From the NCBI GenBank assembly GCA_038891615.1, contig JAWADY010000001.1, positions 170,952-234,951 of the forward strand: 64,000 nt of DNA, read 5' to 3'. Positions 1 to 64,000 of this stretch are shown in pieces. The notes under the pieces were generated by a model, which saw only the letters and a list, made by a program, of their open reading frames with translations, was not told where the DNA came from and ran no database searches. This DNA is from Candidatus Woesearchaeota archaeon (GTDB lineage Archaea > Nanobdellota > Nanobdellia > Woesearchaeales > ARS49). How positions within the stretch are numbered: the stretch's first letter is position 1; every line of letters starts with the position of its first letter. A program made the position numbers and the translations under genes.

Positions 1-185
1 GGCAAAAGTTCATCCGGTGCTTGTGCTGCTAGGTGCGCTTGGCGGTATAGCATTCATAGGTCCTGTTGGTTTCTTGATAGGCCCAATTGTTACTGCGCTG
101 CTTAAGGCATTTGTTGACATTTACGAGACAGAACACGTAGCGGGTCATATGTAAGTCTGAAGAAGAAAGCCAGCAAAGATATAAA

Positions 186-1679
186 ATGAAACTTATTGTA
201 AAGGATATGGACATAGCAACTGGTGGAACGCAGATAGTAATCCTAAATAAGGCTGATGCAGAAGCACTTGACCTACATCCAATGGACAGACTTCTTGTTA
301 GAAAGGGAAATAAGAAGACCATAAGTGTCCTTGACATTGCTGAAAGTGAAAAGGCTGTTCCAAGAGGGAAAATTGGTCTTTTTGAAGAAGTGCTGGATGC
401 GCTAGGCGCTGTTGAAGGAGACATTGTTCAAATATCTTTTGAAAAAAAGCCAGAATCTGTTGGTTATATAAAAGAGAAACTTGATGGGAAAGAATTGAGC
501 TATGATAAAATATACGAAATAGTAAAGGACATTGTAGATAATAAGCTTACCGACATTGAACTTAGCAGCTATATAACTGCGAATTATACAAGAGGGATGA
601 CTACAAAAGAGATTGTCGCACTTACAAAGGCGATGATTGCAACCGGTTCTGTGCTGAAACTAAAAGAAAGACCAATTGTTGACCTACATTCAATAGGCGG
701 CGTACCAGGCAACAGGACAACGCTAATAGTTGTACCGATTCTTGTAGCTGCAGGCTTGAAAGTTCCAAAGACATCAAGCAGGGCAATAACATCTCCTGCA
801 GGAACAGCAGATACGATGGAGGTTTTTTGTAATGTCATGTTGCCAATGAAAAAGCTGGAGCAGATTGTAAAGAAGGTTGGAGGTTTTATTGTGTGGGGAG
901 GCTCTGTTAACCTTGCGCCGGCAGACGATAGGATAATAAAGGTTGAATATCCCCTTGCGCTTGATGCAGAAGGTCAAATGCTTGCATCAATATTGGCAAA
1001 AAAGCTTTCAGTGAATGCAACAAACCTTCTTGTTGAAATTCCGGTTGGAAAGGGCGCAAAGGTTGAAAGCTTAGAGAGGGCCTTGCATCTTAAGCATCAT
1101 TTTGAACTTCTGTCAAAAGAGCTTTGGATTTCAACAAAGGTCATGATAACAGATGGTTCTCAGCCGGTTGGAAGAGGGATAGGACCTGCTCTTGAGGCAA
1201 GAGATTGCCTTTGGGTGCTGATGAATGACCCTCGCGGGCCAAAAGACCTAAAACAAAAATCTATCGAAATGGCTGGCGAGCTACTTGAATTTTCAGGTAA
1301 GGTAGCAAAAGGAAAGGGAAAAGAATTTGCAGCAACGCTTCTTGAAAATGGAAGTGCTTACAAAAAATTTTCCGAAATAATATCAGCACAGGAAGGAAAG
1401 CTCACATTGCCTGACGATATACTTCTGGGCAACAATGTGTATGAGGTTCGGTCAGAAACGAAGGGAATTGTCAAAAGGATCGAAAATGCTGTTGTGACAA
1501 AGATAGCAAGGCTGGCTGGCGCGCCAATTGACAAGAGGGCAGGTTTATATCTTCACAAAAAGTCAGGAGAATCGGTTTCAAAAGGTGAGATTTTGTTTAC
1601 AATTTACGCAGAAAGTGCGGAAAAGCTTAAATATGCTGTTGATGTTGCAAAAAAGATGCCTGCATTTGTTATCGAATAA
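186..1679 (+). CDS. deoA: AMP phosphorylase / thymidine phosphorylase family protein (archaeal DeoA type with N-terminal extension domain)
   Basis: 497 aa. Motifs SIGGVPGNRTT and TSSRAITSPAGTAD are typical of the pyrimidine-nucleoside/AMP phosphorylase family. The ~85-aa N-terminal domain and ~500-aa length fit archaeal AMP phosphorylase. Confidence 0.8.
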   Translation: MKLIVKDMDIATGGTQIVILNKADAEALDLHPMDRLLVRKGNKKTISVLDIAESEKAVPRGKIGLFEEVLDALGAVEGDIVQISFEKKPESVGYIKEKLDGKELSYDKIYEIVKDIVDNKLTDIELSSYITANYTRGMTTKEIVALTKAMIATGSVLKLKERPIVDLHSIGGVPGNRTTLIVVPILVAAGLKVPKTSSRAITSPAGTADTMEVFCNVMLPMKKLEQIVKKVGGFIVWGGSVNLAPADDRIIKVEYPLALDAEGQMLASILAKKLSVNATNLLVEIPVGKGAKVESLERALHLKHHFELLSKELWISTKVMITDGSQPVGRGIGPALEARDCLWVLMNDPRGPKDLKQKSIEMAGELLEFSGKVAKGKGKEFAATLLENGSAYKKFSEIISAQEGKLTLPDDILLGNNVYEVRSETKGIVKRIENAVVTKIARLAGAPIDKRAGLYLHKKSGESVSKGEILFTIYAESAEKLKYAVDVAKKMPAFVIE

Positions 1680-1722
1680 AAAAGAAAAATAAAAAATTTG
1701 TAGGACTTAAAAAGGGGTTAGT

Positions 1723-2178
1723 GTGGCAAGAATTTTCGGCTACGAAATAACAGATACAGACAAGGCATACCTGCTCATACTAGTTTATTTTGTAGGAGTT
1801 ATACTTATATGGCGAGGGATATGGGAAATAAATGACCGCATTCCAATTCTTAAAAGCCCTTATGTCTCACTCTTTTTGGGACTTCTTATTCTGACACTTA
1901 CGGGTTACATATTTAGAGAATTTGACCCACTAGCACAACGGCTCAATAGACTAACAAGGATAGTTCATACAGTTGTTAGCGACATAAAGCGGGGAGCTCT
2001 TGCGACAATACATTATTATGATGAGGTGCACAAGAAGCACAAAAAAATTGACCCAAAATCAATAATGCGGGTAGAGCATGGTTATATCGTTACAAAAGAC
2101 AAATGTGGTGAACACTTTGTCCCAATGCACAGGGTGACCAGGATACACCACAAAGGCAAAATCATTTGGCGCAAATAG
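1723..2178 (+). CDS. hypothetical membrane protein (two predicted TM helices, basic His-rich C-terminus)
   Basis: 151-aa ORF with hydrophobic stretches LLILVYFVGVILIW and LFLGLLILTLTGYIF. GTG start with purine-rich upstream. No recognisable family. Confidence 0.4.
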   Translation: MARIFGYEITDTDKAYLLILVYFVGVILIWRGIWEINDRIPILKSPYVSLFLGLLILTLTGYIFREFDPLAQRLNRLTRIVHTVVSDIKRGALATIHYYDEVHKKHKKIDPKSIMRVEHGYIVTKDKCGEHFVPMHRVTRIHHKGKIIWRK

Positions 2179-2294
2179 TCACAAGACAAAATTCTATTAA
2201 AATTAAGCAAGAATTAGATTGAGATAGCAATCTAGCAATCAAATGTTAGCCATAATCGCTGTTCTGCGTACTGGAAGAAGGAAATGGCTGAAAA

Positions 2295-2323
2295 GCGAAA
2301 AACGATGAACTTAGGTTTTTCGC
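2295..2323. terminator. hairpin (9-bp stem GCGAAAAAC/GTTTTTCGC, 11-nt loop) in convergent intergenic region, candidate bidirectional terminator
   Basis: Perfect inverted repeat with T-run on one side and A-run on the other. Lies between the converging 3' ends of ORFs 1723-2178(+) and 2392-3675(-). Confidence 0.3.
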
Positions 2324-2391
2324 TAAACAAGCATCGCTAACTTTACAACTTAGAGCTAGAGAGACTTATCTGTTCAAACTGTAATGATTCA

Positions 2392-3675
2392 TTATGAAAA
2401 ACTGTTTAATGATGTTTGAGAATCCGAGAAAATGGCTTTTTGATTGCTTTTACTAGTTTGTTCTTTCGAAACTCTGATTTGAATAGCGTCAAGGATTGGT
2501 TTTCCATATTCACCATCAAAGCCAGGTTTAAAAGTAATCCTTTGCTCACGGTTGGCAAGAATTGCATTGACGATTTTCTCGTCAACAAGAGCCGTAAGTT
2601 CCTCTGGTCTGGCGCTGATTAAAACTGCAAACTCTGTACCAAAGCGCTCAATGAGTTTGTTGTAAATTTGCCAAACCTTTTTGGAATAAACAGCAGAGCC
2701 CATAATTCCTGCAATTAGCTCAGATAAGGGGATTAGCTTCTTATAGTCAGCTGCACCATCTGGCTTGTAGCCTTCAGGTCTGTCTGCAAGCTCTTCGACT
2801 CTGTGCGCGACTCCAATTGTGACTGGTTTGGCGCATTTTGGACAAATCTTTTTGAGTGCGGCCGTTTCTTTAGGTGAAAGACAGACTCCACAATTCCTGT
2901 GACCATCATAGTGATACTTTCCTTCTTCTGGAAAGAATTCGATAGTTTCTATAACTTTTTTGCAGCGAATCGCCTTAATAAGCTCATCATAACTTATCTC
3001 ATTAACATCAAAAACAGTCACCTCGCGACCTATTCTCCATGGCCAATAGCTGTGGCTGTCGGAGAAAGAGAGGATAGAAACGTTGTCAAGCTGTGAGATC
3101 CTCCAATTCATTGCAGGATCAGAACTCAAGCCCGTCTCGATGGCATGTATATCTTTTGTTCTATCCTCAAAGCATTCCTTTAATGAGTCAAATCCCGACA
3201 TTGAGCCAAAAAGGCTAAACCACGGGGTCCAGGCATGAGCTGGAATTATCTCAATCCTATCATCAATTTCCTTCATTAGCTCAACAAAGCTTGGACAAGA
3301 AATGCCAAACATTGGTCTCCCATCATAATCAAGCCTTCCTTTCTTCGATAATTGGACATTTATTTCTTCAACTACTCTAAAACTTGGAGCAAGAACGATG
3401 TTATGAATGCGCCTGCCCTTTCCCTTCTGGTTATAGATAAGTGAAATTTCGGTTTGAAGAACAAAAGGCATACCAGACTTTGTCCTTAGAATGCCATTTT
3501 CTTCGACAAGACTTTCTTTGAGCTCTTTAAGCCAGAGGGGGTGAGTAAAATCGCCAGTGCCCAATAGCCCTATTCCTTTAATTCTTGCCCATTTTTCAAG
3601 ATTAGGAATGGTCAAATCTTTGCTTGTTGCCCTTGCATATCTTCCATGAATGTGTAAGTCAGCTACGAGTCTCAT
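2392..3675 (-). CDS. PHP-domain protein with C-terminal zinc ribbon, endonuclease Q (EndoQ)/TIGR00375-like
   Basis: 427 aa. N-terminal DLHIHGRYARATS is a PHP-family metal-binding start. C-terminal CGVCLSPKETAALKKICPKC is a CxxC..CxxC zinc ribbon. Size and architecture match archaeal EndoQ. Confidence 0.55.
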   Translation of the reverse strand: MRLVADLHIHGRYARATSKDLTIPNLEKWARIKGIGLLGTGDFTHPLWLKELKESLVEENGILRTKSGMPFVLQTEISLIYNQKGKGRRIHNIVLAPSFRVVEEINVQLSKKGRLDYDGRPMFGISCPSFVELMKEIDDRIEIIPAHAWTPWFSLFGSMSGFDSLKECFEDRTKDIHAIETGLSSDPAMNWRISQLDNVSILSFSDSHSYWPWRIGREVTVFDVNEISYDELIKAIRCKKVIETIEFFPEEGKYHYDGHRNCGVCLSPKETAALKKICPKCAKPVTIGVAHRVEELADRPEGYKPDGAADYKKLIPLSELIAGIMGSAVYSKKVWQIYNKLIERFGTEFAVLISARPEELTALVDEKIVNAILANREQRITFKPGFDGEYGKPILDAIQIRVSKEQTSKSNQKAIFSDSQTSLNSFS

Positions 3676-3693
3676 GTTTGCACGGGAAATTAG

Positions 3694-4722
3694 TTACGAA
3701 GCAATTACCCCTTTAAGGATTAGCTCAACAATTACAAAAAGGACATAAAGCATTAATAAAGCTATTCCCAAGTGCAAATCAAGCTTCCTTGCAGAGTGAA
3801 TGAATGCTGTAAAAACAATCGCGACAGCCATCATAAATACTGCACTTGCAAGAAAAAGAACAAGATTCCCAATGATTGGATAGATGAGTGCTGTTACTCC
3901 AAGGACAGCTGTTGAATTCATCACAACAGAACCAAGCAAATCGCCCAGCGCCATTTCAGGATGATGCTTCAGAACGGCAGTTGTTTCAAAAATTAGCTCT
4001 GGAAAGGATGTTCCAATAGCTATGAAAAAAAGGCCTACTAGTATTGTAGGAATCCGAAGGTCAAGCGCCAATGCCGAACCATATCGTACAACATATTCTG
4101 CACTATAAAAAAGGAGAAACAATCCGAAAATAAAAACAAGGGGAGAAAGAACTACCTCCCATTTTGGAAAGCTGTTTTCAATTCTCCCATGCATCTTTGG
4201 TCTTTGCTTTACAAGCGTAGAAAGGTAAAAGAGAAAAACAGCTACTAATATAAAACCATCAAACCGTGAAAGCTCGCCATCAATAAACATGAGAACTACA
4301 GGGAGTGCAGAAATCAGCACCATCCAAAACGCCTGTTTTTTTATTTGAGCACCTTCAGCACCCTTTAGTGCAATTTTTCTGCCAATCAAAGAAATTATTC
4401 CGCCAACGAACGCAATATCAGCTATGTTTGAACCAATAACATTTCCAAGGGAAAGAGCTGGTTTCGCTGCAAGCGCAGAGGCAATGCCAACAAAAAGCTC
4501 TGGCAATGATGTTGAAAAAGCCATCAAAATAAAAGCAGTAACAAACTCGCTAAGCCTAAGAAAGGACGCCATCCTTGAGACTGCACGGACAAGCAGAGAG
4601 CCGGCAAACACTAGCACAAGACAAAAAATTATGAATACAAGAAGATTCTGCAACAAGGCCATTTTAAAAACAAACAAATAATAGTTTTTATAGTTTTCTA
4701 TGAACGGTATCAAAATTCGCAA
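3694..4722 (-). CDS. Ca2+/Na+ antiporter, CaCA family (YrbG-like)
   Basis: 342 aa, about 10 TM segments. Two alpha-repeat signatures: AFSTSLPELFVG and GTSFPELIFET (the GTSLPEL consensus). Confidence 0.7.
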   Translation of the reverse strand: MRILIPFIENYKNYYLFVFKMALLQNLLVFIIFCLVLVFAGSLLVRAVSRMASFLRLSEFVTAFILMAFSTSLPELFVGIASALAAKPALSLGNVIGSNIADIAFVGGIISLIGRKIALKGAEGAQIKKQAFWMVLISALPVVLMFIDGELSRFDGFILVAVFLFYLSTLVKQRPKMHGRIENSFPKWEVVLSPLVFIFGLFLLFYSAEYVVRYGSALALDLRIPTILVGLFFIAIGTSFPELIFETTAVLKHHPEMALGDLLGSVVMNSTAVLGVTALIYPIIGNLVLFLASAVFMMAVAIVFTAFIHSARKLDLHLGIALLMLYVLFVIVELILKGVIAS

Positions 4723-4736
4723 AAAATATAAACTTA

Positions 4737-5708
4737 TTGCATTTTAATAAAAAAATGGCGAGCGTTCATATAGAAAAAACTGCAACTAACTATGTGCTTA
4801 CGCTGGTTAATACTTTTGAATGTCTTGAGTCCTTAAAGAAAAAATATGAAATTGCGCAGAAGAACATTAGCGAACTAGAAAGGCTTGTTTTGCAACCATT
4901 TAAGGAAGCGTTGGTGAGAGATCTTCTAAAAGATAAGTCAGTGGGTTGGATGGGTAGTGAAAAGAGGGTTAGCTGTATCAAAAAAAAGGTTTACGAGTAC
5001 AGCGATTGGTATGCAGAGGTTAAAATCGTAAAACAGCAGAAAAAACATGCCTATAAACAATACATTGATGAATTTCTGAGATATACCAGCAATGTTGAGC
5101 ATGATGTTAGGATTGGAAACAGGCTACCTTATGCAGAGCTTGAGAAAGAAAGCGTTTACATATTGGCTAAGCATTTGAACACGAAGCTTCAGTGGTATTT
5201 TGACCGAGAGACAGAAAAAGAAAATAAGGCAAGCATAAAGTTTGGTTCAAAAAAGCCATTGAATATCAGTGAGATAACTTTGTTCCCATGTGAAGATTAT
5301 TCAAAATTAAACGAAAGGAATTTTGAAATTGCGGTAAAGGCTGATTATTTTGTTGGGCGAGAGAAAGAGGTCGTCAAACAATATGAAGAAAAGGTCAAAG
5401 AAAGAATTGCAGAGAGTGCTGCAATAAAACCTGAAGAAGGGAAATTTCCTCAAAAATCAGTAGCAATTGAAAGTGAAGGATACGAGGTTGAAATCGAACC
5501 AAGAACGAGCGTAAGTTATGCAGATGTTTTTAATTCGGTAAAAAATGATTTACTTGAGATATCAAAAGGGAATTACGAAGGTAGAGAAGCTTATTCCCCT
5601 AGAAAGTTGAAAGGAAAGCATTTTGTGGAAGCTGAAAAAACGATAATACATGTTAATATGCTTTGCAATAATTGGGGAGTAAAGAAAATTGCTTACTATT
5701 TCTACTGA
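4737..5708 (+). CDS. hypothetical cytoplasmic protein, Lys/Glu-rich
   Basis: 323-aa ORF with an AT-rich upstream region. An alternative start sits at 4755 (MASVHIEK). No recognisable motifs. Confidence 0.45.
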   Translation: MHFNKKMASVHIEKTATNYVLTLVNTFECLESLKKKYEIAQKNISELERLVLQPFKEALVRDLLKDKSVGWMGSEKRVSCIKKKVYEYSDWYAEVKIVKQQKKHAYKQYIDEFLRYTSNVEHDVRIGNRLPYAELEKESVYILAKHLNTKLQWYFDRETEKENKASIKFGSKKPLNISEITLFPCEDYSKLNERNFEIAVKADYFVGREKEVVKQYEEKVKERIAESAAIKPEEGKFPQKSVAIESEGYEVEIEPRTSVSYADVFNSVKNDLLEISKGNYEGREAYSPRKLKGKHFVEAEKTIIHVNMLCNNWGVKKIAYYFY

Positions 5709-5741
5709 AATAATTTTTGCAAAAATGATACAGTCATTACG

Positions 5742-6338
5742 GTGCAATCAAACAAAACATTTATTAATATTAATCAGATGATGCCAATTATGGAAACAGG
5801 GTACAAAGTTTGTGATGCAATGACAGAGCAGCCTGTCACCATAAGTCCCGATGCAACTCTGCAGCAGTGCGCCTTGCTAATGTCAAAGGAACATGTCGGA
5901 GCCCTGCTCGTAAAAGAAGGAGAGAAGATTGTTGGCATATTGACAGAACGGGACATTGTCAGAAAGGCTGTTGCCAAAAATGTAAGTCCGTCTTCAAAAA
6001 AGGCTCGCGACATAATGGAAACCGCACTAAAAACAATAAGCCCAGAAAAGGATATTCTTGAAGCGTTAAAAATAATGCGTGACTATAACATAAGGCATCT
6101 TCCGGTTATTGACAGAGGAAAATTTCTTGGAGTTATAACACTAAAAGACATATTGAAAATACATCCAGAACTATTTGAGATAATGGTTGAGAAAATAGAA
6201 ATAAGGGAGGCAGAGCGCAAGCTCGCAATCAAAGGAAAAGTGCGTGAAGGGATTTGTCAGAATTGCGGAAAGTATTCTGATGATTTAAGGTATGTTGAAG
6301 GGCAGATGATGTGCCCTGACTGCAGGGAAGAATGGTAG
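5742..6338 (+). CDS. CBS-pair domain protein with C-terminal CxxC..CxxC zinc ribbon
   Basis: 198 aa. Two CBS-like units (VGALLVKEGEKIVGILTERDIV and HLPVIDRGKFLGVITLKDIL). C-terminal CQNCGK...CPDCREEW. Confidence 0.65.
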   Translation: MQSNKTFININQMMPIMETGYKVCDAMTEQPVTISPDATLQQCALLMSKEHVGALLVKEGEKIVGILTERDIVRKAVAKNVSPSSKKARDIMETALKTISPEKDILEALKIMRDYNIRHLPVIDRGKFLGVITLKDILKIHPELFEIMVEKIEIREAERKLAIKGKVREGICQNCGKYSDDLRYVEGQMMCPDCREEW

Positions 6339-6388
6339 CCGAATGAGACTTGTGCTCACACCTTTTCTTAAAACAATTTAAGCAAAAA

Positions 6389-6679
6389 ATGCAACAAAAA
6401 GAAAAAAGCATAGGACTGCGCATATTAATAAGAGGGAAAGTTCAAGGGGTATTTTTCAGAGACTTTGTGAAAAGGAGCGCTGACGCTCTAGGGCTAACAG
6501 GCTGGGTGCGGAATGTTTCAGATGGTTCTGTGGAAGTTTTTGCAGAAGGAGAGAGAAGCAAACTCCTAGACCTTCTAGAAAAATGCAAAAGAGGACCTCA
6601 ATTTGCCGTTGTAGAAGCTATTGAAACAGAATGGTTCGAAGCAAAAAAGAAGGACAAAGGATTTAAAATAATTTACTAA
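6389..6679 (+). CDS. acyP: acylphosphatase
   Basis: Signatures GKVQGVFFR and GLTGWVRN, about 96 aa from ATG 6389. The ORF track begins upstream at 6350. Confidence 0.8.
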   Translation: MQQKEKSIGLRILIRGKVQGVFFRDFVKRSADALGLTGWVRNVSDGSVEVFAEGERSKLLDLLEKCKRGPQFAVVEAIETEWFEAKKKDKGFKIIY

Positions 6680-7119
6680 AACTTAGGCGGATTGCGGGAA
6701 AGGTCTGTGATATCGCTCTCGTTTTCTTTTCCCTTTCTTCTAGATAGAAGATAGGCATAAAAGCAGTTAAGAAAACTATATAAAGAAAAAGCAAAAGAAA
6801 CGCCTGCTATTGTTGATTTCTTTTCAATATCTTTAAAACTAAGAACCATTACTGGATTACTCCTAAGATAGCTGAGCTCATTTACTTTTTCAATATAGAG
6901 CATTTTCACTTTGCCTTCTAAAGCAGCCAAGTCGTACAAAGTCACCTTTTTTAATTCGTCCTCAAGAAATTTAATCCGTGTTGCGGCCTTCACTGCAGGA
7001 CTCTGATACGTTAGGTCATAGAGCGCGTTGAATCCAATCGCTCCAAACCCGATTCCACAAGTCAAAAAAATTTCGGCAGCAAACTTTTTTGCAATTTCAA
7101 CCAAACCCATCCATCCCAC
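6676..7119 (-). CDS. hypothetical protein
   Basis: 147-aa ORF with no competing ORF and no recognisable motif. Its 3' end overlaps acyP on the opposite strand. Confidence 0.3.
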   Translation of the reverse strand: MGWMGLVEIAKKFAAEIFLTCGIGFGAIGFNALYDLTYQSPAVKAATRIKFLEDELKKVTLYDLAALEGKVKMLYIEKVNELSYLRSNPVMVLSFKDIEKKSTIAGVSFAFSLYSFLNCFYAYLLSRRKGKENESDITDLSRNPPKF

Positions 7120-7250
7120 CCCATTTTATTTGAACTTCAAGCTCTTATTAAAGCTTTCTAAAATATTCATAGATGCGGAAACTGGATGACATAAAAGCTA
7201 AATGAAATGAGCCAATAACCTTTAAATATGCACTTTTCAACTTTTTCTTT

Positions 7251-7335
7251 GCGACGGTGCCAGAGTCTGGAAAATGGGCGGGACTTAAGATCCCGTGGCT
7301 TAGTGCCTACGCAGGTTCAAATCCTGCCCGTCGCA
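7251..7335 (+). tRNA. tRNA-Leu (anticodon TAA), long variable arm
   Basis: Acceptor GCGACGG/CCGTCGC is a perfect 7 bp. Anticodon arm CGGGA-CTTAAGA-TCCCG. Long variable arm. T-arm GCAGG-TTCAAAT-CCTGC. Discriminator A. 85 nt. Confidence 0.85.
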
Positions 7336-7415
7336 TGTCTTCCAAAAGCATTAGATTTTGTGTTCAACTCAACCATAGCACAACCTTTTTAAACATAAAG
7401 CCTGTCGATGTGTTT

Positions 7416-8891
7416 ATGCCTAAAAGTGAAGCTGCAAAAGAAAGAAAAACAGACGAAGGAATAACCGCAAATAAAGAAAAGGATTTCTCAGAGTGGTATC
7501 AACAAGTGCTCATAAAAGGAGAGTTGATTGATTATTCTCCTGTTTCTGGATGCTATGTCATGAGGCCAACTTCTTACGCTATTTGGGAGCGCATCCAAAG
7601 TTTGATGGATGAGAAATTTAAAGAGATGGGTGTAAGGAATGTTTACTTTCCAATGTTAATACCAGAATCTTTGCTGAAAAAAGAATCAGAACATGTCGCA
7701 GGCTTTTCACCAGAAGTTGCCTGGGTTACGCAAGGAGGCGATAAGCAGCTTCCAGAACGCCTTGCAATTAGGCCAACTTCAGAAACGATAATGTATGCAC
7801 TTTTTGCAAAATGGATACGCTCGCATAGAGACTTACCACTGAAGATAAATCAGTGGTGCAACATCGTGCGTTGGGAGTTTAGAGACCCTGTGCCTTTTTT
7901 GCGAGCAAGGGAGTTTTTGTGGCAAGAGGGCCACACAGTATTTGCAACAAAAGAAGAAGCAGAAAAAGAAACCTTTCAAATTCTTCAGCTCTATCGCACT
8001 ATTTTGGAAGATTTTTTTTCAATTCCTGTTATTGCTGGTCGAAAATCCGAAAAAGAAAAATTTGCAGGTGCAGAATACACCCTAAGCCTCGAGACCTTCT
8101 TGCCTAATGGAAAGGCAATTCAATGCTGCACTTCGCATCACCTAGGCCAGCGCTTTGGAAAGGCATTTGGGATAGAATTTTTTGATGCTGATGGAAACAA
8201 AAAGTATCCTTGGCAAAATAGTTGGGGTTTATCGACACGAACAATAGGGATAATGGTAATGATGCATTCAGACAATAAGGGGCTTGTGATACCTCCAAAA
8301 CTTTCACCCTTGCATGCTGTCATCGTACCAATCTACTATGCTGATTCAAAAAAGAGTGTTCTTTCAGAAGCAAAAATGATTGCGGAAGACTTGAAAAAAG
8401 CAGGGTTCAATATTTTAGTGGATGAACGCGAGGAATATACGCCTGGATGGAAATTCAATGAATGGGAATTGCATGGCGTTCCCCTAAGGTTAGAGATTGG
8501 ACCAAAGGATGTCGAAAAGAAGCAAGTTGTGATTGTGCGCAGGGATAACGGAGAAAGAGAAGCTGTGAAGGTTACAGAGCTTCGGCAAAAAGTTACCCAG
8601 CTTCTGGAGACAATACAAAAGGCCCTCTTTGAAAAAGCAAAAAGCACTCTCACTGCTTCGATATTTGAAGCAAAAGACTGGAATGAGTTTGTGGCAGCGA
8701 TAGAAGGAAAAAAGCTTGTTCGTGCAGCCTGGTGTGAAAAGGTTGAGTGTGAAGAACAAATAAAGACAAAAACAGGTGGCGCAAAATCGGTTTGTATACC
8801 TCTTGAACAACCAAACAATATTCCAAACAAGAAGTGCATCCATTGCGAAAACAGAGCTACGGTTGTTGCCTTTTTTGCGAAGAGCTATTAA
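7416..8891 (+). CDS. proS: prolyl-tRNA synthetase, archaeal/eukaryal type
   Basis: Class II aaRS motifs (FRDPVPFLRAREFLWQEGH, GAEYT) and a C-terminal zinc-binding domain ending ...CIHCENRATVVAFFAKSY. The start was moved to ATG 7416 because the ORF-track start at 7257 overlaps tRNA-Leu. Confidence 0.85.
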   Translation: MPKSEAAKERKTDEGITANKEKDFSEWYQQVLIKGELIDYSPVSGCYVMRPTSYAIWERIQSLMDEKFKEMGVRNVYFPMLIPESLLKKESEHVAGFSPEVAWVTQGGDKQLPERLAIRPTSETIMYALFAKWIRSHRDLPLKINQWCNIVRWEFRDPVPFLRAREFLWQEGHTVFATKEEAEKETFQILQLYRTILEDFFSIPVIAGRKSEKEKFAGAEYTLSLETFLPNGKAIQCCTSHHLGQRFGKAFGIEFFDADGNKKYPWQNSWGLSTRTIGIMVMMHSDNKGLVIPPKLSPLHAVIVPIYYADSKKSVLSEAKMIAEDLKKAGFNILVDEREEYTPGWKFNEWELHGVPLRLEIGPKDVEKKQVVIVRRDNGEREAVKVTELRQKVTQLLETIQKALFEKAKSTLTASIFEAKDWNEFVAAIEGKKLVRAAWCEKVECEEQIKTKTGGAKSVCIPLEQPNNIPNKKCIHCENRATVVAFFAKSY

Positions 8892-9115
8892 AGATAAAAG
8901 TAATTGTTTTAATCAAACTACAGCAATATTGTGTACCTTAAGGGTTCAGAAGCTGTAAAGACAATACAAGGTGGAGCAGTTGTTGCAGCAAACAAATCCC
9001 TAAGAATAACTAATTAGTGGCTGGAAAGATTTATAAAGAAGATAGGATATGCCTTAATTAGGAAAGGTATAAATAATTTTTAAATTGGGGGTTGATTGTT
9101 GTGGCAAGAAAAAAG

Positions 9116-9472
9116 ATGGCTACAAAAGTACGGAAAAAACCAGCAAAAAAAACTGTTAAAAAAACTCCTGCTAAAAAAAGGGCGGGTCGAGCAGTAGCTG
9201 TTAAAAAAGTTGTTGCAGGCGTGCCAGAAAAGAGGCTTGTTGGAAAGATAACTCATTTCTATGACAGGATATCAGTTGCAGTTGTTGATGTCCTTGACAC
9301 GCTTGCGATTGGTGATAAGATACAGATCGAAGGACATGGAAGGAGCTTCCAGCAAACTGTTGACTCAATGCAAATAGAGCACAAACCTGTCAAAACAGCA
9401 AAGAAAGGACAAAGTATCGGGCTAAAGGTTGTGCAATCAGTAAAAGAAGGCGACCTGGTATTTAAGGTTTAG
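9116..9472 (+). CDS. hypothetical protein with Lys/Ala-rich basic N-terminal tail and small beta-barrel-like C-terminal domain
   Basis: MATKVRKKPAKKTVKKTPAKKRAGR... is followed by a globular segment (KITHFYDRISVAVVDV...GDLVFKV). ATG at 9116 is preceded by GGGGG. The track start at 9092 is TTG. Confidence 0.45.
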   Translation: MATKVRKKPAKKTVKKTPAKKRAGRAVAVKKVVAGVPEKRLVGKITHFYDRISVAVVDVLDTLAIGDKIQIEGHGRSFQQTVDSMQIEHKPVKTAKKGQSIGLKVVQSVKEGDLVFKV

Positions 9473-9570
9473 AGAGACAACCGCGAGCAATAGAAAACTT
9501 TAAATAGTAGTAGTGGCGAAAGAAAAGAAGATTTTCTTAAAAATTAATTATAATTATAACGAGTGTTTGA

Positions 9571-10218
9571 ATGATGGAAAGCGACAAAGAGGTCAAAACG
9601 CTAAAAGGAACAACCACTGTTGGCATTGTCTGCAGGGATGGAGTTGTTCTTGCTGCTGACAAGCGAGCAACTGCTGGCCTTGTTTTTAGCAAAAAAGAGA
9701 AAAAAATTCATCCAATAGCAGACAACATGGTTGTTGCAATGGCAGGTTTGGTATCAGACGCACAACTTCTGATAAAGTTGATAAAGGCTGAACTAAAGCT
9801 CAAAGACCTTCAAACAGGAAGATATTCAAATGTAAAAGAGGCTGCAAATCTTCTAGCAGGAATGCTTTATATGAACATAAGAAAGATGACAATGGTGCCT
9901 GGAATTGTGGCTTTCTTGCTAGCAGGAAAGGATAATGAAGGATTCCACCTCTATAACCTTGGTATCGATGGTTCGATAACAAAATTTGATGATTATACTT
10001 CTGAAGGTTCTGGCTCTGTTTTTGCTCTTGGCGTGCTTGAAGCGAACTACAAGAAGGGGATAGGTATTGATGAAGGGATAAAGCTGGCTGTTCGCACGGT
10101 GAATGCTGCGCTGCAAAGAGACCCAAACACTGGTAATGGCATCGACGTGGTGACTGTAACCGACGAAGGGATAAAGACAGTGCTTGAGAAGGAGCTTGTG
10201 GAGCGGCTGGAAGCTTAA
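9571..10218 (+). CDS. psmB: proteasome subunit beta (with propeptide)
   Basis: LKGTTTVGIVCRDGVVLAADKRAT places the catalytic Thr after a G/T processing site. About 215 aa. Confidence 0.9.
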   Translation: MMESDKEVKTLKGTTTVGIVCRDGVVLAADKRATAGLVFSKKEKKIHPIADNMVVAMAGLVSDAQLLIKLIKAELKLKDLQTGRYSNVKEAANLLAGMLYMNIRKMTMVPGIVAFLLAGKDNEGFHLYNLGIDGSITKFDDYTSEGSGSVFALGVLEANYKKGIGIDEGIKLAVRTVNAALQRDPNTGNGIDVVTVTDEGIKTVLEKELVERLEA

Positions 10219-10308
10219 AGTTCCAAAAATCAGAAAGGCAACTCACAAAAGCATTCTGGACTTAAGAAGATAATAGGTAGAGTTAAGCTTAAGTAAAATG
10301 CTAGAAAA

Positions 10309-12198
10309 ATGGCAGAGATAATTAAGGAAATCCTAAAGATGCTCCCTTCGGGAGTCATCTCTGATAGCGCATTTGAGGGAGCGAATATTGTATTTTATAC
10401 AAAGGACAAGGATTTTTTCCTTAACCCTGGAGAGAGCATCAAAAAGGCTGTCGATGAATTCAAAAAAAGGATAGAGTTAAGACCAGACCCAAGCATCACG
10501 CTTGAGCCTGAAAATGCGGAAAAAGAAATAAAAAATATCCTACCTGAAGAGGCAGGAATTGGCCAGATTCTTTTTGACCCTCAAAGAAGTATTGTTGTTA
10601 TTGAAACAGAAAAACCAGGCCTTGCGATTGGCAAACAAGGAGCGCTGCTGCATGAGATAAAAAAGAGAACATTCTGGGTTCCAGTTATGAGAAGAATGCC
10701 TACAATCCGTTCCCAAATATTGGAGAACATACGTGGTGTTCTTTATCAATACTCAGATTACAGAAGAAAGTTTCTTGACAGGGTTGGCCACAGGATTTAT
10801 GACGGTTGGCGACGGGAAAAGAAAGAGGAATGGATAAGGGTTAGCTTCCTCGGCGGAGCAAGACATGTTGGAAGGAGTTGCATGTTTTTGCAAACACAGG
10901 AATCTAGAATTCTTCTCGATTGCGGGATAAATGTTGCTTCAGAAACCGAGGCATTTCCATCCCTTGATGCACCTGAGTTCAACATAAAAGACCTTGATGC
11001 GGTCGTTGTCACACACAGTCATCTTGACCACATCGGCTTTGTACCTTACCTTTTCAAATACGGCTATGAGGGCCCTGTTTATTGTACCGAACCTGTTAGA
11101 GACATCGGCTCTTTGCTTCTAATTGACTACATCAAAATAATGAAGTCAGAAAACAAACCTTTAGTTTATGATGTGGAGGATGTGAAAGAAATGGTCAAGC
11201 ACACCATCACCCTAAACTATGGAGAGGTGAGCGACATAACTCCTGATGTCAGGCTGACACTGTACAATGCAGGCCATATTCTTGGAAGCGCAATGGCACA
11301 TCTTCATATTGGAAATGGCTTGCATAACATTCTTTACACAGGCGATATGAAGTTTGGAAGGATGCAACTCCTTGAGCCAGCAGAGTATAGGTTCCCAAGG
11401 CTTGAAACGGTTATTATTGAAAGCACTTACGGAGGTAAAGCAAATGTTCTTCCACCATTTCAGGAGCAAAACGAATATCTAAAAAGAATTATAAAAGAAA
11501 CCGTTAAGCGTGGGGGCAAGGTGCTGATGCCGGTCCTTGGTTCAGGAAGAGCACAGGACATGATAGTCATGCTTGATGGAATGGTAAGAGCAGGCGAGCT
11601 TGAGCCTGTACCAGTCTATATCGATGGTCTTGTTTGGGATATCACAGCAATACATACTGCTTATCCTGAATTTATGTCGGTTCAGATAAGAAAGCAAATC
11701 ATCCACAAGGATCAAAATCCTTTCTTAAATGAGATATTCAAACGCATTGGGAGTCAAAAGGAAAGAATGGAAGTTATCGAAGAAAAAGGGCCGGGAGTTA
11801 TACTTGCAACTTCTGGCATGCTTGTTGGAGGGCCCTCAGTCGAATACCTAAAGCATCTTGCAGACAATCCAAGAAACAGCCTTGTCTTTTCATGCTATCA
11901 GGCTGAAGGCTCCCTTGGTTACAGAATTCAGCATGGTGAAACAGAGCTAGTTTTCCGCGATGGTAAAAAGGAAGAAATTTGCCCATTAAAGATGGAAGTA
12001 CACAAACTTGAGATAACTGACCACTCAGATAGAAAACAGCTAATGAACTTTATCTACAAAGTGACGCCAACACCAAAGAAGGTCATTGTTGTGCATGGAG
12101 AAAACTCGCGGTGCCTTGACTTAGCAAGTTCAATTCACAAACAACTAAAGATTGAAACTGTTGCACCACGCGTTCTTGAAGCAATAAGATTAAAATGA
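10309..12198 (+). CDS. fttA: beta-CASP ribonuclease aCPSF1/FttA (two N-terminal KH domains + metallo-beta-lactamase/beta-CASP)
   Basis: 629 aa. HSHLDHIGFVPYL is the MBL motif HxHxDH. The length is the typical aCPSF1 length. Sits adjacent to psmB as in many archaea. Confidence 0.9.
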   Translation: MAEIIKEILKMLPSGVISDSAFEGANIVFYTKDKDFFLNPGESIKKAVDEFKKRIELRPDPSITLEPENAEKEIKNILPEEAGIGQILFDPQRSIVVIETEKPGLAIGKQGALLHEIKKRTFWVPVMRRMPTIRSQILENIRGVLYQYSDYRRKFLDRVGHRIYDGWRREKKEEWIRVSFLGGARHVGRSCMFLQTQESRILLDCGINVASETEAFPSLDAPEFNIKDLDAVVVTHSHLDHIGFVPYLFKYGYEGPVYCTEPVRDIGSLLLIDYIKIMKSENKPLVYDVEDVKEMVKHTITLNYGEVSDITPDVRLTLYNAGHILGSAMAHLHIGNGLHNILYTGDMKFGRMQLLEPAEYRFPRLETVIIESTYGGKANVLPPFQEQNEYLKRIIKETVKRGGKVLMPVLGSGRAQDMIVMLDGMVRAGELEPVPVYIDGLVWDITAIHTAYPEFMSVQIRKQIIHKDQNPFLNEIFKRIGSQKERMEVIEEKGPGVILATSGMLVGGPSVEYLKHLADNPRNSLVFSCYQAEGSLGYRIQHGETELVFRDGKKEEICPLKMEVHKLEITDHSDRKQLMNFIYKVTPTPKKVIVVHGENSRCLDLASSIHKQLKIETVAPRVLEAIRLK

Positions 12199-12233
12199 GC
12201 TACTAGAAATTAACCTAGTTAAACGCTTTTTGA

Positions 12234-12306
12234 CGCCCCTGCCGGGAATCGAACCCGGGTCGCAGGCTCCGGAGGCCCGCATCCTATCCAACTGAACGAC
12301 AGGGGC
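12234..12306 (-). tRNA. tRNA-Arg (anticodon CCG)
   Basis: The reverse complement gives acceptor GCCCCTG/CAGGGGC, anticodon arm CGGGC-CTCCGGA-GCCTG, T-arm CCGGG-TTCGATT-CCCGG and discriminator G. Confidence 0.8.
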
Positions 12307-12533
12307 AGAGCTGATTTGTCTTCGAGACTTAAAAAGCCTTCGAGGCAAGGGGAAAAAGCTTTTAAAAAATAAGATTTATTGTGGAGTTGAAGGCTTAAAA
12401 AGCATGCAAAAAAGCATTTTGATGACAAACAGATTGCTGATTAAGCCCGTGCGCATTAGTCATAAAGTCTACATTTGGTGACAGAAGATGCCAATTGAGA
12501 ATGCATGAATGCAAGAAAAGAGGTTGATGAAGA

Positions 12534-13226
12534 ATGAAAGAGGGTCCAACAAAAGAATCGTTAAGAATGACACCTGAAGAAAGGCTTGCAAAACAACTGC
12601 CGATTCTCAAAAAACTCTATCCTAAAGCTGAAACAGCCCTTGTACATGACACTCCTTGGGAGCTTCTCGTTGCAACAATTCTCTCTGCTCAGTGCACCGA
12701 CAAAGTGACCAACAAGGTAACGAAAGAGCTTTTCCAGCGATTCAAAACACCGCAAGATTTTGCAAAACTTACTCCTGAACAACTTCAACCACACATAAAG
12801 AGCATTACTTTCTTTAGAAACAAAAGTAAAAATATCATTGCCTGTGCCAGAATGATTGTTGAAAAATTTGGTGGAGAGGTGCCGACTCGCATGGAAGAAC
12901 TTCTTCAGTTGCCAGGAGTTGCAAGGAAAACAGCGAACATAGTTCTTGCTTCAGGCTTTGGCAAAGCTGAAGGAATTGCCGTTGATACCCATGTAAAGCG
13001 AGTTGCATTTAGACTAGGACTGACAAAAAATACATCCCCTGAAAAAATAGAACAAGACCTCATGCGTATTGTGCCAAAAAACGAATGGAGAGCATTCAGT
13101 TATCGCATAATAGACCATGGCAGAGCAATATGCCAAGCAAAAAAAGCGCGTTGTGATATCTGTCCATTAAATAAAGTCTGTCCTTCTGCATTTAGAGTGA
13201 GTGGTTGGAATAGCTACAAAGGATAG
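12534..13226 (+). CDS. nth: endonuclease III (DNA glycosylase/AP lyase) with [4Fe-4S] cluster
   Basis: HhH-GPD motif LPGVARKTANIVL. C-terminal Cx6CxxCx5C (CQAKKARCDICPLNKVC). Confidence 0.85.
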   Translation: MKEGPTKESLRMTPEERLAKQLPILKKLYPKAETALVHDTPWELLVATILSAQCTDKVTNKVTKELFQRFKTPQDFAKLTPEQLQPHIKSITFFRNKSKNIIACARMIVEKFGGEVPTRMEELLQLPGVARKTANIVLASGFGKAEGIAVDTHVKRVAFRLGLTKNTSPEKIEQDLMRIVPKNEWRAFSYRIIDHGRAICQAKKARCDICPLNKVCPSAFRVSGWNSYKG

Positions 13227-13249
13227 ATTTACCAGTTTTAGTTTCTTTA

Positions 13250-14014
13250 TCAAATACTGAATGCCTTTCTCGCCTCTTCCAGTTGCTCAAGTGTTCCAAT
13301 GTCAAACCACATACCCTCAAAAACATAGCCGTAAACAGGCTGCCGTTCACAAAGCCAAGAAAGAAAGTCTCCAGTGTTATCGCTTTTATGACCGTATGAA
13401 TGATAAATGATTAACCAATCAACTGCGTATTTTGGGAAGATATAGCAAGCAGTACTAACAAGACTCGTTTTTGGCACTTTTGGCTTCTCTTCGAAACTAA
13501 TTATCCTCTTATCTGAATCCAGTTCAACAACACCGTATTTTCCTGCCGCTTTTGCGCAATCCTTTATGTCATAGATGGCAACAGAAGCACCGCTTTTTGA
13601 ATAATAGAAACTTATGAAGTCTTCTAGTGAAAAGTCAAAAAGGTTGTCGCCTCCAATAATGAGCAAGTCTTTGTTGAGAAGGGCCTTTTTCTTTACAGCA
13701 AAAGTTATGTCGCCAATCGCACCAAGCCTATCATAATGAGATGTTGCACCGTCATCAACAATCTCAATTTTGTCTTTGCTTTTGCAGGCAATCATGCTTT
13801 TGCTTGCGTAACAATCCAACCACTTTGTAAAATCGTCTTTGAAACGCAAATTTGTAACAATGAAGATTTTATCAAAATCTTTAATGCTTAAAATTTTTTC
13901 AACAATGTGCTCTAGAATTGGTTTTTCACCCACTTCGAGAAGAGGTTTTGGAGTTTTTTGTGTAAGTGGATACAACCTTGTTCCATAGCCTGCTGCAAGT
14001 ATTATTGAATCCAT
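13250..14014 (-). CDS. sugar-phosphate nucleotidyltransferase (NTP_transferase family)
   Basis: N-terminal ILAAGYGTRLYPLTQKTPKPLL is the G-x-G-T-R nucleotide-binding signature. 254 aa. Confidence 0.7.
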   Translation of the reverse strand: MDSIILAAGYGTRLYPLTQKTPKPLLEVGEKPILEHIVEKILSIKDFDKIFIVTNLRFKDDFTKWLDCYASKSMIACKSKDKIEIVDDGATSHYDRLGAIGDITFAVKKKALLNKDLLIIGGDNLFDFSLEDFISFYYSKSGASVAIYDIKDCAKAAGKYGVVELDSDKRIISFEEKPKVPKTSLVSTACYIFPKYAVDWLIIYHSYGHKSDNTGDFLSWLCERQPVYGYVFEGMWFDIGTLEQLEEARKAFSI

Positions 14015-14147
14015 ATCGATGCATTTATGCAGCCATGGTTAATAAAACTTCTGAAACAAACAGATATAAACAATTCGTCGGAACTGAGCGAAAGATTTAA
14101 ATATTAAAAGAGGAAAGCTTAAGAAAAAACAATGAGGTGATTGAACA

Positions 14148-14318
14148 ATGGTTTTTCCAGAAAAACTGCCAGGTTGGCTAAATTGGATAGTGTTGCTAAT
14201 AGGCCTTTTGTACCTGCTAAAAGATTTGAATGTGGCAGGGTTTGGATGGTGGAGCCTTAATTGGTGGACAGTTCTATTCTTGGTTTGGGGATTAGCAAAG
14301 GCATTCAACCTTAAGTAA
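14148..14318 (+). CDS. small hydrophobic protein (56 aa, two TM segments), not in ORF track
   Basis: ATG is preceded by AGGTGA. The product MVFPEKLPGWLNWIVLLIGLLYLLKDLNVAGFGWWSLNWWTVLFLVWGLAKAFNLK is Trp-rich and hydrophobic. Confidence 0.3.
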   Translation: MVFPEKLPGWLNWIVLLIGLLYLLKDLNVAGFGWWSLNWWTVLFLVWGLAKAFNLK

Positions 14319-14472
14319 AGAGTTTGTTTGCTTTTTCTTTTTGTTTTCATTTTTATTGTTTGTAGCTTTATACAAAAAATTCTATAATAGAAGAAACACA
14401 AAAGGCAATAAGCCATACAAAACGTAATATTTATATAGTAATTTTACTACCAATAGGTAAATACATCTACTG

Positions 14473-15018
14473 ATGAATGTAATTAAGATGACTAAATCAT
14501 GGTTGGTGGCGGCATTTGCGTTTGTTTTTGTAGTCGGACTCATTTTTGGAAAATTTGCTAGTGCAACAAAAATTGATTCTGTTTTGAAGGAACGTTCTGA
14601 ACTGCAGAATGAGTCAACAAAAGGCTACATTGTTGAAAAGGGCACAAACGAGCGCCCTTCGCCGTTTGATTGGATAAAAGAGGGTCAGATAGAGTTTAAC
14701 AAGAATGGTGTTTTAATCAAAGTTCCTAACGCTGTCTGGGCAAAAGTTATTGACACAAACTCAATGGACCCTGTGATTGATGCTGAAGTGGATCTCATTG
14801 AGATAGTTCCGGCGTCTCCAGAAAACATACATGTTGGGGACATTGTAAGTTATGAATCAAAAAGTGTAGAAGCAACGATTGTCCACAGGGTTGTAGAGAC
14901 CGGCTATGATGAAAATGGTTGGTATGCAATAATGAAAGGCGACAACAATCCAAATGAAGACCCTGAAAAGGTACGCTGGGAACAAATAAAGAGGATAGTT
15001 GTTGCGATAATTTATTGA
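14473..15018 (+). CDS. signal peptidase I (S26/Sec11-like, archaeal type)
   Basis: N-terminal TM anchor. Motifs DTNSMDP (catalytic Ser box), GDIVSYE and HRVV. Confidence 0.6.
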   Translation: MNVIKMTKSWLVAAFAFVFVVGLIFGKFASATKIDSVLKERSELQNESTKGYIVEKGTNERPSPFDWIKEGQIEFNKNGVLIKVPNAVWAKVIDTNSMDPVIDAEVDLIEIVPASPENIHVGDIVSYESKSVEATIVHRVVETGYDENGWYAIMKGDNNPNEDPEKVRWEQIKRIVVAIIY

Positions 15019-15293
15019 GGTGGAAAATGAAAGAGAAAACCAATCTTGAAATGCTCTTGAAGGAAATCGCCAAAAAGGCAACAAGTCTTGCTTTGATCGG
15101 AGGCTTGCTTCTTGGCTCTTATGGCTGTAGGGGTCTGACAGAAGTCCGCATATTAAAATATACAATTAATAGAGAAGATAATGCAAAACCAGCTTACTGC
15201 CCAAGTCAACCAGCCACAAACATTTACAATAGCCCTGCAATGCAGCCAAAGAAATCCCCAAACTGTATTTTTGAGTTAGAGATAAGATATTGA
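15015..15293 (+). CDS. hypothetical protein (4-nt overlap with signal peptidase gene)
   Basis: 92-aa ORF with a predicted TM segment ATSLALIGGLLLGSY. Translational coupling geometry (ATGA overlap). Confidence 0.25.
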   Translation: MRWKMKEKTNLEMLLKEIAKKATSLALIGGLLLGSYGCRGLTEVRILKYTINREDNAKPAYCPSQPATNIYNSPAMQPKKSPNCIFELEIRY

Positions 15294-15374
15294 TATTAAG
15301 GCTCTCACATCAAATAGACAGGAAAAGGATTTGATGCAGTTAAGCTTAAATATTTCTTTTTTAAGATTCTGCAA

Positions 15375-16262
15375 ATGAATAATTCAGAGCTTGAAAAGTG
15401 GCACGAGGCTGGCAGGATTGCTGCCAAAGCACTCGAATATGGCACGAGCCTCATAAAAAAAGGCGCTGTTGTTCGGGAGGTTTGTGACCTTATTGACCAA
15501 AAAATTGTTGAGCTTGGAGCAAAGCCAGCATGGCCAAGCCAAGTGAGCATAAACCATATTGCAGCCCATTTTACTCCTGATGAGGATGATGGCTCTGTTT
15601 TTGGTGAAGACCTTGTAAGCCTTGATGTCGGAGCTTCTGTAGATGGATACATTGGTGACACCGCCTCAACTATAGACCTAAGTGGAAAATGGACTACGCT
15701 TGTGAGAACTGCTTTAAAGGCGCTGGAGGAAGCAGTAAAAGAAGTGAAGCATGGTGCAAGATTGAGCGACATAGGGACGAGAATACAAGAGACAATCACT
15801 GCGGGCGGGTTTTCACCAATAAAAAATCTCTCAGGACATGGAATTTCAAGATTTGTGATACACGACAGACCGATTGTTCCAAATCACACCACTGGAAGCC
15901 CAGAAAGACTAGTTGAAGGGCAGGTCATAGCAATTGAACCTTTCGCAACAACCGGCAGGGGAATGGTCCGCGAAGCTGAATCCTGCAACATTTTTTCCTT
16001 AGAAAAGCACAGGCCAGTGAGAAGCCCTTTTGCAAGGGAAATACAAGATTTCATTGAGGATAATTATGGACCATTGCCTTTTACAACGAGATGGATTGCA
16101 AAGCGTTTTGGCGCAGGAAAGGCAAAGCTTGGACTGCGCGAGCTTATGGCAGTAGGGGCTCTTCACAAATACCCACCACTTATTGAAGCGAGTAATGGCA
16201 TGGTTGCTGTTTTTGAGAAAACCCTCCTCGTAACCCAAAATGGATGTGAAATTCTAACATAG
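15375..16262 (+). CDS. map: methionine aminopeptidase type 2 (archaeal MetAP)
   Basis: 295 aa, M24 fold. SINHIAAHFTPDEDDG and other metal-ligand regions. The length is typical of archaeal MAP. Confidence 0.85.
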   Translation: MNNSELEKWHEAGRIAAKALEYGTSLIKKGAVVREVCDLIDQKIVELGAKPAWPSQVSINHIAAHFTPDEDDGSVFGEDLVSLDVGASVDGYIGDTASTIDLSGKWTTLVRTALKALEEAVKEVKHGARLSDIGTRIQETITAGGFSPIKNLSGHGISRFVIHDRPIVPNHTTGSPERLVEGQVIAIEPFATTGRGMVREAESCNIFSLEKHRPVRSPFAREIQDFIEDNYGPLPFTTRWIAKRFGAGKAKLGLRELMAVGALHKYPPLIEASNGMVAVFEKTLLVTQNGCEILT

Positions 16263-16322
16263 CTTGAAAAATTTAATAGCAAATAATTTTAAATAGTTGG
16301 AGGAGAAGTTAGACTTGGGGCT

Positions 16323-18392
16323 ATGATAATTAATTCAATAAATCTCAGAAACATCAGGAGTTATGTTAATGAGCGCATAAATTTTCCAGAAGGTAGTATC
16401 CTTCTTTCTGGAGATGTTGGAGCAGGCAAAACAACAATTCTTCTAGCAATCGAGTTTGCACTTTTTGGAATTCTTCGTGGAGAGGTTTCCGGTAGCTCTC
16501 TTCTCAGGAATGGTACGGAGAGTGGTTATGTTGAGCTTAGCCTTGAGCTTGGTGGAAAGCCAATCGTAATAAAGAGAACGCTAAGGCGTTCAAAAGGCAG
16601 CGTTGAGCAAGAATCTGGTGAAATATCAATCGATGGAATGCGACAGGTACTAACGGCTACAGAGCTGAAGTCAAGAATTTTGTCGCTAATGGGATACCCC
16701 TTAGAGCTTGCAAGCAAGAGCAAGTCACTAATATACAGATACACAGTCTACACCCCTCAAGATGAAATGAAAAGAATACTTTTTGAGGACAAAGAAAGTA
16801 GGCTAGACATATTAAGAAGGGTTTTCTTTATTGACAAATATAGAAGGATAAAAGACAACACCACGATTTTTATAAGGCAACTACGCGAGCAACTACGCGA
16901 ACTTGAGGGCGAGACTGCGGACTTGGATTATAAAACAAAAAGGTTGAATGAAAAGAAGGATGAGCTTGCTGCAATTGAGATAAAACTGGTTAATGCATCA
17001 TCTATCCTAAAGACTGCAAAAGAGTTTGTTGAAGTCGTCAGGAAGAAGTGCGCCGAGGCTGAGGCTATCTTGATAAAAGCGAACGAACTGAAAAGGAGCT
17101 TTGATGTTTTAAAAGCAGAGCTGGAGGGGGTGAATGAGCAAAAAGAAAGAACTCTTAAGGAGGCTGAGCTGCTAAAAAAACAAATCGGCGAGCTTGATGC
17201 GTTACTTGGAGAAGGGAGAAGTGAAGCGCATAAGGAAGTTATTTCAGAACTTATCTCTAAAAAAAACCAAGAGCTTGATAGGTGTGAAAAGGAGATTCTG
17301 ACCCAGAGGGAACATGTTGCATCGCTGAAAAACCAAAAAAGGCTTTCGGAAGATACAATATTAAAAATCTCAAAGCTAGAAAGTTGTCCTTTGTGTCTGC
17401 AAAAAGTTTCGGAAGAGCACAAGAAAAAAATAATGAGCAGAGAGGAAACAGCTCTATCAAAGCTGGAAAAAGAGCTGGAAGAGCATCTTAAAATGATTGA
17501 AAATCTTGAGAAACAAAAAAGAGAAATAAAAGCAGAACTTGAGGCATTGAAAAAGAAAGAAGAAGAAGCTTTTGCAATTAAGCTTAAAGCTGAAAGCCTT
17601 ATTGAAAAACGGCAACAGCTTTCTTCAAGACTTACTATTATTAAATCACTCGAAGAGCGCGCAAGGAATCTAAGCAAAAAAATATCCGAGAATGAAGTCG
17701 TGCTTAAAACCCTTCAAACAGCTAGAGAGGATTATGAAAAGGCCCGCAAAGAACTGGACTTTGCCTTGGAAAAAGAAAAATGGGCAGAAGTTGAGTATGG
17801 AAAACTTCTGAAAGAAAAGGAAAGCCTTGTTTATGTTGTAAAGGAACTTGAAGCTGAGGTCCAAAAAAAGCTAAATGCTAAAGCAAAAATCGAACAAACA
17901 AAGCAATTGATTTCTTGGCTTGGAGAAAACTTTATTTCAATGATTGAAGCAATGGAAAAGGCAGTGATGGCTCGTGTGCATTCGCAGTTTAACGAACTTT
18001 TTACAAGGTGGTTCAACCTTCTCGTTGATGATGAACTAATCGCAGCAAGACTTGATGAAGAATTCAGCCCAGTGCTCGAACAGAACGGCTATGAAACACC
18101 TGTAGAAAGCCTTAGCGGAGGTGAAAAGACCGCCTGCGCCCTCGCCTACAGGCTTGCCTTAAACAAGGTCATAAACGACCTTATACACGGAATCCAGACA
18201 AAAGATGTGATAATTCTAGACGAACCAACAGACGGTTTCAGCAACAATCAGCTTGACCGCATGCGTGATGTTCTAAACCAGTTAGGCTTAAGACAAATAA
18301 TCCTCGTTAGTCATGAAGAAAAGATAGAAAGCTTTGTAGAGCATGTCATTAAGATATCAAAGAATGAGCATGTGAGTCAGGTTTGTGTATAA
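16323..18392 (+). CDS. SMC-like ABC ATPase with zinc-hook (Rad50/SbcC family)
   Basis: Walker A GDVGAGKTTIL, long coiled coil, central CPLC hook motif, ABC signature LSGGEKT, Walker B IILDEPTDGF. 689 aa. Confidence 0.7.
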   Translation: MIINSINLRNIRSYVNERINFPEGSILLSGDVGAGKTTILLAIEFALFGILRGEVSGSSLLRNGTESGYVELSLELGGKPIVIKRTLRRSKGSVEQESGEISIDGMRQVLTATELKSRILSLMGYPLELASKSKSLIYRYTVYTPQDEMKRILFEDKESRLDILRRVFFIDKYRRIKDNTTIFIRQLREQLRELEGETADLDYKTKRLNEKKDELAAIEIKLVNASSILKTAKEFVEVVRKKCAEAEAILIKANELKRSFDVLKAELEGVNEQKERTLKEAELLKKQIGELDALLGEGRSEAHKEVISELISKKNQELDRCEKEILTQREHVASLKNQKRLSEDTILKISKLESCPLCLQKVSEEHKKKIMSREETALSKLEKELEEHLKMIENLEKQKREIKAELEALKKKEEEAFAIKLKAESLIEKRQQLSSRLTIIKSLEERARNLSKKISENEVVLKTLQTAREDYEKARKELDFALEKEKWAEVEYGKLLKEKESLVYVVKELEAEVQKKLNAKAKIEQTKQLISWLGENFISMIEAMEKAVMARVHSQFNELFTRWFNLLVDDELIAARLDEEFSPVLEQNGYETPVESLSGGEKTACALAYRLALNKVINDLIHGIQTKDVIILDEPTDGFSNNQLDRMRDVLNQLGLRQIILVSHEEKIESFVEHVIKISKNEHVSQVCV

Positions 18393-18479
18393 ATGATTGT
18401 CAAGAAATGTCTTTGAAAAAGGACCAATGGCTACAAAAGCTTGAGCTTGCGCAAACTTTATAAATAAGATGAATTAAGT

Positions 18480-19937
18480 TTGTTTATGCAAAAAAAGAGC
18501 GTACTTCTCGGATTTGTTTCAGTAACCCTTCTGACACTTTTAGCGAGCATTGCTTTGGCATCTTTTGAATTTAATGTTGATGTAGCTCCTGAAGGAGCAG
18601 TCATAAAAATGAATGACAGTGCAGAGTTCACTCTAAGCGTTAGTCACAATTCGCGAAATGTCGAATCTTTTGAAATATACTCTCCAGAAGTACAGTGGGA
18701 TATACGAACAGAACCGCCAGGGCTATTAAAAGTTGCTCCAGGTGAAAAGGGAGAAACAAAACTTGTAATAAGGCCAGTATACATATCAAACCCAGGCTAC
18801 TATTATGTTGTTATTCATGTGAGACCAATCGGCCGCGACATTCTTGTCAGAAAAGCTTTTGTGGTTGGAGTTCTACCAGCCTATCAAATACCTGGAGAGT
18901 ATTCGCCTTCAATAAAGCTTTCCCCGAGCGTTGAAAAACTAATAGACCCAAGGGCTGAAAGCGTTGTGAAATTAACAGTAGAAAACCTGAACAGACGTGA
19001 GCTTGGTCAAATCGCAATCAGGCTTAGAAGCAATACAATAAATAAAGATATCTCATCATCACTTGGGCCTTTCGAGAGGAAATCATTTGATTTTAAAGTC
19101 TTTTTAGACCCACTAACTCCCCCACAGAAGGATGTGTTGACCGCCACCGTTTTCCTGCAACTGCCAGAAGGAACATATCAAATTGAGGCGGAACCTATCC
19201 CGTTTGAAATTTTGGCTTATGGCGAAATAACCGAGCAAACAGATGTCTCAAAGGGATTCTTAAAAACAACTAAAACAATCACATTTACCAATACAGGCAA
19301 CTCACGTCAGAAAAAGGAATTTCTAGAGAAAAAGGCATTTTTCAAAAGTTGGTTTACTTCTTTCAATGAAGACTATGACAGAATTAAGGTCGTAGACAGG
19401 ACTAATTACTACTCATGGAATATTGAGCTTGGTGTTGGCGAAAAGAAAGTTTTGATAATTACAACAAACTATAACCCACCTGCTTATCTCGCACTTGCTG
19501 TAATTGCTGGACTGCTCTTGTATTACCTTTTAAGGAGTCCTCTTGTATTAGTAAAATCAGCAACAATCCTAACCGCGCGTGAGGGCGGAGTATCTGAGTT
19601 CAAGATTCTGTTGAGGGTAAAAAACAGAAGTTCGAGAGCGCTGAAAAATGTTTCAATACTTGACAGCATTCCAAGAATCGCAGATATTGTTCGCGACTTT
19701 GAGCTTGGAACCACAAAGCCTGAAAAAATATTAAGACACGAAAGCCGCGGCACAATGTTGAAGTGGCGTTTCAGCGAACTTGAACCATCTGAAGAAAGGC
19801 TCATAACGTATAGGATTTCTTCAAAGCTAAACATAATAGGCGGTGTCACATTGCCGGTTGCTGTTGCAAAGTTTGAGGTAAGAGATGGTGTTGAGCGAGT
19901 TACAAGAAGCAATGCGCCAGTTGTTGGGCTGATGTAA
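18480..19937 (+). CDS. secreted/cell-surface protein with N-terminal signal peptide and C-terminal TM anchor
   Basis: 485 aa. Hydrophobic N-terminus. Predicted beta-rich repeats. TM segment PAYLALAVIAGLLLYYLL near the C-terminal third. Confidence 0.45.
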   Translation: MFMQKKSVLLGFVSVTLLTLLASIALASFEFNVDVAPEGAVIKMNDSAEFTLSVSHNSRNVESFEIYSPEVQWDIRTEPPGLLKVAPGEKGETKLVIRPVYISNPGYYYVVIHVRPIGRDILVRKAFVVGVLPAYQIPGEYSPSIKLSPSVEKLIDPRAESVVKLTVENLNRRELGQIAIRLRSNTINKDISSSLGPFERKSFDFKVFLDPLTPPQKDVLTATVFLQLPEGTYQIEAEPIPFEILAYGEITEQTDVSKGFLKTTKTITFTNTGNSRQKKEFLEKKAFFKSWFTSFNEDYDRIKVVDRTNYYSWNIELGVGEKKVLIITTNYNPPAYLALAVIAGLLLYYLLRSPLVLVKSATILTAREGGVSEFKILLRVKNRSSRALKNVSILDSIPRIADIVRDFELGTTKPEKILRHESRGTMLKWRFSELEPSEERLITYRISSKLNIIGGVTLPVAVAKFEVRDGVERVTRSNAPVVGLM

Positions 19938-20164
19938 TTAATAATAAAAAGGAAATTTTTTGTTTACTTGCCTTTTCTCCTTCAAGAAAAAAATCTAAAT
20001 TTTGTTGAGAAGGAGTTTGTTCATCTCAAATTTAGGCACAAAGGTTTTTGGGCGAATATTTTAAAAATAGTCGGCTTCCCTTTTTTTAAGGTGCTCAGGA
20101 ATGATTTAATGAGAAATAAAGGTCGTAGTTAAATTTTTAAACAGTTACGACTGCTTAAAAACAT

Positions 20165-20291
20165 CCCCGCGTAGCTCAACGGTGGAGCGTCCGGCTGTAG
20201 CTGAAAAGCGCCCGTAGACAAGGTATTTGCCATGGATGACAACGGGTCAGCCGAACCCGGAAGGCTGCTGGTTCGAATCCGGCCGCGGGGA
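20165..20291 (+). tRNA. tRNA-Tyr (anticodon GTA) with ~55-nt intron at canonical 37/38 position
   Basis: C1:G72 acceptor (CCCCGCG/CGCGGGG) as in archaeal tRNA-Tyr. D-arm GCTC/GAGC. Anticodon stem TCCGG..CCGGA is split by an insert at 20201-20255. T-arm GCTGG-TTCGAAT-CCGGC. Discriminator A. Confidence 0.8.
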
Positions 20292-20363
20292 CTCCTTGCT
20301 ATGGCTAGGAAAACAAAAATTTTAGTCGCTTAAGAAAAACGAAATCAGCCTAAAGCTTATTGT

Positions 20364-21011
20364 TCATTTTTTTAATATTTTCTTTATATAACCGAACTGA
20401 TCATGGAATATGTGAGCACTTGTGGAAAATGTTGTTATAGAGCCTGCGTCACAGCCAAGTTTTTTTCTTACATAATCTTGCAACACATATATCTGATAAA
20501 TGTTAGCAGGCCATCCAAAGAAAAAGTCGTTTGACCTTATCACTGCGGTAAGGTTGAGTCTGTTCTCTCTCAACTTTAAATCGATCATCACAAGTCCTGG
20601 GATGTCACGTTTCATCACATTGCTGTCCTCTTTTGGGTCCCAAAGTGAGAGAACAGCTCTTCTGGAATTTGGAATCTCTTTTAGTAAAGGAATTATGAAA
20701 TCGTTTATCTGATTTATTTTGCCTTGAAAATTAAATAACCTGGGTCCATAGCTATATGAATAATCCGGCGCAAGCTTATTGGCAAGCATAACCTTTGCAA
20801 TCTCATCAAACGGAGGATATTTCCAATTACCAAAAGTGTTTAAAAGCTGCATTGGTCTTGTTATGTCTTGTTCTGGATTTTTTATTTGCACCCCAAAGTT
20901 AAGCAATTCTCTGCACATCCTGTTGTTCTCGTCCATGAAATCCATTCCTCTTTTGAGTATCGTGGCAAGGCTTTGTTTCCATGCTTCCAATGCTGTTCTT
21001 GTGATTATCAT
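20364..21011 (-). CDS. thymidylate synthase (ThyA)-fold protein, short archaeal type; catalytic PCH cysteine apparently absent
   Basis: SRRAVLSLWDP matches the ThyA RRxxxSxWNP box. RSNDFFFGWPANIYQIYVL matches RSxDxFLGxPFNIASYALL. SAHIFHDQ matches DTHLY. The position aligned to the ThyA PCH motif reads IPGLVM. Confidence 0.6.
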   Translation of the reverse strand: MIITRTALEAWKQSLATILKRGMDFMDENNRMCRELLNFGVQIKNPEQDITRPMQLLNTFGNWKYPPFDEIAKVMLANKLAPDYSYSYGPRLFNFQGKINQINDFIIPLLKEIPNSRRAVLSLWDPKEDSNVMKRDIPGLVMIDLKLRENRLNLTAVIRSNDFFFGWPANIYQIYVLQDYVRKKLGCDAGSITTFSTSAHIFHDQFGYIKKILKK

Positions 21012-21013
21012 CT

Positions 21014-22612
21014 TCAGGTCAAAAACTGCTCCAATCTTACATTTAATTCTAAAGCACCTGAAAAAGAATATCTAAAAAATGGTAGTCTATAGGTGTTAAG
21101 TATGAAGCCCATCTCCCTTAGTACATCCTTGGGCTGCATTGGCCCTTTCTTATAAAAGCTTATCATATCTCCTCCATCAAAAACCTCGAACAATTTTTCC
21201 TTTGTTTCCATTACCTGTTTTAACTCGTCATTGTAAAGGTCGCTCAAACCTCTTACAAAATAGCGCTTGTATGAAGGCTTTGTAAAGATGTCGCGTACAA
21301 AATCATCAAATGCGCATGAAAAAGCTACCCTAAATCTCGTAGGCATTCCACAACTTTTGTATATCGTATCCTCAGCAATGCAAAAATCATCAACTGCCTT
21401 TTTGCTTTCCTTGAGATAACTAAGCAAGAACTCTATGCTAAACTGAGAATTTTTCCAGCCGTAGTTCCAAAATCTCACATAATTTTTTCCAAACATAAAA
21501 AAATTTTTTGCATGGCTGGGGTCTAGTGCTATCAGGCTTCCAAAAAGCTCATCTGAGCGTTGCCGCTGAAGGGAATTGGCAAGCAGCAGAGAATCCGCAA
21601 TTTTTAGTACAAAACGCTTGAACTGCTCTATTGCTTTTTCCTGATTCTGAAAGAACCTCTCTACATCGACCATTATTGTTGATTGACCACAAATGAGCCC
21701 AGGAATGTGTCCCTGCATTTCTTTCTCATAGAGTAACCATTCGTTTTCAGAAAAGGTGTACGGTCCAGCCTTGCCAACAAAATATGGCGCCTGATAGCAG
21801 TTTTGGTTCTTTATGTAAAGGCTTTCATTGTGTCTGGAGTAAAGCTGCACAAGCTTTTCGAAAAAATCAGAATGCTCATAAAATTCCTTTAGTTGGGTGT
21901 CAAAAACAAAGGTTATGTTTCTATTTTTCTGTTGAAGAAGCAAAGAAATAAGTTTAAGTATTGGCTCGCCCTTTGTCACATTTGTCATGTCGATAATGTA
22001 GCATATCTTTTTACCATAGTCATCACATTTTGCATTGAGCTTTGTCACAAACGGTGCAAGCAATTGGGTCTCTGATTTTTGGACCATGACTTCAAAATCG
22101 TTTACTGCAATAACATCATTGACAACACCAAAACATCCATTGATGGCATGCCATAGCCCTTTAGGGCTCTTGAATAGCGATGCCTCAAGCAGAACACTGT
22201 TTAGCCTATCAATCCACGTTGTTGCCTCTAATTTATATATAATTCCCTTTTGTTCATAGCCTTCTACTGGCATGGGAGGAGTTATTGGTCGGGTGACAGT
22301 AATGTTATCAAAGTGTGGCACCTCTACCCCAGCCACAATTGCAAAGCTTTTTTCTTTGTTTTTACCTTCCTTTGTTATCCTTATGTAGCCTTCAAGAACA
22401 AGTTTGTTAAGATAGTAAAGAATGCGCCTGTGCAATTGTGCCTTACGTCTTTTTGCTTGCTTTTGTCTTTCAACATCACTAGAAATAAGCAATCTTTCAA
22501 TCTCGTCATATCCTGGGGTTAGCTTCTCTACAATCTCTGTTGTAGAGAATTCCTTTTCAGGATTCTTTGCTAAAAGTTCTAATATTGATGTTTCAAAATC
22601 TCCTTTACGCAT
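21014..22612 (-). CDS. hypothetical 532-aa protein with N-terminal winged-helix-like segment, co-operonic with ThyA-like gene
   Basis: Long ORF with no recognisable catalytic motif. It ends 7 nt upstream of the ThyA-like start. Confidence 0.5.
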   Translation of the reverse strand: MRKGDFETSILELLAKNPEKEFSTTEIVEKLTPGYDEIERLLISSDVERQKQAKRRKAQLHRRILYYLNKLVLEGYIRITKEGKNKEKSFAIVAGVEVPHFDNITVTRPITPPMPVEGYEQKGIIYKLEATTWIDRLNSVLLEASLFKSPKGLWHAINGCFGVVNDVIAVNDFEVMVQKSETQLLAPFVTKLNAKCDDYGKKICYIIDMTNVTKGEPILKLISLLLQQKNRNITFVFDTQLKEFYEHSDFFEKLVQLYSRHNESLYIKNQNCYQAPYFVGKAGPYTFSENEWLLYEKEMQGHIPGLICGQSTIMVDVERFFQNQEKAIEQFKRFVLKIADSLLLANSLQRQRSDELFGSLIALDPSHAKNFFMFGKNYVRFWNYGWKNSQFSIEFLLSYLKESKKAVDDFCIAEDTIYKSCGMPTRFRVAFSCAFDDFVRDIFTKPSYKRYFVRGLSDLYNDELKQVMETKEKLFEVFDGGDMISFYKKGPMQPKDVLREMGFILNTYRLPFFRYSFSGALELNVRLEQFLT

Positions 22613-22755
22613 TAGCCACCCCTAAAAACTGTCTAAAACAGTCTATTATATAAAATTTATCATATTTCAGGAAATTTTATTGAAACGGTTTCAATAGTTT
22701 CAGAAGAATAATTTATATTTCAAAAAATAATTCTTATTTCAAATGCATAAAAAAA

Positions 22756-22848
22756 GGGATTCCTGAAACAAAAATTACACACAGGCCGAAAACCCGCCAA
22801 TTTCGTTAAATCACAACAAGTAGAGCTCATTGGAGCTCCAGGAATCCC
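22756..22848. promoter_or_regulatory. 10-bp perfect inverted repeat (GGGATTCCTG ... CAGGAATCCC) enclosing 73 nt, in the leader/promoter region of the Zn-ribbon HTH regulator gene
   Basis: Direct reading. A 15-nt palindrome TTGAAACGGTTTCAA lies at 22680-22694 in the same divergent intergenic region. Confidence 0.3.
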
Positions 22849-22874
22849 TGATTTAAGAAAGATTAGAAAATAAA

Positions 22875-23171
22875 ATGGCAGATTGTTTCATATGTGGCAA
22901 AAAATTGGTGAGAGTAAATCTTGATTTCATAATTAGTGGAATTGGGTATAGATGTCTTAATTGTATGGGTATAAGTGTAAAAAGCCCTGCAAAGGCAGAA
23001 AAAATGGCTGCTCTTATAAGCTTGCTTGCAAGGGACTGCAGCACAAAACTTCGCGAACTGAGTTCTACGCTAGGAGTGCCAAAGTCAACTCTGCATGATT
23101 ATATTCGAGAGATAAAAAAAGGCTGCAAATTCACTTTTAGACTGAACAGGAGAAATTTAGATACTGTTTAG
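22875..23171 (+). CDS. small transcription regulator, N-terminal CxxC..CxxC zinc ribbon + C-terminal HTH
   Basis: Zinc ribbon CFICGKK...YRCLNC. HTH-like segment TKLRELSSTLGVPKSTLHDYIRE. Confidence 0.5.
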   Translation: MADCFICGKKLVRVNLDFIISGIGYRCLNCMGISVKSPAKAEKMAALISLLARDCSTKLRELSSTLGVPKSTLHDYIREIKKGCKFTFRLNRRNLDTV

Positions 23172-23293
23172 TTTATAGGATATGACTTTTTGTTGGTGGT
23201 TTGCCAATAACTTAAATCCTCTTTAAAAGAGGGATTTCCAAACCATTTTAGAAGCAAAACATTTTAAAATAGTTCTTTATTTATCCTACACAA

Positions 23294-23435
23294 GCCTCGG
23301 TAGTCTAATGGCTAGGATAGAGCCCTGTCGACGCCAAATCCAAATTGGCCAATGGCTTTTGATGGACTAGCCTGACGCGTGGTTACGCGTTGCGACAGAC
23401 CGGCTCTGATGCGGGTTCGAATCCCGCCCGGGGCG
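23294..23435 (+). tRNA. tRNA-Asp (anticodon GTC) with 70-nt intron
   Basis: Acceptor GCCTCGG/CCGGGGC. Anticodon stem GAGCC..GGCTC. Exon loop CTGTCG + C38 (GTC anticodon, G37/C38). T-arm GCGGG-TTCGAAT-CCCGC. Discriminator G73 as in tRNA-Asp. Intron at 23331-23400. Confidence 0.7.
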
Positions 23436-23509
23436 TTCGAACTTCCAGAGTTAAGCCTGCTCGGGCAACGAAATGGAGTGAAAGTTTGCACAAAAGAGAG
23501 GTGAAAAAA

Positions 23510-23725
23510 ATGGAAAACTGCAACTATAACAAAACGAGGTTGCTTGCTGAAATTTTGTCAACCCTCTGGCGTCTAGAAAGAGGTGTTTACGCCGAGGATG
23601 CCAAAAAGGCGGGCCATCCTCTTTGTGGCAAGCTTTACGAGGATCTTGCCAAAGACCTGAGAAAATACAAAGAAAAGCTGATAGCTGCGATTGAAGGACT
23701 ATCAAAAGAAGGAAAGTTCAAATAA
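23510..23725 (+). CDS. hypothetical small protein (71 aa)
   Basis: ATG preceded by GAGAGGTGA. The ORF-track start at 23390 overlaps tRNA-Asp and was rejected. Confidence 0.35.
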   Translation: MENCNYNKTRLLAEILSTLWRLERGVYAEDAKKAGHPLCGKLYEDLAKDLRKYKEKLIAAIEGLSKEGKFK

Positions 23726-23813
23726 AACAGACTAAAATTCGGTAAGCAAACCAATTGCTTATTAGAAAGGTTTAGATTGTCAATGTAATCAAAAGGCTAT
23801 CGGCTGTTTATTT

Positions 23814-24245
23814 TCATGGCAGCTTACAGCCGCTTTTGGAAGCCAATTGAGCAAAGGTTTGCTCACCACTAACCCTGCTACCATCCCCAAACACCCAAGT
23901 TGGATAAGCCATTATTCCAGCTTTGGTACATTCTTTTGTCTGACCTCTTTCGTTAGGAATTGCGCACTCGACATAGTTAATATATTTCCAGCTCTCACCA
24001 AACATTGCTTTTTGGTTCTGGCAATGGGGGCACCAATAAGCGCCATACATTTTTACACCAGAATCTGTCAAGCATTTTGCAAAGATGTCAAGCGGTGACA
24101 TGCTTGTTTCGCCTACGACAGCTCCTCCAGTAGCAGTGCTTCTTGCACAACCAACAAGGATAAACGCAGCTAAAAGAGTAATAAAAACAAACACAAATAG
24201 GGTTGGATAAACACGATAAGTTCTTTTTTGAAGAGTTGATTCCAT
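23814..24245 (-). CDS. thioredoxin-fold thiol:disulfide oxidoreductase, membrane/lipid-anchored (CPHC active site)
   Basis: N-terminal TM/signal with lipobox-like LVGCARS. YGAYWCPHCQNQK is the thioredoxin-fold CxxC active site. Confidence 0.6.
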   Translation of the reverse strand: MESTLQKRTYRVYPTLFVFVFITLLAAFILVGCARSTATGGAVVGETSMSPLDIFAKCLTDSGVKMYGAYWCPHCQNQKAMFGESWKYINYVECAIPNERGQTKECTKAGIMAYPTWVFGDGSRVSGEQTFAQLASKSGCKLP

Positions 24246-24371
24246 ATCTTCACCTCTAATCAGACCTTTGTATATTGTTAGATTGTTGTTTATGTATTCC
24301 CCTTATTTTTAGCAGGTAATGTAACATTTAATAATTTTTCGCTTGCATGATGTACAAATCAAATTTTAAAT

Positions 24372-24515
24372 TTAAACAAATTTTAAATTTAAATATATCA
24401 ATATTGCCACAAAGATTATGATGACAAACAAAATTCGCAAAGTTGGGTTGCGACTTTGAAATTTATCTTTCATTTGCTTTTCACTAACGCCTTTATGACC
24501 TGCACAACAATCCAT
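24372..24515 (-). CDS. small membrane protein (47 aa) with N-terminal MDCCAGHKG Cys-Cys-x-x-His motif; not in ORF track
   Basis: ATG preceded by AGGAGAGGTG. A single C-terminal TM helix (LRILFVIIIFVAILIYL). Confidence 0.3.
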   Translation of the reverse strand: MDCCAGHKGVSEKQMKDKFQSRNPTLRILFVIIIFVAILIYLNLKFV

Positions 24516-24656
24516 CTTGGCACCTCTCCTTCATTTTATTTAAAATTGTTCTTTGCGGACCTTATTGCTCAAAACAACATTCCAAAACCTCTTTAAGGGT
24601 TTTCTTAACTTTTTTCTTCAAACCACCAAGCTTTTTTGCAAGCTCTTCAATCACTT

Positions 24657-25088
24657 TTAGACCTCGCTTGAAACTTTTTCATCCAATGATTGAAGCAGCC
24701 AGAAAAGACCGTAAAGGTCAAAAGCTGCCCGCTCGAATTCATAAGCAGTGTCATTGGACTTTCCAATGTATTTTGTAGCAACTTCCATCAATCTCATTGT
24801 TGCTGCAAGCAGGTGCTTGCTAATGCACCATAGCTCACCCTCACGATTATGAACCAATTCACCGAGCATCTTTATCCTAAGTTTGCGGACAGCAGCGAGA
24901 ATTTCAAGGTAATGCTTTCTCTTTGTCTTCATTGCAGTAAAGGCAAGATGTTCTTCGAGGCTTATCAAGTTCATCACAGCTATTGAAAGATCTTGACGAT
25001 GAGTCAAGTCGGCCTTTTCGATATCGGCTTTCTTTTTCCTGCCTTGAGCCGAGGCTACTTTTGTCCTTTGTGTCATCCTTTGTATCAT
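24657..25088 (-). CDS. hypothetical cytoplasmic protein
   Basis: 143-aa ORF whose start overlaps the upstream gene stop by 4 nt (operon geometry). No recognisable motif. Confidence 0.4.
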   Translation of the reverse strand: MIQRMTQRTKVASAQGRKKKADIEKADLTHRQDLSIAVMNLISLEEHLAFTAMKTKRKHYLEILAAVRKLRIKMLGELVHNREGELWCISKHLLAATMRLMEVATKYIGKSNDTAYEFERAAFDLYGLFWLLQSLDEKVSSEV

Positions 25089-25603
25089 GCTGCCACCCCG
25101 AATAGACGTAAAGCTAAGACAGTTACGAGCAGCGCCGTTAGCATAAAGGCAAGCCCTTGCAACGGCATAAAATTCTTACCCCTGTTAAGTCTGCGCACAA
25201 CATGATGTAGCCAAAACGCACCACTGGTTGTTGCAGAACCAATGACAACCCCTGCTAGCAGGTAAGGCATTCCAAAGAGGGTTCCTGAAGAGTTGAAGAG
25301 CTTTGCAAAATGCAAGGTTAGTGTTGTCAAAAGAATGCTTAAAAGTGTCAAAATAGCTGACTGAAAAGGAATGTTCCAACCACGCTTTTTCATTGCATTG
25401 CTTGTCCAGAGCCCAATAGATACTGCAAGAGCTCCGATAAAAACGCCAAAAATGCTGTCATGTATTCCATAAAATCTTGCAGTAGTTACAGCGCCAACTG
25501 CTGCCACAGCACATAAAGGGCAATGTGCAAAAGCCGAAGGGACGGTTGCCAGGACCATGGATGCACCAATTATGGCAATCCTGCTTATGTTCATTCTCAG
25601 CAT
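25085..25603 (-). CDS. integral membrane protein with CPLC motif at start of first TM segment (possible thiol-redox/metal-handling membrane component)
   Basis: 172 aa. Signal/TM then AHCPLCAVAAVGAV. About 4-5 TM helices. Confidence 0.45.
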   Translation of the reverse strand: MLRMNISRIAIIGASMVLATVPSAFAHCPLCAVAAVGAVTTARFYGIHDSIFGVFIGALAVSIGLWTSNAMKKRGWNIPFQSAILTLLSILLTTLTLHFAKLFNSSGTLFGMPYLLAGVVIGSATTSGAFWLHHVVRRLNRGKNFMPLQGLAFMLTALLVTVLALRLFGVAA

Positions 25604-26175
25604 CCTCCTGTTCCTGAATCAGCTCCGCCTGGATAGAATACCTCCTTCCACTTGTTTATCTCAGCCTGTATTTGTTCACGAGTGTAGCCCTTTGTAACAA
25701 GCAACTTTGCAAGGCCGTAAAGTGCAACGTGATGACCACATTCACAGTTGTTGCTTGCCTGCAGTGTTGTAAAGCCGCAGCAAGGAAGTCTCACATCAAG
25801 CCCAACAATTTTCTTTGTCTGTTCAGAGTTCAACTTTATGCTTTTCGCATAATCAATAAGCTTAGCGTATCCTGCTGAATCATAGCTTATTCCATATTCT
25901 GACATCTCACCAGAACCTTGTGGAGAAGCATCATGCGATGTTGGCTCAATCCCACATCCACCAACACCCGTCGTAGCACCTGTTGAAACAGAAGCTGCGG
26001 AATTAGCCGATTTTCCATGATGGACTTCCATCATTTCTTCATATGAAGAATAACCGTGGTAAAGCCCAGAAGCGCTGCTTCCAGATTTGGTTGATTTGCT
26101 AATCCAGACAACTGTTCCAAAAAGCGCTATTGCTAGGAGAAGGACTATCAACACTCCAATTGTTTTGTTAGACAT
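25597..26175 (-). CDS. N-terminally anchored secreted Cys/His-rich protein
   Basis: 192 aa. TM anchor. Motifs GGCG, LPCCGF, NCECGHH and C-terminal GTGGC. Overlaps the downstream gene by 7 nt. Confidence 0.45.
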   Translation of the reverse strand: MSNKTIGVLIVLLLAIALFGTVVWISKSTKSGSSASGLYHGYSSYEEMMEVHHGKSANSAASVSTGATTGVGGCGIEPTSHDASPQGSGEMSEYGISYDSAGYAKLIDYAKSIKLNSEQTKKIVGLDVRLPCCGFTTLQASNNCECGHHVALYGLAKLLVTKGYTREQIQAEINKWKEVFYPGGADSGTGGC

Positions 26176-26302
26176 TTTTATTTTACATTACACCTCCGAG
26201 CTAAATAATCTGAAAAGGCAAAGGATTGAAACACCATATATTAATTTCGGTGAAACTAGTTTCAAAGGAATTTTAAGTTTCTAAGCTTTATAACAGGCAA
26301 AT

Positions 26303-26815
26303 TTAGAAGCTTTGGACTTGATGTTTCAATATAACAACATTGGTCATCCCCCTACGCCTTCGCTCGACAAGCCCCTTTGCCTCAAGCTTATCAAGAAGCC
26401 TAGTAATCTTCACCTTTGACATCTGCAGCTTGTCAACAAGTTCGTTCTGGAAGAGCATTCCATTCGAATCTTTAAGAAGGTTGTAAAGTGCCAGCTCATC
26501 GCCACCAAGCTCCTTTGCAGCATTTCTTGCACTTGCCGCAACAATCTCTTCAGGTCTCTTTTTAAAGAAGAGATACATCCCTATGCTAAAAAAAACAACA
26601 AGTACGAATGAACCTAGGTATTTAGGCAGCGAGAGTCTATTTATTTGTTCATAAGGGCATATTGTGTTAGGCTCATGAATGCAATTGCCCTGCTCATCAA
26701 ATCTTGCCTGCGAAAGAATAAAGGATTCTGTCTGCTTGACGTAGACCCCTCCAACTACCATAGTAATGAGTGAAAAAAGCATTATTACAAACCCCAACTG
26801 CTTATATCCTAGCAT
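26303..26815 (-). CDS. membrane-tethered winged-helix (MarR/TrmB-like) transcription regulator with extracytoplasmic Cys pair
   Basis: TM1, then a loop with CIHEPNTICPY, then TM2, then wHTH (LYNLLKDSNGMLFQNELVDKLQMSKVKITRLLDKLEAKGLVERRRRG). Confidence 0.55.
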   Translation of the reverse strand: MLGYKQLGFVIMLFSLITMVVGGVYVKQTESFILSQARFDEQGNCIHEPNTICPYEQINRLSLPKYLGSFVLVVFFSIGMYLFFKKRPEEIVAASARNAAKELGGDELALYNLLKDSNGMLFQNELVDKLQMSKVKITRLLDKLEAKGLVERRRRGMTNVVILKHQVQSF

Positions 26816-26858
26816 GCATTTATATTACGAATGACGATTTTTAAAGGTTGCTGTTCAT

Positions 26859-26876
26859 CCCTTTTTGCAAAAAGGG
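26859..26876. terminator. perfect 18-nt palindrome CCCTTTTTGCAAAAAGGG downstream of hsdR (minus strand), candidate terminator
   Basis: Direct reading. A T5 run lies within the stem on the transcribed strand. Confidence 0.3.
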
Positions 26877-27005
26877 GTGATCCTGATAAAGAAATCTAGG
26901 TTGAATTTTGCCCAAACTTGATGAGAACCTTTACGATATGTATACGGAACATCATAAAATCCTCTGTCAACAGACTTAATCCAAGCATCTATTTTTTGTG
27001 CATAT

Positions 27006-30000
27006 TCACACAGTAACTAAATTTCCAGCAACTAACTCTGCTTGTTTTAAAACGGTTTCTGTTGCTTTTTTTTCTTTATCAGGCGGATAGCCATATTTTC
27101 TCAGTATTTTCTTTACTTTGAGGCGCAACTCTGCTTGAACACTTTCTCTTTGTGTCCAGTCTATTGTAACACTTTTTCTTATCATTTGTGTTAGTTCGAG
27201 TGCTATTTTTCTTAAGGTTTCGTCACCAAGTATTTTAACTGCGCTATCATTGGCTTCAAGTGCATCATAAAATGCAAGTTCATCTTCACTCATTCCAAGC
27301 TCTTTTCCCCTGTTTTTTTCTTCTCTAACTTTTCGTGCTAACTCTATTAATTCTTCTACAGCTTGCGCAGCCTCTATAGTCCTATTTGTATATTTCTTTA
27401 TTGTTTTATCCAGCATCTCCATGAAAGATTTGCCTCGAACAAGGTTTCTTTTTGAAATTATTTTAATCTCATCATTCAATAATTTTTTAAGAGCTTCAAA
27501 CGCGAGGTTTTTCTGAGGCATATCTCTTACTTCAGCTAGAAAACGCTCTGATAAAATTGAAAGTTCTGGTTTTTTAATTCCAGCAGCCTCAAATATATCT
27601 ATAATTCTATCAGAGATTACTGCCTTTGAAATAATCTGTTTGATTGCTGTTTCATATTCTTCTATTACATCTTTTTTGGTTTCGAGTTTTTTTGACATTG
27701 TTAATTTTAATGTCTGAAAAAAGCCAACTTCTTCCTTAATCTTCATGGCTTTTTCATGAGGAAATGACAAAGATAATGCTTTTACAAGAGCTGTTGCTTC
27801 TTTTCTAAATCTTTCTTTTTTCCCTGGCTCTTTTAGTATGTATTCCATTGCATTTAGCATGAAAGGAAATTTTTCTTTTGGCGAAAGCTCGAAAAATTTC
27901 TTGTAATTAAAACCATAAAACATATCTTTAACTATCTCATATTTTTCTAACATTAATTTGACAGCCTCTTCTTGGTCCAATATTGGCTTTCCTTTACCGC
28001 CACTTAGTGTATAATCCATAAGTGCTTTTTTAAGTTCAGCTCCAACACCCATATAGTCGACAATCAGACCACCTTCCTTTCCAGGATAAACCCGATTCAC
28101 TCTTGCTATTGCCTGCATTAGAGTATGACCTTTTATTGGCTTATCAAGATACATTGTATGCAGAGATGGCGCATCGAACCCTGTCAAGAACATATCTCTT
28201 ACGATAAGGAGTTTGATTTCATGTTTTGGGTCCCTAAAATTATCCCCTATTCTCTTTCTTCTTTCTTTGTTTCTTATATGCTGCTGCCATTCTTTCGGGT
28301 CAGAAGCAGAGCCTGTTATTACGACTTTAATAAATCCTTTATCATCGTCATCATTATGCCACTCTGGCCTTAGTTTTATTATCTCGTTATAAAGGTCAAT
28401 GCATATTCTTCTCGACATACAAACAATCATTCCTTTTCCATCAAGGACAGAAAGCCTTTGCTCAAAATGATTTACAATGTCTTCTGCAATCCTTCTTATT
28501 CTTTTAGGAGCGCCCGCAACCTTTTCAAGACTTGCCCATTTACTTTTAAGTTTTTCTTTATGCTCTACCTCTTCGCCTTCTGTTACCTCCTCGAACTCTG
28601 GATCAATCTTTGGTCTTTCTTCTGGTTTTAACTCCAGCTTTGCTAATCTGCTTTCGTAAAATATTCCTACAGTAGCACCATCATTAATAGCTTGTTCAAT
28701 ATCATAAATATCAACATATTTTCCAAATACAGCAGGGGTTGATCTATCCTCTTTTTCTATTGGCGTTCCAGTAAAGCCAATGAATGACGCATTGGGCAAA
28801 GCATCTCTTAAGTACTTTGCATAACCATATGTTATAAGCACCTTATCTTCTTTTTTCAGTATTCTTGCAGGAAAACCATATTGGCTTCTATGAGCTTCAT
28901 CCGCTATTACAATAATATTGTCTCGCTCTGATAGAGTAGGATACTTTTCTCTATCATCTTTTGTTTCTGGAAAGAATTTTTGTATAGTAGTAAAAATAAT
29001 TCCGCCAGAAGCAACTTTAAGTAATTCCATCAGTTCTTTTCTTGTGCTTGCTTGAACTGGTTCTTGTCTTAATATGTCTTGACACTTGATAAAAGTTCCA
29101 AATAATTGGTCATCAAGGTCATTTCTGTCTGTAAGAACAACAATCGTAGGATTATCCAGTTGTCTAATAATTTTTCCAGCGTAAAAAATCATTGTCAAAC
29201 TTTTTCCAGAACCCTGAGTGTGCCACACAATACCTGCCTTTTTATTTGTCCTTCTTGCCTGCAAGGTTGATTCTACTGCTTTATTTGCAGCCCAATACTG
29301 GTGATATGCTGCTAATTTCTTTTTTGTTTCTTTATCTTTTTCAAAAACAATAAAGTTTCTTACGATATCTAAAAGCTTGTCTTTGTCAAGCATGCCTCTA
29401 AGCAAGATTTCTATTTCTGATAGCCCTTTCATCGGTTTTTCTCCTTCTATTGTTTTCCACTGCATAAACCTCTCTGGCTCAGAAGTAATCGTGCCTGCTC
29501 TTGCATCCATGCCATCGCTAATAACTAAAATTTCGTTATATTTGAACAAAGAAGGTATCTGTTCTTTATATGTTTGAAATTGATTATATGCTGTCCAGAT
29601 TGTTGCATCTTTATCTGCAGGGTTTTTTAACTCTATAACAACCAAAGGCAAGCCATTAACAAACAACACAATATCTGGCCTTCTTTCAGCATTGTTTTCT
29701 ATTACTGTAAACTGGTTGACTGCAAGAAAATCATTATTTTTTATATCTTCAAAATCGAACAAATTAATCAAAACGTGCCTTTCTTCACCTGCTTTTGCTA
29801 TAGGAATGCTGATACCATCTGTAAGCATCCTATGAAAGGTTTCATTGTCAACAAGCAACTTTTGGCTTCCTATTCTCAAGACTTCCTTTATAGCCTGCTC
29901 TCTCACCTCTTCTGAAACCTGCGGATTAATCCTTCTCAAAGCTTCTCTTAATCTATCAACAAGCACAACATCTTCATATCTCTGCCTTAGAGCATATTTT

Positions 30001-30110
30001 CCACCTGGTAAGTAATCCTCATTATTTCCCCTGATTACTTCATAGCCAAGGCTGCCCAAAACTGACAAAGCAAATTCTTCAACATCCGATTCATGGATTG
30101 CTTTTATCAT
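27006..30110 (-). CDS. hsdR: Type I restriction enzyme R subunit
   Basis: 1034 aa. Walker [17 protein letters not shown] box [11 protein letters not shown], HsdR N-terminal nuclease region. Confidence 0.9.
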
Positions 30111-30511
30111 TTCATCATCTTCTTAAATTTCAAGATTAAATTTTTCAATTGTTCCACAACAACCTCTGCTTCTTCCTTTTCAAGCTTTTTTCCATAATAA
30201 TTTACAGCGTTTCTAGTTTTTCTTAAATTATCAAAAATGTCAGCTTCCCTAGATAAATTTAATATTTCTTTTAGAAAAGCTGTGTAGCATTCATGATTAT
30301 AAATTTTGAATCCTTTTTTAATAGGCAATGCTTCTAAAATCTCCCTTAATGAATCGTACAATAAAGAAATTTTGCTTATAAGAAATTCATCAGCCAAAGA
30401 ATCAGTAGAGTTAAATTTTATTTCTGCTGTTTCTAATAAAGATATTATCATATTTTTATCCTCTTTCGTCTCTTTTGCAATTCTTTGTTTTAAGCATTCT
30501 CTCCAGTCCAT
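30107..30511 (-). CDS. HEPN-like protein, putative partner of the adjacent MNT
   Basis: 134 aa, all-alpha. [12 protein letters not shown] resembles the HEPN Rx4-6H box, but His appears replaced. Gene order and 2-nt spacing after the MNT gene are typical of MNT-HEPN modules. Confidence 0.45.
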
Positions 30512-30512
30512 C

Positions 30513-31025
30513 TTACCAGTTCCCTTTTATTTTGAAACCATTTAATATATTTTTAAGCAAATTTTCACTTTTTACATCTTCAATTCCTCTAAAAACAAAA
30601 ATCTGTATTCTCCTTTTTAGCAATTTTTCAAATTTCTCAAGATTAATTTCTTTTTTCGTTGGTGTAAAAATTGCAAGATCAATATCAGAATCAATCTTTG
30701 CTTCTCCTTTTGACAAAGAGCCAAAAAGATAAACTATTGGAGTTAATAAATTCTTTTCCAATTCTTTCAATAAGCCGGAATCTTCTAATATTTTTTTCCA
30801 ATAAATTCTTGATAACTCTACGAAAAGCTCAGAATCCTTATTTACAAAATAATAATTATAAATCTTCTCTTTTTCTTTTTTGAGCAAGCCTTCTTTATAC
30901 AAGTTTTCAAGAATCTTTGAAGCTGTCGGCGGGCTTATTTTTTGAATTCTTGCATACTCGCGAACATTAATCCGACTATAGCAATCTTCAAAGAAAGGCT
31001 TCAAAGTGTTAAATATTTCTAACAT
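30513..31025 (-). CDS. minimal nucleotidyltransferase (MNT) with N-terminal wHTH
   Basis: LFGSLSKGEAKIDSDIDLAIF is the GS..DxD pol-beta NTase motif. N-terminal REYARIQKISPPTASKILENL HTH-like segment. Confidence 0.65.
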   Translation of the reverse strand: MLEIFNTLKPFFEDCYSRINVREYARIQKISPPTASKILENLYKEGLLKKEKEKIYNYYFVNKDSELFVELSRIYWKKILEDSGLLKELEKNLLTPIVYLFGSLSKGEAKIDSDIDLAIFTPTKKEINLEKFEKLLKRRIQIFVFRGIEDVKSENLLKNILNGFKIKGNW

Positions 31026-31125
31026 ATGTTAAAAATAATTAACATTTCTATTTAAATCTTTTGAAAAATAAACCTCAAAATATATGTTAAAAATAATTAA
31101 CAAGTGTTAAAAAATATTAACATTT
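31026..31125. promoter_or_regulatory. three copies of a 20-nt palindromic operator-like repeat (ATGTTAA-N6-TTAACAT) upstream of and overlapping the MNT start codon
   Basis: Copies at 31026-31045, 31084-31103 and, degenerate, 31105-31125. The arms are exact reverse complements. Confidence 0.4.
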
Positions 31126-31130
31126 TTGTA

Positions 31131-32510
31131 TTAAGCAGATTTTTTAATCTCCCTTTCCATCTCTTTTATCATCTCAGCAGGCACTCTAATTTTGCCAGAC
31201 ATAAGTTTAGGAAGGAGAGAATCGCGAAGTTGGGAGAAGGTGAGGGATTCTTTTAAGTTATTATAAATTCGATTATAGATAATAGTTAATATATTTTCAA
31301 AAATATCTAAAACTTTTTTTTCAGGTATTAAAATTTTTGTTGATTTAATGTGATTTAAATTAATTATTGGCATAGTGCTTCCTGAAGATATTCTTTCCCA
31401 ATATTTCTCTTCGGATAGTCTTTTAAGGAAGATAAATAAATAGAATCTTCCTATTTTGTTTTCGTCTATTGTTATTTTTGCTAAACGACTTACTATTACA
31501 GCCTTATCATAAATATCAGTCATAATCCCTAGTAATCCTAGAGTCCCCGTTTTTGATATAATTATATCTCCTTTTTTAACAGAACTCCTTTTAACTTCTT
31601 GAAATTTTTTTTCTGATATAAAATGCTTAAATGGCTTATATAAAGGATAACCTTCCAAGTATTCCATTTCGATAATAGGAATTCCAGAATTTTGATATTC
31701 TGTTATTTTCATTTGTGTTCCGAATGGTCCATCGACTATTGAATTTTTCTCATCAGAGGATATATCTTCGATTTTCCCAACCCTCCACCCCTTAGGTATC
31801 TCTTTGCCGAGCTCTTCATTATAAACCATTTCTCCGCCAGAGCTTTTGTAAGGCTTACCCTCTTCATTCGGAAACTCAAAATCAACAAACCAGTGCTTGA
31901 AAATTGCCTGGCCAATTGCCTCAAGGGTTTTGTTCATTCGCTGGTTGAGTTCGATCTTATCATCAAATGCCGAAAGAACTTTAGCAATGGCGCGTTGCTC
32001 GGGGAGGGGCGGGATAGGAAGTTCTACATCCTTAAAAGTGTTTGTAGTTATGGTTTCAAAAACAGTTCCATAAGATACAGATCTAATCTTATTTATCGAG
32101 TTTTTAATCGAATAATAGAGGTATATTACATCATATTCTTTTTTTGGTTGTAAACCATAACATGTCTGATTAAAAGTCATCGGCTCTGGTAATAATGCTA
32201 TTGCACCGACAGTCCCTCTCGAAGTAATTACAATTGTATTTTTTGGATGGATTTTTGCATTGCTATTCTTTACTCCCTCTTCGGTTATTGTTCTTTCTGT
32301 AACTGTTACATATCGCGACTTAACATTTGCAATATCCCTTGCAGTTGCCCATTTAAATTTTCCATCCCAAAAATATTTAATTTCTGTTTTAGGGGTTCCC
32401 CCTAATGAAATATCGCATGTTTCACTAATAGATTTAACCTCCCAATCCTCAGGGATCATTCCGATTTCAGTTTGTTTGAATTTGGGTTTATTTTGGGTTT
32501 GAGGGTTCAT
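31131..32510 (-). CDS. hsdS: Type I restriction-modification specificity subunit
   Basis: Two target-recognition domains separated by conserved repeats. N-terminus MIPEDWEVKSISE is typical. The start was chosen at Met 32510 (MNPQTQ...). The ORF track extends to 32609. Confidence 0.8.
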   Translation of the reverse strand: MNPQTQNKPKFKQTEIGMIPEDWEVKSISETCDISLGGTPKTEIKYFWDGKFKWATARDIANVKSRYVTVTERTITEEGVKNSNAKIHPKNTIVITSRGTVGAIALLPEPMTFNQTCYGLQPKKEYDVIYLYYSIKNSINKIRSVSYGTVFETITTNTFKDVELPIPPLPEQRAIAKVLSAFDDKIELNQRMNKTLEAIGQAIFKHWFVDFEFPNEEGKPYKSSGGEMVYNEELGKEIPKGWRVGKIEDISSDEKNSIVDGPFGTQMKITEYQNSGIPIIEMEYLEGYPLYKPFKHFISEKKFQEVKRSSVKKGDIIISKTGTLGLLGIMTDIYDKAVIVSRLAKITIDENKIGRFYLFIFLKRLSEEKYWERISSGSTMPIINLNHIKSTKILIPEKKVLDIFENILTIIYNRIYNNLKESLTFSQLRDSLLPKLMSGKIRVPAEMIKEMEREIKKSA

Positions 32511-34095
32511 TTTTAACCACCATAAGTAATATACAGTTGTTATTGTTGTCTGGCACTTTGATAATCTCAATATTTGGCATTTTTGTCCTTTCTTGAAGTG
32601 ATTTAACAATTGTTTTTATTCTATCATCATCAAACTTAGAAATAGGAATAGGTTCAAATTGTTTTGTTTTTTCATTTGCACCAATGATATATACCTTTAT
32701 ATTAGACTCCTTCACCTTTTTACTAAGGTCGCTAGCAAAATAAGAAACTATTTCATCGTTACTACCTGAAAAAACATCCGAAGATTTCAATTCTAGTATT
32801 TCGTTTTCAGTATTTACAAAACTAATGTCAAAAGTTGAATTTTCAAATATCTTTTTAGATAGGCAATTTAAAAAATAACAAATAGGTTTATCTTCATTCT
32901 CTATGGCTAATAATTTTAAAATAGAGCCCAATAAAATACTATTAAATGAGTCTCTTATTTGCATTTTTTCATAATAATCTAAAAGTATTTTACTTAATTC
33001 TTTCTGTAGCTCGTTATAAATCTCCATGTTTTTTATTTTAATTGAGTTTGCGGATATTCTACAGCCTGCATGATAAACTCTGAAAGATTCGTTATTCAAT
33101 AATTTAGTTTTAATTTCTTCTAAGAAACTTCCCCGAATTTCTATGCTATTGTCTGAAAATAGTATTAGGAAGTTAGGATTTGTCTTTTTAATTATCACGT
33201 TGCCGTCTTGTTTTACAACATTATTCTTATCATCAAATATTTTTTCCTGATATGGAATGATAGAATTTTTTAACTTTATGTATTCTTCATTATAATAACT
33301 CAGATTATATCGTTTTGCTAAAAAATCTTGTACAAAATCATCATAATTTGTATATGGCTTCCTACCAACTTTGACTAATGACAACGGTATTCTTTCTATC
33401 GGAGCAGGTAAAATTATTTGTTTGTCCTTGACCTTAAACGCTTTTTCTTCTATAAACTTTTTCTCGAAATCGTCATCACTTAATTCTAAAGAAAAAGGAA
33501 CCCCGCTTACTTCACCACAAAATTTATTTTTACCGCCCAAATATTCAAATGCCACTTTTTGAGGTATACCTAACCAGTTAGCAAAGAACACAGAAGGATT
33601 AGTTTCATAAAAAATAACATCAATACTATCTTTCTCATTTTTAAAGTAAACAAATCTCAGGATATTATCTTTATCAAGCATTCTGTCTATAACCTCCCAT
33701 TTGGGTGTAATGGTTTCCTCACCAAAGAGGCTATGACAAAGTATGACAAATTCGGATGTGACTATACAAATCGCATATTTCTCTTCCATCCTCATTCTGG
33801 TGTTCATTTCGTCGCTAAAATCGTTAAGTAATTCTTTTGCGTCTCTGTCATCTATTAAAGGATAAGAGGAAATCAAATTTTTAATCCAAATTTGACAATT
33901 CTCCTTTAATTGAATTTCATCAAATTTTTTTCTTTTACCTAAATTTAATAACGAATTAACAACCTTCGTTATTTTATCTTTATCTACTTTTCTGGTTATT
34001 TTATCTTGGTTAATATCATTCTCAATTACTTTCTTTGAATATACGAATGTTGGCTCTCCCTTATTTTGATTTGTAATCATTATTACACACTCCAC
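32488..34095 (-). CDS. hypothetical 535-aa protein embedded between hsdM and hsdS (no recognisable motif; Asn/Lys/Ile-rich)
   Basis: Long ORF that overlaps hsdM by 13 nt and hsdS by about 23 nt, which implies translational coupling within the Type I R-M operon. No P-loop or nuclease motif seen. Confidence 0.5.
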
Positions 34096-35606
34096 CCCAG
34101 CATCTCCAAATTTCTTTTTATTTCTTCATCTAGCTTTTTGCTCTCTTCCATTTGCTGTTTGAGTTCTGCTGTGAGTTTTTTCATTTTTTCTTCAAAAACT
34201 TCTTCTGGCTCTTCTTGTTCTTCAAAGCCGACATAACGGCCTGGTGTTAAAATGAAATTATTTTTTTCAACTTCTTGTAATGAAGCAGATTTGCAAAAAC
34301 CAGGGATGTCTTTATATCCAAGTTTGTTTTCTCCTCTCCATGCATGGTAAGTATCGGCAATTTTCTTTATTTCATCATCAGTTAATTCTCTATGTCTTCT
34401 ATCAATCATTACGCCCATTTTTCTGGCATCGATAAACAGAATCTTTCCTCGTCTATCTTTGAACTTGTTATCTTTTTTATCACGAGCAATAAACCATAAA
34501 CAAGCTGGAATCATTGTGTTGTAGAACAGCTGCGATGGCAAAGCGACAATACAATCTACGAGGTCTGCTTTGATAATATTTTTTCTTATTTCTCCTTCGT
34601 TAGAAGTCATTGAGCTTAAAGAGCCGTTAGCAAGAACAAAACCAGCAATTCCTGTTGGTGATAAATGATGGATAAAATGCTGTACCCATGCAAAATTGGC
34701 ATTTCCTTTTGGTGGAACACCAAACTTCCACCTAACATCTTCTTGTAATAACTCGCCGCCCCAGTCTGAATCATTAAAAGGAGGATTTGCTAGGATAAAA
34801 TCAGCCTTCAAATCCTTGAATTGGTCGTCATGAAAAGAATCACCCCACTTAATGTTTGCGTCAATTCTTCTTATCGCAAGGTTCATTTTGCACAGACGCC
34901 ACGTTGTCTGGTTGCTTTCTTGACCATAAATTGAAATATCTCCAATCTTTCCACCATGAGCTTCAACAAATTTTTCTGATTGAACAAACATTCCTCCTGA
35001 ACCACAACAAGGGTCAAATATTCTTCCTTTGTATGGTTCAAGCATTTCAACAAGCAATTTTACAATGCATCTCGGTGTGTAGAACTGACCGCCTTTTTTG
35101 CCTTCTGCAGATGCAAATTGTCCAAGAAAATATTCGTAAACTCTTCCAAGAATGTCTTTGCTTTTGTTTTCTTTATCACCTAGCCCAATCGTGCCAATTA
35201 AATCTATTAGTTCTCCTAGGCGCTGCTTGCTTAATGCTGGCCTTGCATAAATCTTTGGGAGAACACCTTTTAATGAGGGATTATCCCTTTCGATATCCTC
35301 CATTGCATGGTCTATGAGTTCTCCAATTTCTGGCTTTTTTGCATTAGCCTGCAAATACTCCCATCGCGCTTCTTTTGGAACCCAGAAAACTCTTCTTGCA
35401 AGATATTCGTCAACATCTTCTGGATCAGCTTCTGGGTCTTTTTTTAATTCTTCATAAACTTCTTTAAAAGAGTCGGAAATGTATTTTAAGAATATTAAAC
35501 CTAAAACAACATGCTTGTATTCTGCAGCATCCATATTGCTTCTCAACTTGTCTGCAGCCTGCCAGAGCTTCTCTTCGAAACCTAAATTCGCACTATTAGT
35601 TTTCAT
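34083..35606 (-). CDS. hsdM: Type I restriction-modification N6-adenine DNA methyltransferase subunit
   Basis: Motif [15 protein letters not shown] and motif IV LANPPFN. HsdM N-terminal domain. 507 aa. Confidence 0.9.
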
Positions 35607-35828
35607 CTTATTTCACCTTTTTTCTTTCTCGGAGTATTCCAATAAGGGCTTTTGCACTTAGGACATACTTTTGGCTCTTTGGTTGTTGAATCTGGGAGAG
35701 TTTCAGATAAAAATCTTTCTCTTGCTCGCAAGATTAGATGGGCTTTTAAAATGACCTTTAATATGAGCGTGGTAACAAAGTATAAATACAAAAGATTTAT
35801 AAGGCTTAAAACAAAAAAGGTGAAAAAA

Positions 35829-36038
35829 ATGGCAAAAGAGACAAAGGATAGGTTGTTGCGGGGCATTGTTGGAGCAGTTCTGCTTTTTTACTCGCTGCCA
35901 GGACTGTTCATTTCAGGCTTTTATGGCGGAATGATGATGGGCAGAATGTTTTTGGGAACAGGAGGCAGCTTTTTTGTTTCCATTCTGCTAGCACTAATTG
36001 GTGTTTGGCTGCTTTATGATGCTATAAAGCCACAGTAG
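35829..36038 (+). CDS. small membrane protein (69 aa)
   Basis: ATG preceded by AAAGGTGA. Two hydrophobic helices. Overlaps the antisense ORF 35603-35866. Which of the two is real is unresolved. Confidence 0.3.
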   Translation: MAKETKDRLLRGIVGAVLLFYSLPGLFISGFYGGMMMGRMFLGTGGSFFVSILLALIGVWLLYDAIKPQ

Positions 36039-36089
36039 AAGAGCAGTAAAAGAGAAAAATTTTTAATCGCCTTTCATAAATTTTTGTAA

Positions 36090-37382
36090 GTGGTAGGGGT
36101 ACACTTTAAGACTTTTGGATGCACTGCAAACTTTTCAGATAGCGAGATAATGAAGGGGCTCTTAAAAAGTGCTTCTTACGAGGTTGTCGACAATGCGGAA
36201 AATGCAAGCGTCATTGTGGTAAATGTTTGCACTGTAAAAGGAGACCAGCATGCGCTTGCAGAAATTAAAAAGACTTCACTGGAAAATCCAGGAAAAAAAT
36301 TGATTATTGCTGGTTGCGTGACTAAAAGCTTGCTAGAAAGGGTAAAGGCTGAAATTCCTGATGTCAGCTTTCTTAATACTCACAACATAAAAAAAATTGA
36401 TTTTGTTGTAAACAGCACGCTTTCAGACAGGCCGGTTAGTCTTATATCAGGCTCTAATGAACCAAAAACAGGTCTTCCAAAGGTTAGAAAGAATCCTGTT
36501 GTTGGCATAATACAAATCGCAACTGGTTGTGATAGTTTCTGCTCTTTTTGCAGCACAAAGCTAATCAAAGGAAGGCTACAATCTTATTCGCCCTCATCAA
36601 TCGTGCAAGAGGCTGCTGAATGTATTAAAGAAGGATGTAAAGAAATATGGCTGACTGCAACCGATACCAGCTGCTATGGCCTTGACATTGGTACAAACCT
36701 TCCAAAACTTGTAAAGGTATTGACAAGGCTTGATGGCGAATTCATGATTAGGATTGGCATGGCAAATCCAAAACACGTCCTGCGTTATCAGGATGAGCTA
36801 ATAGAAGCTATATCTAATCCAAAAGTTTTCAAGTTTTTACATCTCCCTGTACAATCTGGCAATGACAGAGTGTTGAAAGCCATGAAAAGAGAATATACAG
36901 TGGAAGAGTATAAAAAATTGGTGTCCAGAATAAAAAAAGAAATTCCAGAGATTACAATTGCCACGGACATAATTGTAGGATTTCCTGGAGAAACCTTCGA
37001 AGAATTCATTGACTCTGTTAGATTGGTGGAAGAAACCAGGCCAGATGTGTTGAACATATCGCGATTTGTGCCAAGAGGTGGGACTCAAGCAATTAGGATG
37101 CCGAATCAGGTTCCAGAAATTGAGAAAAAGATGCGTAGCAGACTGCTTACACGGGTTTATTGGAATGTTGCGCTTGAGCAAAACCTCCGATGGCTGGGCT
37201 GGAAAGGGTTGTGCATCATCGATGAGGTTGGAAAGCATGGCACATTGATTGGGCGAAATTTTGCCTACAAACCAATCGTTTTACGGGGCACTCACAAGCT
37301 AGGAAGCATTGTTGAAGTAGAAATTTTAGCTGCTGAAAAATTCAACTTAAGAGATAAATCAGCAATAAAGGCTGAGGTTTAG
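36090..37382 (+). CDS. radical-SAM methylthiotransferase, MiaB/MtaB (CDKAL1-like) family
   Basis: N-terminal MTTase domain (KTFGCTANFSDSE). Radical SAM CxxxCxxC (IATGCDSFCSFC). C-terminal TRAM-like region. 430 aa. Confidence 0.8.
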   Translation: MVGVHFKTFGCTANFSDSEIMKGLLKSASYEVVDNAENASVIVVNVCTVKGDQHALAEIKKTSLENPGKKLIIAGCVTKSLLERVKAEIPDVSFLNTHNIKKIDFVVNSTLSDRPVSLISGSNEPKTGLPKVRKNPVVGIIQIATGCDSFCSFCSTKLIKGRLQSYSPSSIVQEAAECIKEGCKEIWLTATDTSCYGLDIGTNLPKLVKVLTRLDGEFMIRIGMANPKHVLRYQDELIEAISNPKVFKFLHLPVQSGNDRVLKAMKREYTVEEYKKLVSRIKKEIPEITIATDIIVGFPGETFEEFIDSVRLVEETRPDVLNISRFVPRGGTQAIRMPNQVPEIEKKMRSRLLTRVYWNVALEQNLRWLGWKGLCIIDEVGKHGTLIGRNFAYKPIVLRGTHKLGSIVEVEILAAEKFNLRDKSAIKAEV

Positions 37383-37392
37383 CTTAAGCAAA

Positions 37393-38073
37393 ATGAAGAT
37401 AGAATATGTTTGTCAAAGAAACATCGTCCGCAGCCCAACTTTTGAGGCAGTTAGTAAGTATTTTATTGCAAAAAAAAATCTGGAAGAACTGATTGAGATT
37501 TCTTCTTCAGGAATTGATGTTGATAGATTCAACAGAGGCCAGCTTAGGCCAGATGAGGTGTACAAGACTTTTGGATATTTAATTGAAGCCCAAAAGAAAA
37601 AAAAGCTGGCTGATGAGAATTTAATGCAAAAAGTTATTATAGAATACACGAATAGAATAATAAATTCGGATACAATTCTCCTTGCAAAAAAAGCCTTGAC
37701 TCTGTTTGAAGCGTATTGCGGCGAGATGCGAGATATTGCCCTTTTACAAAAGGGTATACCACTTCTGAAAGATTGGCGTTATCCCGAATCGCTAAAACAA
37801 ACAAAGGAAGGTGATGCAAAGATAATAGTTGTATTGGCAAAGGAATATATCGACTTTGTAAAAAAAATTTATTCTAACAGAAAGTCTAATGAGAAGCCAA
37901 AAATCCTTTCAATTACAGATTTTGGTGAAGAGCCAAAGGCTTATGGCTTTGAAGTAGCCGATTTTGGCGCAATTGTCGAGATTGCCTTGAAAAGCGTTCC
38001 AAATCTCATTGATTATTGCTGTACAAAAGGATATGTGCGTTTGGTAAAGCCAAATCAACTAATAGACTCTTGA
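37393..38073 (+). CDS. hypothetical protein with N-terminal low-molecular-weight phosphatase-like CX5R motif
   Basis: YVCQRNIVRSP resembles the LMW-PTP/ArsC P-loop V-C-x-G-N-x-C-R-S. The rest is unrecognised. Confidence 0.35.
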   Translation: MKIEYVCQRNIVRSPTFEAVSKYFIAKKNLEELIEISSSGIDVDRFNRGQLRPDEVYKTFGYLIEAQKKKKLADENLMQKVIIEYTNRIINSDTILLAKKALTLFEAYCGEMRDIALLQKGIPLLKDWRYPESLKQTKEGDAKIIVVLAKEYIDFVKKIYSNRKSNEKPKILSITDFGEEPKAYGFEVADFGAIVEIALKSVPNLIDYCCTKGYVRLVKPNQLIDS

Positions 38074-38264
38074 TTTCAACGAAAGCTTTATAAATGGATG
38101 CTTAACAATCTCAATTCTCAGAGCAGTCCCAAATGGTTCCAAATGCTTTCAAAAAATTCTCAACATAAAAAATGTTTCCACAAGCACATAGCCAACACAG
38201 TCAAAGTCATAAAATTAAATTAAAATTAAATAGAAGGATGAAAGTGAGTGAAGCGTCAAAAGCC

Positions 38265-38377
38265 GGGCCGGTAGCTCAACCCGGTAGAGCAGCGGACTTT
38301 TAGCGCAAATAGCATGTTACTTAAAGTGCAAAGTGTAAGCAATCCGTTGGTTGCGGGTTCAAATCCCGTCCGGCCCG
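38265..38377 (+). tRNA. tRNA-Lys (anticodon TTT) with ~39-nt intron
   Basis: Acceptor GGGCCGG/CCGGCCC. D-arm GCTC/GAGC. Anticodon stem GCGGA..TCCGT is interrupted after CTTTTA (intron 38303-38341). T-arm GCGGG-TTCAAAT-CCCGT. Discriminator G. Confidence 0.7.
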
Positions 38378-38381
38378 TTTC

Positions 38382-38507
38382 ACCGAACGCCAGCGAGGAG
38401 CGTCGCAGCAAGGGAACGAAGTGACCGTTGGCGAGACGCCCGCAGCAAGTGAGGTGAAACCACCGAACGCTAGGGAGCGTCGCAGCAAGGGAACGAAGTG
38501 ACCCTAG
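38382..38507. repeat. GC-rich tandem direct repeat (2 copies of a ~45-nt unit, core GAGCGTCGCAGCAAGGGAACGAAGTGACC exact) between tRNA-Lys and rpoH
   Basis: Copies start at 38382 and 38462. The internal sub-repeat CGCAGCAAG occurs 3 times. GC content is clearly above the surrounding sequence. Confidence 0.5.
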
Positions 38508-38518
38508 TGCGACCTGAG

Positions 38519-38532
38519 AATCAAAAATATTA
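38519..38532 (+). promoter_or_regulatory. TATA-like box (AAAAATATTAAAAG) upstream of rpoH; would give a near-leaderless transcript
   Basis: AT-rich TATA-like element about 20-25 nt upstream of the second in-frame ATG (38551, MATPKF...). Confidence 0.25.
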
Positions 38533-38541
38533 AAAGGAAAG

Positions 38542-38796
38542 ATGGTTAAAATGGCTACACCAAAGTTTGATGTAACAAAACACTTTCTTGTACCCAAGCA
38601 CATTAAGGTGAGTGAAAAGGAGCTAAAAGAGTTAACTGAAAAGTTCGCACTCGCTCCAGATTCCTTCCCGAAAATACTTGCAAGCGACCCTGCGATTGAG
38701 CACCTCAAAGCAAAAGAAGGTGATGTGATAAAAATCATTCGATGGTCCCCAACAGCTGGCGAGGCGGTGTATTACAGGCAGGTGATTAAGGGCTAA
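38542..38796 (+). CDS. rpoH: DNA-directed RNA polymerase subunit H (Rpo5)
   Basis: FDVTKHFLVPKHIKVSEKELKEL...GDVIKIIRWSPTAGEAVYYRQV is the conserved RpoH core. An alternative start is at 38551. Confidence 0.85.
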   Translation: MVKMATPKFDVTKHFLVPKHIKVSEKELKELTEKFALAPDSFPKILASDPAIEHLKAKEGDVIKIIRWSPTAGEAVYYRQVIKG

Positions 38797-38797
38797 A

Positions 38798-40303
38798 ATG
38801 TCTGCTGAAACAAGGATACTCCTCAAAAAATATTTTGAAGAAAACTCATTTGTACGCTCGGATATAGAATCCTTTAATGATTTCGTTGACCGAGAGCTGC
38901 ATAATATTGTTGAAGAAAACAAAATAATAGAACCAACAATTATCCCTCCAAATGTTGAAAAATTCCAGATAAGGCTAGACGGGATATCTGTTGAGAAGCC
39001 AGAAATTATTGAAGCAGATGGCAGCAGGAGACCCATTTATCCGACTGAGGCAAGACTAAGAAAAATAACCTACGCAGCTCCTATTTACTTAGACATCAGT
39101 TCGCACATAAATGATGTTCAGCGCGAAAGCTTCACTCCACAAATAGGAAACCTACCAATAATGCTGAAGTCAAAATACTGCCATCTTAATGGCCTTAGCG
39201 AAGAACAGCTTGTGGAAAAAGGCGAAGACCCATACGACCCAGGAGGTTATTTCATCATAAATGGCACTGAGCGCATACTTGTTCATGTAGAAGACCTTGC
39301 TGCAAACAGGTTTATCGTTGAAAAAACAGGGGGTGTCAGCGAGTATACTGGAAGAATTTTCTCTGAATGGGGAAGTTACAAAATTCCGCACACTTTAGAA
39401 ATGCTAAAAGACGGGCTTTTATACCTTAGCTTTAGCGGAAGAGCAAAGCGCATACCTCTCATAGTTGTCATAAAGGCTCTTGGCCTTATTAAGGATGAGG
39501 AAATTGTTAATTTTGTATCGCGTGAAAGGCAGTACGATGAAGTGCTTATAAACCTTTTTGAATATTCCGGCATTAAAACATCAGAGGACGCAATGGAATG
39601 GATTGCAAAAGAGATTGGTATAACACAAGCAAAGGAAGTCAGACTTGAAAGGGTTTCTGAAATTTTGGACCGATTTCTTTTGCCACACATCGGTGTATCA
39701 CAACATGCAAGAATAGCAAAGGCGTGGAACCTGTGCAAAATGATAAGAAAATATCTGGCAGTCGCCAATGGTGAAATAGAACCAGACGATAAAGATCACT
39801 ATATGAACAAGCGCCTTAAGATGGCTGGCGACCTTCTAGCAGATCTCTTTAGGGTCAATCTTAAAATAATGATAAATGACCTTCTTTACAATTTCCAACG
39901 AAGTGTTAAGCGTGGCAAGTTTCCTTCAATAAAAACCCTTGTGAGGGAGAAGCTACTAACTTCAAGGATTTATAGCGCGATGGCAACTGGCAACTGGGTT
40001 GGTGGGCGAAAGGGAATATCTCAGAGGATTCAAAGATTAAACAACCTGAATACTTTGAGTCATCTACAAAGGGTTGTTTCACCCTTATCCTCAACGCAAG
40101 AGAACTTCGAAGCAAGAGCGCTTCACCCAACACACTTAGGAAGACTTTGCCCAGTTGAAACCCCTGAAGGAATTCCGATTGGTTTGAGAAAAAATCTTTC
40201 ACTACTTGCTTCGGTTTCACTCGAGTCGCCTGAAGAAGAAATACTTAAGGTCCTGAGGTCTGCAGGCCTCAAAGAGCTCCAGCTAGAGCGACCTGGAAAG
40301 TAA
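38798..40303 (+). CDS. rpoB2: DNA-directed RNA polymerase subunit B'' (Rpo2N)
   Basis: 501 aa. Conserved Rpb2 N-terminal regions (ESFNDFV, GYFIINGTERILV). Confidence 0.95.
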   Translation: MSAETRILLKKYFEENSFVRSDIESFNDFVDRELHNIVEENKIIEPTIIPPNVEKFQIRLDGISVEKPEIIEADGSRRPIYPTEARLRKITYAAPIYLDISSHINDVQRESFTPQIGNLPIMLKSKYCHLNGLSEEQLVEKGEDPYDPGGYFIINGTERILVHVEDLAANRFIVEKTGGVSEYTGRIFSEWGSYKIPHTLEMLKDGLLYLSFSGRAKRIPLIVVIKALGLIKDEEIVNFVSRERQYDEVLINLFEYSGIKTSEDAMEWIAKEIGITQAKEVRLERVSEILDRFLLPHIGVSQHARIAKAWNLCKMIRKYLAVANGEIEPDDKDHYMNKRLKMAGDLLADLFRVNLKIMINDLLYNFQRSVKRGKFPSIKTLVREKLLTSRIYSAMATGNWVGGRKGISQRIQRLNNLNTLSHLQRVVSPLSSTQENFEARALHPTHLGRLCPVETPEGIPIGLRKNLSLLASVSLESPEEEILKVLRSAGLKELQLERPGK

Positions 40304-40307
40304 CAAA

Positions 40308-42110
40308 ATGACAGAAGTTTATCTTAATGGCAAGTTTGTCGGCGATGTTGAAAGTCCTGAAGATTTCATTAGACACATAAAAAGTGAAAGAAGGAAAGGA
40401 TTGATAACCCAGAATCTTAATGTCTATTATGACAAAAGGCTCGAGAGGATTGAAGTTGAAGCAGGTCATGGAAGGGTTAGACGACCATTGATAGTTGTGC
40501 GCGATGGCCAACCTCTTCTAACAGAAAAGCACATCAAACAACTTGAAGCAGGAGAAATAAAGTGGAGCGATCTTATCAGACAGGGAGTGATAGAGTATCT
40601 TGACGCGTCTGAAGAAGAAGATGCGCTTGTTGCATTTTCTCCAAAAGAGCTAACGCCAGAACACACTCATCTCGAGATTACCCCACTTGCAATGCTTGGC
40701 CTTGTAACAAGCCTTGTACCATATGCAAACTTCATCATGCCAGTTAGATTGATAATCGGTTCAAAAAATCTCCGACAATCAATAGGTTTTTACACAGCGA
40801 ATTATCCGTTGCGGATGGATATGGACATAGGTCTGTTGCACTATCCACAAGTTCCAATTGTAAAAACAGCCATGCATGACATTTCACACTATGAACGCTA
40901 TCCAGCGGGCCAAAACATTGTTATTGCTGTGATTGGGTATGAAGGCTATAATATGGAAGATGCAATAGTCATTAACAAAGGTAGCATCCAACGCGGTTTT
41001 GGAAGGTCGACCTATTTCCGTCCTGTCATAAGCGAAGAGTTACGCTATTCAGGAGGTCTAATGGATAGGATCTGCATACCTGATAAAGATGTCAAGGGCT
41101 ATAGATCTGAAAAAGATTACAGATTTCTTGAAGATGATGGAATTGTTTATCCAGAAGCCAGGGTAAAAGAAGGAGACGTCGTCATTGGAAAAACCTCCCC
41201 ACCAAGGTTCTTAAGCGCATTTGAGGAGTATGGGCTGGCTGCAAACATAAGAAGGGAAAGCTCAGAAGTGCTAAAGCATGGCGAGGGAGGGATTGTTGAT
41301 TTTGTACTAATTACTGAAAACGAGGAAGGCAACAAATCAGTGCAGGTGAGAATAAGGGATCAAATGATACCTGAAATTGGGGATAAATTCATTTCAAGAC
41401 ATTCCCAAAAAGGTGTTGTTGGATTAATTGTTCCGGAGAGCGACATGCCCTTTACCGCTTCAGGAATCAGGCCTGACATACTTTTTAGTCCACATTCGAT
41501 ACCTTCAAGAATGACTATATCGCATCTCCTTGAGCTTATTGGAGCAAAGGTTGGCGCGCTTGCCGGAAGGGAAGTAGATGCAACAGCCTTTGAAGGCGAG
41601 CCGGAAGAAGCGCTGAGACAGGAACTTCTTAGATTAGGTTTCAACGAGAAAGGTATTGAGACGATGTATAATGGAATTACCGGCGAACAATACAAAGTAA
41701 AAATATTCGTTGGCCCTATGTACTACTTGAAACTTAAGCATCTTGTTGCCAACAAGATACAGTCCAGGGCACGTGGGCCAATCCAGTTGCTTACAAGGCA
41801 GCCAACTGAAGGGCGGGCAAAAGAGGGAGGGCTGAGACTTGGAGAGATGGAAAAGGACACCTTTGTGGCGCACGGGGCTGCACTCCTGCTAAAAGAGCGT
41901 TTTGATTCTGATAAGACGGTAGTTCCAGTGTGTGAAAATTGCGGGCTAATTGCCATCCACGACAGCTATAAGAAAAAACGCTATTGCCTGGTTTGTGGTG
42001 AAAATGTTGAGATAAATGATATTGAAATTAGCTATGCTTTCAAACTTATGCTTGACGAACTAAAAGCTATGGGAATTTATCCGAAAATGAGTCTTAAAAC
42101 AAAATACTGA
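40308..42110 (+). CDS. rpoB1: DNA-directed RNA polymerase subunit B' (Rpo2C)
   Basis: 600 aa. GYNMEDAIVINKGSIQRG, SRHSQKGV and the C-terminal zinc ribbon CENCGLIA...CLVCG. Confidence 0.95.
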   Translation: MTEVYLNGKFVGDVESPEDFIRHIKSERRKGLITQNLNVYYDKRLERIEVEAGHGRVRRPLIVVRDGQPLLTEKHIKQLEAGEIKWSDLIRQGVIEYLDASEEEDALVAFSPKELTPEHTHLEITPLAMLGLVTSLVPYANFIMPVRLIIGSKNLRQSIGFYTANYPLRMDMDIGLLHYPQVPIVKTAMHDISHYERYPAGQNIVIAVIGYEGYNMEDAIVINKGSIQRGFGRSTYFRPVISEELRYSGGLMDRICIPDKDVKGYRSEKDYRFLEDDGIVYPEARVKEGDVVIGKTSPPRFLSAFEEYGLAANIRRESSEVLKHGEGGIVDFVLITENEEGNKSVQVRIRDQMIPEIGDKFISRHSQKGVVGLIVPESDMPFTASGIRPDILFSPHSIPSRMTISHLLELIGAKVGALAGREVDATAFEGEPEEALRQELLRLGFNEKGIETMYNGITGEQYKVKIFVGPMYYLKLKHLVANKIQSRARGPIQLLTRQPTEGRAKEGGLRLGEMEKDTFVAHGAALLLKERFDSDKTVVPVCENCGLIAIHDSYKKKRYCLVCGENVEINDIEISYAFKLMLDELKAMGIYPKMSLKTKY

Positions 42111-42139
42111 AAAGGCACAAAAAATAAAATAACAGCAAA

Positions 42140-44923
42140 ATGCCAAAAGCAAATCAGGAAGAATCAAGAAGGATTATCAAAGAAGAGGTTGTCTCTGAAG
42201 CACCAAAAAATGTTGCTGCTGAAGGGGCGAGTGAAAAGGCTATGGAAAAGGTTACAGAAGAAGCAGTCCGACTAGAGGGACAAGCAGTTAAGCCCGATGA
42301 GGGAGCAGCAAAAGAAGCTGTTGCAGAGGCGGAGAAAAAGCCAACGGAGGAGTTCTACGAAGAACACATCTTCAAGAAAATAGATATGCTACAATTTGGG
42401 ATGTTATCACCAAAGATGATAAAAAAGATGGCGGCTGCTAAAATAGTAACACCCGAGCTTTACGACAAAGAGGGCTATCCTGTTGATGGAGGGCTAATGG
42501 ATGTCCGATTAGGCGTTATTGATCCAGGCTTGCGCTGCAAGACTTGTGGCTCAAAGTTGAAGGACTGTGTTGGGCACTTCGGCTACATCGAACTTGCCAG
42601 ACCAGTCATACATGTGAAATTTGTTCCAATCATTGATATTCTTCTTAAGTCCGTATGCAAGGAATGTAGTAGGGTTTTGATACCAGAGCCAAAGCTTGAA
42701 AGTGCACGCGGTTATCTCAACAATGTTGAAGAGCGCGAAGGTATTGAAGCCAGGATGATGGCGGCAAAAGAGCTTATCACAAGATTGAAAATAAAAGTTT
42801 GCCCTTATTGCAAGAAGAAGATAGGAAAGATAACCCTTGAAAAACCAACCACATTTATTGAAGGAGAAAAAAGGCTTTCTCCGATTGAGATAAGGGCAAT
42901 ATTTGAAAACATGAAGGATGAGGATTTGGAACTTCTTGGCTTGGATCCTAAAAGTGCAAGGCCTGAGTGGATGATACTGACAGTTCTTCCTGTTCCTCCT
43001 GTGACAATGAGGCCAAGCATAACGCTTGAATCTGGAGAACGCTCAGAAGACGACCTCACCCACAAGCTAGGAGATATTGTCAGGATAAATCAGAGACTTT
43101 TTGAGAACATAAACGCAGGAGCTCCAGAAGTTATCATCGAAGACCTATGGGATTTGTTGCAATACCACATCACGACATATTTTGACAATTCAATACCACA
43201 ACTTCCACCAGCAAGGCATAGGTCCGGTCAGCCTCTCAAGACGCTTACTGAGAGGATAAAATCAAAAGAGGGAAGGATAAGGCATAATCTCGCTGGAAAG
43301 AGGACAAACTTTTGTGCAAGGACGGTCATAAGCCCCGATCCCTTGCTTGAAATTGACGAGGTTGGAGTGCCCATAACGGTTGCACTAAAGGTGACAGTTG
43401 CTGAAACCGTTCAACCGTGGAATATTGATTATCTGAAAAAGTTTGTAGAAAGAGGACCAAGAGAATATCCAGGCGCCAACTATGTCATAAGGCCTGATGG
43501 AAAGAGAAAAAAGATAACCGATGAAACAAAACAGGCCCTTCTTGAAGAACTTGCACCTGGTTATGTTGTTGAAAGACACCTTATTGACGGAGACATTGGT
43601 GTCTTGAACAGACAGCCATCCTTGCACAAAATGTCAATGATGTGCCATAGGATAAAGGTATTGCCCTACAGAACATTTAGAATAAATCCATGTGTATGCG
43701 CGCCATATGCAGCAGACTTTGATGGTGATGAAATGAATCTCCATGTACCTCAAACAGAGGAAAGCCGCGCAGAGGCCGAGTTGCTGATGCAAGTACAAAC
43801 ACAAGTGATAAGCCCAAGGTATGGTCTATCAATCATCGGCTGCATACAGGACGCAATAACAGGAAATTATCTTCTTACAAGTTCAAAGGAACCATTTTCC
43901 ATTGAAGAAGCGGCATCGCTTCTTATTTCTGTTGGTGTGACCGACTTCTCAAGGTTGCCTAATAAAAAATCTGTAACTGGCAAAGAGATTTTTAGCGTCC
44001 TTCTGCCAAAGGATCTTGATTTTGTGGGGAAGTCAAAAAAGGGTGAAAACGTTGTAATAAAAAATGGATGGCTGGTAGAAGGAACTATCGATGTTGCAAC
44101 TATTGGAGGAGAAGGAGAAGGGATTCTCCTTAGAACGCTACACCAAAAATATGGTGCAAAAAACGCTATTGAGATTCTTCACAAGATATTCATGCTTGGA
44201 AATGAATACCTTATGCGTAGAGGTTTCACTACAGGAATTGCTGATACCGACCTTACGGAAGTTGGCAAAGAAGCGATAATGACTCTGCTAAGCGAGGCTG
44301 AATTGGATGTGCAAAAGCTCATCCAAATCTATGCCGAAGGTAAGCTCGAAGCGTTCCCAGGCCGTACACTTGAAGAAACGCTAGAACTCAAGATACTTGA
44401 ACTTTTGAACAGGGTGAGAAATAAGTGTGGGCTTGTCGTAAGTGAGATAACTCCGTCGGATAACGCAACAAAGATAATGGCAGACTCAGGTGCGCGAGGA
44501 AGCTTGCTTAATCTTACAATGATGGCTGCTTGTGTTGGACAGCAGGCTCTGCGCGGAAAAAGAATAAGTTATGGTTATAAGGGCAGAACTCTATCGACTT
44601 TTAAGCGCGGAGACCTTGGACCTGACGCAAGAGGCTTCATAAGGTCGAGCTACAAATCAGGGTTAAATCCAAAAGAATTCTTTTTTGGAGCAATCACCGG
44701 CAGGGATAGCCTTATGGACACCGCGCTAAGAACCCCTAAGTCAGGATACCTTTACAGACGCCTTGCAAACGCCCTTCAAGATATCAAGGTAGAATATGAT
44801 GGTACTGTAAGGGATGCTACTGGCAGAATAATCCAATTTGAGTATGGTGAAGATGGTCTTGACGTCTCAAAAACAGAACAAGGAAAAATAAATGTGGATA
44901 GGATAATTGCGATACTTGGTTGA
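42140..44923 (+). CDS. rpoA1: DNA-directed RNA polymerase subunit A' (Rpo1N), with unusual ~80-aa acidic/Ala-Lys-rich N-terminal extension
   Basis: Conserved core FGMLSPKMIKKM, zinc motif CKTCGSKLKDCVGHFGYIEL and NADFDGDEMNLHVPQT (active-site DxDGD). The start at 42140 is the only in-frame ATG upstream of the conserved region other than Met35 and Met83. Confidence 0.95.
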   Translation: MPKANQEESRRIIKEEVVSEAPKNVAAEGASEKAMEKVTEEAVRLEGQAVKPDEGAAKEAVAEAEKKPTEEFYEEHIFKKIDMLQFGMLSPKMIKKMAAAKIVTPELYDKEGYPVDGGLMDVRLGVIDPGLRCKTCGSKLKDCVGHFGYIELARPVIHVKFVPIIDILLKSVCKECSRVLIPEPKLESARGYLNNVEEREGIEARMMAAKELITRLKIKVCPYCKKKIGKITLEKPTTFIEGEKRLSPIEIRAIFENMKDEDLELLGLDPKSARPEWMILTVLPVPPVTMRPSITLESGERSEDDLTHKLGDIVRINQRLFENINAGAPEVIIEDLWDLLQYHITTYFDNSIPQLPPARHRSGQPLKTLTERIKSKEGRIRHNLAGKRTNFCARTVISPDPLLEIDEVGVPITVALKVTVAETVQPWNIDYLKKFVERGPREYPGANYVIRPDGKRKKITDETKQALLEELAPGYVVERHLIDGDIGVLNRQPSLHKMSMMCHRIKVLPYRTFRINPCVCAPYAADFDGDEMNLHVPQTEESRAEAELLMQVQTQVISPRYGLSIIGCIQDAITGNYLLTSSKEPFSIEEAASLLISVGVTDFSRLPNKKSVTGKEIFSVLLPKDLDFVGKSKKGENVVIKNGWLVEGTIDVATIGGEGEGILLRTLHQKYGAKNAIEILHKIFMLGNEYLMRRGFTTGIADTDLTEVGKEAIMTLLSEAELDVQKLIQIYAEGKLEAFPGRTLEETLELKILELLNRVRNKCGLVVSEITPSDNATKIMADSGARGSLLNLTMMAACVGQQALRGKRISYGYKGRTLSTFKRGDLGPDARGFIRSSYKSGLNPKEFFFGAITGRDSLMDTALRTPKSGYLYRRLANALQDIKVEYDGTVRDATGRIIQFEYGEDGLDVSKTEQGKINVDRIIAILG

Positions 44924-44930
44924 GGTGAAA

Positions 44931-46091
44931 ATGCATCCAGAACTAGAAAAATACAAGGGCCTGATGCCTCCTTCCATTCTTGCCGAAATCGAAGAGAAGT
45001 GTCCAGCAAGCAAAATAAAAAAGGTTGCGGAGAAGGTTTATGAAGAATACAAAAGTGCAAGGATTGATGCAGGGGAAGCGATTGGCATTGTGACAGCAGA
45101 ATCACTTGGAGAGCCAGGCACCCAGATGACTTTGAATGTTTTCCACTTCGCAGGAGTTTCTGAAATGAATGTTACAATGGGCTTGCCAAGACTTATAGAG
45201 ATATTTGACGGTAGAAAAACACCAACCACACCAATGATGGAAATATATTTGAAAAGTCCTTACAATAGCGGCAAGAACATTCGTGAGCTTGCGCTTTCAA
45301 TCAAAGAAACAAAACTTGGGGAACTTGTGCCGGAGTTTGTCATGAACATAGTCGATATGACAATCGAGGTCTCTCCGAATCCTGAAAAGCTAAAAAGCAG
45401 AGGACTGACTCTTGCACAGGTTGCAAAAGCTATAGAGACAGGGGTGCGCGAGGCAAGCACAAAGCTAAAGGAGGGCGTGATTATCATAAAGCCAAAGAAG
45501 TCTGAAGAGCAGACGCTGAATGCTTTGTACAGACTCAGGGAAAAACTCAAGGAAGTTTACGTCCACGGCGTGAAAGGAATAAACCAGGTCCTTCCTGTGA
45601 AAAGAAAGGATGAGTATGTTATAATCACTTCAGGCTCAAATCTTAGGAAGATTCTTGAGCTCGACTTTGTGGACCAAACAAGAACAACCACCAACGACAT
45701 CTTTGAGATAGCTGAAGTACTTGGAATTGAAGCGGCCCGCAGAGCAATCCTCGAAGAGGTAAACAAAGTCGTTGCAGCGCAAGGACTTAATGTTGATATC
45801 CGTCACATCATGCTTGTTGCAGATACGATGTGTGCGGGCGGAACAATAAAAGGTGTAACACGCTATGGGGTTGTAAGTGAGAAAGCAAGTGTTCTTGCGA
45901 GAGCTTCCTTCGAAACTCCAATAAAGCACATCATCGATGCGTCGCTCATTGGTGAGGTGGATGAGCTGAATTCTATTGTTGAAAATGTTATGATTAACCA
46001 GCCAATGCCTGTTGGCACGGGCCTTCCAAGTCTTGTCACAAAAATAATAAAGGAAGCTATGGCAAAGCCTGAAGGAAAGGAGAAAGAGTGA
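44931..46091 (+). CDS. rpoA2: DNA-directed RNA polymerase subunit A'' (Rpo1C)
   Basis: About 386 aa. Conserved trigger-loop region. ATG 44931 is preceded by GGTGA. The ORF track begins at 44907, overlapping rpoA'. Confidence 0.9.
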   Translation: MHPELEKYKGLMPPSILAEIEEKCPASKIKKVAEKVYEEYKSARIDAGEAIGIVTAESLGEPGTQMTLNVFHFAGVSEMNVTMGLPRLIEIFDGRKTPTTPMMEIYLKSPYNSGKNIRELALSIKETKLGELVPEFVMNIVDMTIEVSPNPEKLKSRGLTLAQVAKAIETGVREASTKLKEGVIIIKPKKSEEQTLNALYRLREKLKEVYVHGVKGINQVLPVKRKDEYVIITSGSNLRKILELDFVDQTRTTTNDIFEIAEVLGIEAARRAILEEVNKVVAAQGLNVDIRHIMLVADTMCAGGTIKGVTRYGVVSEKASVLARASFETPIKHIIDASLIGEVDELNSIVENVMINQPMPVGTGLPSLVTKIIKEAMAKPEGKEKE

Positions 46092-46367
46092 ATGGCAGAG
46101 GATGTCATTTCTGAAATAAAAAAAGCTGTCGAAACAGGAAAAGCAATTATCGGCAAAAAGGCAACTTTGAAAGCTCTCAGAGCTGGAAGGCTTTCTAAAG
46201 TTTTCATCACTTCGAACTGTCCAAAAGATTTAAAGGAAACTATCGAAAGATATAGCTTAGTTGCAAAGACTGAGATTATTCGACTTCCTTTTCCAAACAC
46301 GGAGCTTGGGACTGTTTGTAGAAAACCTTTTTCTGTTTCAGTGATTGGTTACAGGCGGGAGAAATGA
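46092..46367 (+). CDS. rpl30e: 50S ribosomal protein L30e
   Basis: 91 aa. KAIIGKKATLKALRAGRLSKVFITSNCP is the L30e/L7Ae fold signature. Canonical position after rpoA''. Confidence 0.9.
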   Translation: MAEDVISEIKKAVETGKAIIGKKATLKALRAGRLSKVFITSNCPKDLKETIERYSLVAKTEIIRLPFPNTELGTVCRKPFSVSVIGYRREK

Positions 46368-46402
46368 TAGTTTTAGGAGAGCTTGAAAAATAGCAAGAAA
46401 AA

Positions 46403-46816
46403 ATGAGAATAAAATACGGCGCAAAAGAAATAGGTTACATGTCAGTTTTTGAAGGAACAACTGGCGCAAAAGCGATTGATTGCATCGTAATCAAAGATAT
46501 GGCATTTTTTGTTGTGAAAAGCGAAGAGGTTTCAAAAGCCATCGGGAAGGGTGGTGAGAACATACACCTTCTTGAGAGACTGCTTAGAAAACGTGTCAAG
46601 GTTGCACCACTCTATGACGATGTGGCAAGATTTATAAAGGGACTTGTTTCGCCATTAAAAATAGCCCAATTCAGGATGGAGGGTAACATTGCGGTCATCA
46701 CCCCTCCTGATCTAAAAACAAGGGGCTTTTTGATAGGAAGAGCAGCAACAAACCTTCGCATGCTGGAAGCTGTTGTCAAAAGGCACTTCAAGATAGAAGA
46801 AATAAAGGTTGAATAA
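46403..46816 (+). CDS. nusA: transcription termination/antitermination factor NusA (archaeal, two KH domains)
   Basis: 137 aa. KAIGKGGENIHLLERLL is the KH GxxG motif. Canonical position. Confidence 0.85.
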   Translation: MRIKYGAKEIGYMSVFEGTTGAKAIDCIVIKDMAFFVVKSEEVSKAIGKGGENIHLLERLLRKRVKVAPLYDDVARFIKGLVSPLKIAQFRMEGNIAVITPPDLKTRGFLIGRAATNLRMLEAVVKRHFKIEEIKVE

Positions 46817-46855
46817 AAAACGCATTGTCTCGCGTGAAAATTTCCAACAAAAACA

Positions 46856-47284
46856 ATGGGAAACGGACTTGGAGCAGGAAGGTATCTGAAGAAGAGGCGA
46901 TATTTAGATAGGCTGCACTCTAAACGATTTATCAGAAGGCTTTTTGCACTCAAAAAGAAATCAGACCCTCTTGAAGGCGCAAGCCAAGCAAAAGGAATTG
47001 TTATCGAAAAGGTTCAGCTCGAAGCAAAGCAGCCAAATTCAGCAATGAGAAAGTGTGTAAGGGTGCAACTCATAAAGAATGGCCGCCAGGTGACTGCGTT
47101 TCTACCAAAGGATGGTGCGCAAAAAATGGTTGATGAACATGATGAAGTAATAATAGAATGCATCGGCGGAGCAATGGGAAAGTCAAAGGGGGATATTCCT
47201 GGTGTGCGATGGGCTGTCATCAAGGTAAATGGGCAGTCGCTTGATGCATTGTTAAAAGGTAAAATAGAAAAGGCAAGGAAGTAA
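46856..47284 (+). CDS. rps12: 30S ribosomal protein S12 (uS12)
   Basis: [27 protein letters not shown] conserved core. 142 aa. Confidence 0.95.
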
Positions 47285-47292
47285 AGGTTAAA

Positions 47293-47889
47293 ATGGAAAT
47301 AAAAGCACTTGGCAGATGGTCTGTTAGCGGCATAGTGGTTGAGGACCCTGGATTGAAGCGTTACATATCCCTCAATCCAACAATTTTTCCGAAAACCGGG
47401 GCAAGATATGCAGGCAAGCGTTTTTACAAATCAAAAACATTTATTGTTGAAAGACTGATAAATAGGATGATGGTGACTGGTCACAAGGCAAAGAAGCATT
47501 TTATAACCTCGGGAAGATTTGGTGGCAAAGCAGCCACAATCACAAAGATTGTTACAAACGCGCTTGCGCTTGTTGAGCAGCGTCTTAAGGAGAATCCAGT
47601 CAAGGTGCTTGTTAAGGTCATAGAGAATGCTGCCCCGCGCGAAGAGATTGTTGCAATAGAATACGGAGGCGCACGTTATCCCAAAGCAGTTGATTGCGCT
47701 CCACAAAGACGGATTGATGTTGCTCTGAAAAATATTGTTCAAGGTGCGTACTGGAAGGCATTCAACAATAAGAAAAGGATTGCAGAGGCGCTTGCTGATG
47801 AGCTAATTGCAGCGTATCGTCTTGATGCAAAGTCAAATGCCATTGCAAAAAAATACGAGCTAGAACGACAGGCAGACAGCGCTAGATAG
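47293..47889 (+). CDS. rps7: 30S ribosomal protein S7 (uS7)
   Basis: 198 aa. Conserved uS7 regions (RLINRMM, AIEYGGARYPKAVD). Confidence 0.95.
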   Translation: MEIKALGRWSVSGIVVEDPGLKRYISLNPTIFPKTGARYAGKRFYKSKTFIVERLINRMMVTGHKAKKHFITSGRFGGKAATITKIVTNALALVEQRLKENPVKVLVKVIENAAPREEIVAIEYGGARYPKAVDCAPQRRIDVALKNIVQGAYWKAFNNKKRIAEALADELIAAYRLDAKSNAIAKKYELERQADSAR

Positions 47890-48027
47890 TTAATTCTCAA
47901 GCTTTCAAAAATAAAAAGCATATTCTGGAGTATACAAATCTTTTTAAAGCAGTAGCTACTTCAGAGGCGTAACGAGAGGAAGCCTTATGGGCTTCCCTCT
48001 GTTGCAAATCTAAAATAAAGTGGGGGA

Positions 48028-49440
48028 TTGGAAATGTTCAAGATGTCAAAAGGGCTCATTTTTGTGCTACTTGCAATAATCTTTGCAACATCAGTCTATG
48101 CCACGGCTTCTCTTAACTTTCCTACTGTTGCACTTGGAGGGCCATCACAAGAACGCAATAAAAATGCTTCCACTTCTGTTACAATAACAAACACTGGAGA
48201 TGTAACACTCAGCAATTTGACATTTTCAACAAATGCTGACGCAAAGTATGGTGTGACATTTTCAGGAAGCTGTATAAATGCACAATTGGCATCAGGCGGA
48301 ACATGCACACTGACAACATCTGCTAGCGTCCCAAAAGATTTTGATGCGGTTGATTCTTCAAGCCTTCAAGAAAAGGCATTTCTGATAGGTACAATAACCG
48401 CATCGGCTAATTATTCCTCTGGAAATGGCTCGGTAATAATAACGACAACAACAAACCTGACACTGCAAGCAGAGAATCAACTTGAACTTCGCAAAGTCAA
48501 GGTAATTGTTAATGGCATTGAGGATTCTGTCAGCGACGGCGATACTGTTAGAAAAATAAAGCCGGGTGATGAAATAGATATCGAGATAACCGTAAAAAAT
48601 AACTTTGACGATTCAAAAAACGATGTGACCATAGAGAATGTTGAGGTTAAGGCAAAAGTTGATGATAATGACCTTGATATAGATGAGTCTGAAGATATAG
48701 GCGATTTAGATGCTGACGACTCTGATACAATCAGCTTCAACAACCTTCTTGTTGACGAGGAGGCTGACGGAACTTATGACCTAGTCATAAGCGCAACAGG
48801 AAGGGATGAAAATGGCGCACTTCACGCTGACAAGATGACTGTAAAGCTAAAGGTTGAGCGCGAAACACATGAAATCAAAATAACAAAGGCATTACTTACA
48901 AACAGCAAGCTTGCATGTGTAGAAGGCAGCATTACGGACACAACCGCAAGGATAAGCTTTGTAAACATTGGCAAACGCGATGAAAAAGAAGTTGCCATTT
49001 CTGCATCAATCGACAAGCTTGGCATTACAGCAAGAAAAGATGGCATAGAGCTTGAAAAGGACGACAGCTCGAGTATAAGCCTTTTACTTGACATTCCGGA
49101 TAGCGCAAAAGCTGGAACATATGATGTTACAGTGACAAGTTATTATAACAATGATGTGCCATCAGACACAAAGACAATCCCACTGCAGATAGAAAAGTGT
49201 GAGCAGCCACAAAACGCTTCTACGACCACAACAGCAACACCAACCACCCCAACAGCACCAACTACAACAGCGACAACTCAAGCCATAACAACACCAACCA
49301 TCAGGCTTACAGAAAAAGCACAAAAGAGCACTCCATTTACAGAGACCCCAGCATATCTCTGGCTGCTGGGTGGAATAAGCGCAGGGATTGTGATTGTTAT
49401 ATTCCAACTCATCAGCAAGCTGCTGCTGGTGAGGAAGTAG
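48028..49440 (+). CDS. cell-surface protein: signal peptide, beta-rich domains, Thr/Pro-rich linker, C-terminal TM anchor with basic tail
   Basis: 470 aa. N-terminal hydrophobic leader. ASTTTTATPTTPTAPTTTATTQAITTPT linker, a probable glycosylation region. C-terminal LWLLGGISAGIVIVIFQLISKLLLVRK. Confidence 0.5.
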   Translation: MEMFKMSKGLIFVLLAIIFATSVYATASLNFPTVALGGPSQERNKNASTSVTITNTGDVTLSNLTFSTNADAKYGVTFSGSCINAQLASGGTCTLTTSASVPKDFDAVDSSSLQEKAFLIGTITASANYSSGNGSVIITTTTNLTLQAENQLELRKVKVIVNGIEDSVSDGDTVRKIKPGDEIDIEITVKNNFDDSKNDVTIENVEVKAKVDDNDLDIDESEDIGDLDADDSDTISFNNLLVDEEADGTYDLVISATGRDENGALHADKMTVKLKVERETHEIKITKALLTNSKLACVEGSITDTTARISFVNIGKRDEKEVAISASIDKLGITARKDGIELEKDDSSSISLLLDIPDSAKAGTYDVTVTSYYNNDVPSDTKTIPLQIEKCEQPQNASTTTTATPTTPTAPTTTATTQAITTPTIRLTEKAQKSTPFTETPAYLWLLGGISAGIVIVIFQLISKLLLVRK

Positions 49441-49651
49441 AAGAGAGGAAATTGAGAGAAGCGCTGGTTTTAATTTTTTCTTAATTTATTTTCACTTTTT
49501 TCATTTTTGAACGATAAAAAGGTCAAAGCAAGGGTTTTTTACGGCTGAAAGCATCAACTTTTCACTGTTGGTGTAAAGGTTACGACTTTTTCTGAGAAAT
49601 GCAAATTAAGACTGCTTTGATGCCCTCTTGAAAACAGGAGGGAAGCGCTAA

Positions 49652-50935
49652 ATGAAACCAACTGCCTTCTTTTTTGCATTATTTGCCATGATATTTCTCA
49701 TTCAAATAGGCTCAGTTGGCTTCGCTAAAATAGAAATAAGGCAAGTGCTTTATGATCCTATTTCTTCTGAAAATGGTGGCGAGGCAGTTCAACTTCATAA
49801 CCCAGAGGACGAAGATGTAGATATCAGCGGCTGGGCGCTCTCAACCGAAGCAAGCAAGTATGACGCAAGGTTGCCTGAAGGTTCTGTTATTCCAGCCGGA
49901 GGTTATTTTCTTATTGCAGATACTGGCTGGTCTAGCGCTAAAGATGACCCAAACTGGCCTGAGGCTGATTATGAAGAATCGATAAATTTGTACAACAGCA
50001 ACTCCGGAGTTGCCCTTCTCAAGGCAGACGGCACGGTTGTAGATGCGGTTGGATGGGGCGAGCTAAGCCAGATAAAGGCAGGTCTTTGGACAGGACGACC
50101 TGCAAAAGAGGTTAGTGAAGGCAAGGTTCTGTTAAGGACAAAAAGCACAGAAGATAATGCTGTTGATTTTGTGGAAGCAGATGCGGACTTTGGAACAATT
50201 CCACAAAATATAACAAAGCTAGAGCTAAGTATGGATATTGAAGGAGGAATTTTGATAGAAGAAATTGAAATTAGCCCAGATGAACTAGATAAACCAGGTG
50301 TTCAGATTTACCCTCTAGCAGGCGGAACCAAGAATCTGACAATAAAAGTTAAAGTTGCAGCCAGCCAAACAGAAATTGAAAGGCTGACCCTAACAGCGGC
50401 CCTTGCAAACAAGACTATAGCATTGCATATGATGGCCCAACAAAATGAAACAATAGCTTTATACGAAGGCACAATTCCAATAGAATTCACAAAAAAGCCA
50501 TCCAATTATAGCATCACAATAAATTCGTTTATAGACCTCATTCAAATTGGAGAAGCCACAACGAGTTTTGAATGGATGCCGCTTGCGTCTTTTAAAATAA
50601 TCGGCGAAAACAAAAAGATTAAGATAAGCGCGGCGCCCGGTGAACTGAAGAACATGCCTAATGCACTTGAAATAATAAATAATGGAAATGTTCCTATAGA
50701 CATAGCTGCTTCGAGTACAGGGTTTGTGATGCAAGGAACAAACCAAACACAAAAAGTTGCCGCGACCAACATAAGAATAAACTCAAAAGGCCTTGCCAAC
50801 ACCCCAAGAACAATACCCCTTGCAATTGCACCTGGCGATGTCGCAAGGCTAAATCTCAGCATAAATATTCCGCAAAAGGCAAAAAAAGGGAGCTACATTG
50901 GAGAGATAAAGTTATGGACAATACCAACGAAATGA
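49652..50935 (+). CDS. secreted protein with N-terminal lamin-tail-domain (LTD)-like region
   Basis: Signal peptide, then IEIRQVLYDPISSENGGEAVQLHNPEDEDVDISGWAL...GGYFLIAD resembling the LTD consensus (I.EV.YNP...E.VEL.N....VDLSGW.L). Confidence 0.5.
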   Translation: MKPTAFFFALFAMIFLIQIGSVGFAKIEIRQVLYDPISSENGGEAVQLHNPEDEDVDISGWALSTEASKYDARLPEGSVIPAGGYFLIADTGWSSAKDDPNWPEADYEESINLYNSNSGVALLKADGTVVDAVGWGELSQIKAGLWTGRPAKEVSEGKVLLRTKSTEDNAVDFVEADADFGTIPQNITKLELSMDIEGGILIEEIEISPDELDKPGVQIYPLAGGTKNLTIKVKVAASQTEIERLTLTAALANKTIALHMMAQQNETIALYEGTIPIEFTKKPSNYSITINSFIDLIQIGEATTSFEWMPLASFKIIGENKKIKISAAPGELKNMPNALEIINNGNVPIDIAASSTGFVMQGTNQTQKVAATNIRINSKGLANTPRTIPLAIAPGDVARLNLSINIPQKAKKGSYIGEIKLWTIPTK

Positions 50936-51278
50936 GTCGTGAGAAGCCTATTTTCCTTTGTTTCTAAATTTCATGTAGCAGCTGTTCTTTATCCAGCAAT
51001 TCTTACACTCTTCAAGCTGCTCATGCTTCTTCCCAAAACAAGCATCATCAGAATATTTTAGGAACTTTACAGCCATTTGATGCAAGATGTTAGGGCAGTA
51101 TTTAAAGATTGCTGCGCTAAAAGGCAACGAGTCACAAAAACTGATAACCAGAACCTTAATGCGACCTTGTGAAAACCAAACATTTATAAAGCCAAAAAAA
51201 TAGGTTAGAATGCGTGAAAGCTCTACTTCTAGTAGAACTTACGCATAACTAAAACTAACAAAGGTGTAAAACAAGAAA

Positions 51279-51431
51279 ATGGCATATGGATTCGGGGGAA
51301 GTTTTGGCCCTAGACAAATGCACAAGGCTACTTGCTCCGAGTGTGGTAAGGACTGTGAAGTTCCTTTTAAGCCACGCGAGGATAGACCGGTCTATTGTAG
51401 GGACTGCTTCCAGAAGCACAGGAAGTTCTGA
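51279..51431 (+). CDS. small zinc-ribbon protein (50 aa; CxxC-x17-CxxC), not in ORF track
   Basis: MAYGFGGSFGPRQMHKATCSECGKDCEVPFKPREDRPVYCRDCFQKHRKF. AAGGTG lies 13 nt upstream of the ATG. The overlapping 87-aa ORF in the track (51286-51549) was rejected. Confidence 0.4.
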   Translation: MAYGFGGSFGPRQMHKATCSECGKDCEVPFKPREDRPVYCRDCFQKHRKF

Positions 51432-51545
51432 AAAGAGCAAAGGTTCAAAACGCAGAAATTTTCACAATAAAGATTTTAGGCTGTTTTTAGCCATGCTTGG
51501 TGACGCATCTGATTTAGTCATAGAACTTTTTAGCAAGCGAATTGT

Positions 51546-52364
51546 TTAGCGATAGGATGGGCGGATTTTTTCAACAATTCCACGCATAGTTGCAATAAAA
51601 TCTTCTGCGTCTTTTAGATAGCGTGCGTAGTCATTGCCACTTATTTCTTTTAACTCACGATGGGTTATCTGCTTCTGGAGCTTATAGAAATTTGCCATAA
51701 TTTCTGCGTAACGCTTTGAAACAATCCCCTTCTTTACAAGCTTCTCATAAATCATCTCAGCAACATGCGCAGGGCTTGGTGGAATCTCTCCAAGATGCAT
51801 GAGTGCCGCATGCGCAGAGTCAATAACAGCCCAATAAAGGTCTAGGGTCGCTTGAAGGATATGCCATTTTGAATTGCTTATGGTATAGGGTGCGCGCACA
51901 AGGTAATTCCAAACAGATTCCTTTGAAGGCCTTATTCTTCCCTGCCTTAAAAGCAACTGGAGTGGGTCAAAAAAGCCAGAGTCTATCAACGCCACGCCAT
52001 CGCGAAGTATGTTTATGATGACAGGGTCGCCTGCCCGAACATATTCCCAAAATGTTGTAAGTTTTAGAGACATCACATGAAGCTTAGGACTTGTCTCTCC
52101 AATTGCCTTTTCAACGATTATCCTGTAGGTTTGCACAAGCTCAGGAGAAAGCACAATTGAAACATCGTCAACAACAATGAGAATGTCTATGTCGTGTTCC
52201 TTGCCTGTTCTACGTGCCGCCTCTCCAAAAAGGATAATAGCCTTTATGAAATTTCCGAACTCTGCATATACCTTTTTGGCAAACTTTCGTGCAAGCTCAA
52301 GGTTTTCGGTTGGATATGTTCCAACGGTCGGAGGAAGTCTGTGTGTTATCTCAAATCTTGCCAT
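51546..52364 (-). CDS. pol-beta-superfamily nucleotidyltransferase domain protein with C-terminal helical (HEPN-like?) domain
   Basis: ILFGEAARRTGKEHDIDILIVVDD is the NTase G[SE]x9-13DxD motif. About 270 aa with an alpha-helical C-terminal half. Confidence 0.5.
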   Translation of the reverse strand: MARFEITHRLPPTVGTYPTENLELARKFAKKVYAEFGNFIKAIILFGEAARRTGKEHDIDILIVVDDVSIVLSPELVQTYRIIVEKAIGETSPKLHVMSLKLTTFWEYVRAGDPVIINILRDGVALIDSGFFDPLQLLLRQGRIRPSKESVWNYLVRAPYTISNSKWHILQATLDLYWAVIDSAHAALMHLGEIPPSPAHVAEMIYEKLVKKGIVSKRYAEIMANFYKLQKQITHRELKEISGNDYARYLKDAEDFIATMRGIVEKIRPSYR

Positions 52365-52424
52365 CTTCCCTCTTTTTAAAAGTTAGCTCTTTGATGAGAT
52401 TTAAAAATTTATTGCTTTTTCTGA

Positions 52425-54224
52425 CTATTCAAACGGAATTCCAAAGTATGACATTTGCCATTCCCTCTGCACTGGAAGAAACTCACCCGTAGCAAAATAT
52501 GGTGGTTGTGTTCTGCCAAAATAGCTGTGCTCTATGTCTGCCCAATTACCAATGCCATAGACCTGGCCACCAAAGCTCCGTAGCGCAGCATGCCAAGCCC
52601 TTATGTCGTGATGAGCAGGCTCAACAATTGGCTTTATCTCAACCTTTGCCTTTTTCATTTCCTCGAGAAATTCTTTTATTGGAGCCTTGCCGCTGCCAGG
52701 AGGCAAATGCTCATCATAATAGCCAAAGTTATCACTCATCTGGACATGACCTATTATTCCTTTTTTGAAAAGCTCTCTGACAGAGTCTATTAACCATTTG
52801 TTGAAGCGTTTATCGGCTTGTTCAAATGTTTCTCCTGGTTTTGGTTCGAAAAACTTTCTCCAAGTATATGCATGACCAATGTCAAAGGTTGCTCCTATAT
52901 GCTTCTCAGCTATTTTCAGCGCTTCGCTTTTTGAAATACCTCTCTCTTTTGCAAGTAACTGGGCCATCTTTTCTCTTGACTTCTGAATCAGCTCGGCGAG
53001 CTCGCTTGGATGGCTGCCATAATATTCTGGGAGCCATGGTTCAGGTGAGACTAAAATGGGCCTTTTGAGTCCTTTGACTTGTGTTTGGTCATATGCATAA
53101 AGTCCTGCTCTTGCTATTGTATCAGTTGTTCTCTCTAAACCAACATCTTTTAGGGGTCTGAGCATCTTTTCTTTCATCCTCAAATTCTCCAGATGCTCTT
53201 GTGAACTTAATGCAGATTTCTGCATCCATTCTATATCTACCTCAAGTCTTCTTTTTTGTTCCTCAAGATGTTCAATAATGTTGACACCAGGCGGGGGAGC
53301 CATCTCAGCAGCCCTTAGGAACTCCTCGATGAGTTTTTCACCACCAGGTTTTTTTGCCTGGACCAATAATTCATTTATAGATTCAAGTTTTTTCCTACGC
53401 TCTTCTGCTTCTGCTGTCCAACGAGTAGCCTCTGCCTCATAGATTAACTTTTGCGATTCAAAAAAATGCTTTAACCAAACCTGTTCCGGCTTTAATATTC
53501 CTTCATCTAAAGCTCTTGCAATCTCTGGGTCTCTCTTCCGTTCTTCATTTACGACATCTTCAAACCTTTTCGGCACAACGACTATTTTACCTTGCTCGTC
53601 ATAAGCATAGACAGGAACCTTTTTCCCTTCTTTCACTTTCCAGTCAACTATTTTTGGTTCGAAGATAGGGTGGACTTTTGGAATTGCTTCGATATTTCCT
53701 GTCTCAGCGTCCGCAACCCAAACATACTCTTCTTTCTCAGCCTCTTCTGGATATGTTGCAAACTTGTTGTCAACTTCTGCAATAGGTCTTTTCCACTCCC
53801 CGATATGAAAAACAACTGCGCCTCCTTCTGCTGTATCAGCTGCAAAATCTATTGTTCGCTCTATCTCGTGCAGCACTTCTTCTGCAACTTCTCGGCTGAA
53901 ACCATGTCTTGTCAAACCAGCAAAACCCATCACTCCCGTTGTACCATGAACAGAAAGCTCGACCTTGTTCACCTTAGCAAGCTCACGTATAGCCTCCCTT
54001 TCTTCCTTGCCGTACATCTCAGGCGTTGTTGCCTTGCCAGCCATTGAACCTTTTGCAGTGCCTGTAAAGCCTAGCTCAACGACTGTTGCACCTTCTCGAA
54101 TCCTTGCCTTCAAGGCTTGTAGTTGGGCTTCAAAAGGAGGGGTGCTAACCCCAAACTGAGCAGGCTCCCCTCTAAAGTATTCCCTATCCATCGAATGATA
54201 GTAGTTTGGAAAGTAAGTTCCCAT
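52425..54224 (-). CDS. xylose-isomerase-like TIM-barrel (sugar phosphate isomerase/AP endonuclease 2 fold) protein split by ~250-aa Lys/Glu-rich coiled-coil insertion
   Basis: N-terminal VVELGF...VELSVHG. C-terminal IGATFDIGHAY and GHVQMSDNFGYYDEHLPPGSG match the TIM-barrel metal-ligand boxes (H..D...G..DEHL.PG.G). The central region is coiled-coil-like. Confidence 0.45.
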   Translation of the reverse strand: MGTYFPNYYHSMDREYFRGEPAQFGVSTPPFEAQLQALKARIREGATVVELGFTGTAKGSMAGKATTPEMYGKEEREAIRELAKVNKVELSVHGTTGVMGFAGLTRHGFSREVAEEVLHEIERTIDFAADTAEGGAVVFHIGEWKRPIAEVDNKFATYPEEAEKEEYVWVADAETGNIEAIPKVHPIFEPKIVDWKVKEGKKVPVYAYDEQGKIVVVPKRFEDVVNEERKRDPEIARALDEGILKPEQVWLKHFFESQKLIYEAEATRWTAEAEERRKKLESINELLVQAKKPGGEKLIEEFLRAAEMAPPPGVNIIEHLEEQKRRLEVDIEWMQKSALSSQEHLENLRMKEKMLRPLKDVGLERTTDTIARAGLYAYDQTQVKGLKRPILVSPEPWLPEYYGSHPSELAELIQKSREKMAQLLAKERGISKSEALKIAEKHIGATFDIGHAYTWRKFFEPKPGETFEQADKRFNKWLIDSVRELFKKGIIGHVQMSDNFGYYDEHLPPGSGKAPIKEFLEEMKKAKVEIKPIVEPAHHDIRAWHAALRSFGGQVYGIGNWADIEHSYFGRTQPPYFATGEFLPVQREWQMSYFGIPFE

Positions 54225-54233
54225 TTTTAATAA

Positions 54234-55007
54234 TCAGTGTCTATGTTTTGCTACTTTTTGATTGGAAAGCTCGCCGCCTGGGTGCCCAAGGTATTGTGCG
54301 ACAACTTTAAGCTCTTCTTTTTCGCTTAAAAATCTTTCCTTAGAATTTCGTGAAACATAGCTTGTCATTGGTGCAAAACTTTCAAATGCATGAAAATAGC
54401 GCTCAAAAGCAACCTGCTCTTCAAAGCCAAGGCTCTCTCCACGCAATACCATTTCCTTTATTTTTTCTATCTTTTCAGCTGTTGCAGGCTCTATGAGCTT
54501 GTAAAAATCACTTTTGAGTTCCTCAAATGTTTTTGAATAGATTATTGCCTTTGCCTTTTCTTCACTCTTTTTTTCAACTCCAGCGCCAGCAACTTCCTCC
54601 AAAGATTCCTTTGAAGAAGTTTCAGGAGTTTCCTTTTCAGCCATCTGCTCTCCTATCGACTCGACGGGCTCTTCTGACTTCTCAGGTGTCCTTGTAAAAA
54701 GCTCTTCAATTGAAACAGCCTTTGCTTGCGGGATTAACCTTCTTAACTCTTCAATTTCACTAAGTGCTTTTGTCCCAATTGCCACAGCTTCAGCTATCTG
54801 GGCCTTTCTTTCTTCTTCAAGCCTAGCAAGCTCAGCCTCAAGCTCCTTAACAGCCTTGATCTTTTCCTCAGGCGGTAAGCGTTTTATCTCCGCAAGCTTG
54901 CTACGAATTAGGTCTTCGATAGTCGTGGTAGTTTTTGGCATAATAACTAAGCTGTTAAAAGGCTTTTTAAACATTCCTTTTAAAGAACCATCAAACTCTA
55001 ATCCCAA
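54234..55007 (-). CDS. hypothetical Glu/Lys-rich coiled-coil protein
   Basis: 257-aa ORF overlapping its neighbours by 10 nt on each side (operon). Confidence 0.4.
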   Translation of the reverse strand: MGLEFDGSLKGMFKKPFNSLVIMPKTTTTIEDLIRSKLAEIKRLPPEEKIKAVKELEAELARLEEERKAQIAEAVAIGTKALSEIEELRRLIPQAKAVSIEELFTRTPEKSEEPVESIGEQMAEKETPETSSKESLEEVAGAGVEKKSEEKAKAIIYSKTFEELKSDFYKLIEPATAEKIEKIKEMVLRGESLGFEEQVAFERYFHAFESFAPMTSYVSRNSKERFLSEKEELKVVAQYLGHPGGELSNQKVAKHRH

Positions 55008-56494
55008 CTAATCATTCCATGAGCTTTTTTGAAAAGCTTGTAGTTAAGCCAGAGTCTTTTGCGGGCATCATTTTCTGCTTCTTTTTGTTCTTTCTTCAGT
55101 TCTTCGCTGGTTATCTCTTCCTTTTTGCCCGGCTTGGCTTTTGGAAAAAAAGATGCAAAGCCCTGTGCAAGAGCAACAAATGGTTCAAGAATCCCAGGAC
55201 TAGCAGGTCTGACTTCTTTTTTTGCCTCTTCTTTCTTTTTTAATCCCCATGCCTCTTCAAGGTACTTCTGCAAATCTTCTCCTATAGACCGTATTGCTTC
55301 CATGAGCGAGGCGTCAGCATTTGCAAGTAGGTCCAGTTCTTCTGATGCGCGCATTTTCTTATACTCATCAATTTGTTCCGGTGTCCAGGCGTAGCTCCTC
55401 CAAGTTATTACAACCTCACCAACATGAATAGGACCTTTGTGATAAGGTTCGACATAAAAGCTCATTGAAGGCCTTGTTCGGTAGTCAAGATGTATTAAAC
55501 AGCAGCTGTTGACTTTTCTGTTTCCGGCAGGCAATCTTCTTGCAAGTATTTCTATTTCAACAAGCGAGCCTTCAAAGGCTGCAATTAACTCAGGCTCGCT
55601 CATCTTTGAGACATCAAGGGAGAGTCTCTGTATTGTCCTTAAATAAGGCTTTATCCAATGCATGTACAGCATTATTGTGTCGTACTGCTGCCTAAGGTAA
55701 TGCAAAGTGAAGTTTCTCCTTGTCTTTAATTCACCATAGGTCGCCTTTTTCCAACGGTAATAACTTTCAAGCTTGCGTTTTAGCATAGACTTGAGAGTTT
55801 CAGAATATGGCAGCTGTGCAATTCTCTTAAAGAAAGTCTCATCCTTTTCTCCGGGTTCGATTCGTAGCTTGAAAAAAAGGTCTGGTAGCGTAGTAAACTG
55901 GGCTTCAAGTGCAAGACCTAAAACAGATGTTGGAGATTTCGCGCCTCCCTCAACTAAGTCAACATATTGCCCTTTTAAGGCAATCTCAGCCGCTTCTGCC
56001 TCATCACCCTTCTCAAAACTTTTTTCATAATAACCAAGCTTTTCATCGATAATTCTTATGTCCCTAACCAAGAGAATGACTCCTTTGAATATGTCATGAA
56101 TTATTTTAAGAAATTGGGCAACCTTGTCCTGTTGTAGACCAAGCTTTTGCGCAGCTGCGCCAAAAAAGGCAGAGTGTTCGCTTGCAGCAAAGACGTCTGT
56201 TATCTTTTCGATAACTGGAAATGCAAGATCGTTCCTAAGGTTGTCTAGCAGCCAAAAATACATGTTCTCAATTGATTGATGCTGGCTTTCGTAAACAAGG
56301 CGATATTTGGATAACGGCTTTGGCCAGTCAACGACAATGAGCTGGTCTTTTGCAATCTCTAGCTCGTCACGTTTATATTTTTCTTTCGAAAAATATTCCT
56401 CTTTGTAGTTTATTGATGGTGGAAGCCATCCCAAAAAGCCAGCAGCACCATAACTTCCAGTTTTCTCCGCTCGTTGTTCAGCCATCGCTACCAT
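54998..56494 (-). CDS. hypothetical 498-aa protein
   Basis: Long ORF with no recognisable motif. Second gene of a four-gene minus-strand operon. Confidence 0.45.
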   Translation of the reverse strand: MVAMAEQRAEKTGSYGAAGFLGWLPPSINYKEEYFSKEKYKRDELEIAKDQLIVVDWPKPLSKYRLVYESQHQSIENMYFWLLDNLRNDLAFPVIEKITDVFAASEHSAFFGAAAQKLGLQQDKVAQFLKIIHDIFKGVILLVRDIRIIDEKLGYYEKSFEKGDEAEAAEIALKGQYVDLVEGGAKSPTSVLGLALEAQFTTLPDLFFKLRIEPGEKDETFFKRIAQLPYSETLKSMLKRKLESYYRWKKATYGELKTRRNFTLHYLRQQYDTIMLYMHWIKPYLRTIQRLSLDVSKMSEPELIAAFEGSLVEIEILARRLPAGNRKVNSCCLIHLDYRTRPSMSFYVEPYHKGPIHVGEVVITWRSYAWTPEQIDEYKKMRASEELDLLANADASLMEAIRSIGEDLQKYLEEAWGLKKKEEAKKEVRPASPGILEPFVALAQGFASFFPKAKPGKKEEITSEELKKEQKEAENDARKRLWLNYKLFKKAHGMISWD

Positions 56495-56516
56495 CTTTTA
56501 TTCCAAGTCACAGCCT

Positions 56517-57032
56517 TTATTGGCAAGCTTCTAATGGTTCTATGATGATTGCTTTGTCACCACAGTAAATTGTATCAGCAATCCCTTTTCCTGTTCTTAT
56601 CTTTGGAATGAGTTTGAGTTGTAATGGCGTGCCAATTTCGCCAAAGTCAAAGGAAGTTTTTATGGCACCAAATGGTTTCAATGGTTGCTCAAGTATTTCC
56701 TTTTGAACTATTCCCTCCCTTCCAACAACTCGCGCCAAAATATTATCCAAACCAAGCGAAGGACCATTTTCCACAAAAATCACAATGCTGTCAGCAGTAT
56801 AGCAAGCTTGAGGCACTCCTTTTATGGTTATTACACCAAGAGCGGCTACAGCGCAACCAGCTCCAAGCTCTTGCGCGCCTATTACAAATTCTGCCTTTTG
56901 TTCAACAAATTCTTCGCCCCAACTCATGACAACTGCACCAAGAGCTATCGCAAATGTGACAAGAAGGACTGTTGCAATAAGAGGGCTAAGCCCTAGCTTT
57001 CCAATCGTCCGTCTCGAACGCAATAAAGCCAA
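56517..57032 (-). CDS. archaeal type IV pilin-like protein (class III signal peptide)
   Basis: N-terminus MALLRSRRTIGKLG / LSPLIATVLLVTFAIALGAVV matches the archaeal pilin/archaellin N-terminal consensus ([KR]G-x-SPvIATvLLIaI.V.LAAV). About 140 aa mature. Confidence 0.55.
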   Translation of the reverse strand: MALLRSRRTIGKLGLSPLIATVLLVTFAIALGAVVMSWGEEFVEQKAEFVIGAQELGAGCAVAALGVITIKGVPQACYTADSIVIFVENGPSLGLDNILARVVGREGIVQKEILEQPLKPFGAIKTSFDFGEIGTPLQLKLIPKIRTGKGIADTIYCGDKAIIIEPLEACQ

Positions 57033-57144
57033 CTCATCACCGTCTTTTTATTAAGTCAATTATTTTTGGTCATTTATAATCCTTTCGCAACAAATCGTTT
57101 AAAATCACGCAACTTTTTTATATATACCAGTAAAAGGTTTAGCG

Positions 57145-57723
57145 ATGGAAACAGAGGAACTTATAGCAAGGCAGAAGCAAGAATGCATTTTCTGTCACAT
57201 AGTTGCTGGAAAGGTTGGTTCAAGAAAGATATATGAAGATGAAAGGCTTATTGTAATTCTTGACATAAATCCAGCAAATCCTGGACATATGCTTGTCATG
57301 CCAAAGGAGCACTACAGCGTGTTACCTCAGCTTCCTGAAGACGATGTTGCTAGAATTGGTTTTGTTGTTAAGGCACTGTCGCAGGCTTGTCTCAAAGCAC
57401 TTGGTGCAAGAGGAACAACAATCTTTGCAGCAAATGGTATTGCAGCTGGACAAAGGGCATCCCATTTCATGATTCACATCATTCCAAGGCACCCAAATGA
57501 CAATGTCAAGATTATGCTTCCTGAAGAAGAGCTTGCAAAGGAAGAACTTGAAAACTGCACTCAAAAGCTGAAAGCAATTTTTTCACAAATTTCTGGAATG
57601 CCAACATTACAGCAAGAGACAAACTCAAGCAATAACCCTAAGGGCGAAACAAAAAACACAGCAGTGCTTAACGAAGTTACCAAATTCTTGCTCAAAAAAG
57701 GAAATAAAAATGGTAGCATGTGA
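57145..57723 (+). CDS. HIT-family (histidine triad) hydrolase with C-terminal extension
   Basis: CIFCHIV N-terminus. Histidine triad HFMIHIIP (HxHxHxx). Confidence 0.75.
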   Translation: METEELIARQKQECIFCHIVAGKVGSRKIYEDERLIVILDINPANPGHMLVMPKEHYSVLPQLPEDDVARIGFVVKALSQACLKALGARGTTIFAANGIAAGQRASHFMIHIIPRHPNDNVKIMLPEEELAKEELENCTQKLKAIFSQISGMPTLQQETNSSNNPKGETKNTAVLNEVTKFLLKKGNKNGSM

Positions 57724-58225
57724 GATTTGTGAGGCGATAAAAAAACCAGAATCAAAGCTTTACGAAGAAAAAAATTTTGCAGTTATTCTTCCTAGCAGGC
57801 CGGCTGTACCTGGCCATATCCAACTTGTGCCAAAAGAACATAAGGTAATTCTTGAAGAGCTTACAAACGAAACCGTAGCTTTTCTTTTTGCAAAAGCTAG
57901 ACTTTTTCTCATGGCGCTTTTTGAAGGGCTTAATTGCCATGGGACAAACCTTTTGATAATGAATGGCACTGCTGCAGGTCAATCTGTCGCGCACATAGCC
58001 GTGAACTTAATTCCAAGGTTTGAAGATGATGGTCTTGAACTAGGTTGGCAGCCAAAAAGGCTTTCTGAAGAAGAGATGTCAACCGTAGAGCTAAGGTTGA
58101 AAGAAGAAGCTACAAAAATAACAATTGTCGAAGAGGAAAAAAAAGAAGAAAAACAAATTACAATAGAAGCTCCAAAAAAATTTGATGAGGAATGGCTTAA
58201 ACAGCAGCTTAGAAGGATTCCTTAG
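57710..58225 (+). CDS. HIT-like paralog with degenerate triad and Lys/Glu-rich C-terminal tail
   Basis: Same fold signature (EICEAI, PAVPGHIQLVPKEH). The triad position reads HIAVNLIP (HxAxNxx). Overlaps the upstream HIT gene by 14 nt. Confidence 0.5.
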   Translation: MVACEICEAIKKPESKLYEEKNFAVILPSRPAVPGHIQLVPKEHKVILEELTNETVAFLFAKARLFLMALFEGLNCHGTNLLIMNGTAAGQSVAHIAVNLIPRFEDDGLELGWQPKRLSEEEMSTVELRLKEEATKITIVEEEKKEEKQITIEAPKKFDEEWLKQQLRRIP

Positions 58226-58276
58226 TCTTTCAAAGATACGAGCTTTTGTTTGTAAAGCAGAATAATGTGAATTAGG

Positions 58277-59161
58277 TTAAACCTTTTCCATCCTGTGCCG
58301 CATTCCTTGGACAACGGAAAGCACGCCTATAAAAATGAGCAGTGAACCAAACCATTGACTTCTGGTAAATATGTGGCCAAACAAAAGATAAGAGTAAAAA
58401 CCTGTAAAAATTGGCGAAAGCGCTCTAATGGTGTTCACTTTTGAGAGCTCAAGCTCTTTAAGAGCGATATAAAAGAGCTCCCAGCCAAGGAATCCTGAAA
58501 GAAGGCCAGAAGCTATTGCTATTGAAAGGCTTTTTGTAGTAACTGCAACCCCCTCTCCGCTGAAAATGACAAAAGCAGCTCCTGTGAGTGTCATTGCAAA
58601 AAGCCTGCCCAAGTTGAGCGTTTCTGGTCTAATGTAGCGCACATATCTCTTTGCGAGAAAGTCTCCTGTTGCTATTAAGGCTGCAGAAACGACCACAATC
58701 AGCGAGTTCAGGCTAAATTCAAGATTTTGGCGCCATTGCATGACGAAAGCCCCAAGTATGACAACAGCGATTCCAAATTCTTCTAGTGAACTAAGGCGCT
58801 CTTTTAAAAAAATGTGTGAGTAGGCAACCACAAAAACAAGCACGAACTGCATTAAAAAGACAACAATATTTGGTTTCAGCACACGCATGCTATGCAAAAG
58901 CAACAATGCCCCAATCCCGTGACACGCTCCAGCGAACAATAGCGGCCATTTGTTCTTACGAATGCTTTCTATGTGAAATGCTAGGTTTTTTGAATGAAAA
59001 GCAAAAGCAGCGCCAGTCGCAAGAAGATAGCTGTAGAAAAGGATTTTGCCAGCAGACCAATTAGGTAGAAGGAGATAGAAAAAGATATAAGAAGAACCTA
59101 GAAGGGCCGCTGAAAGGAATGCCAGGAAATACGCTTTTTTGAGGCTTGGCATCCAAACCAT
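58277..59161 (-). CDS. EamA/DMT-family transporter (10 TM)
   Basis: 294 aa. Two 5-TM repeats typical of drug/metabolite transporters. Confidence 0.55.
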   Translation of the reverse strand: MVWMPSLKKAYFLAFLSAALLGSSYIFFYLLLPNWSAGKILFYSYLLATGAAFAFHSKNLAFHIESIRKNKWPLLFAGACHGIGALLLLHSMRVLKPNIVVFLMQFVLVFVVAYSHIFLKERLSSLEEFGIAVVILGAFVMQWRQNLEFSLNSLIVVVSAALIATGDFLAKRYVRYIRPETLNLGRLFAMTLTGAAFVIFSGEGVAVTTKSLSIAIASGLLSGFLGWELFYIALKELELSKVNTIRALSPIFTGFYSYLLFGHIFTRSQWFGSLLIFIGVLSVVQGMRHRMEKV

Positions 59162-59286
59162 GAAAATAGGCTCTTATTTAAATCTTGCAGTTTGCTGAAA
59201 AGCTTGCTTAGGAAATTTTGTTAATGCAGCCATGCGTTCACCAGAAAAAATAAAAACCTATTCAAAGGCGCTGGCTTTGCTGCGCT

Positions 59287-60198
59287 TCAAAATAGTAGGA
59301 AGATGAAATTTCCAAACAGCAAGGCAGCTATATAAGCTATTAAAAAGCTTGGGACAAAAGGAATTCCTTCTTTTACAAGAACTCTAAAGTTTTTACCAAG
59401 CAAACCCTTTTGCTTAAGCTTTATTAGTAACATTATTTTTCTCCTGCTTATACCAAGCTCTGCAGGACCGGCTATCTTTTTTCCCCTAAAAATGACATCT
59501 TTCACAATCCAATCGCCTTCTGTAAGCTTTTCAGGCGGAAGCCATTTTAGAAGGCAACTTGTTTCAACAGCTCCAACAACCAGCGAAAGATAAAACAAAG
59601 ACAAAACGAGTAAGGCAGCTGCGGCTGCTATGAGCCATAATGCACTTTCTGCAAGCACGATTGCAATCAAAAGCAGCATCACAGAAAAGGCAATAGTCAC
59701 AAAGCGGAAGTTCTTGTAAACACCTTTTTTCATCATCCTTGCTGCTTGATTCTTAACCTTCCCCCAATTCTTGACAGCAAGAATAAAAACCCAAAGCAAG
59801 CCATAGGCAGCTCCAACAAAGATAAGATTGATAAAGAATGCAACGGCTTTGCTTTCCAGGCTTGGCGCAAAACCAATCAGGCTTCCAAGGCCTATCAACA
59901 GCTTTACATCCCCGCCACCCCATTGCCCAAAGCGGTACATTAATAAAGAAAGTATGGCAAAAACAATCACCCCTGTAAAGCCCTGAACAATTGGCCTTAA
60001 GTTAAAAGTCGCCACGCTACTAATCAATCTTATTCCAAGCCCTGAAAATAAAGCAGCATAGCTGAGCCAGTCAGGAACCTCTCTTGTTCTCAGGTCTGAA
60101 AAGGCAGATGCTGCAAGGATGAAAAGCCCTGTTCCTTCAAGCAACTGCTCAATCATTTTGGCGCCCCTTTTTACAAAACTCTTGCTATGACTCTGCAA
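59287..60198 (-). CDS. type IV prepilin peptidase (A24 family; archaeal PibD/FlaK-like) with C-terminal extension
   Basis: First catalytic Asp box SAFSDLRTREVPDW. Second Asp box GGGDVKL (the GxGDxKL consensus). Multi-TM. Confidence 0.6.
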   Translation of the reverse strand: MQSHSKSFVKRGAKMIEQLLEGTGLFILAASAFSDLRTREVPDWLSYAALFSGLGIRLISSVATFNLRPIVQGFTGVIVFAILSLLMYRFGQWGGGDVKLLIGLGSLIGFAPSLESKAVAFFINLIFVGAAYGLLWVFILAVKNWGKVKNQAARMMKKGVYKNFRFVTIAFSVMLLLIAIVLAESALWLIAAAAALLVLSLFYLSLVVGAVETSCLLKWLPPEKLTEGDWIVKDVIFRGKKIAGPAELGISRRKIMLLIKLKQKGLLGKNFRVLVKEGIPFVPSFLIAYIAALLFGNFIFLLF

Positions 60199-60278
60199 AT
60201 GTTTATAAACCTTTGTGACATAAAAATGACAAAAGCACTCTTGGTGAAAGTAACAATGACTGATGTTGAGGTGGCAAT

Positions 60279-61016
60279 TTGGTCATAAAAAGGCTAATCA
60301 AAAACATATTTGAAACAACAAGAGATATTAATGAAGGCGTTTCTGAAAGTGTGACTGGTTTGAAAGAAAAGATTAAGCTTGCATTCAATAGCATTCCAAA
60401 ACATGTTGCATTTGACATTGAAGATGGTCTGGGAGAAGCAAAAGCTCTCAAAGAACTCATATTTTCTGCTTCAAAGCTTAGGATACCTGTCATGACTTTT
60501 AATCTTCTCAAAAGCAATCACACAAGCCAACAGATTGACACATTGGTGGAAGTCCTAAGTGAGTTGTTACAGTGGCAGTACCTGCAAGAAAATCAATTCA
60601 AAGTTTCTGTGCTAGGGAGATGGTACAACCTTCCCGCAAGACTTGTTGAAAAGATAAAAGAACTGGTTGCAGCCACAAAAGACTATGATAAGTTTTTCCT
60701 GAACCTTTGTATAAACTATGATGGCCAAGAAGAAATTGTTGAGGCATGCAAGTTGATTGCAAAACAGGTTGAGCTTGGCAGAATATCGCCAGAAGGCATA
60801 ACAAATGGAACGATAAAGGAACACCTCTGGACATCTTATTTCATCCCTCCTGAACTCATAATAAAGGTGGGCAAAGCTCAAAGTCTGGATGGCTTTCTGC
60901 TTTGGGATTCTGCAGGTGCGAGAATTTTCTTTGCAAATAAGCCATTTGGCGAATTCACAAAAGAAGACTTCCTTAAAGCAATAGAATGGACTCAGAAACA
61001 GAACAAGGTAAGATGA
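60279..61016 (+). CDS. cis-prenyltransferase (UPPS) fold protein with degenerate catalytic motifs (NgBR/Nus1-like non-catalytic subunit?)
   Basis: LNLCINYDGQEEIVEA matches LNIA.NYGGR.EI. PPELIIKVGKAQSLDGFLLWDSAGARIFF matches PDLLIRTSGE.RLSNFLLWQ.AY.E.YF. The N-terminal HVAFDIEDG replaces the catalytic HVAIIMDGNRRWA. Confidence 0.5.
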   Translation: MVIKRLIKNIFETTRDINEGVSESVTGLKEKIKLAFNSIPKHVAFDIEDGLGEAKALKELIFSASKLRIPVMTFNLLKSNHTSQQIDTLVEVLSELLQWQYLQENQFKVSVLGRWYNLPARLVEKIKELVAATKDYDKFFLNLCINYDGQEEIVEACKLIAKQVELGRISPEGITNGTIKEHLWTSYFIPPELIIKVGKAQSLDGFLLWDSAGARIFFANKPFGEFTKEDFLKAIEWTQKQNKVR

Positions 61017-61327
61017 AGGAAAGGCGTGGCAAGTCTCAAACGCTTGAAGAGCTGATAAAAAAAGGAGCCGCTGTTCTTGGAGGAGGGCTTGCTATTTTTG
61101 TTGCATACAAACTCGGCATAGCAGACATGGCAATCGATCTTTTTGAAACAAAATGGATTGTAAAAGATGGATACAAAATACCAGTTAGGCCAGATTTTGC
61201 TACAGTATTTGGCTACCATGTTGGAACCTATATCTCAAGCTGGCTTGGTGGAGGTCTTTTTGGTTACTTTTTAGCAGATGGGATTTACAAATTTTTAGAG
61301 CTGAGAAAGGTGAACAAAGAGCTTTGA
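60986..61327 (+). CDS. hypothetical small membrane protein
   Basis: 113-aa ORF with two hydrophobic segments. Overlaps the upstream gene by 31 nt. The true start may be an internal Met. Confidence 0.3.
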   Translation: MDSETEQGKMKERRGKSQTLEELIKKGAAVLGGGLAIFVAYKLGIADMAIDLFETKWIVKDGYKIPVRPDFATVFGYHVGTYISSWLGGGLFGYFLADGIYKFLELRKVNKEL

Positions 61328-61337
61328 TTAATCCCAC

Positions 61338-62132
61338 CTAATTTTTTCTCAACAATAGCCAAAGTCCTACAATAAAAAGAGGGATGTTCAAAAGCTGGCC
61401 CATAGTGAATGGTCCAATGAATATTTCTGGAACCCTAAAAAGTTCTGTTATGAACCTAAAAACAGAGTACATCACTAAAAAAAGTGCAAATGCCGCTCCT
61501 TTTTTGAGGCTAATGACACCTTTATTCTTTTGCAAAACAAAAAGGGTTGCAAAGATGACAATACTGTAGAGTGATTCGTAGAGCTGGCTTGGGTGCCTAA
61601 AAACAGGGTTACCAGCAGCATCAACTTCGTTGTTGAAATTCACCCCCCAAGGTAGGTTTGTTTGCCAACCATAAAGCTCACTATTGAAGAAGTTTCCAAT
61701 CCTGCCAATAGCAAGGGCAAGGGCGGCAGGTGTAACAAAAATGTCTGCTAACTCAAGAAAGCTGATGCTTTTTTTTCTTGTCAAAAGCGCACCTATAACA
61801 ATCGCTCCAATAAGCCCACCATGAAAGCTTAGCCCGCCATGCCAAACAGCAACTATCTCAACAGGGCTAGTTATTAATCCTTGGGGCAAGCCATAAACCA
61901 ACACCCAAAAAAGCCTTGCTGCTATCACCATTGCAATCACAATCCAGCTCATAAGCGCGTCAAAGTCTTCGACAGAAAGATTTTGCACCCTTCCTTTTTT
62001 CACACAAGCTCTTGCATAAAGATAAACAAAAAGAACTCCTAAAGCATAAAAAAAGCCATACCATCTTATTTTTATTGGGCCCAGGCTAAAGAAGACGGGA
62101 TTCAACTTGTTATAAAAGACCATTCTTGCCAA
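61338..62132 (-). CDS. lgt: prolipoprotein diacylglyceryl transferase (bacterial-type Lgt)
   Basis: Lgt signature AIGRIGNFFNSELYG..TNLPWGVNF. HGGLIGAIVIG and RHPSQLYES boxes. 264 aa, multi-TM. Confidence 0.8.
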   Translation of the reverse strand: MARMVFYNKLNPVFFSLGPIKIRWYGFFYALGVLFVYLYARACVKKGRVQNLSVEDFDALMSWIVIAMVIAARLFWVLVYGLPQGLITSPVEIVAVWHGGLSFHGGLIGAIVIGALLTRKKSISFLELADIFVTPAALALAIGRIGNFFNSELYGWQTNLPWGVNFNNEVDAAGNPVFRHPSQLYESLYSIVIFATLFVLQKNKGVISLKKGAAFALFLVMYSVFRFITELFRVPEIFIGPFTMGQLLNIPLFIVGLWLLLRKN

Positions 62133-62194
62133 AGCAAAGGCTATGAATAAATACTTTTCGGAAGAATGGTATAAAGTAAAAAGTGTTAATTAAT

Positions 62195-64000
62195 TCAAAT
62201 CTTTGCCTTATAAAGCCTCATGAGCAACGAATTTGTAACAACGCTCACGGAGCTCAAAGCCATTGCTGCTGCTGCAAGAACAGGACTAAGAAGAAAGCCG
62301 GTGAATGGATAAAGTACACCAGCCGCAACCGGAACGCCCAAAGTGTTATAGAGGAATGCCCAGAAAAGGTTTTGTTTAATTTTCTTTATTGTGTACTTAC
62401 TCAAGTCTATTGCCGTGACAACATCTCGCAAGTCGTTCTTTATTAGTACGATGTTTCCTGCTTCAAGAGCAACATCTGTGCCAGCGCCTATTGCTATACC
62501 AACATCTGCTTGCGCAAGCGCAGGAGCATCGTTTATGCCATCTCCAACCATTGCAACCTTTCTACCTTGTGCTTGTAGCTTTTTTATAACCTCAACCTTT
62601 TGTCCAGGAAGAACCTCTGCCATAACCTCTTCAATGCCGAGTTGGCTGGCTATTGCCTTTGCGGTTCTGCTGTTATCCCCTGTCACCATAACAACCTTTT
62701 TTCTAAGGGCTTTCAAAGTATCAACGGCTTCTTTTGAATACTCTTTAAGTGTGTCTGCAGCTGCAACAATCCCAACAAGCTTCCTACCAACAGCAACAAG
62801 CATTGCTGTTTTTCCCTGCTCTTGAAGCTTTTCTAGTGCTCTTTCAGCCCCTTCAGAAAGCTCAATCCTTTCAGCCTTCATGAGTTGTGTTGTGCCAATA
62901 ACAATGAGTTTTCCGCCATAGCTTGCAATGACGCCTTGGCCTGGCACTGCCTTGAACTCTTTTGCATCAGGAATTTTTATTCCCATTTTAAGCGCTCCAT
63001 TTACTATTGCCTCGCCAAGTGGGTGTTCTGAGCCTTTTTCTGCAATTGCAGCAAAGGTTAGAAGCTCGCGCTCAGAAAGCTTATCCAAAGGTAGAATGTC
63101 AGAGAGTTCAGGGCTTCCCTTTGTCAGCGTTCCGGTTTTGTCAAGCACAATGGTGTCAATTTTGCAGGCAAGCTCAAGAGCCTCGCCAGATTTTATGAGT
63201 ATGCCGTGCTCTGCAGCCTTTCCTGTTCCCACCATTATTGCAGTGGGGGTAGCAAGGCCAAGAGCGCATGGGCAGGCAATTATCAAAACCGCAATGAATG
63301 TGCTTAATGCAAAAACAAATTCCTTTCCAATAATGCCATACCAAATGACAAATGAAAGAATGGCTATCAGTATCACAACAGGAACAAAATAGGCTGAAAC
63401 AAGGTCAGCAAGCCGTTGTATCGGTGCTCTGCTTGCCTGCGCATCCTCCACGAGTTTTATTATTTGTGCAAGAAGGGTTTCCTTTCCGACTTTTGTTGCC
63501 CTAAACTTTAACATTCCATGCTTGTTTATTGTTGCCCCAATTACGTGGTCTCCGGGTTTTTTCTCGACAGGAATGCTTTCTCCGGTCACCATAGATTCGT
63601 CGACTGAAGAGTGTCCTGATATGACAATTCCATCTACAGGAATCTTCTCCCCAGGCCTTACAAAGATTATATCATCTACTTGAACCTGATCAACTGGTAA
63701 CTCGAGCTCCTTTCCTCCACGAATAACTGTGGCAGTCTTTGGCTTAAGACCTATTAGCCGCTTTATCGCCTCACTTGCTTTTCCTTTTGTTATTGCCTCA
63801 AGCCATTTGCCTAGAATTATGAATGTGATGATTATTGCAGAGGTATCAAAGTAGTAATGGCCACGAAATGCTGTTGGCCAAATTACTGCAAGCAGGCTAT
63901 AGAGAAAAGCCGCGCTCGTGCCTATCGCGATAAGGCTGTCCATGTTTGCCCTTTTTGCCTTGAGTGCAATCCATGCTCCACGATAAAACCTTGCACCTAC
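62195..64000 (-). CDS. copA: copper-translocating P1B-type ATPase (5' end beyond window)
   Basis: [10 protein letters not shown] (CPC), [19 protein letters not shown] and [10 protein letters not shown] motifs. The reading frame stays open upstream to the window edge (…[21 protein letters not shown]…), so the N-terminal HMA domain and first TMs are outside the window. Confidence 0.9.

Follow-up and report, generated by a model that had tools for sequence, protein, structure and literature searches.

In Nanoarchaeum equitans, a DPANN archaeon, downstream sRNAs acquire their 5' ends when RNase Z cleaves tRNA precursors, and one mRNA has a tRNA half as its 5' UTR (PMC3491384). Described RNase Z-processed dicistrons include the N. 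equitans sRNA8-tRNA-Val pair, the 5' half of tRNA-His making up the 5' UTR of the valyl-tRNA synthetase mRNA, and Tko-sR44 of T. kodakarensis. Here, we examine a locus in another DPANN archaeon with a comparable layout: a putative structured RNA begins a few nucleotides past the 3' end of tRNA-Lys, on the same strand and with no apparent promoter or terminator in between, upstream of the RNA polymerase operon. In such an arrangement, tRNA 3' processing would create the 5' end of the adjoining RNA. The known dicistron partners are canonical C/D box sRNAs or ordinary mRNAs, whereas this segment shows neither C/D nor H/ACA features, contains an internal duplication and is without homologues, and its processing is one that we infer.

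Other described systems resemble parts of this element. A stable helix at the first nucleotide of an mRNA, followed by an A-rich loading region, recalls the E. coli ompA 5' UTR hairpin and the Bacillus 5' stabilisers; in those bacterial cases, the influence on RNase E/J decay was determined by experiment, whereas here the helix is predicted. We know of no archaeal 5' stabilising stem-loop at a tRNA-mRNA junction. Short, GC-rich imperfect palindromes arranged in tandem within a transcription unit are also typical of REP/BIME elements and MITEs, but these are dispersed in numerous copies whose stems or terminal inverted repeats are conserved, while this element occupies a single locus in 81 kb, has no conserved terminal inverted repeats, and carries stem arms that differ between its copies around an identical apical part, so that we rejected a MITE or REP assignment. 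Finally, GC-island screens in AT-rich (hyper)thermophiles by Klein, Misulovin and Eddy in 2002 reportedly yielded conserved ncRNA families (Hgc RNAs and C/D sRNAs). The element shares with such islands a local GC peak and a tRNA-like composition in an AT-rich archaeal genome; unlike them, it lacks relatives and fits none of the Rfam models.

A duplicated GC-rich insert downstream of tRNA-Lys

The gap between tRNA-Lys and rpoH, normally tiny, measures 173 bases in this hot-spring-type Woesearchaeota genome, and is largely filled by an insert that ends about 40 nt short of rpoH (Table 1; coordinates refer to the window, the whole 64-kb stretch of DNA analysed). A repeat search identified a stretch of 30 nt, GGAGCGTCGCAGCAAGGGAACGAAGTGACC, that recurs exactly and in direct orientation (38397-38426 and 38474-38503; starts 77 nt apart). 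The repeats thus lie where the original prediction had placed them, and their identical core is 30 nt long rather than the 29 nt first reported. Each core copy is preceded by CACCGAACGC(C/T)AG(C/G)GAG (38381-38397 and 38461-38477, 80 nt apart), giving a repeat unit of about 43-46 nt whose two copies are 95% identical and differ by a 3-nt GAG indel; the earlier description of a unit of about 45 nt in copies about 80 nt apart is borne out, as is that of an internal sub-repeat present three times (CGCAGCAAG at 38404, 38441 and 38481). The block also adjoins the tRNA 3' end as described, across 4 nt and not 5 nt. With up to three mismatches allowed, the 30-mer occurs at just two sites in 64 kb, against zero expected from shuffles. 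Tandem Repeats Finder did not report the element, which amounts to 1.6 copies with a divergent middle.

Table 1. Coordinates of the features at the tRNA-Lys-rpoH locus
Feature	Position	Strand	Description
tRNA-Lys(UUU), 40-nt intron at 37/38	38265-38377	+	Rfam RF00005, 59.8 bits
Predicted outer helix P1, 5' strand UUUCACC	38378-38384	+	Pairs with GGUGAAA at 38453-38459
Repeat unit A1 (CACCGAACGCCAGCGAG + 30-nt core)	38381-38426	+	
Predicted hairpin 1	38388-38433	+	-19.1 kcal/mol, z -2.81, 1/200 shuffles
Third, degenerate copy, CGCAGCAAGUGAGGUGAAAC	38441-38460	+	Contains SD-like GAGGUGA
Repeat unit A2 (CACCGAACGCTAGG + 30-nt core)	38461-38503	+	
Predicted hairpin 2	38468-38509	+	-16.5 kcal/mol, z -2.2, 8/200 shuffles
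A/U-rich unstructured stretch, CUGAGAAUCAAAAAUAUUAAAAGGAAAGAUGGUUAAA	38514-38550	+	Unpaired in every predicted fold
rpoH	38551-38796	+	Pfam RNA_pol_Rpb5_C (PF01191); 81 aa; P0001 100% identical
rpoB'' (split rpoB)	38798-40303	+	ORF; Pfam RNA_pol_Rpb2_1 to Rpb2_7 across both rpoB parts
rpoB' (split rpoB)	40308-42110	+	ORF; with rpoB'', rest of the RNA polymerase operon

This GC-rich twin-repeat insert is a real feature of the genome. The element is identical in two NCBI MAGs, and among Logan contigs retrieved from seven samples in all (SRR27730021-25 and SRR27730028), six end or begin within its sequence, at 38421 and 38444, and each of the six bears one of the two distinguishable copies; because the MAGs agree and the contigs carry distinguishable copies, it is not an assembly artefact. 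The samples are clonal, with 100% identity over 21 kb and only the clonal sequence recovered in a variant-allele search via the upstream gene, so identity across samples says nothing about selection.

The composition of the insert is equally distinct. GC content over 38378-38522 is 61%, peaking at 65%, compared with a mean of 33% (sd 6%) for the 35 intergenic segments of the window and 40% for its coding DNA, and no other 145-nt intergenic stretch in the window exceeds 51%; the initial impression of a GC content far above the local average was therefore correct. The value resembles that of the tRNAs of this window (54-68%), and 61% GC in an AT-rich genome is a signature of structured RNA.

Upstream, tRNA-Lys was missed by ARAGORN in bacterial mode and placed by Rfam; it lacks an encoded CCA, has G38377 as its discriminator, and is preceded by a TATA-like sequence, AAAATTAAATAG, that we read at 38221-38232. 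Downstream of the hairpins, the A/U-rich stretch includes a weak SD, AAGGA (38534-38538), and a TATA-like AAAAATATTAAAA spans 38522-38534, for which promoter and leader roles are both possible. The rpoH start at 38551 agrees with homologues in an N-terminal alignment, and an alternative in-frame ATG lies at 38542. Two candidate small ORFs, GTG38421-TGA38501 (26 codons) and GTG38498-TAA38533 (11 codons), overlap by GUGA. This pairing is an automatic outcome of the 77-nt repeat spacing, and we found no supporting evidence for either as a real gene.

Known classes of RNA and DNA element fit the insert poorly, and the earlier judgement that it is not tRNA-like, CRISPR-like or coding stands. Across 38150-38650, only the tRNA passes in Rfam 15 searched at gathering thresholds and at E up to 10, all other matches having E of at least 4.7 and none overlapping the repeats. 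Two exact 30-nt direct repeats with 47 nt between them do resemble a CRISPR mini-array, but there are only two, they lack a typical 3' handle, the 16 nt upstream of each (CACCGAACGCYAG) are duplicated as well, and the 'spacer' is not unique and holds the third, degenerate copy. No CRISPR array was found elsewhere in the window, and no Cas families appear among Pfam matches at 35.5-42 kb, 1-11.7 kb (L178) or about 51-64 kb (L180). A box C/D sRNA was rejected because UGAUGA is missing from both strands and CUGA occurs just once (38514-38517); the GUGA-N12-CUGA in copy 2 lacks the G-A/A-G/U-U/G-C pairs of a C/D K-turn. For box H/ACA, 38378-38522 contains no ACA (AGA and CGA follow the stems), there is no internal loop of about 10+10 nt, and the upper stem has 3 bp only. 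A kink-turn was likewise rejected by inspection, the bulge being 1 nt rather than the required 3 nt and falling on different strands in the two copies. As for an attachment scar, the window contains the final 19 nt of the tRNA a single time (up to three mismatches allowed) and the repeats share no sequence with the tRNA.

Predicted folding of the element

The + strand of the insert is predicted to form two hairpins, the first of them enclosed by P1. Unit 1 with P1 (38378-38462) has an MFE of -31.5 kcal/mol and a z-score of -3.25, with 0/200 shuffles as good; z-scores of -2 to -3, as for these hairpins, are modest for a repeat of 61% GC. The lower stem of hairpin 1, CGCCAGCG/CGUUGGCG, comprises 8 bp with one G-U, above which follow a bulged A, one G-C pair and a tandem G-A/A-G, then G-U and C-G pairs, a single G-A mismatch, three base pairs and an apical 11-nt loop, CAGCAAGGGAA. 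Hairpin 2 also has a lower stem of 8 bp with one G-U (CGCUAGGG/CCCUAGUG), and its apical part is identical to that of hairpin 1; tandem 5'-GA-3'/5'-GA-3' pairs are possible in both (G38398-A38424 and A38399-G38423; G38475-A38501 and A38476-G38500). At 70 C the hairpins retain predicted energies of -5.8 and -4.8 kcal/mol, respectively, with the element still folded. In the predicted fold, P1 buries the relic SD-like GAGGUGA. A possible H-type pseudoknot could join the loop sequence GCGUC(GCA) to GACGC at 38435-39 or UGCGAC at 38508-13, though chance is hard to exclude because GCGUCGC is nearly self-complementary.

The whole element reaches -52.6 kcal/mol (z -2.3) on the + strand, compared with a z-score of -1.2 on the - strand. 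The G-U pair in each lower stem becomes an A-C mismatch on the - strand, and hairpin 1 when reverse-complemented falls from -19.1 to -11.8 kcal/mol; in these models, folding favours the + strand. The ensemble is nonetheless diffuse, with an MFE frequency of 0.5%, and includes a competing long hairpin that joins both repeats at -52 kcal/mol. The local-hairpin arrangement comes to about -50 kcal/mol if calculated from the MFE of unit 1 with P1 (-33.7) and hairpin 2 (-16.5), but that MFE has an internal fold other than hairpin 1, and an explicit model of P1, hairpin 1 and hairpin 2 yields just -36 kcal/mol.

The two copies differ almost solely in the lower stem, whose 5' side carries two substitutions and the 3-nt indel and whose 3' side has diverged (CGCCAGCG/CGTTGGCG in one copy versus CGCTAGGG/CCCTAGTG in the other), around an identical interior. 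Despite this divergence, within either copy the 5' arm forms 8 bp with the 3' arm, and arm-swapped chimeras lose 1.5-6 kcal/mol and the common hairpin. A covariation count on a two-copy MAFFT alignment, in which the 3' arms are out of structural register, found no pair changed on both sides; this count is uninformative because the two stems lie in different registers, and no database relative exceeds 72% RpoH identity, a distance too great for a real covariation analysis.

The tRNA-Lys-rpoH junction and the origin of the insert

Many archaea link tRNA-Lys to rpoH: among 136 archaeal loci, 85 have tRNA-Lys(UUU) as the immediate upstream neighbour of rpoH. The spacer has a median of about 28 nt, is only 2-20 nt in some loci, and varies widely in length between lineages. 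Since the linkage is conserved and such spacers are too short for a promoter, co-transcription of tRNA-Lys and rpoH is implied. Our literature search on this linkage returned nothing specific. In the genome studied here, P1 begins at 38378, immediately after the discriminator, and neither a TATA-like motif nor a T-run precedes 38520; read from the sequence, the element thus appears to be a same-strand RNA directly 3' of a tRNA with no promoter or terminator intervening. Archaeal termination is independent of hairpins. The longest T-run in 38378-38550 is 3, with none of 4 or more between tRNA-Lys and rpoH, and we accordingly rejected an intrinsic terminator or attenuator.

The insert is unique to its own lineage. 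It is absent from the nearest relatives (RpoH 60-72% identical), and is not required for rpoH expression, as these closest relatives do without it. The conservation in relatives that had been put forward as a test is thus not seen at the distances available (RpoH at most 72% identical). No further copy turned up in 81 kb of this genome, in 168 relatives' loci, or in public collections of genomes, metagenomes, viruses, phages and plasmids. R1, a covariance model built from the two copies and run with filters off, recovered only those two in the window, none in 17 kb of extra flanks (81 kb total), and none in 100 relatives' loci, where the best foreign match (L060, 13.6 bits, E 2.2) is noise; loci outside the R1 scan were covered by a k-mer test where an rpoH start was assigned. 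An exact scan for the 21-nt core in GTDB genomes, IMG/VR and JGI metagenomes gave zero matches, which means that both the species and the element are missing from those collections, and blastn at a distant setting found no match in phages and plasmids. The dispersed, MITE-like repeat raised as an alternative by the original prediction, which had called for a check for copies elsewhere, is therefore not seen in 81 kb.

Sequence within the insert points to a local source. GCAAGTGAGGT, at 38445-38455, corresponds to what relatives carry immediately before the rpoH ATG, where GCAAGTGAGG(T) lies 10-13 nt upstream of the ATG in L091 and L133; for each of the L133, L091 and L093 leaders, the best alignment falls at 38441-38460 (for L133, 7/1000 shuffles). 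This apparent relic of a native short leader suggests that the element most likely arose in place by local duplication. Relatives' leaders are AT-rich (26-42% GC), and more general similarity was scant: local alignment of the element to the 260 nt upstream in relatives gave no z above 3.2, a 38-column alignment with L011 was reached by 12/500 shuffles, and shared 9-mers were not enriched upstream of rpoH relative to elsewhere (0.31 vs 0.22 per kb). Single matches to AAGGGAACG in the L012 spacer and CACCGAACACC in the L141 spacer were discarded as within chance overall.

Competing explanations for the element

We tentatively propose that the element is a transcribed, structured spacer that serves as the 5' leader of rpoH mRNA, specific to this lineage and derived from repeated local duplication of the leader. 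Under this model, transcription from the tRNA-Lys promoter would produce a tRNA-Lys-rpoHBA precursor, RNase Z would cut after G38377, and the RNA polymerase mRNA would then begin with the element. There it would fold with P1 around hairpin 1, followed by hairpin 2, and the ribosome-binding site would lie on the roughly 40 A-rich, unstructured nucleotides downstream of the hairpins. The most likely effects would be that the base-paired end of a 5'-monophosphate mRNA resists 5'-to-3' exonucleases and that the old, now-useless SD-like GAGGUGA is buried; the two identical apical parts might additionally offer a double site for some protein. Transcription, RNase Z processing and a stabilising role are what we infer here, and the TATA-like AAAAATATTAAAA could instead be rpoH's own promoter, leaving the element as merely a tRNA trailer. 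In favour of the model, long tRNA-Lys-rpoH spacers of other lineages are likewise strongly structured in folding predictions, with z-scores of -5.3 in L141, -6.3 in L012, -5.6 in L032 and -3.5 in L063. Of the roles originally suggested, a structured 5' leader fits best, given the lack of T-runs of 4 or more, the conserved linkage and the + strand folding. Its companion, an attenuator, finds no support, neither hairpin being followed by a U-run, and an integration remnant is likewise unsupported, the tRNA 3' end being unduplicated and the native leader relic inside the element pointing to local duplication.

The main rival, possible if somewhat unlikely, is a young and neutral local duplication, in which the native leader multiplied through replication slippage or template switching. 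Tandem near-palindromes (CGCNNGCG, GCGUCGC) would then give rise to the hairpins as a by-product, with quasi-palindrome 'correction' keeping the arms complementary without selection. Such an origin would account for the absence of the element from all relatives, for the 95% identity of A1 and A2, which suggests recent copying, and for the internal leader relic and nested sub-repeats (CGCAGCAAG three times), which would record serial slippage; the mere 1.5-6 kcal/mol lost by arm-swapped chimeras, the nil result of formal covariation and the highly variable spacer length at this junction agree with it as well. It sits less easily with 61% GC over 145 nt: the genome is streamlined, AT-rich and 88% coding, the value exceeds the intergenic mean by about 4 sd, and such a composition is hard to build from leaders of 26-42% GC without selection or a foreign source. 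Nor would it predict that the A units are near-identical while the flanking B segments are barely alignable, or that G-U pairs and energies favour one strand, and an insertion of 145 nt that separates an essential operon from the signals for its transcription and translation would probably have been purged had it been harmful. A foreign source, whether a MITE- or REP-like palindromic repeat or a tRNA-integration scar, appears very unlikely. The element does adjoin a tRNA gene, forms hairpins and is GC-rich relative to its host; the locus is rearranged, with a 14.8-kb block between tRNA-Asp and tRNA-Lys, and duplicated tRNA-Lys 3' ends occur downstream of the gene in six other loci (L012, L032, L051, L063, L065 and L162). 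Here, though, the tRNA 3' end is not duplicated, no integrase is adjacent, host leader sequence lies inside the element, and the searches for further copies (the covariance model over 81 kb of contiguous genome, the 21-nt core in GTDB, JGI and IMG/VR, and blastn against phages and plasmids) came back empty.

Two further readings uncouple the element from the rpoH mRNA. An independent small RNA or double protein-binding module, released by RNase Z and followed by a leaderless or near-leaderless rpoH transcribed from the TATA-like motif at 38522-38534, is unlikely in our view. RNase Z-processed tRNA-sRNA dicistrons are documented in N. equitans (PMC3491384) and T. kodakarensis (PMC4247193), a pair of 30-nt apical modules, identical and with tandem G-A, would suit it, and AAAAATATTAAAAGG resembles the tRNA-upstream TATA elements at 20130-20144, 23258-23270 and 38221-38232. 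Against it, that motif is about 5-8 nt too near the ATG, judged by the tRNA promoters; the element gives no Rfam match even at E up to 10, contains no C box (RUGAUGA), one CUGA, no ACA box or pseudouridylation pocket and no K-turn with a 3-nt bulge, carries no terminator or obvious 3'-end signal, and has no counterpart in relatives. The least likely reading places function in the DNA itself, with the 30-bp direct repeats, 77 bp apart, acting as regulator sites upstream of the RNA polymerase operon. The two sites are exactly identical over 30 bp, lie about 15-130 bp upstream of the TATA-like motif and contain the near-palindrome GCGTCGC; yet archaeal regulator sites are usually short palindromes over the BRE/TATA or transcription start site, no like site occurs elsewhere in 81 kb or in relatives, and neither the high GC content nor the strand-asymmetric G-U pairing would be explained.

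If the element is merely a young duplication, it represents ordinary intergenic turnover, and its practical effect is to break assemblies made with k=31 at the tRNA-Lys-rpoH locus. If the leader model holds, a DPANN archaeon with a reduced genome would express its essential RNA polymerase core operon by way of a tRNA-mRNA precursor, and a lineage would be able to add a heat-stable RNA structure to a 5' end made by tRNA processing. The importance of the insert itself is probably modest, and the wider pattern is perhaps the more useful lead: across many archaeal phyla tRNA-Lys is fused to rpoH, usually some 30 nt away, and several independent expansions of the spacer are strongly structured in folding predictions. 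The junction offers a concrete place for studying how tRNA and mRNA output from one promoter are uncoupled in archaea. A bolder version of the leader model, which we consider quite unlikely, holds that the identical 30-nt apical motifs (tandem G-A plus the CAGCAAGGGAA loop) of an RNase Z-made module bind a dimeric protein that sets the stability or translation of rpoHBA mRNA, and that structured spacers in several lineages reflect recurrent leader control. Candidate binders would be RNA polymerase, a ribosomal protein or an RNA-chaperone protein, and the lineages concerned would be this genome, L141, L012, L032 and Hydrothermarchaeota, whose spacers expanded independently.

Repeat structure and composition of the element

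The GC-rich insert between tRNA-Lys(UUU) and rpoH (38378-38522; hereafter the element) is statistically non-random, restricted to its lineage and without a known family. The direct repeats of the original prediction are present as a 30-nt exact repeat at 38397-38426 and 38474-38503, together with a second repeat of 17 nt at 88% identity (38381 and 38461), and the sub-repeat described with them, CGCAGCAAG, does occur three times; none of these repeats is expected by chance. When the two repeat units (unit 1, 38381-38426; unit 2, 38461-38503) are aligned they differ only in their arms: C38391 becomes T in unit 2, C38394 becomes G or lies within an indel, and there are further a 3-nt GAG indel and divergent sequence 3' of the core. 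A CRISPR array is excluded, as had been thought: the repeats are duplicated together with their flank, and a third, degenerate copy lies in the interval between them. The high GC content noted earlier amounts to 61%, against 33 +/- 6% in 35 intergenic segments, and equals that of the tRNAs in the window (39.7% GC overall, about 88% coding). The sole other GC-enriched 'intergenic' patch, at 51279-51431 (51% GC), matches no Rfam family and codes for a protein of 50 aa that contains two CxxC motifs (MAYGFGGSFGPRQMHKATCSECGKDCEVPFKPREDRPVYCRDCFQKHRKF) and fell below the ORF length cut-off used.

The same element sequence is found in two independent MAGs, including GCA_038890115.1 (contig JAWAGA010000001.1). 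In Logan assemblies (k=31) from six samples (L003-L005, L095-L097), contigs break exactly here, upstream-derived ones ending at 38421 and rpoH-derived ones beginning at 38444, as a k=31 graph behaves at a 30-nt repeat, and each side of the break holds its own distinguishable repeat copy. The element is therefore real, and its 30-nt repeat causes short-k assemblies to fragment at this organism's RNA polymerase operon. Identity between samples is 100% over 21.5 kb, indicating a clonal population, and agreement across samples is thus uninformative on constraint.

Predicted RNA structure

Each repeat unit is predicted to form a hairpin (hairpin 1, 38388-38433; hairpin 2, 38468-38509) with the same apical part in both, which from the last lower-stem pair upward comprises a tandem 5'-GA/5'-GA, 2 bp, a G-A mismatch, 3 bp and the 11-nt loop CAGCAAGGGAA. 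Unit 1 would be enclosed by an outer helix, P1, in which UUUCACC (38378-38384), opening at the first nucleotide past the tRNA discriminator, pairs with GGUGAAA (38453-38459). The predicted fold of 38378-38462 reaches -31.5 kcal/mol (z -3.25), with 0 of 200 shuffles as good. Folding potential is strand-biased, the whole element giving -52.6 kcal/mol (z -2.3) on the + strand versus z -1.2 on the - strand, and hairpin 1 is 7 kcal/mol less stable when reverse-complemented; the element's fold is retained at 70 C (-20.7 kcal/mol). The predicted ensemble is diffuse. For the element as a whole, the minimum-free-energy (MFE) structure joins parts of one repeat to the other in one long hairpin, an explicit model of P1 with both hairpins reaches -36 kcal/mol, and the local-hairpin arrangement comes near the MFE only with unit 1 in its own MFE fold, unlike hairpin 1. 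Chimeras with arms exchanged between the two copies are 1.5-6 kcal/mol less stable and no longer form the common hairpin shape, which weakly suggests that the arms co-vary; the formal pair count rests on two sequences only and so carries no information. The element matches no Rfam family, shows no box C/D, H/ACA or K-turn signature on inspection, and has no terminator, with no U-run after either hairpin.

Features of the locus, and folding of other long tRNA-Lys-rpoH spacers
Feature	Position	Strand	Basis or detail
tRNA-Lys(UUU)	38265-38377	+	Rfam; 40-nt intron after position 37
rpoH	38551-38796	+	downstream of tRNA-Lys and element
split rpoB''/rpoB' and rest of RNA polymerase operon	downstream of rpoH	+	ORFs, Pfam
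Unit 1 lower stem, CGCCAGCG / CGUUGGCG	38388-95 / 38426-33	+	8 bp, one G-U; -19.1 kcal/mol, z -2.8
Unit 2 lower stem, CGCUAGGG / CCCUAGUG	38468-75 / 38502-09	+	8 bp, one G-U; -16.5 kcal/mol, z -2.2
Other long spacer	L141 (~805-970)		folding z -5.3
Other long spacer	L012 (~1290-1497)		folding z -6.3
Other long spacer	L032		folding z -5.6
Other long spacer	L124		folding z -3.8
Other long spacer	L063		folding z -3.5
Other long spacer	L051		folding z -2.8

The tRNA-Lys-rpoH junction across archaea

We compared rpoH loci from 80 GTDB species, 80 metagenome contigs and the closest database proteins, using a crude but specific tRNA-Lys(UUU) detector. In at least 85 of 136 loci rpoH lies directly 3' of tRNA-Lys(UUU), under labels that include Woesearchaeota, Nanoarchaeia, Hydrothermarchaeota, Thermoplasmata/Thermoplasmatales and others. 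Spacers have a median length of about 28 nt, with many of 2-20 nt; given the established geometry of archaeal promoters, such spacers have no room for one, and transcription of rpoH in the genomes concerned would thus continue from the tRNA. This arrangement would imply a tRNA-Lys-rpoH co-transcript conserved across phyla.

The RpoH encoded in the window matches at 100% identity a protein annotated from a 'Candidatus Woesearchaeota archaeon' MAG; RpoH of the closest relatives is only 60-72% identical. In four of their loci (L091, L092, L093, L013) the spacer measures 25-35 nt and follows the pattern TTTCA...GGAGGCAAGTGAGGATA-ATG; the element is absent from these and from the 89-nt AT-rich spacer (27% GC) of L006. 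The window's own spacer, at 173 nt, is among the longest seen. It contains a relic leader: GCAAGTGAGGT (38445-38455) matches a sequence that precedes the ATG by 10-13 nt in both L091 and L133, and the leaders of L133, L091 and L093 align best at 38443-38457 (7, 89 and 180 of 1000 shuffles, respectively). The L013 leader agrees at 11 of 13 aligned positions with GCAAGGGAACGAA, in the apical part of the repeat unit. We propose that the native leader grew in situ via nested duplications, so that a former SD-like GAGGUGA would now lie isolated, 90 nt ahead of the current rpoH start. Local alignment, shared k-mers and R1, a covariance model built from the two repeat copies, found no statistically solid homology of the element to any other spacer in the relatives' loci.

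Other long spacers are strongly structured, and structured expansions therefore recur at this junction; they have no detectable sequence homology to the element and expanded independently in their lineages. The element is unusual in detail, not in kind, and the conserved junction with its recurrent expansions is the more general lead.

Introns at non-canonical positions (T-loop, D-loop) interrupt many tRNA-Lys genes of DPANN and Thermoplasmata type, in some cases two in one gene (loci including L014-L018, L020, L031, L036, L046, L052, L056 and L059, and L006 at 2700-2830), and ARAGORN misses or mis-assigns most of these genes. Separately, the last 13-17 nt of tRNA-Lys recur 50-90 nt past the intact gene in L012, L032, L051, L063, L065 and L162. 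The intervening ~87 nt are conserved in L063 and L065 (Hydrothermarchaeota/Pyrohabitans) and L162 (an unlabelled metagenome contig), with a C-box-like GAUGAUAG at the start and CUGA at the end; candidate explanations are an att scar, a T-loop intron in the making and an embedded C/D sRNA.

Possible role, rival explanations and genomic setting

The element probably arose locally, as a structured stretch that is both trailer to the tRNA and leader to the mRNA. We propose that the tRNA-Lys promoter (TATA-like 38221-38232) drives its transcription and that RNase Z, cutting after G38377, would make it the 5' end of the mRNA of the RNA polymerase operon, rpoHBA. Its paired 5' terminus and GC-rich hairpins would shield this 5'-monophosphate mRNA from 5'-to-3' decay, its structure would conceal the obsolete SD, and the working ribosome-binding site would lie in the A-rich unpaired stretch 38514-38550. 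In the DPANN archaeon N. equitans, an RNA lying downstream of a tRNA acquires its 5' end through RNase Z, and a piece of tRNA becomes an mRNA 5' UTR (PMC3491384); T. kodakarensis likewise provides a precedent (PMC4247193). Taken whole, as a transcribed, RNase Z-exposed and protective leader, this reading is tentative, and we give it somewhat less than an even chance.

Its main rival holds that the duplication is young and neutral and that the hairpins arise incidentally from the repetition of near-palindromes; we judge this somewhat less likely, its weakest point being a 61% GC element amid 33% GC intergenic DNA. Lesser rivals are a free-standing sRNA, with rpoH driven from its own promoter (TATA-like 38522-38534), a regulator site acting at the DNA level, and a mobile or foreign element. 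The covariance model, with filters off, found no third full repeat copy in the window; no copy of the element occurs in 17 kb of extra flanking genome or in 100 relatives' loci, its 21-nt core has zero matches in GTDB genomes, JGI metagenomes and IMG/VR, and blastn found no match in phage and plasmid collections. The suggested remnant of integration at the tRNA is not supported, as the 3' end of the tRNA occurs only once in the window. The 11-mer CACCGAACGCC from the 5' end of unit 1 recurs once, about 3.8 kb past the window end (L180 16796-16806, - strand), between a TATAAA and a gene's ATG; the number of such matches expected over 81 kb is about 0.04. In the L141 spacer, the 5' arm of one hairpin consists of a related sequence, CCACCGAACACC.

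Isolates JZ-2, JZ-4 and HHBFW-2, from the neighbouring accession series in GTDB, presumably belong to Tengchong hot-spring projects, which would suggest a thermal habitat for the source organism. Five tRNAs lie in the window (Rfam), three with long insertions consistent with introns. A gene at 36090-37382, 0.9 kb upstream of tRNA-Lys(UUU), encodes a protein with Pfam UPF0004 and Radical_SAM domains, a pair typical of the MiaB/MtaB-type methylthiotransferases that modify the tRNA-Lys(UUU) class. In L013 and L091-L093, tRNA-Asp(GUC) (23294-23435 in the window) sits about 6 nt from tRNA-Lys; here the two are split by a 14.8-kb block (within 23294-38264) that carries an HsdM methylase (Pfam), next to large ORFs resembling the remainder of a type I restriction-modification system, and small 134/170-aa gene pairs, with no duplicated tRNA end at its borders. 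The protein gene after tRNA-Asp follows a 75-nt spacer (23436-23510) with a strong SD, GAGGUGA-N7-AUG, and the pair is possibly a second tRNA-mRNA co-transcript in this genome. Several Woesearchaeota carry a conserved (A)GAGUGAAG motif 10-25 nt 5' of tRNA-Lys (window 38240-38256; L011, L014, L016, L020, L023), which may mark its transcription start or leader region.

Follow-up and report, generated by a model that had tools for sequence, protein, structure and literature searches.

The locus analyzed here raises the question of whether four neighboring genes of an archaeon, designated g1–g4, encode the parts of a single machine. A preliminary description of the DNA suggested that they could form a four-protein surface appendage or adhesion system, composed of a pilin-like protein, two proteins lacking recognizable motifs, and a TIM-barrel protein. 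The DNA, a 64-kb stretch referred to as the window, comes from a Candidatus Woesearchaeota chromosome, in which all four ORFs exist. Archaea of the Woesearchaeota and related groups are abundant and uncultivated; their genomes are reduced, and many of the genes conserved in them lack an assigned function. The window is best read as the junction of two unrelated conserved gene blocks, block A containing g1 and block B composed of g2, g3, and g4.

Gene layout of the locus

In the ORF list, g1 (56517–57032, 171 aa, TTG start), g2 (54998–56494, 498 aa), g3 (54234–55007, 257 aa as an ORF, TTG start), and g4 (52425–54224, 599 aa) all lie on the minus strand, in agreement with the coordinates and the co-directional arrangement first described. 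The spacings originally given are correct for the annotated start codons: 22 nt between g1 and g2, a 10-nt overlap between g2 and g3, and 9–10 nt between g3 and g4. Alignment with orthologues places the start of g3 most likely at Met23 (coordinate 54941), which yields a protein of 235 aa and replaces the overlap with a 56-nt spacer. The four genes are followed by a fifth co-directional gene that had been overlooked. It is located 60 nt 3′ of g4 (51546–52364, minus strand) and encodes a nucleotidyltransferase-like protein of 272 aa. All genes of the locus are real, since each has tens to hundreds of full-length homologues. The GC content of the cluster equals that of its surroundings.

The pilin-like protein g1 and its gene block

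As originally proposed, g1 carries a class III signal peptide and truly belongs to the archaeal type IV pilin-like proteins. Its N terminus reads RRTIGKLG/LSPLIATVLLVTFAIALGAVV in the translated ORF, where the slash marks the processing site, and the context of this site is MALLRSRRTIGKLG/LSPLIATVLLVTFAIALGAVVMSW. The signal peptide segment KLG/LSPLIATVLL corresponds to KKG/VSPLIATVLL in the family consensus, or KKG/VSPLIATVLLIAFSIALGAVVMSWGE, and residues P17, L18, A20, T21, L24, and G32 are invariant in the family alignment (A3). The short, positively charged N terminus carries a [K/R]-G motif with Gly at −1 and is followed by S/T-P at +2/+3 and an uninterrupted hydrophobic H-domain of about 20 residues, with a Kyte–Doolittle maximum of 2.69 at residue 18. 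Archaeal type IV pilin-like proteins, which retain the H-domain after maturation, are defined by being processed on its N-terminal side (PMC6098224). These features, together with a small β-rich ectodomain and a syntenic A24 peptidase, are shared with archaeal type IV pilins and archaellin N-terminal domain proteins (TIGR02537; UpsA-like). Unlike in known systems, no pilB or pilC is present near g1. The TIGR02537 model (arch_flag_Nterm) is matched by 27 of the 28 aligned g1 relatives at E ≤ 0.01, with a best value of 2.1e-7; the window protein itself scores 13.5 bits (E = 0.038), below the cut-off of 20. Some of the relatives are named "flagellin-like" or "archaellin/type IV pilin N-terminal domain". 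The ectodomain contains four conserved cysteines and matches no Pfam family.

The prepilin peptidase gene noted earlier at a distance of 2.3 kb from g1 (59287–60198, minus strand) encodes an A24 prepilin/preflagellin peptidase of the PibD/FlaK-like type. The protein matches PF01478 (Peptidase_A24, E = 5.4e-16) and also has the archaeal A24 C-terminal domain; its match to the FlaK model (E = 4.5e-11) is far under the equivalog cut-off. A pair of HIT-family genes (57145–57723 and 57710–58225, plus strand; PF01230, E = 1.4e-17 and 7e-13) is divergent from g1 in the window. Such a HIT–HIT pair lies directly beside the g1 homologues of four related loci (L086, L088, L170, and L172), and the larger A24…HIT–HIT/g1 arrangement recurs in L086, L170, and L172. 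Block A has the order (UPP synthase)–A24 prepilin peptidase–…–HIT–HIT↔g1. The A24 peptidase belongs with g1, not with g2–g4. Within block A, g1 is an ordinary small surface protein of the type IV pilin-like kind and is probably cut after Gly14 by the nearby A24 peptidase. From the conserved gene arrangement, a small pilin emerges that might play a role in cell–cell attachment in these symbionts.

If the four genes did encode an appendage, g1 would form the fibre and g2–g4 its shaft, its tip, or its anchor, and the TIM barrel would be an enzyme at the tip. The pilin-like nature of g1 and the closeness of the A24 peptidase fit such a structure, as does the position of g1 on the same strand 22 nt upstream of g2, with no evident terminator or terminator-like T-run in the gap. 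A close relative (L086) also retains g1 two genes upstream of g2, in a YhbY–g2–g3–g4 context. However, of the loci with g2 or g4, only 4 of 59 from genomes and 3 of 80 from metagenomes contain g1, which is missing from the other 55 and 77. Where it co-occurs, about 2–7 kb separate it from g2 or g4, and in one case it is on the other strand. The window and L086 are the only places where it adjoins g2 or has YhbY alone in between. Of six other genomes examined for g1 homologues, four show no g2–g4 within the 7–9 kb displayed. In three of them g1 is beside the HIT–HIT pair (L088, L170, and L172), and in the fourth it is beside ribosomal genes (L171). The g1 homologue of L087 diverges from a cluster in which g2 is present and both g3 and g4 are missing.

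The proteins themselves also argue against the appendage. No signal peptide, class III motif, or transmembrane segment is found in g2, g3, or g4. g3 and g4 have no hydrophobic segment, and g2 has one borderline window (Kyte–Doolittle 1.63 at residue 125) that falls inside a helix of its predicted stalk. There are two cysteines in g2 and none in g3 and g4, and ATPase motifs are absent from all three. The triad proteins thus look cytoplasmic. Archaeal type IV pili are assembled with the conserved PilB (ArlI-type ATPase) and PilC (ArlJ-type membrane platform), whose genes are expected to accompany the pilin gene (PMC6098224), and a Pfam search for them (T2SSE/T2SSF) found neither in the 64-kb window. 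The search covered g1, the second HIT gene, and 40 of the 41 window ORFs with 180 aa or more; the ORF left out is a shadow ORF inside the 16323–18392 gene.

Because g1 is not co-conserved with g2–g4, the appendage reading is largely refuted, and we consider it very unlikely. A lack of co-conservation elsewhere had been named at the outset as grounds for rejecting the appendage, and it applies to g1 against the rest: g2, g3, and g4 travel together, but g1 does not join them. In the window lineage, g1 is adjacent to and co-directional with g2, yet it is outside the conserved module. Given the 22-nt gap without an evident terminator, g1 and the triad may well share a transcript in the window organism.

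Conservation of the g2–g3–g4 triad

g2, g3, and g4 constitute a robust conserved triad whose gene order is permuted. The triad is complete in 36 of 51 species-level loci that have at least 4.5 kb downstream of g2, with the order g2–g3–g4 in 25 and g2–g4–g3 in 11. Neither g3 nor g4 is near g2 in seven of the 51 loci. When species-level loci with at least 3.5 kb downstream are considered, g4 is on the same strand within 5 kb of g2 in 47 of 57. Reciprocally, 29 of 36 metagenome loci seeded with g4 have g2 at most 1.35 kb upstream on the same strand, and three further loci have it nearby on the other strand. The triad genes are found in about 380 species-level genomes, and the triad is seen across Woesearchaeota/Nanoarchaeia lineages of the DPANN archaea in hundreds of species.

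The triad is commonly flanked by a Na+/H+ exchanger gene and YhbY before and by a small methyltransferase gene and the nucleotidyltransferase-like gene after, within a long syntenic block of co-directional housekeeping genes. Part of the g2–g3–g4 linkage could therefore be inherited gene order. In the extreme case, the three would be independent housekeeping genes with no functional module, adjacent through ancestral order alone. At least eight other unrelated families do hold a fixed position and strand around g2, with locus counts of 33 for the NaH exchanger, 31 for the NT-like family, 29 for NFACT-R-like, 26 for YjeF_C-like, 23 for the methyltransferase, and 22 for YhbY. Nevertheless, the commonest neighbors of g2 are g3 and g4 (52 and 45 of 80 loci), above any other family. 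g3 also switches sides of g4 yet remains adjacent to it, as seen in 11 of the 36 complete triads. Moreover, g3 stays directly upstream of g4 where other genes are inserted between g2 and g4 (L019, L026, L031, and L071), and just upstream of it where g4 is about 8 kb from g2 (L036 and L062). The linkage persists at 43–51% g2 identity across 80 species representatives. Mere adjacency of three unconnected genes is accordingly regarded as improbable.

The preliminary description reported no recognizable motifs in g2 and g3, and searches of Pfam, NCBIfam, PHROGs, and PADLOC likewise return nothing above threshold for either protein. g2 is a member of an unnamed family specific to Woesearchaeota/Nanoarchaeia and is the anchor gene of the triad. 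Its predicted fold consists of an α/β base, a long antiparallel helical stalk (helices 111–159 and 232–299), and a small, highly conserved tip (residues 160–231). The nearest folds are those of PaxB/XaxB-type toxin subunits, prefoldin, dynein and SerRS stalks, and KA1-type α/β domains. These resemblances involve fragments only, 60–140 of 498 residues at 4–16% identity, and any long helical hairpin typically gives such scores. No full-length match to g2 is present in the PDB or BFVD, and hence there is no basis for placing it in the stalk-and-tip or KA1 families.

g3 is a Glu/Lys-rich coiled coil from a fast-evolving family of about 200 aa, with a mean identity of 26% (alignment A4) and no consistent Pfam match. 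The family shares an N-terminal KKLSPEERIKxLKELE motif and a PIPQxKAV motif. Its gene occupies one of two places, the interval between g2 and g4 or the position immediately following g4. Of the 40 ORFs of at least 140 aa that related loci contain in this interval, 32 are picked up with E ≤ 1e-27 by an iterated HMM built from g3. No similarity is detected among g2, g3, and g4 or between them and known partners.

The g4 enzyme, its proposed partners, and the fifth gene

g4 is an MJ1311-type xylose isomerase-like TIM-barrel metalloenzyme with a large inserted arm. It matches PF01261 (AP_endonuc_2) in two separate stretches with E = 2.7e-14 and 53.9 bits, above the Pfam gathering threshold of 31.1, and has the (βα)8 fold of the xylose isomerase-like superfamily. 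The split barrel described at the outset is thus borne out. The insertion had been described as about 250 aa of coiled coil; it measures about 213 aa (approximately residues 145–357) and is in part a β subdomain. It is located between β4 and α4, bounded by strand 135–141 on one side and helix 358–383 and strand 390–396 on the other, and is composed of a six-stranded β subdomain (167–219) followed by long helices (221–354). The insertion is conserved in the family, with full-length coverage in nearly all of the 120 homologues among the matches listed. The N- and C-terminal tails are also conserved and predicted to be unstructured, and a C-terminal Glu is invariant.

MJ1311 of Methanocaldococcus jannaschii (PDB 3WQO, "D-tagatose 3-epimerase-like protein") is the closest relative of g4 by both sequence and structure, and the two share the motif HVHxxDNxGYxDEH. 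MJ1311 has 293 aa compared with 599 aa in g4, which is longer by the insertion in the β4–α4 loop and by the conserved tails. The MJ1311 structure is reportedly without an obvious DNA-binding groove, and no DNA-binding loops are identifiable in g4. MJ1311 has been listed as a predicted EndoIV homologue of M. jannaschii (PMC2770678).

The candidate metal site of g4 was compared with the trinuclear center of E. coli endonuclease IV (Nfo; PDB 1QTW), a three-metal AP endonuclease, which is formed by H69, H109, E145, D179, H182, H216, D229, H231, and E261. An hhalign alignment that covers the C-terminal six ligands equates D448/H451 of g4 with D179/H182, position 495 with H216, D504/H506 with D229/H231, and E535 with E261; with E of about 0.5 (0.52), this alignment is not significant alone. 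In the g4 family alignment, no sequence lacks D448, H451, D504, or E535, and H495 and H506 are each found in 90% or more of the sequences; the window protein has Gln495 instead of His at the equivalent of H216. H93, H140, and E395 are invariant as well and lie in Nfo-like motifs (xxH, HxG, and xEN); they were matched by eye and are not aligned in a barrel-only hhalign comparison with Nfo. g4 is 13–22% identical to endonuclease IV structures, at least as high as to sugar epimerases (12–15%). No Endo IV model is among its NCBIfam matches at E ≤ 0.1, and the insertion and partner genes have no Nfo counterpart. g4 appears to retain the set of His/Asp/Glu ligands found at the three-metal center of endonuclease IV. 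Such a set would make hydrolysis of a phosphoester bond, rather than isomerization of a free sugar, the most likely reaction of g4.

Alternatively, g4 could be a sugar or sugar-phosphate isomerase/epimerase, the name carried by some database members, with a role in carbohydrate or envelope-glycan metabolism and with g2 and g3 as scaffolds or regulators. The epimerase active site consists of four residues, Glu-Asp-His-Glu. The conserved H93, H140, H451, D504, and H506 of g4 exceed this site and fit the endonuclease IV three-metal set. Every NCBIfam isomerase/epimerase equivalog is far below its cut-off, the best being hydroxypyruvate isomerase (13.1 bits, cut-off 353) and fructoselysine 3-epimerase (12.5 bits, cut-off 305). 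In addition, it would be unusual for an enzyme acting on small molecules to have a 213-aa arm on its catalytic face and two coiled-coil partners. The macromolecule-sized arm and the additional conserved metal-ligand candidates set g4 apart from the PF01261 ketose 3-epimerases and sugar isomerases. A sugar isomerase hence appears unlikely.

We give about an even chance to the proposal that the products of g2, g3, and g4 assemble in the cytoplasm into a metallo-phosphoesterase complex that is scaffolded by coiled coils, specific to Nanoarchaeia, and separate from the g1 block. In this complex, the g4 insertion, with its β subdomain and long antiparallel helical arm, would leave the barrel at the β4–α4 loop on the catalytic face, where it could serve substrate recognition or docking. 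g2, with its base, stalk, and conserved tip, and g3, as a coiled-coil adaptor, may bind the arm, the unstructured tails of g4, or both. The resulting hetero-oligomer would position the enzyme on a large substrate, most plausibly a nucleic acid.

A more far-reaching version, held only tentatively, is that the triad is an undescribed Woesearchaeota/Nanoarchaeia machine, in which an endonuclease IV-like three-metal enzyme with an acquired long coiled-coil arm on its catalytic face operates as a fixed complex with two new-fold partners, one stalk-and-tip and one coiled-coil adaptor. Its lineage-specific task might be, for example, to process or salvage nucleic acids, or phospholipid head groups, that come from the host and that these episymbionts with reduced genomes would need.

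The tempting lead of a new pilus with an enzymatic tip is thereby replaced by a concrete three-gene unit, a metalloenzyme of unusual architecture, with its 213-aa catalytic-face arm and disordered tails, accompanied by two partners of unknown fold. Should both the complex and the phosphoesterase chemistry be confirmed, three widespread "hypothetical" families would gain a function, and the long-unassigned MJ1311 branch of the endonuclease IV/xylose isomerase superfamily would gain its first functional handle.

The product of the fifth gene contains a Pol-β nucleotidyltransferase-like N-terminal domain and a helical C terminus. It matches Pfam Polbeta and NTP_transf_2 weakly (E about 1e-3) and the PADLOC candidate family PDC-S09 with E = 4e-8. 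The last match, together with the nuclease-like TIM barrel and the other partners, could suggest that the cluster defends against viruses or belongs to a mobile element. g2 also has a faint HEPN_Cthe2314 match (E = 0.019), and a type I R-M system is located 17 kb away. However, the HEPN match occurs in one of 47 g2 family members, and g1–g4 match no PADLOC or PHROGs family at E ≤ 0.1. The unremarkable GC content and the stable chromosomal synteny with housekeeping genes in hundreds of species also speak against a defence role, and a single orthologue at 43–60% identity is the opposite of a patchy defence-island distribution. A defence function is therefore extremely improbable.

The nucleotidyltransferase-like gene is a frequent but looser downstream neighbor of the triad. 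Among 41 loci whose flank extends for at least 9 kb, 25 have a homologue with 50–65% identity downstream of g2 and on its strand. The 60-nt spacer that separates it from g4 contains a T5 run and TATA-like boxes.

Gene organization of the cluster

The window is a chromosomal part of a Candidatus Woesearchaeota MAG. The genes immediately upstream encode RNA polymerase B''/B'/A'/A'' and ribosomal protein S7. The ORF listing places a cluster of four minus-strand ORFs at exactly the coordinates of the preliminary description. The cluster is sequentially composed of g1 (56517-57032, 171 aa), encoding a pilin-like protein, g2 (54998-56494, 498 aa) and g3 (54234-55007, 257 aa), encoding two coiled-coil proteins, and g4 (52425-54224, 599 aa), encoding a TIM-barrel protein with a large insertion. 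Identity is 100% between the g2 product and QXV29_02075 and 99% between g1 and QXU88_00620. The prepilin peptidase gene reported near the cluster is likewise found at 59287-60198 (-), where the product matches PF01478 of the A24 family (E=5.4e-16). The reported 10-nt overlap between g2 and g3 applies if g3 begins at the annotated ORF start. However, alignment with orthologues places the start probably at Met23 (coordinate 54941), which would turn the overlap into a 56-nt spacer.

A fifth co-directional gene, located 60 nt past g4 (51546-52364 (-)), encodes a 272-aa protein with a Pol-β nucleotidyltransferase-like N-terminus (NT-like). This protein shows 50-65% identity across the related loci, being more conserved than g2 or g4, and a PDB sequence search returned no match. 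Despite a match to the PADLOC candidate family PDC-S09 (E=4e-8), the stable chromosomal synteny of the gene looks housekeeping. The adjoining ~600 bp (50935-51546) lack any ORF of at least 100 aa and contain a 42-aa Cys-rich ORF with a CxxC-like pattern (~50950-51075 (-)); a closely related locus, L086, carries an unrelated, low-complexity 194-aa gene at this place. Two plus-strand genes for predicted surface proteins converge on the cluster. One (48028-49440) encodes a 470-aa protein that combines NPCBM_assoc/Ig-like repeats with a transmembrane anchor at the C-terminus; the other (49652-50935) encodes a 427-aa lamin-tail-domain protein. They recur on the opposite strand in 19 and 10 related loci, respectively.

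Neighbourhoods of g2-g4 and of the pilin-like gene

Close homologues of g2 number at least 579, and the family falls into 756 clusters at 50% identity, with relatives in 383 stretches of a one-genome-per-species collection. The names given to the listed homologues are all 'hypothetical' except for one zinc-ribbon label, and the organism names given for them are only Woesearchaeota, Nanoarchaeota or Nanoarchaeia. Gene neighbourhoods were compared in two sets of 80 loci each, one taken from species-representative genomes with g2 as the seed and the other from metagenomes with g4 as the seed. In the genome set, many records bear the title 'uncultured Methanosarcinales archaeon', probably a placeholder label, since those loci have the same synteny.

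The linkage of g2, g3 and g4 is extensive. Where the flank downstream of g2 extends for at least 3.5 kb (57 loci), g4 lies on the same strand within 5 kb in 47 cases, and an HMM grown from g3 detects a ~200-aa ORF adjoining g4 in most loci. A downstream flank of at least 4.5 kb is available in 51 loci, and their gene order is g2-g3-g4 in 25, g2-g4-g3 in 11, g2-g4 only in 5, g2-g3 only in 3 and g2 alone in 7; in two of the three g2-g3-only loci, g3 immediately precedes g4 at a distance of ~8 kb from g2. When g4 is the seed and the flank is sufficient, g2 is found at most 1.35 kb upstream in 29 of 36 loci, and nearby on the other strand in 3 more. Clustering of all neighbouring ORFs identifies g3 (52 loci) and g4 (45 loci) as the commonest neighbours of g2. 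The operon of the preliminary description retains a conserved core, with complete triads in two orders.

The triad is embedded in a longer co-directional block, in which NFACT-R-like, YjeF_C-like, Na+/H+ exchanger-TrkA_N and YhbY genes precede g2-g4, and SAM-methyltransferase-like and NT-like genes follow. This background synteny weakens any inference from adjacency alone and would fit ancestral synteny without joint function of the three genes. However, the order of g3 and g4 is permuted while their adjacency is kept, which argues for selection on the triad itself and leaves ancestral synteny rather improbable. Where g2 lacks adjacent g3 and g4, small proteins of 95 and 119 aa (L001/L043) or a 98-aa zinc-ribbon protein (L087) are encoded after it instead, and 'zinc-ribbon protein' is also the annotation of one g2 homologue (P0118). 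These loci hint at an alternative partner set for g2.

The pilin-like nature of g1 is borne out by its family. The 118 homologues, of ~160 aa each, share in alignment the consensus KKG/VSPLIATVLLIAFSIALGAVVMSWGE, after which comes a β-rich domain containing four conserved Cys. TIGR02537, the archaellin/type IV pilin N-terminal domain, is matched by 27 of 28 aligned members (E<=0.01), whereas the window's own g1 alone scores below threshold (13.5 bits, cut-off 20). This N-terminal architecture defines substrates of archaeal prepilin peptidases (PMC6098224).

The g1 gene is not co-conserved with g2-g4. Relatives of g1 occur in 4 of the 59 g2-seeded loci whose upstream flank reaches at least 3 kb, never directly adjoining g2 and once on the opposite strand, and in 3 of the 80 g4-seeded loci. 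The neighbourhoods of six g1 homologues (L086, L087, L088, L170, L171 and L172) were examined directly. In L088, L170 and L172, g1 is divergent beside a HIT-HIT pair, and g2-g4 are missing within 7-9 kb; in L170 and L172, genes for an A24 peptidase and UPP synthase lie 2-4 kb from g1. In L171, g1 adjoins SecY and ribosomal protein genes, and in L087 it is transcribed divergently from a NaH-exchanger/YhbY/g2 cluster without g3 and g4. Only L086, a close relative, repeats the window layout: A24, HIT and HIT, divergent from g1, YhbY, g2, g3, g4 and NT-like. The window is therefore the junction of two syntenic blocks, and the association of g1 with g2 is recent and local. The real unit is very probably g2-g3-g4, with the pilin excluded.

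The recurrent neighbourhood of g1, seen at 57145-60198 of the window and in L086, L170, L172 and L088, consists of UPP synthase, A24, variable genes, HIT, HIT and divergent g1, and may represent a small unit of pilin and peptidase in Woesearchaeota. In L088 and L172, the next gene encodes a NosD/β-helix protein. A CRS1_YhbY RNA-binding gene lies directly 5' of g2 in 22 related loci, and in L086 (9508-9810) it separates g1 from g2; tblastn detects none at 56495-56516 or anywhere else in the 64-kb window. The 22-nt gap between g1 and g2 contains no T-run, so the two genes may be co-transcribed in this lineage.

Predicted structures and possible function of g2, g3 and g4

Searches of g1-g4 against Pfam, NCBIfam, PHROGs and PADLOC returned a single match, that of g4 to PF01261, and no family match recurs among 47 g2 and 29 g3 relatives, in keeping with the earlier statement that g2 and g3 carry no recognisable motifs. 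Matches to HEPN_Cthe2314 and Etd1 are noise, with no recurrence in these relatives. A defence system on a defence island or mobile element is rejected on composition, synteny and lack of matches, and is extremely improbable. A g2 profile finds no match among PDB sequences; Vps4B (E=0.79) represents coiled-coil noise. The family is compact in an exhaustive distant-relative search: all 150 matches listed are strong members of the g2 family itself, and none of them, in a library that carries no annotation, bridges to a known superfamily. Profile-profile comparisons of g2 with g4, g3 with g4 and g3 with g2 reveal no relationship; the coiled coils are therefore not modules that arose by duplication.

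The predicted g2 model (pLDDT 81, pTM 0.71) contains three parts: an α/β base with strands at 42-103 and 311-370, a long stalk of antiparallel helices (111-159 and 232-299), and a tip (residues 160-231) that bears the most conserved motifs, LKGxWIDxVEGG...FTTLPDLFF. The g3 protein is an acidic, fast-evolving coiled-coil protein with a family mean identity of 26%. Judged by sequence, all three proteins are predicted to be cytoplasmic. No N-terminal signal is present in any of them, g3 and g4 contain neither a hydrophobic segment nor any Cys, and the single borderline hydrophobicity window of g2 (1.63) falls within a long amphipathic helix. The preliminary description had proposed a four-gene surface appendage or adhesion system with an enzymatic TIM-barrel tip or anchor. 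Its pilin and its conserved operon core stand, but the appendage is very improbable, given the rarity of g1 relatives near g2 and g4, the lack of export signals in g2-g4, and the absence of PilB and PilC homologues among the window's large ORFs.

The AlphaFold model of g4 is confident (pLDDT 85, pTM 0.82) except for residues 1-21 and 553-599. The large insertion is present, not as 250 aa of pure coiled coil but as a composite of ~213 aa, in which a six-stranded β subdomain (167-219) is followed by helices (221-354). It is located between strand 135-141 and helix 358-383/strand 390-396, and in the model would correspond to the β4-α4 loop on the catalytic face of the (βα)8 barrel. Homologues of g4 range from 563 to 674 aa, and nearly all among those listed cover 96-100% of the query; the insertion is therefore a family trait. 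Strong conservation (Y8 and D13; Y556, W561, Y568-F569-G570 and P575) is seen in the two tails despite their predicted disorder (pLDDT below 50), and the last residue is an invariant Glu after a hydrophobic residue (L/F/M-E-COOH) in 47 of 47 aligned sequences. This conservation suggests a docking or active-site-inserting tail.

The g4 family profile detects the Methanocaldococcus jannaschii protein MJ1311 (E=1.1e-8). All nine Endo IV ligands are reportedly conserved in the MJ1311 structure (3WQO), which is said to have no DNA groove. MJ1311 has been tabulated as the predicted EndoIV homologue of M. jannaschii (PMC2770678). In an hhalign comparison with E. coli endonuclease IV (Nfo) that is not significant (E about 0.5), D448/H451 of g4 pair with D179/H182, position 495 with H216, D504/H506 with D229/H231, and E535 with E261. 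Invariant H93 (LSxH), H140 (VVxHxGE) and E395 (APEN) resemble Nfo H69, H109 and E145 at the motif level only, because the N-terminal half of a barrel-only g4 profile failed to align with Nfo, globally or locally. Position 495, which corresponds to the Nfo metal ligand H216, is His in at least 90% of the family but Gln in the g4 of the window. An identical Logan-assembled copy (P0121) covers this residue, making a sequencing error unlikely.

A cytoplasmic hetero-oligomer of g2, g3 and g4 is proposed, in which g2 and g3 would provide docking sites for the g4 arm and/or the conserved disordered tails of g4. Through this complex, a large substrate, most plausibly nucleic acid, would be presented with a multi-metal phosphoesterase resembling Endo IV. 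The chance that the three proteins make a physical complex is about even. Phosphoester hydrolysis by g4 is a tentative assignment, and nucleic acid as the substrate is doubtful. That g4 is instead a sugar isomerase/epimerase with scaffolds is unlikely. No paper connecting Woesearchaeota with this TIM-barrel/coiled-coil architecture was found in the literature. The g2-g3-g4 genes form a three-gene module that is widespread and uncharacterised. Within its known superfamily, the enzyme of the module is a new architectural variant. As a target for structure prediction and biochemistry the module is well defined, although it is for now another conserved DPANN unknown rather than a demonstrated new system.

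Other features of the window

A low-GC stretch at 27006-35606 (-), 0.30-0.36 compared with ~0.41 elsewhere, encodes a type I restriction-modification system and is probably a horizontally acquired island. It contains hsdR (27006-30110), hsdS (31131-32609) and hsdM (34083-35606), along with a 535-aa ORF of no assignment (32488-34095) that overlaps hsdS, all on the minus strand. Three Rfam tRNA matches of 113-142 nt, at 38265-38377, 20165-20291 and 23294-23435 (+), were missed by ARAGORN and are probably intron-containing archaeal tRNA genes.
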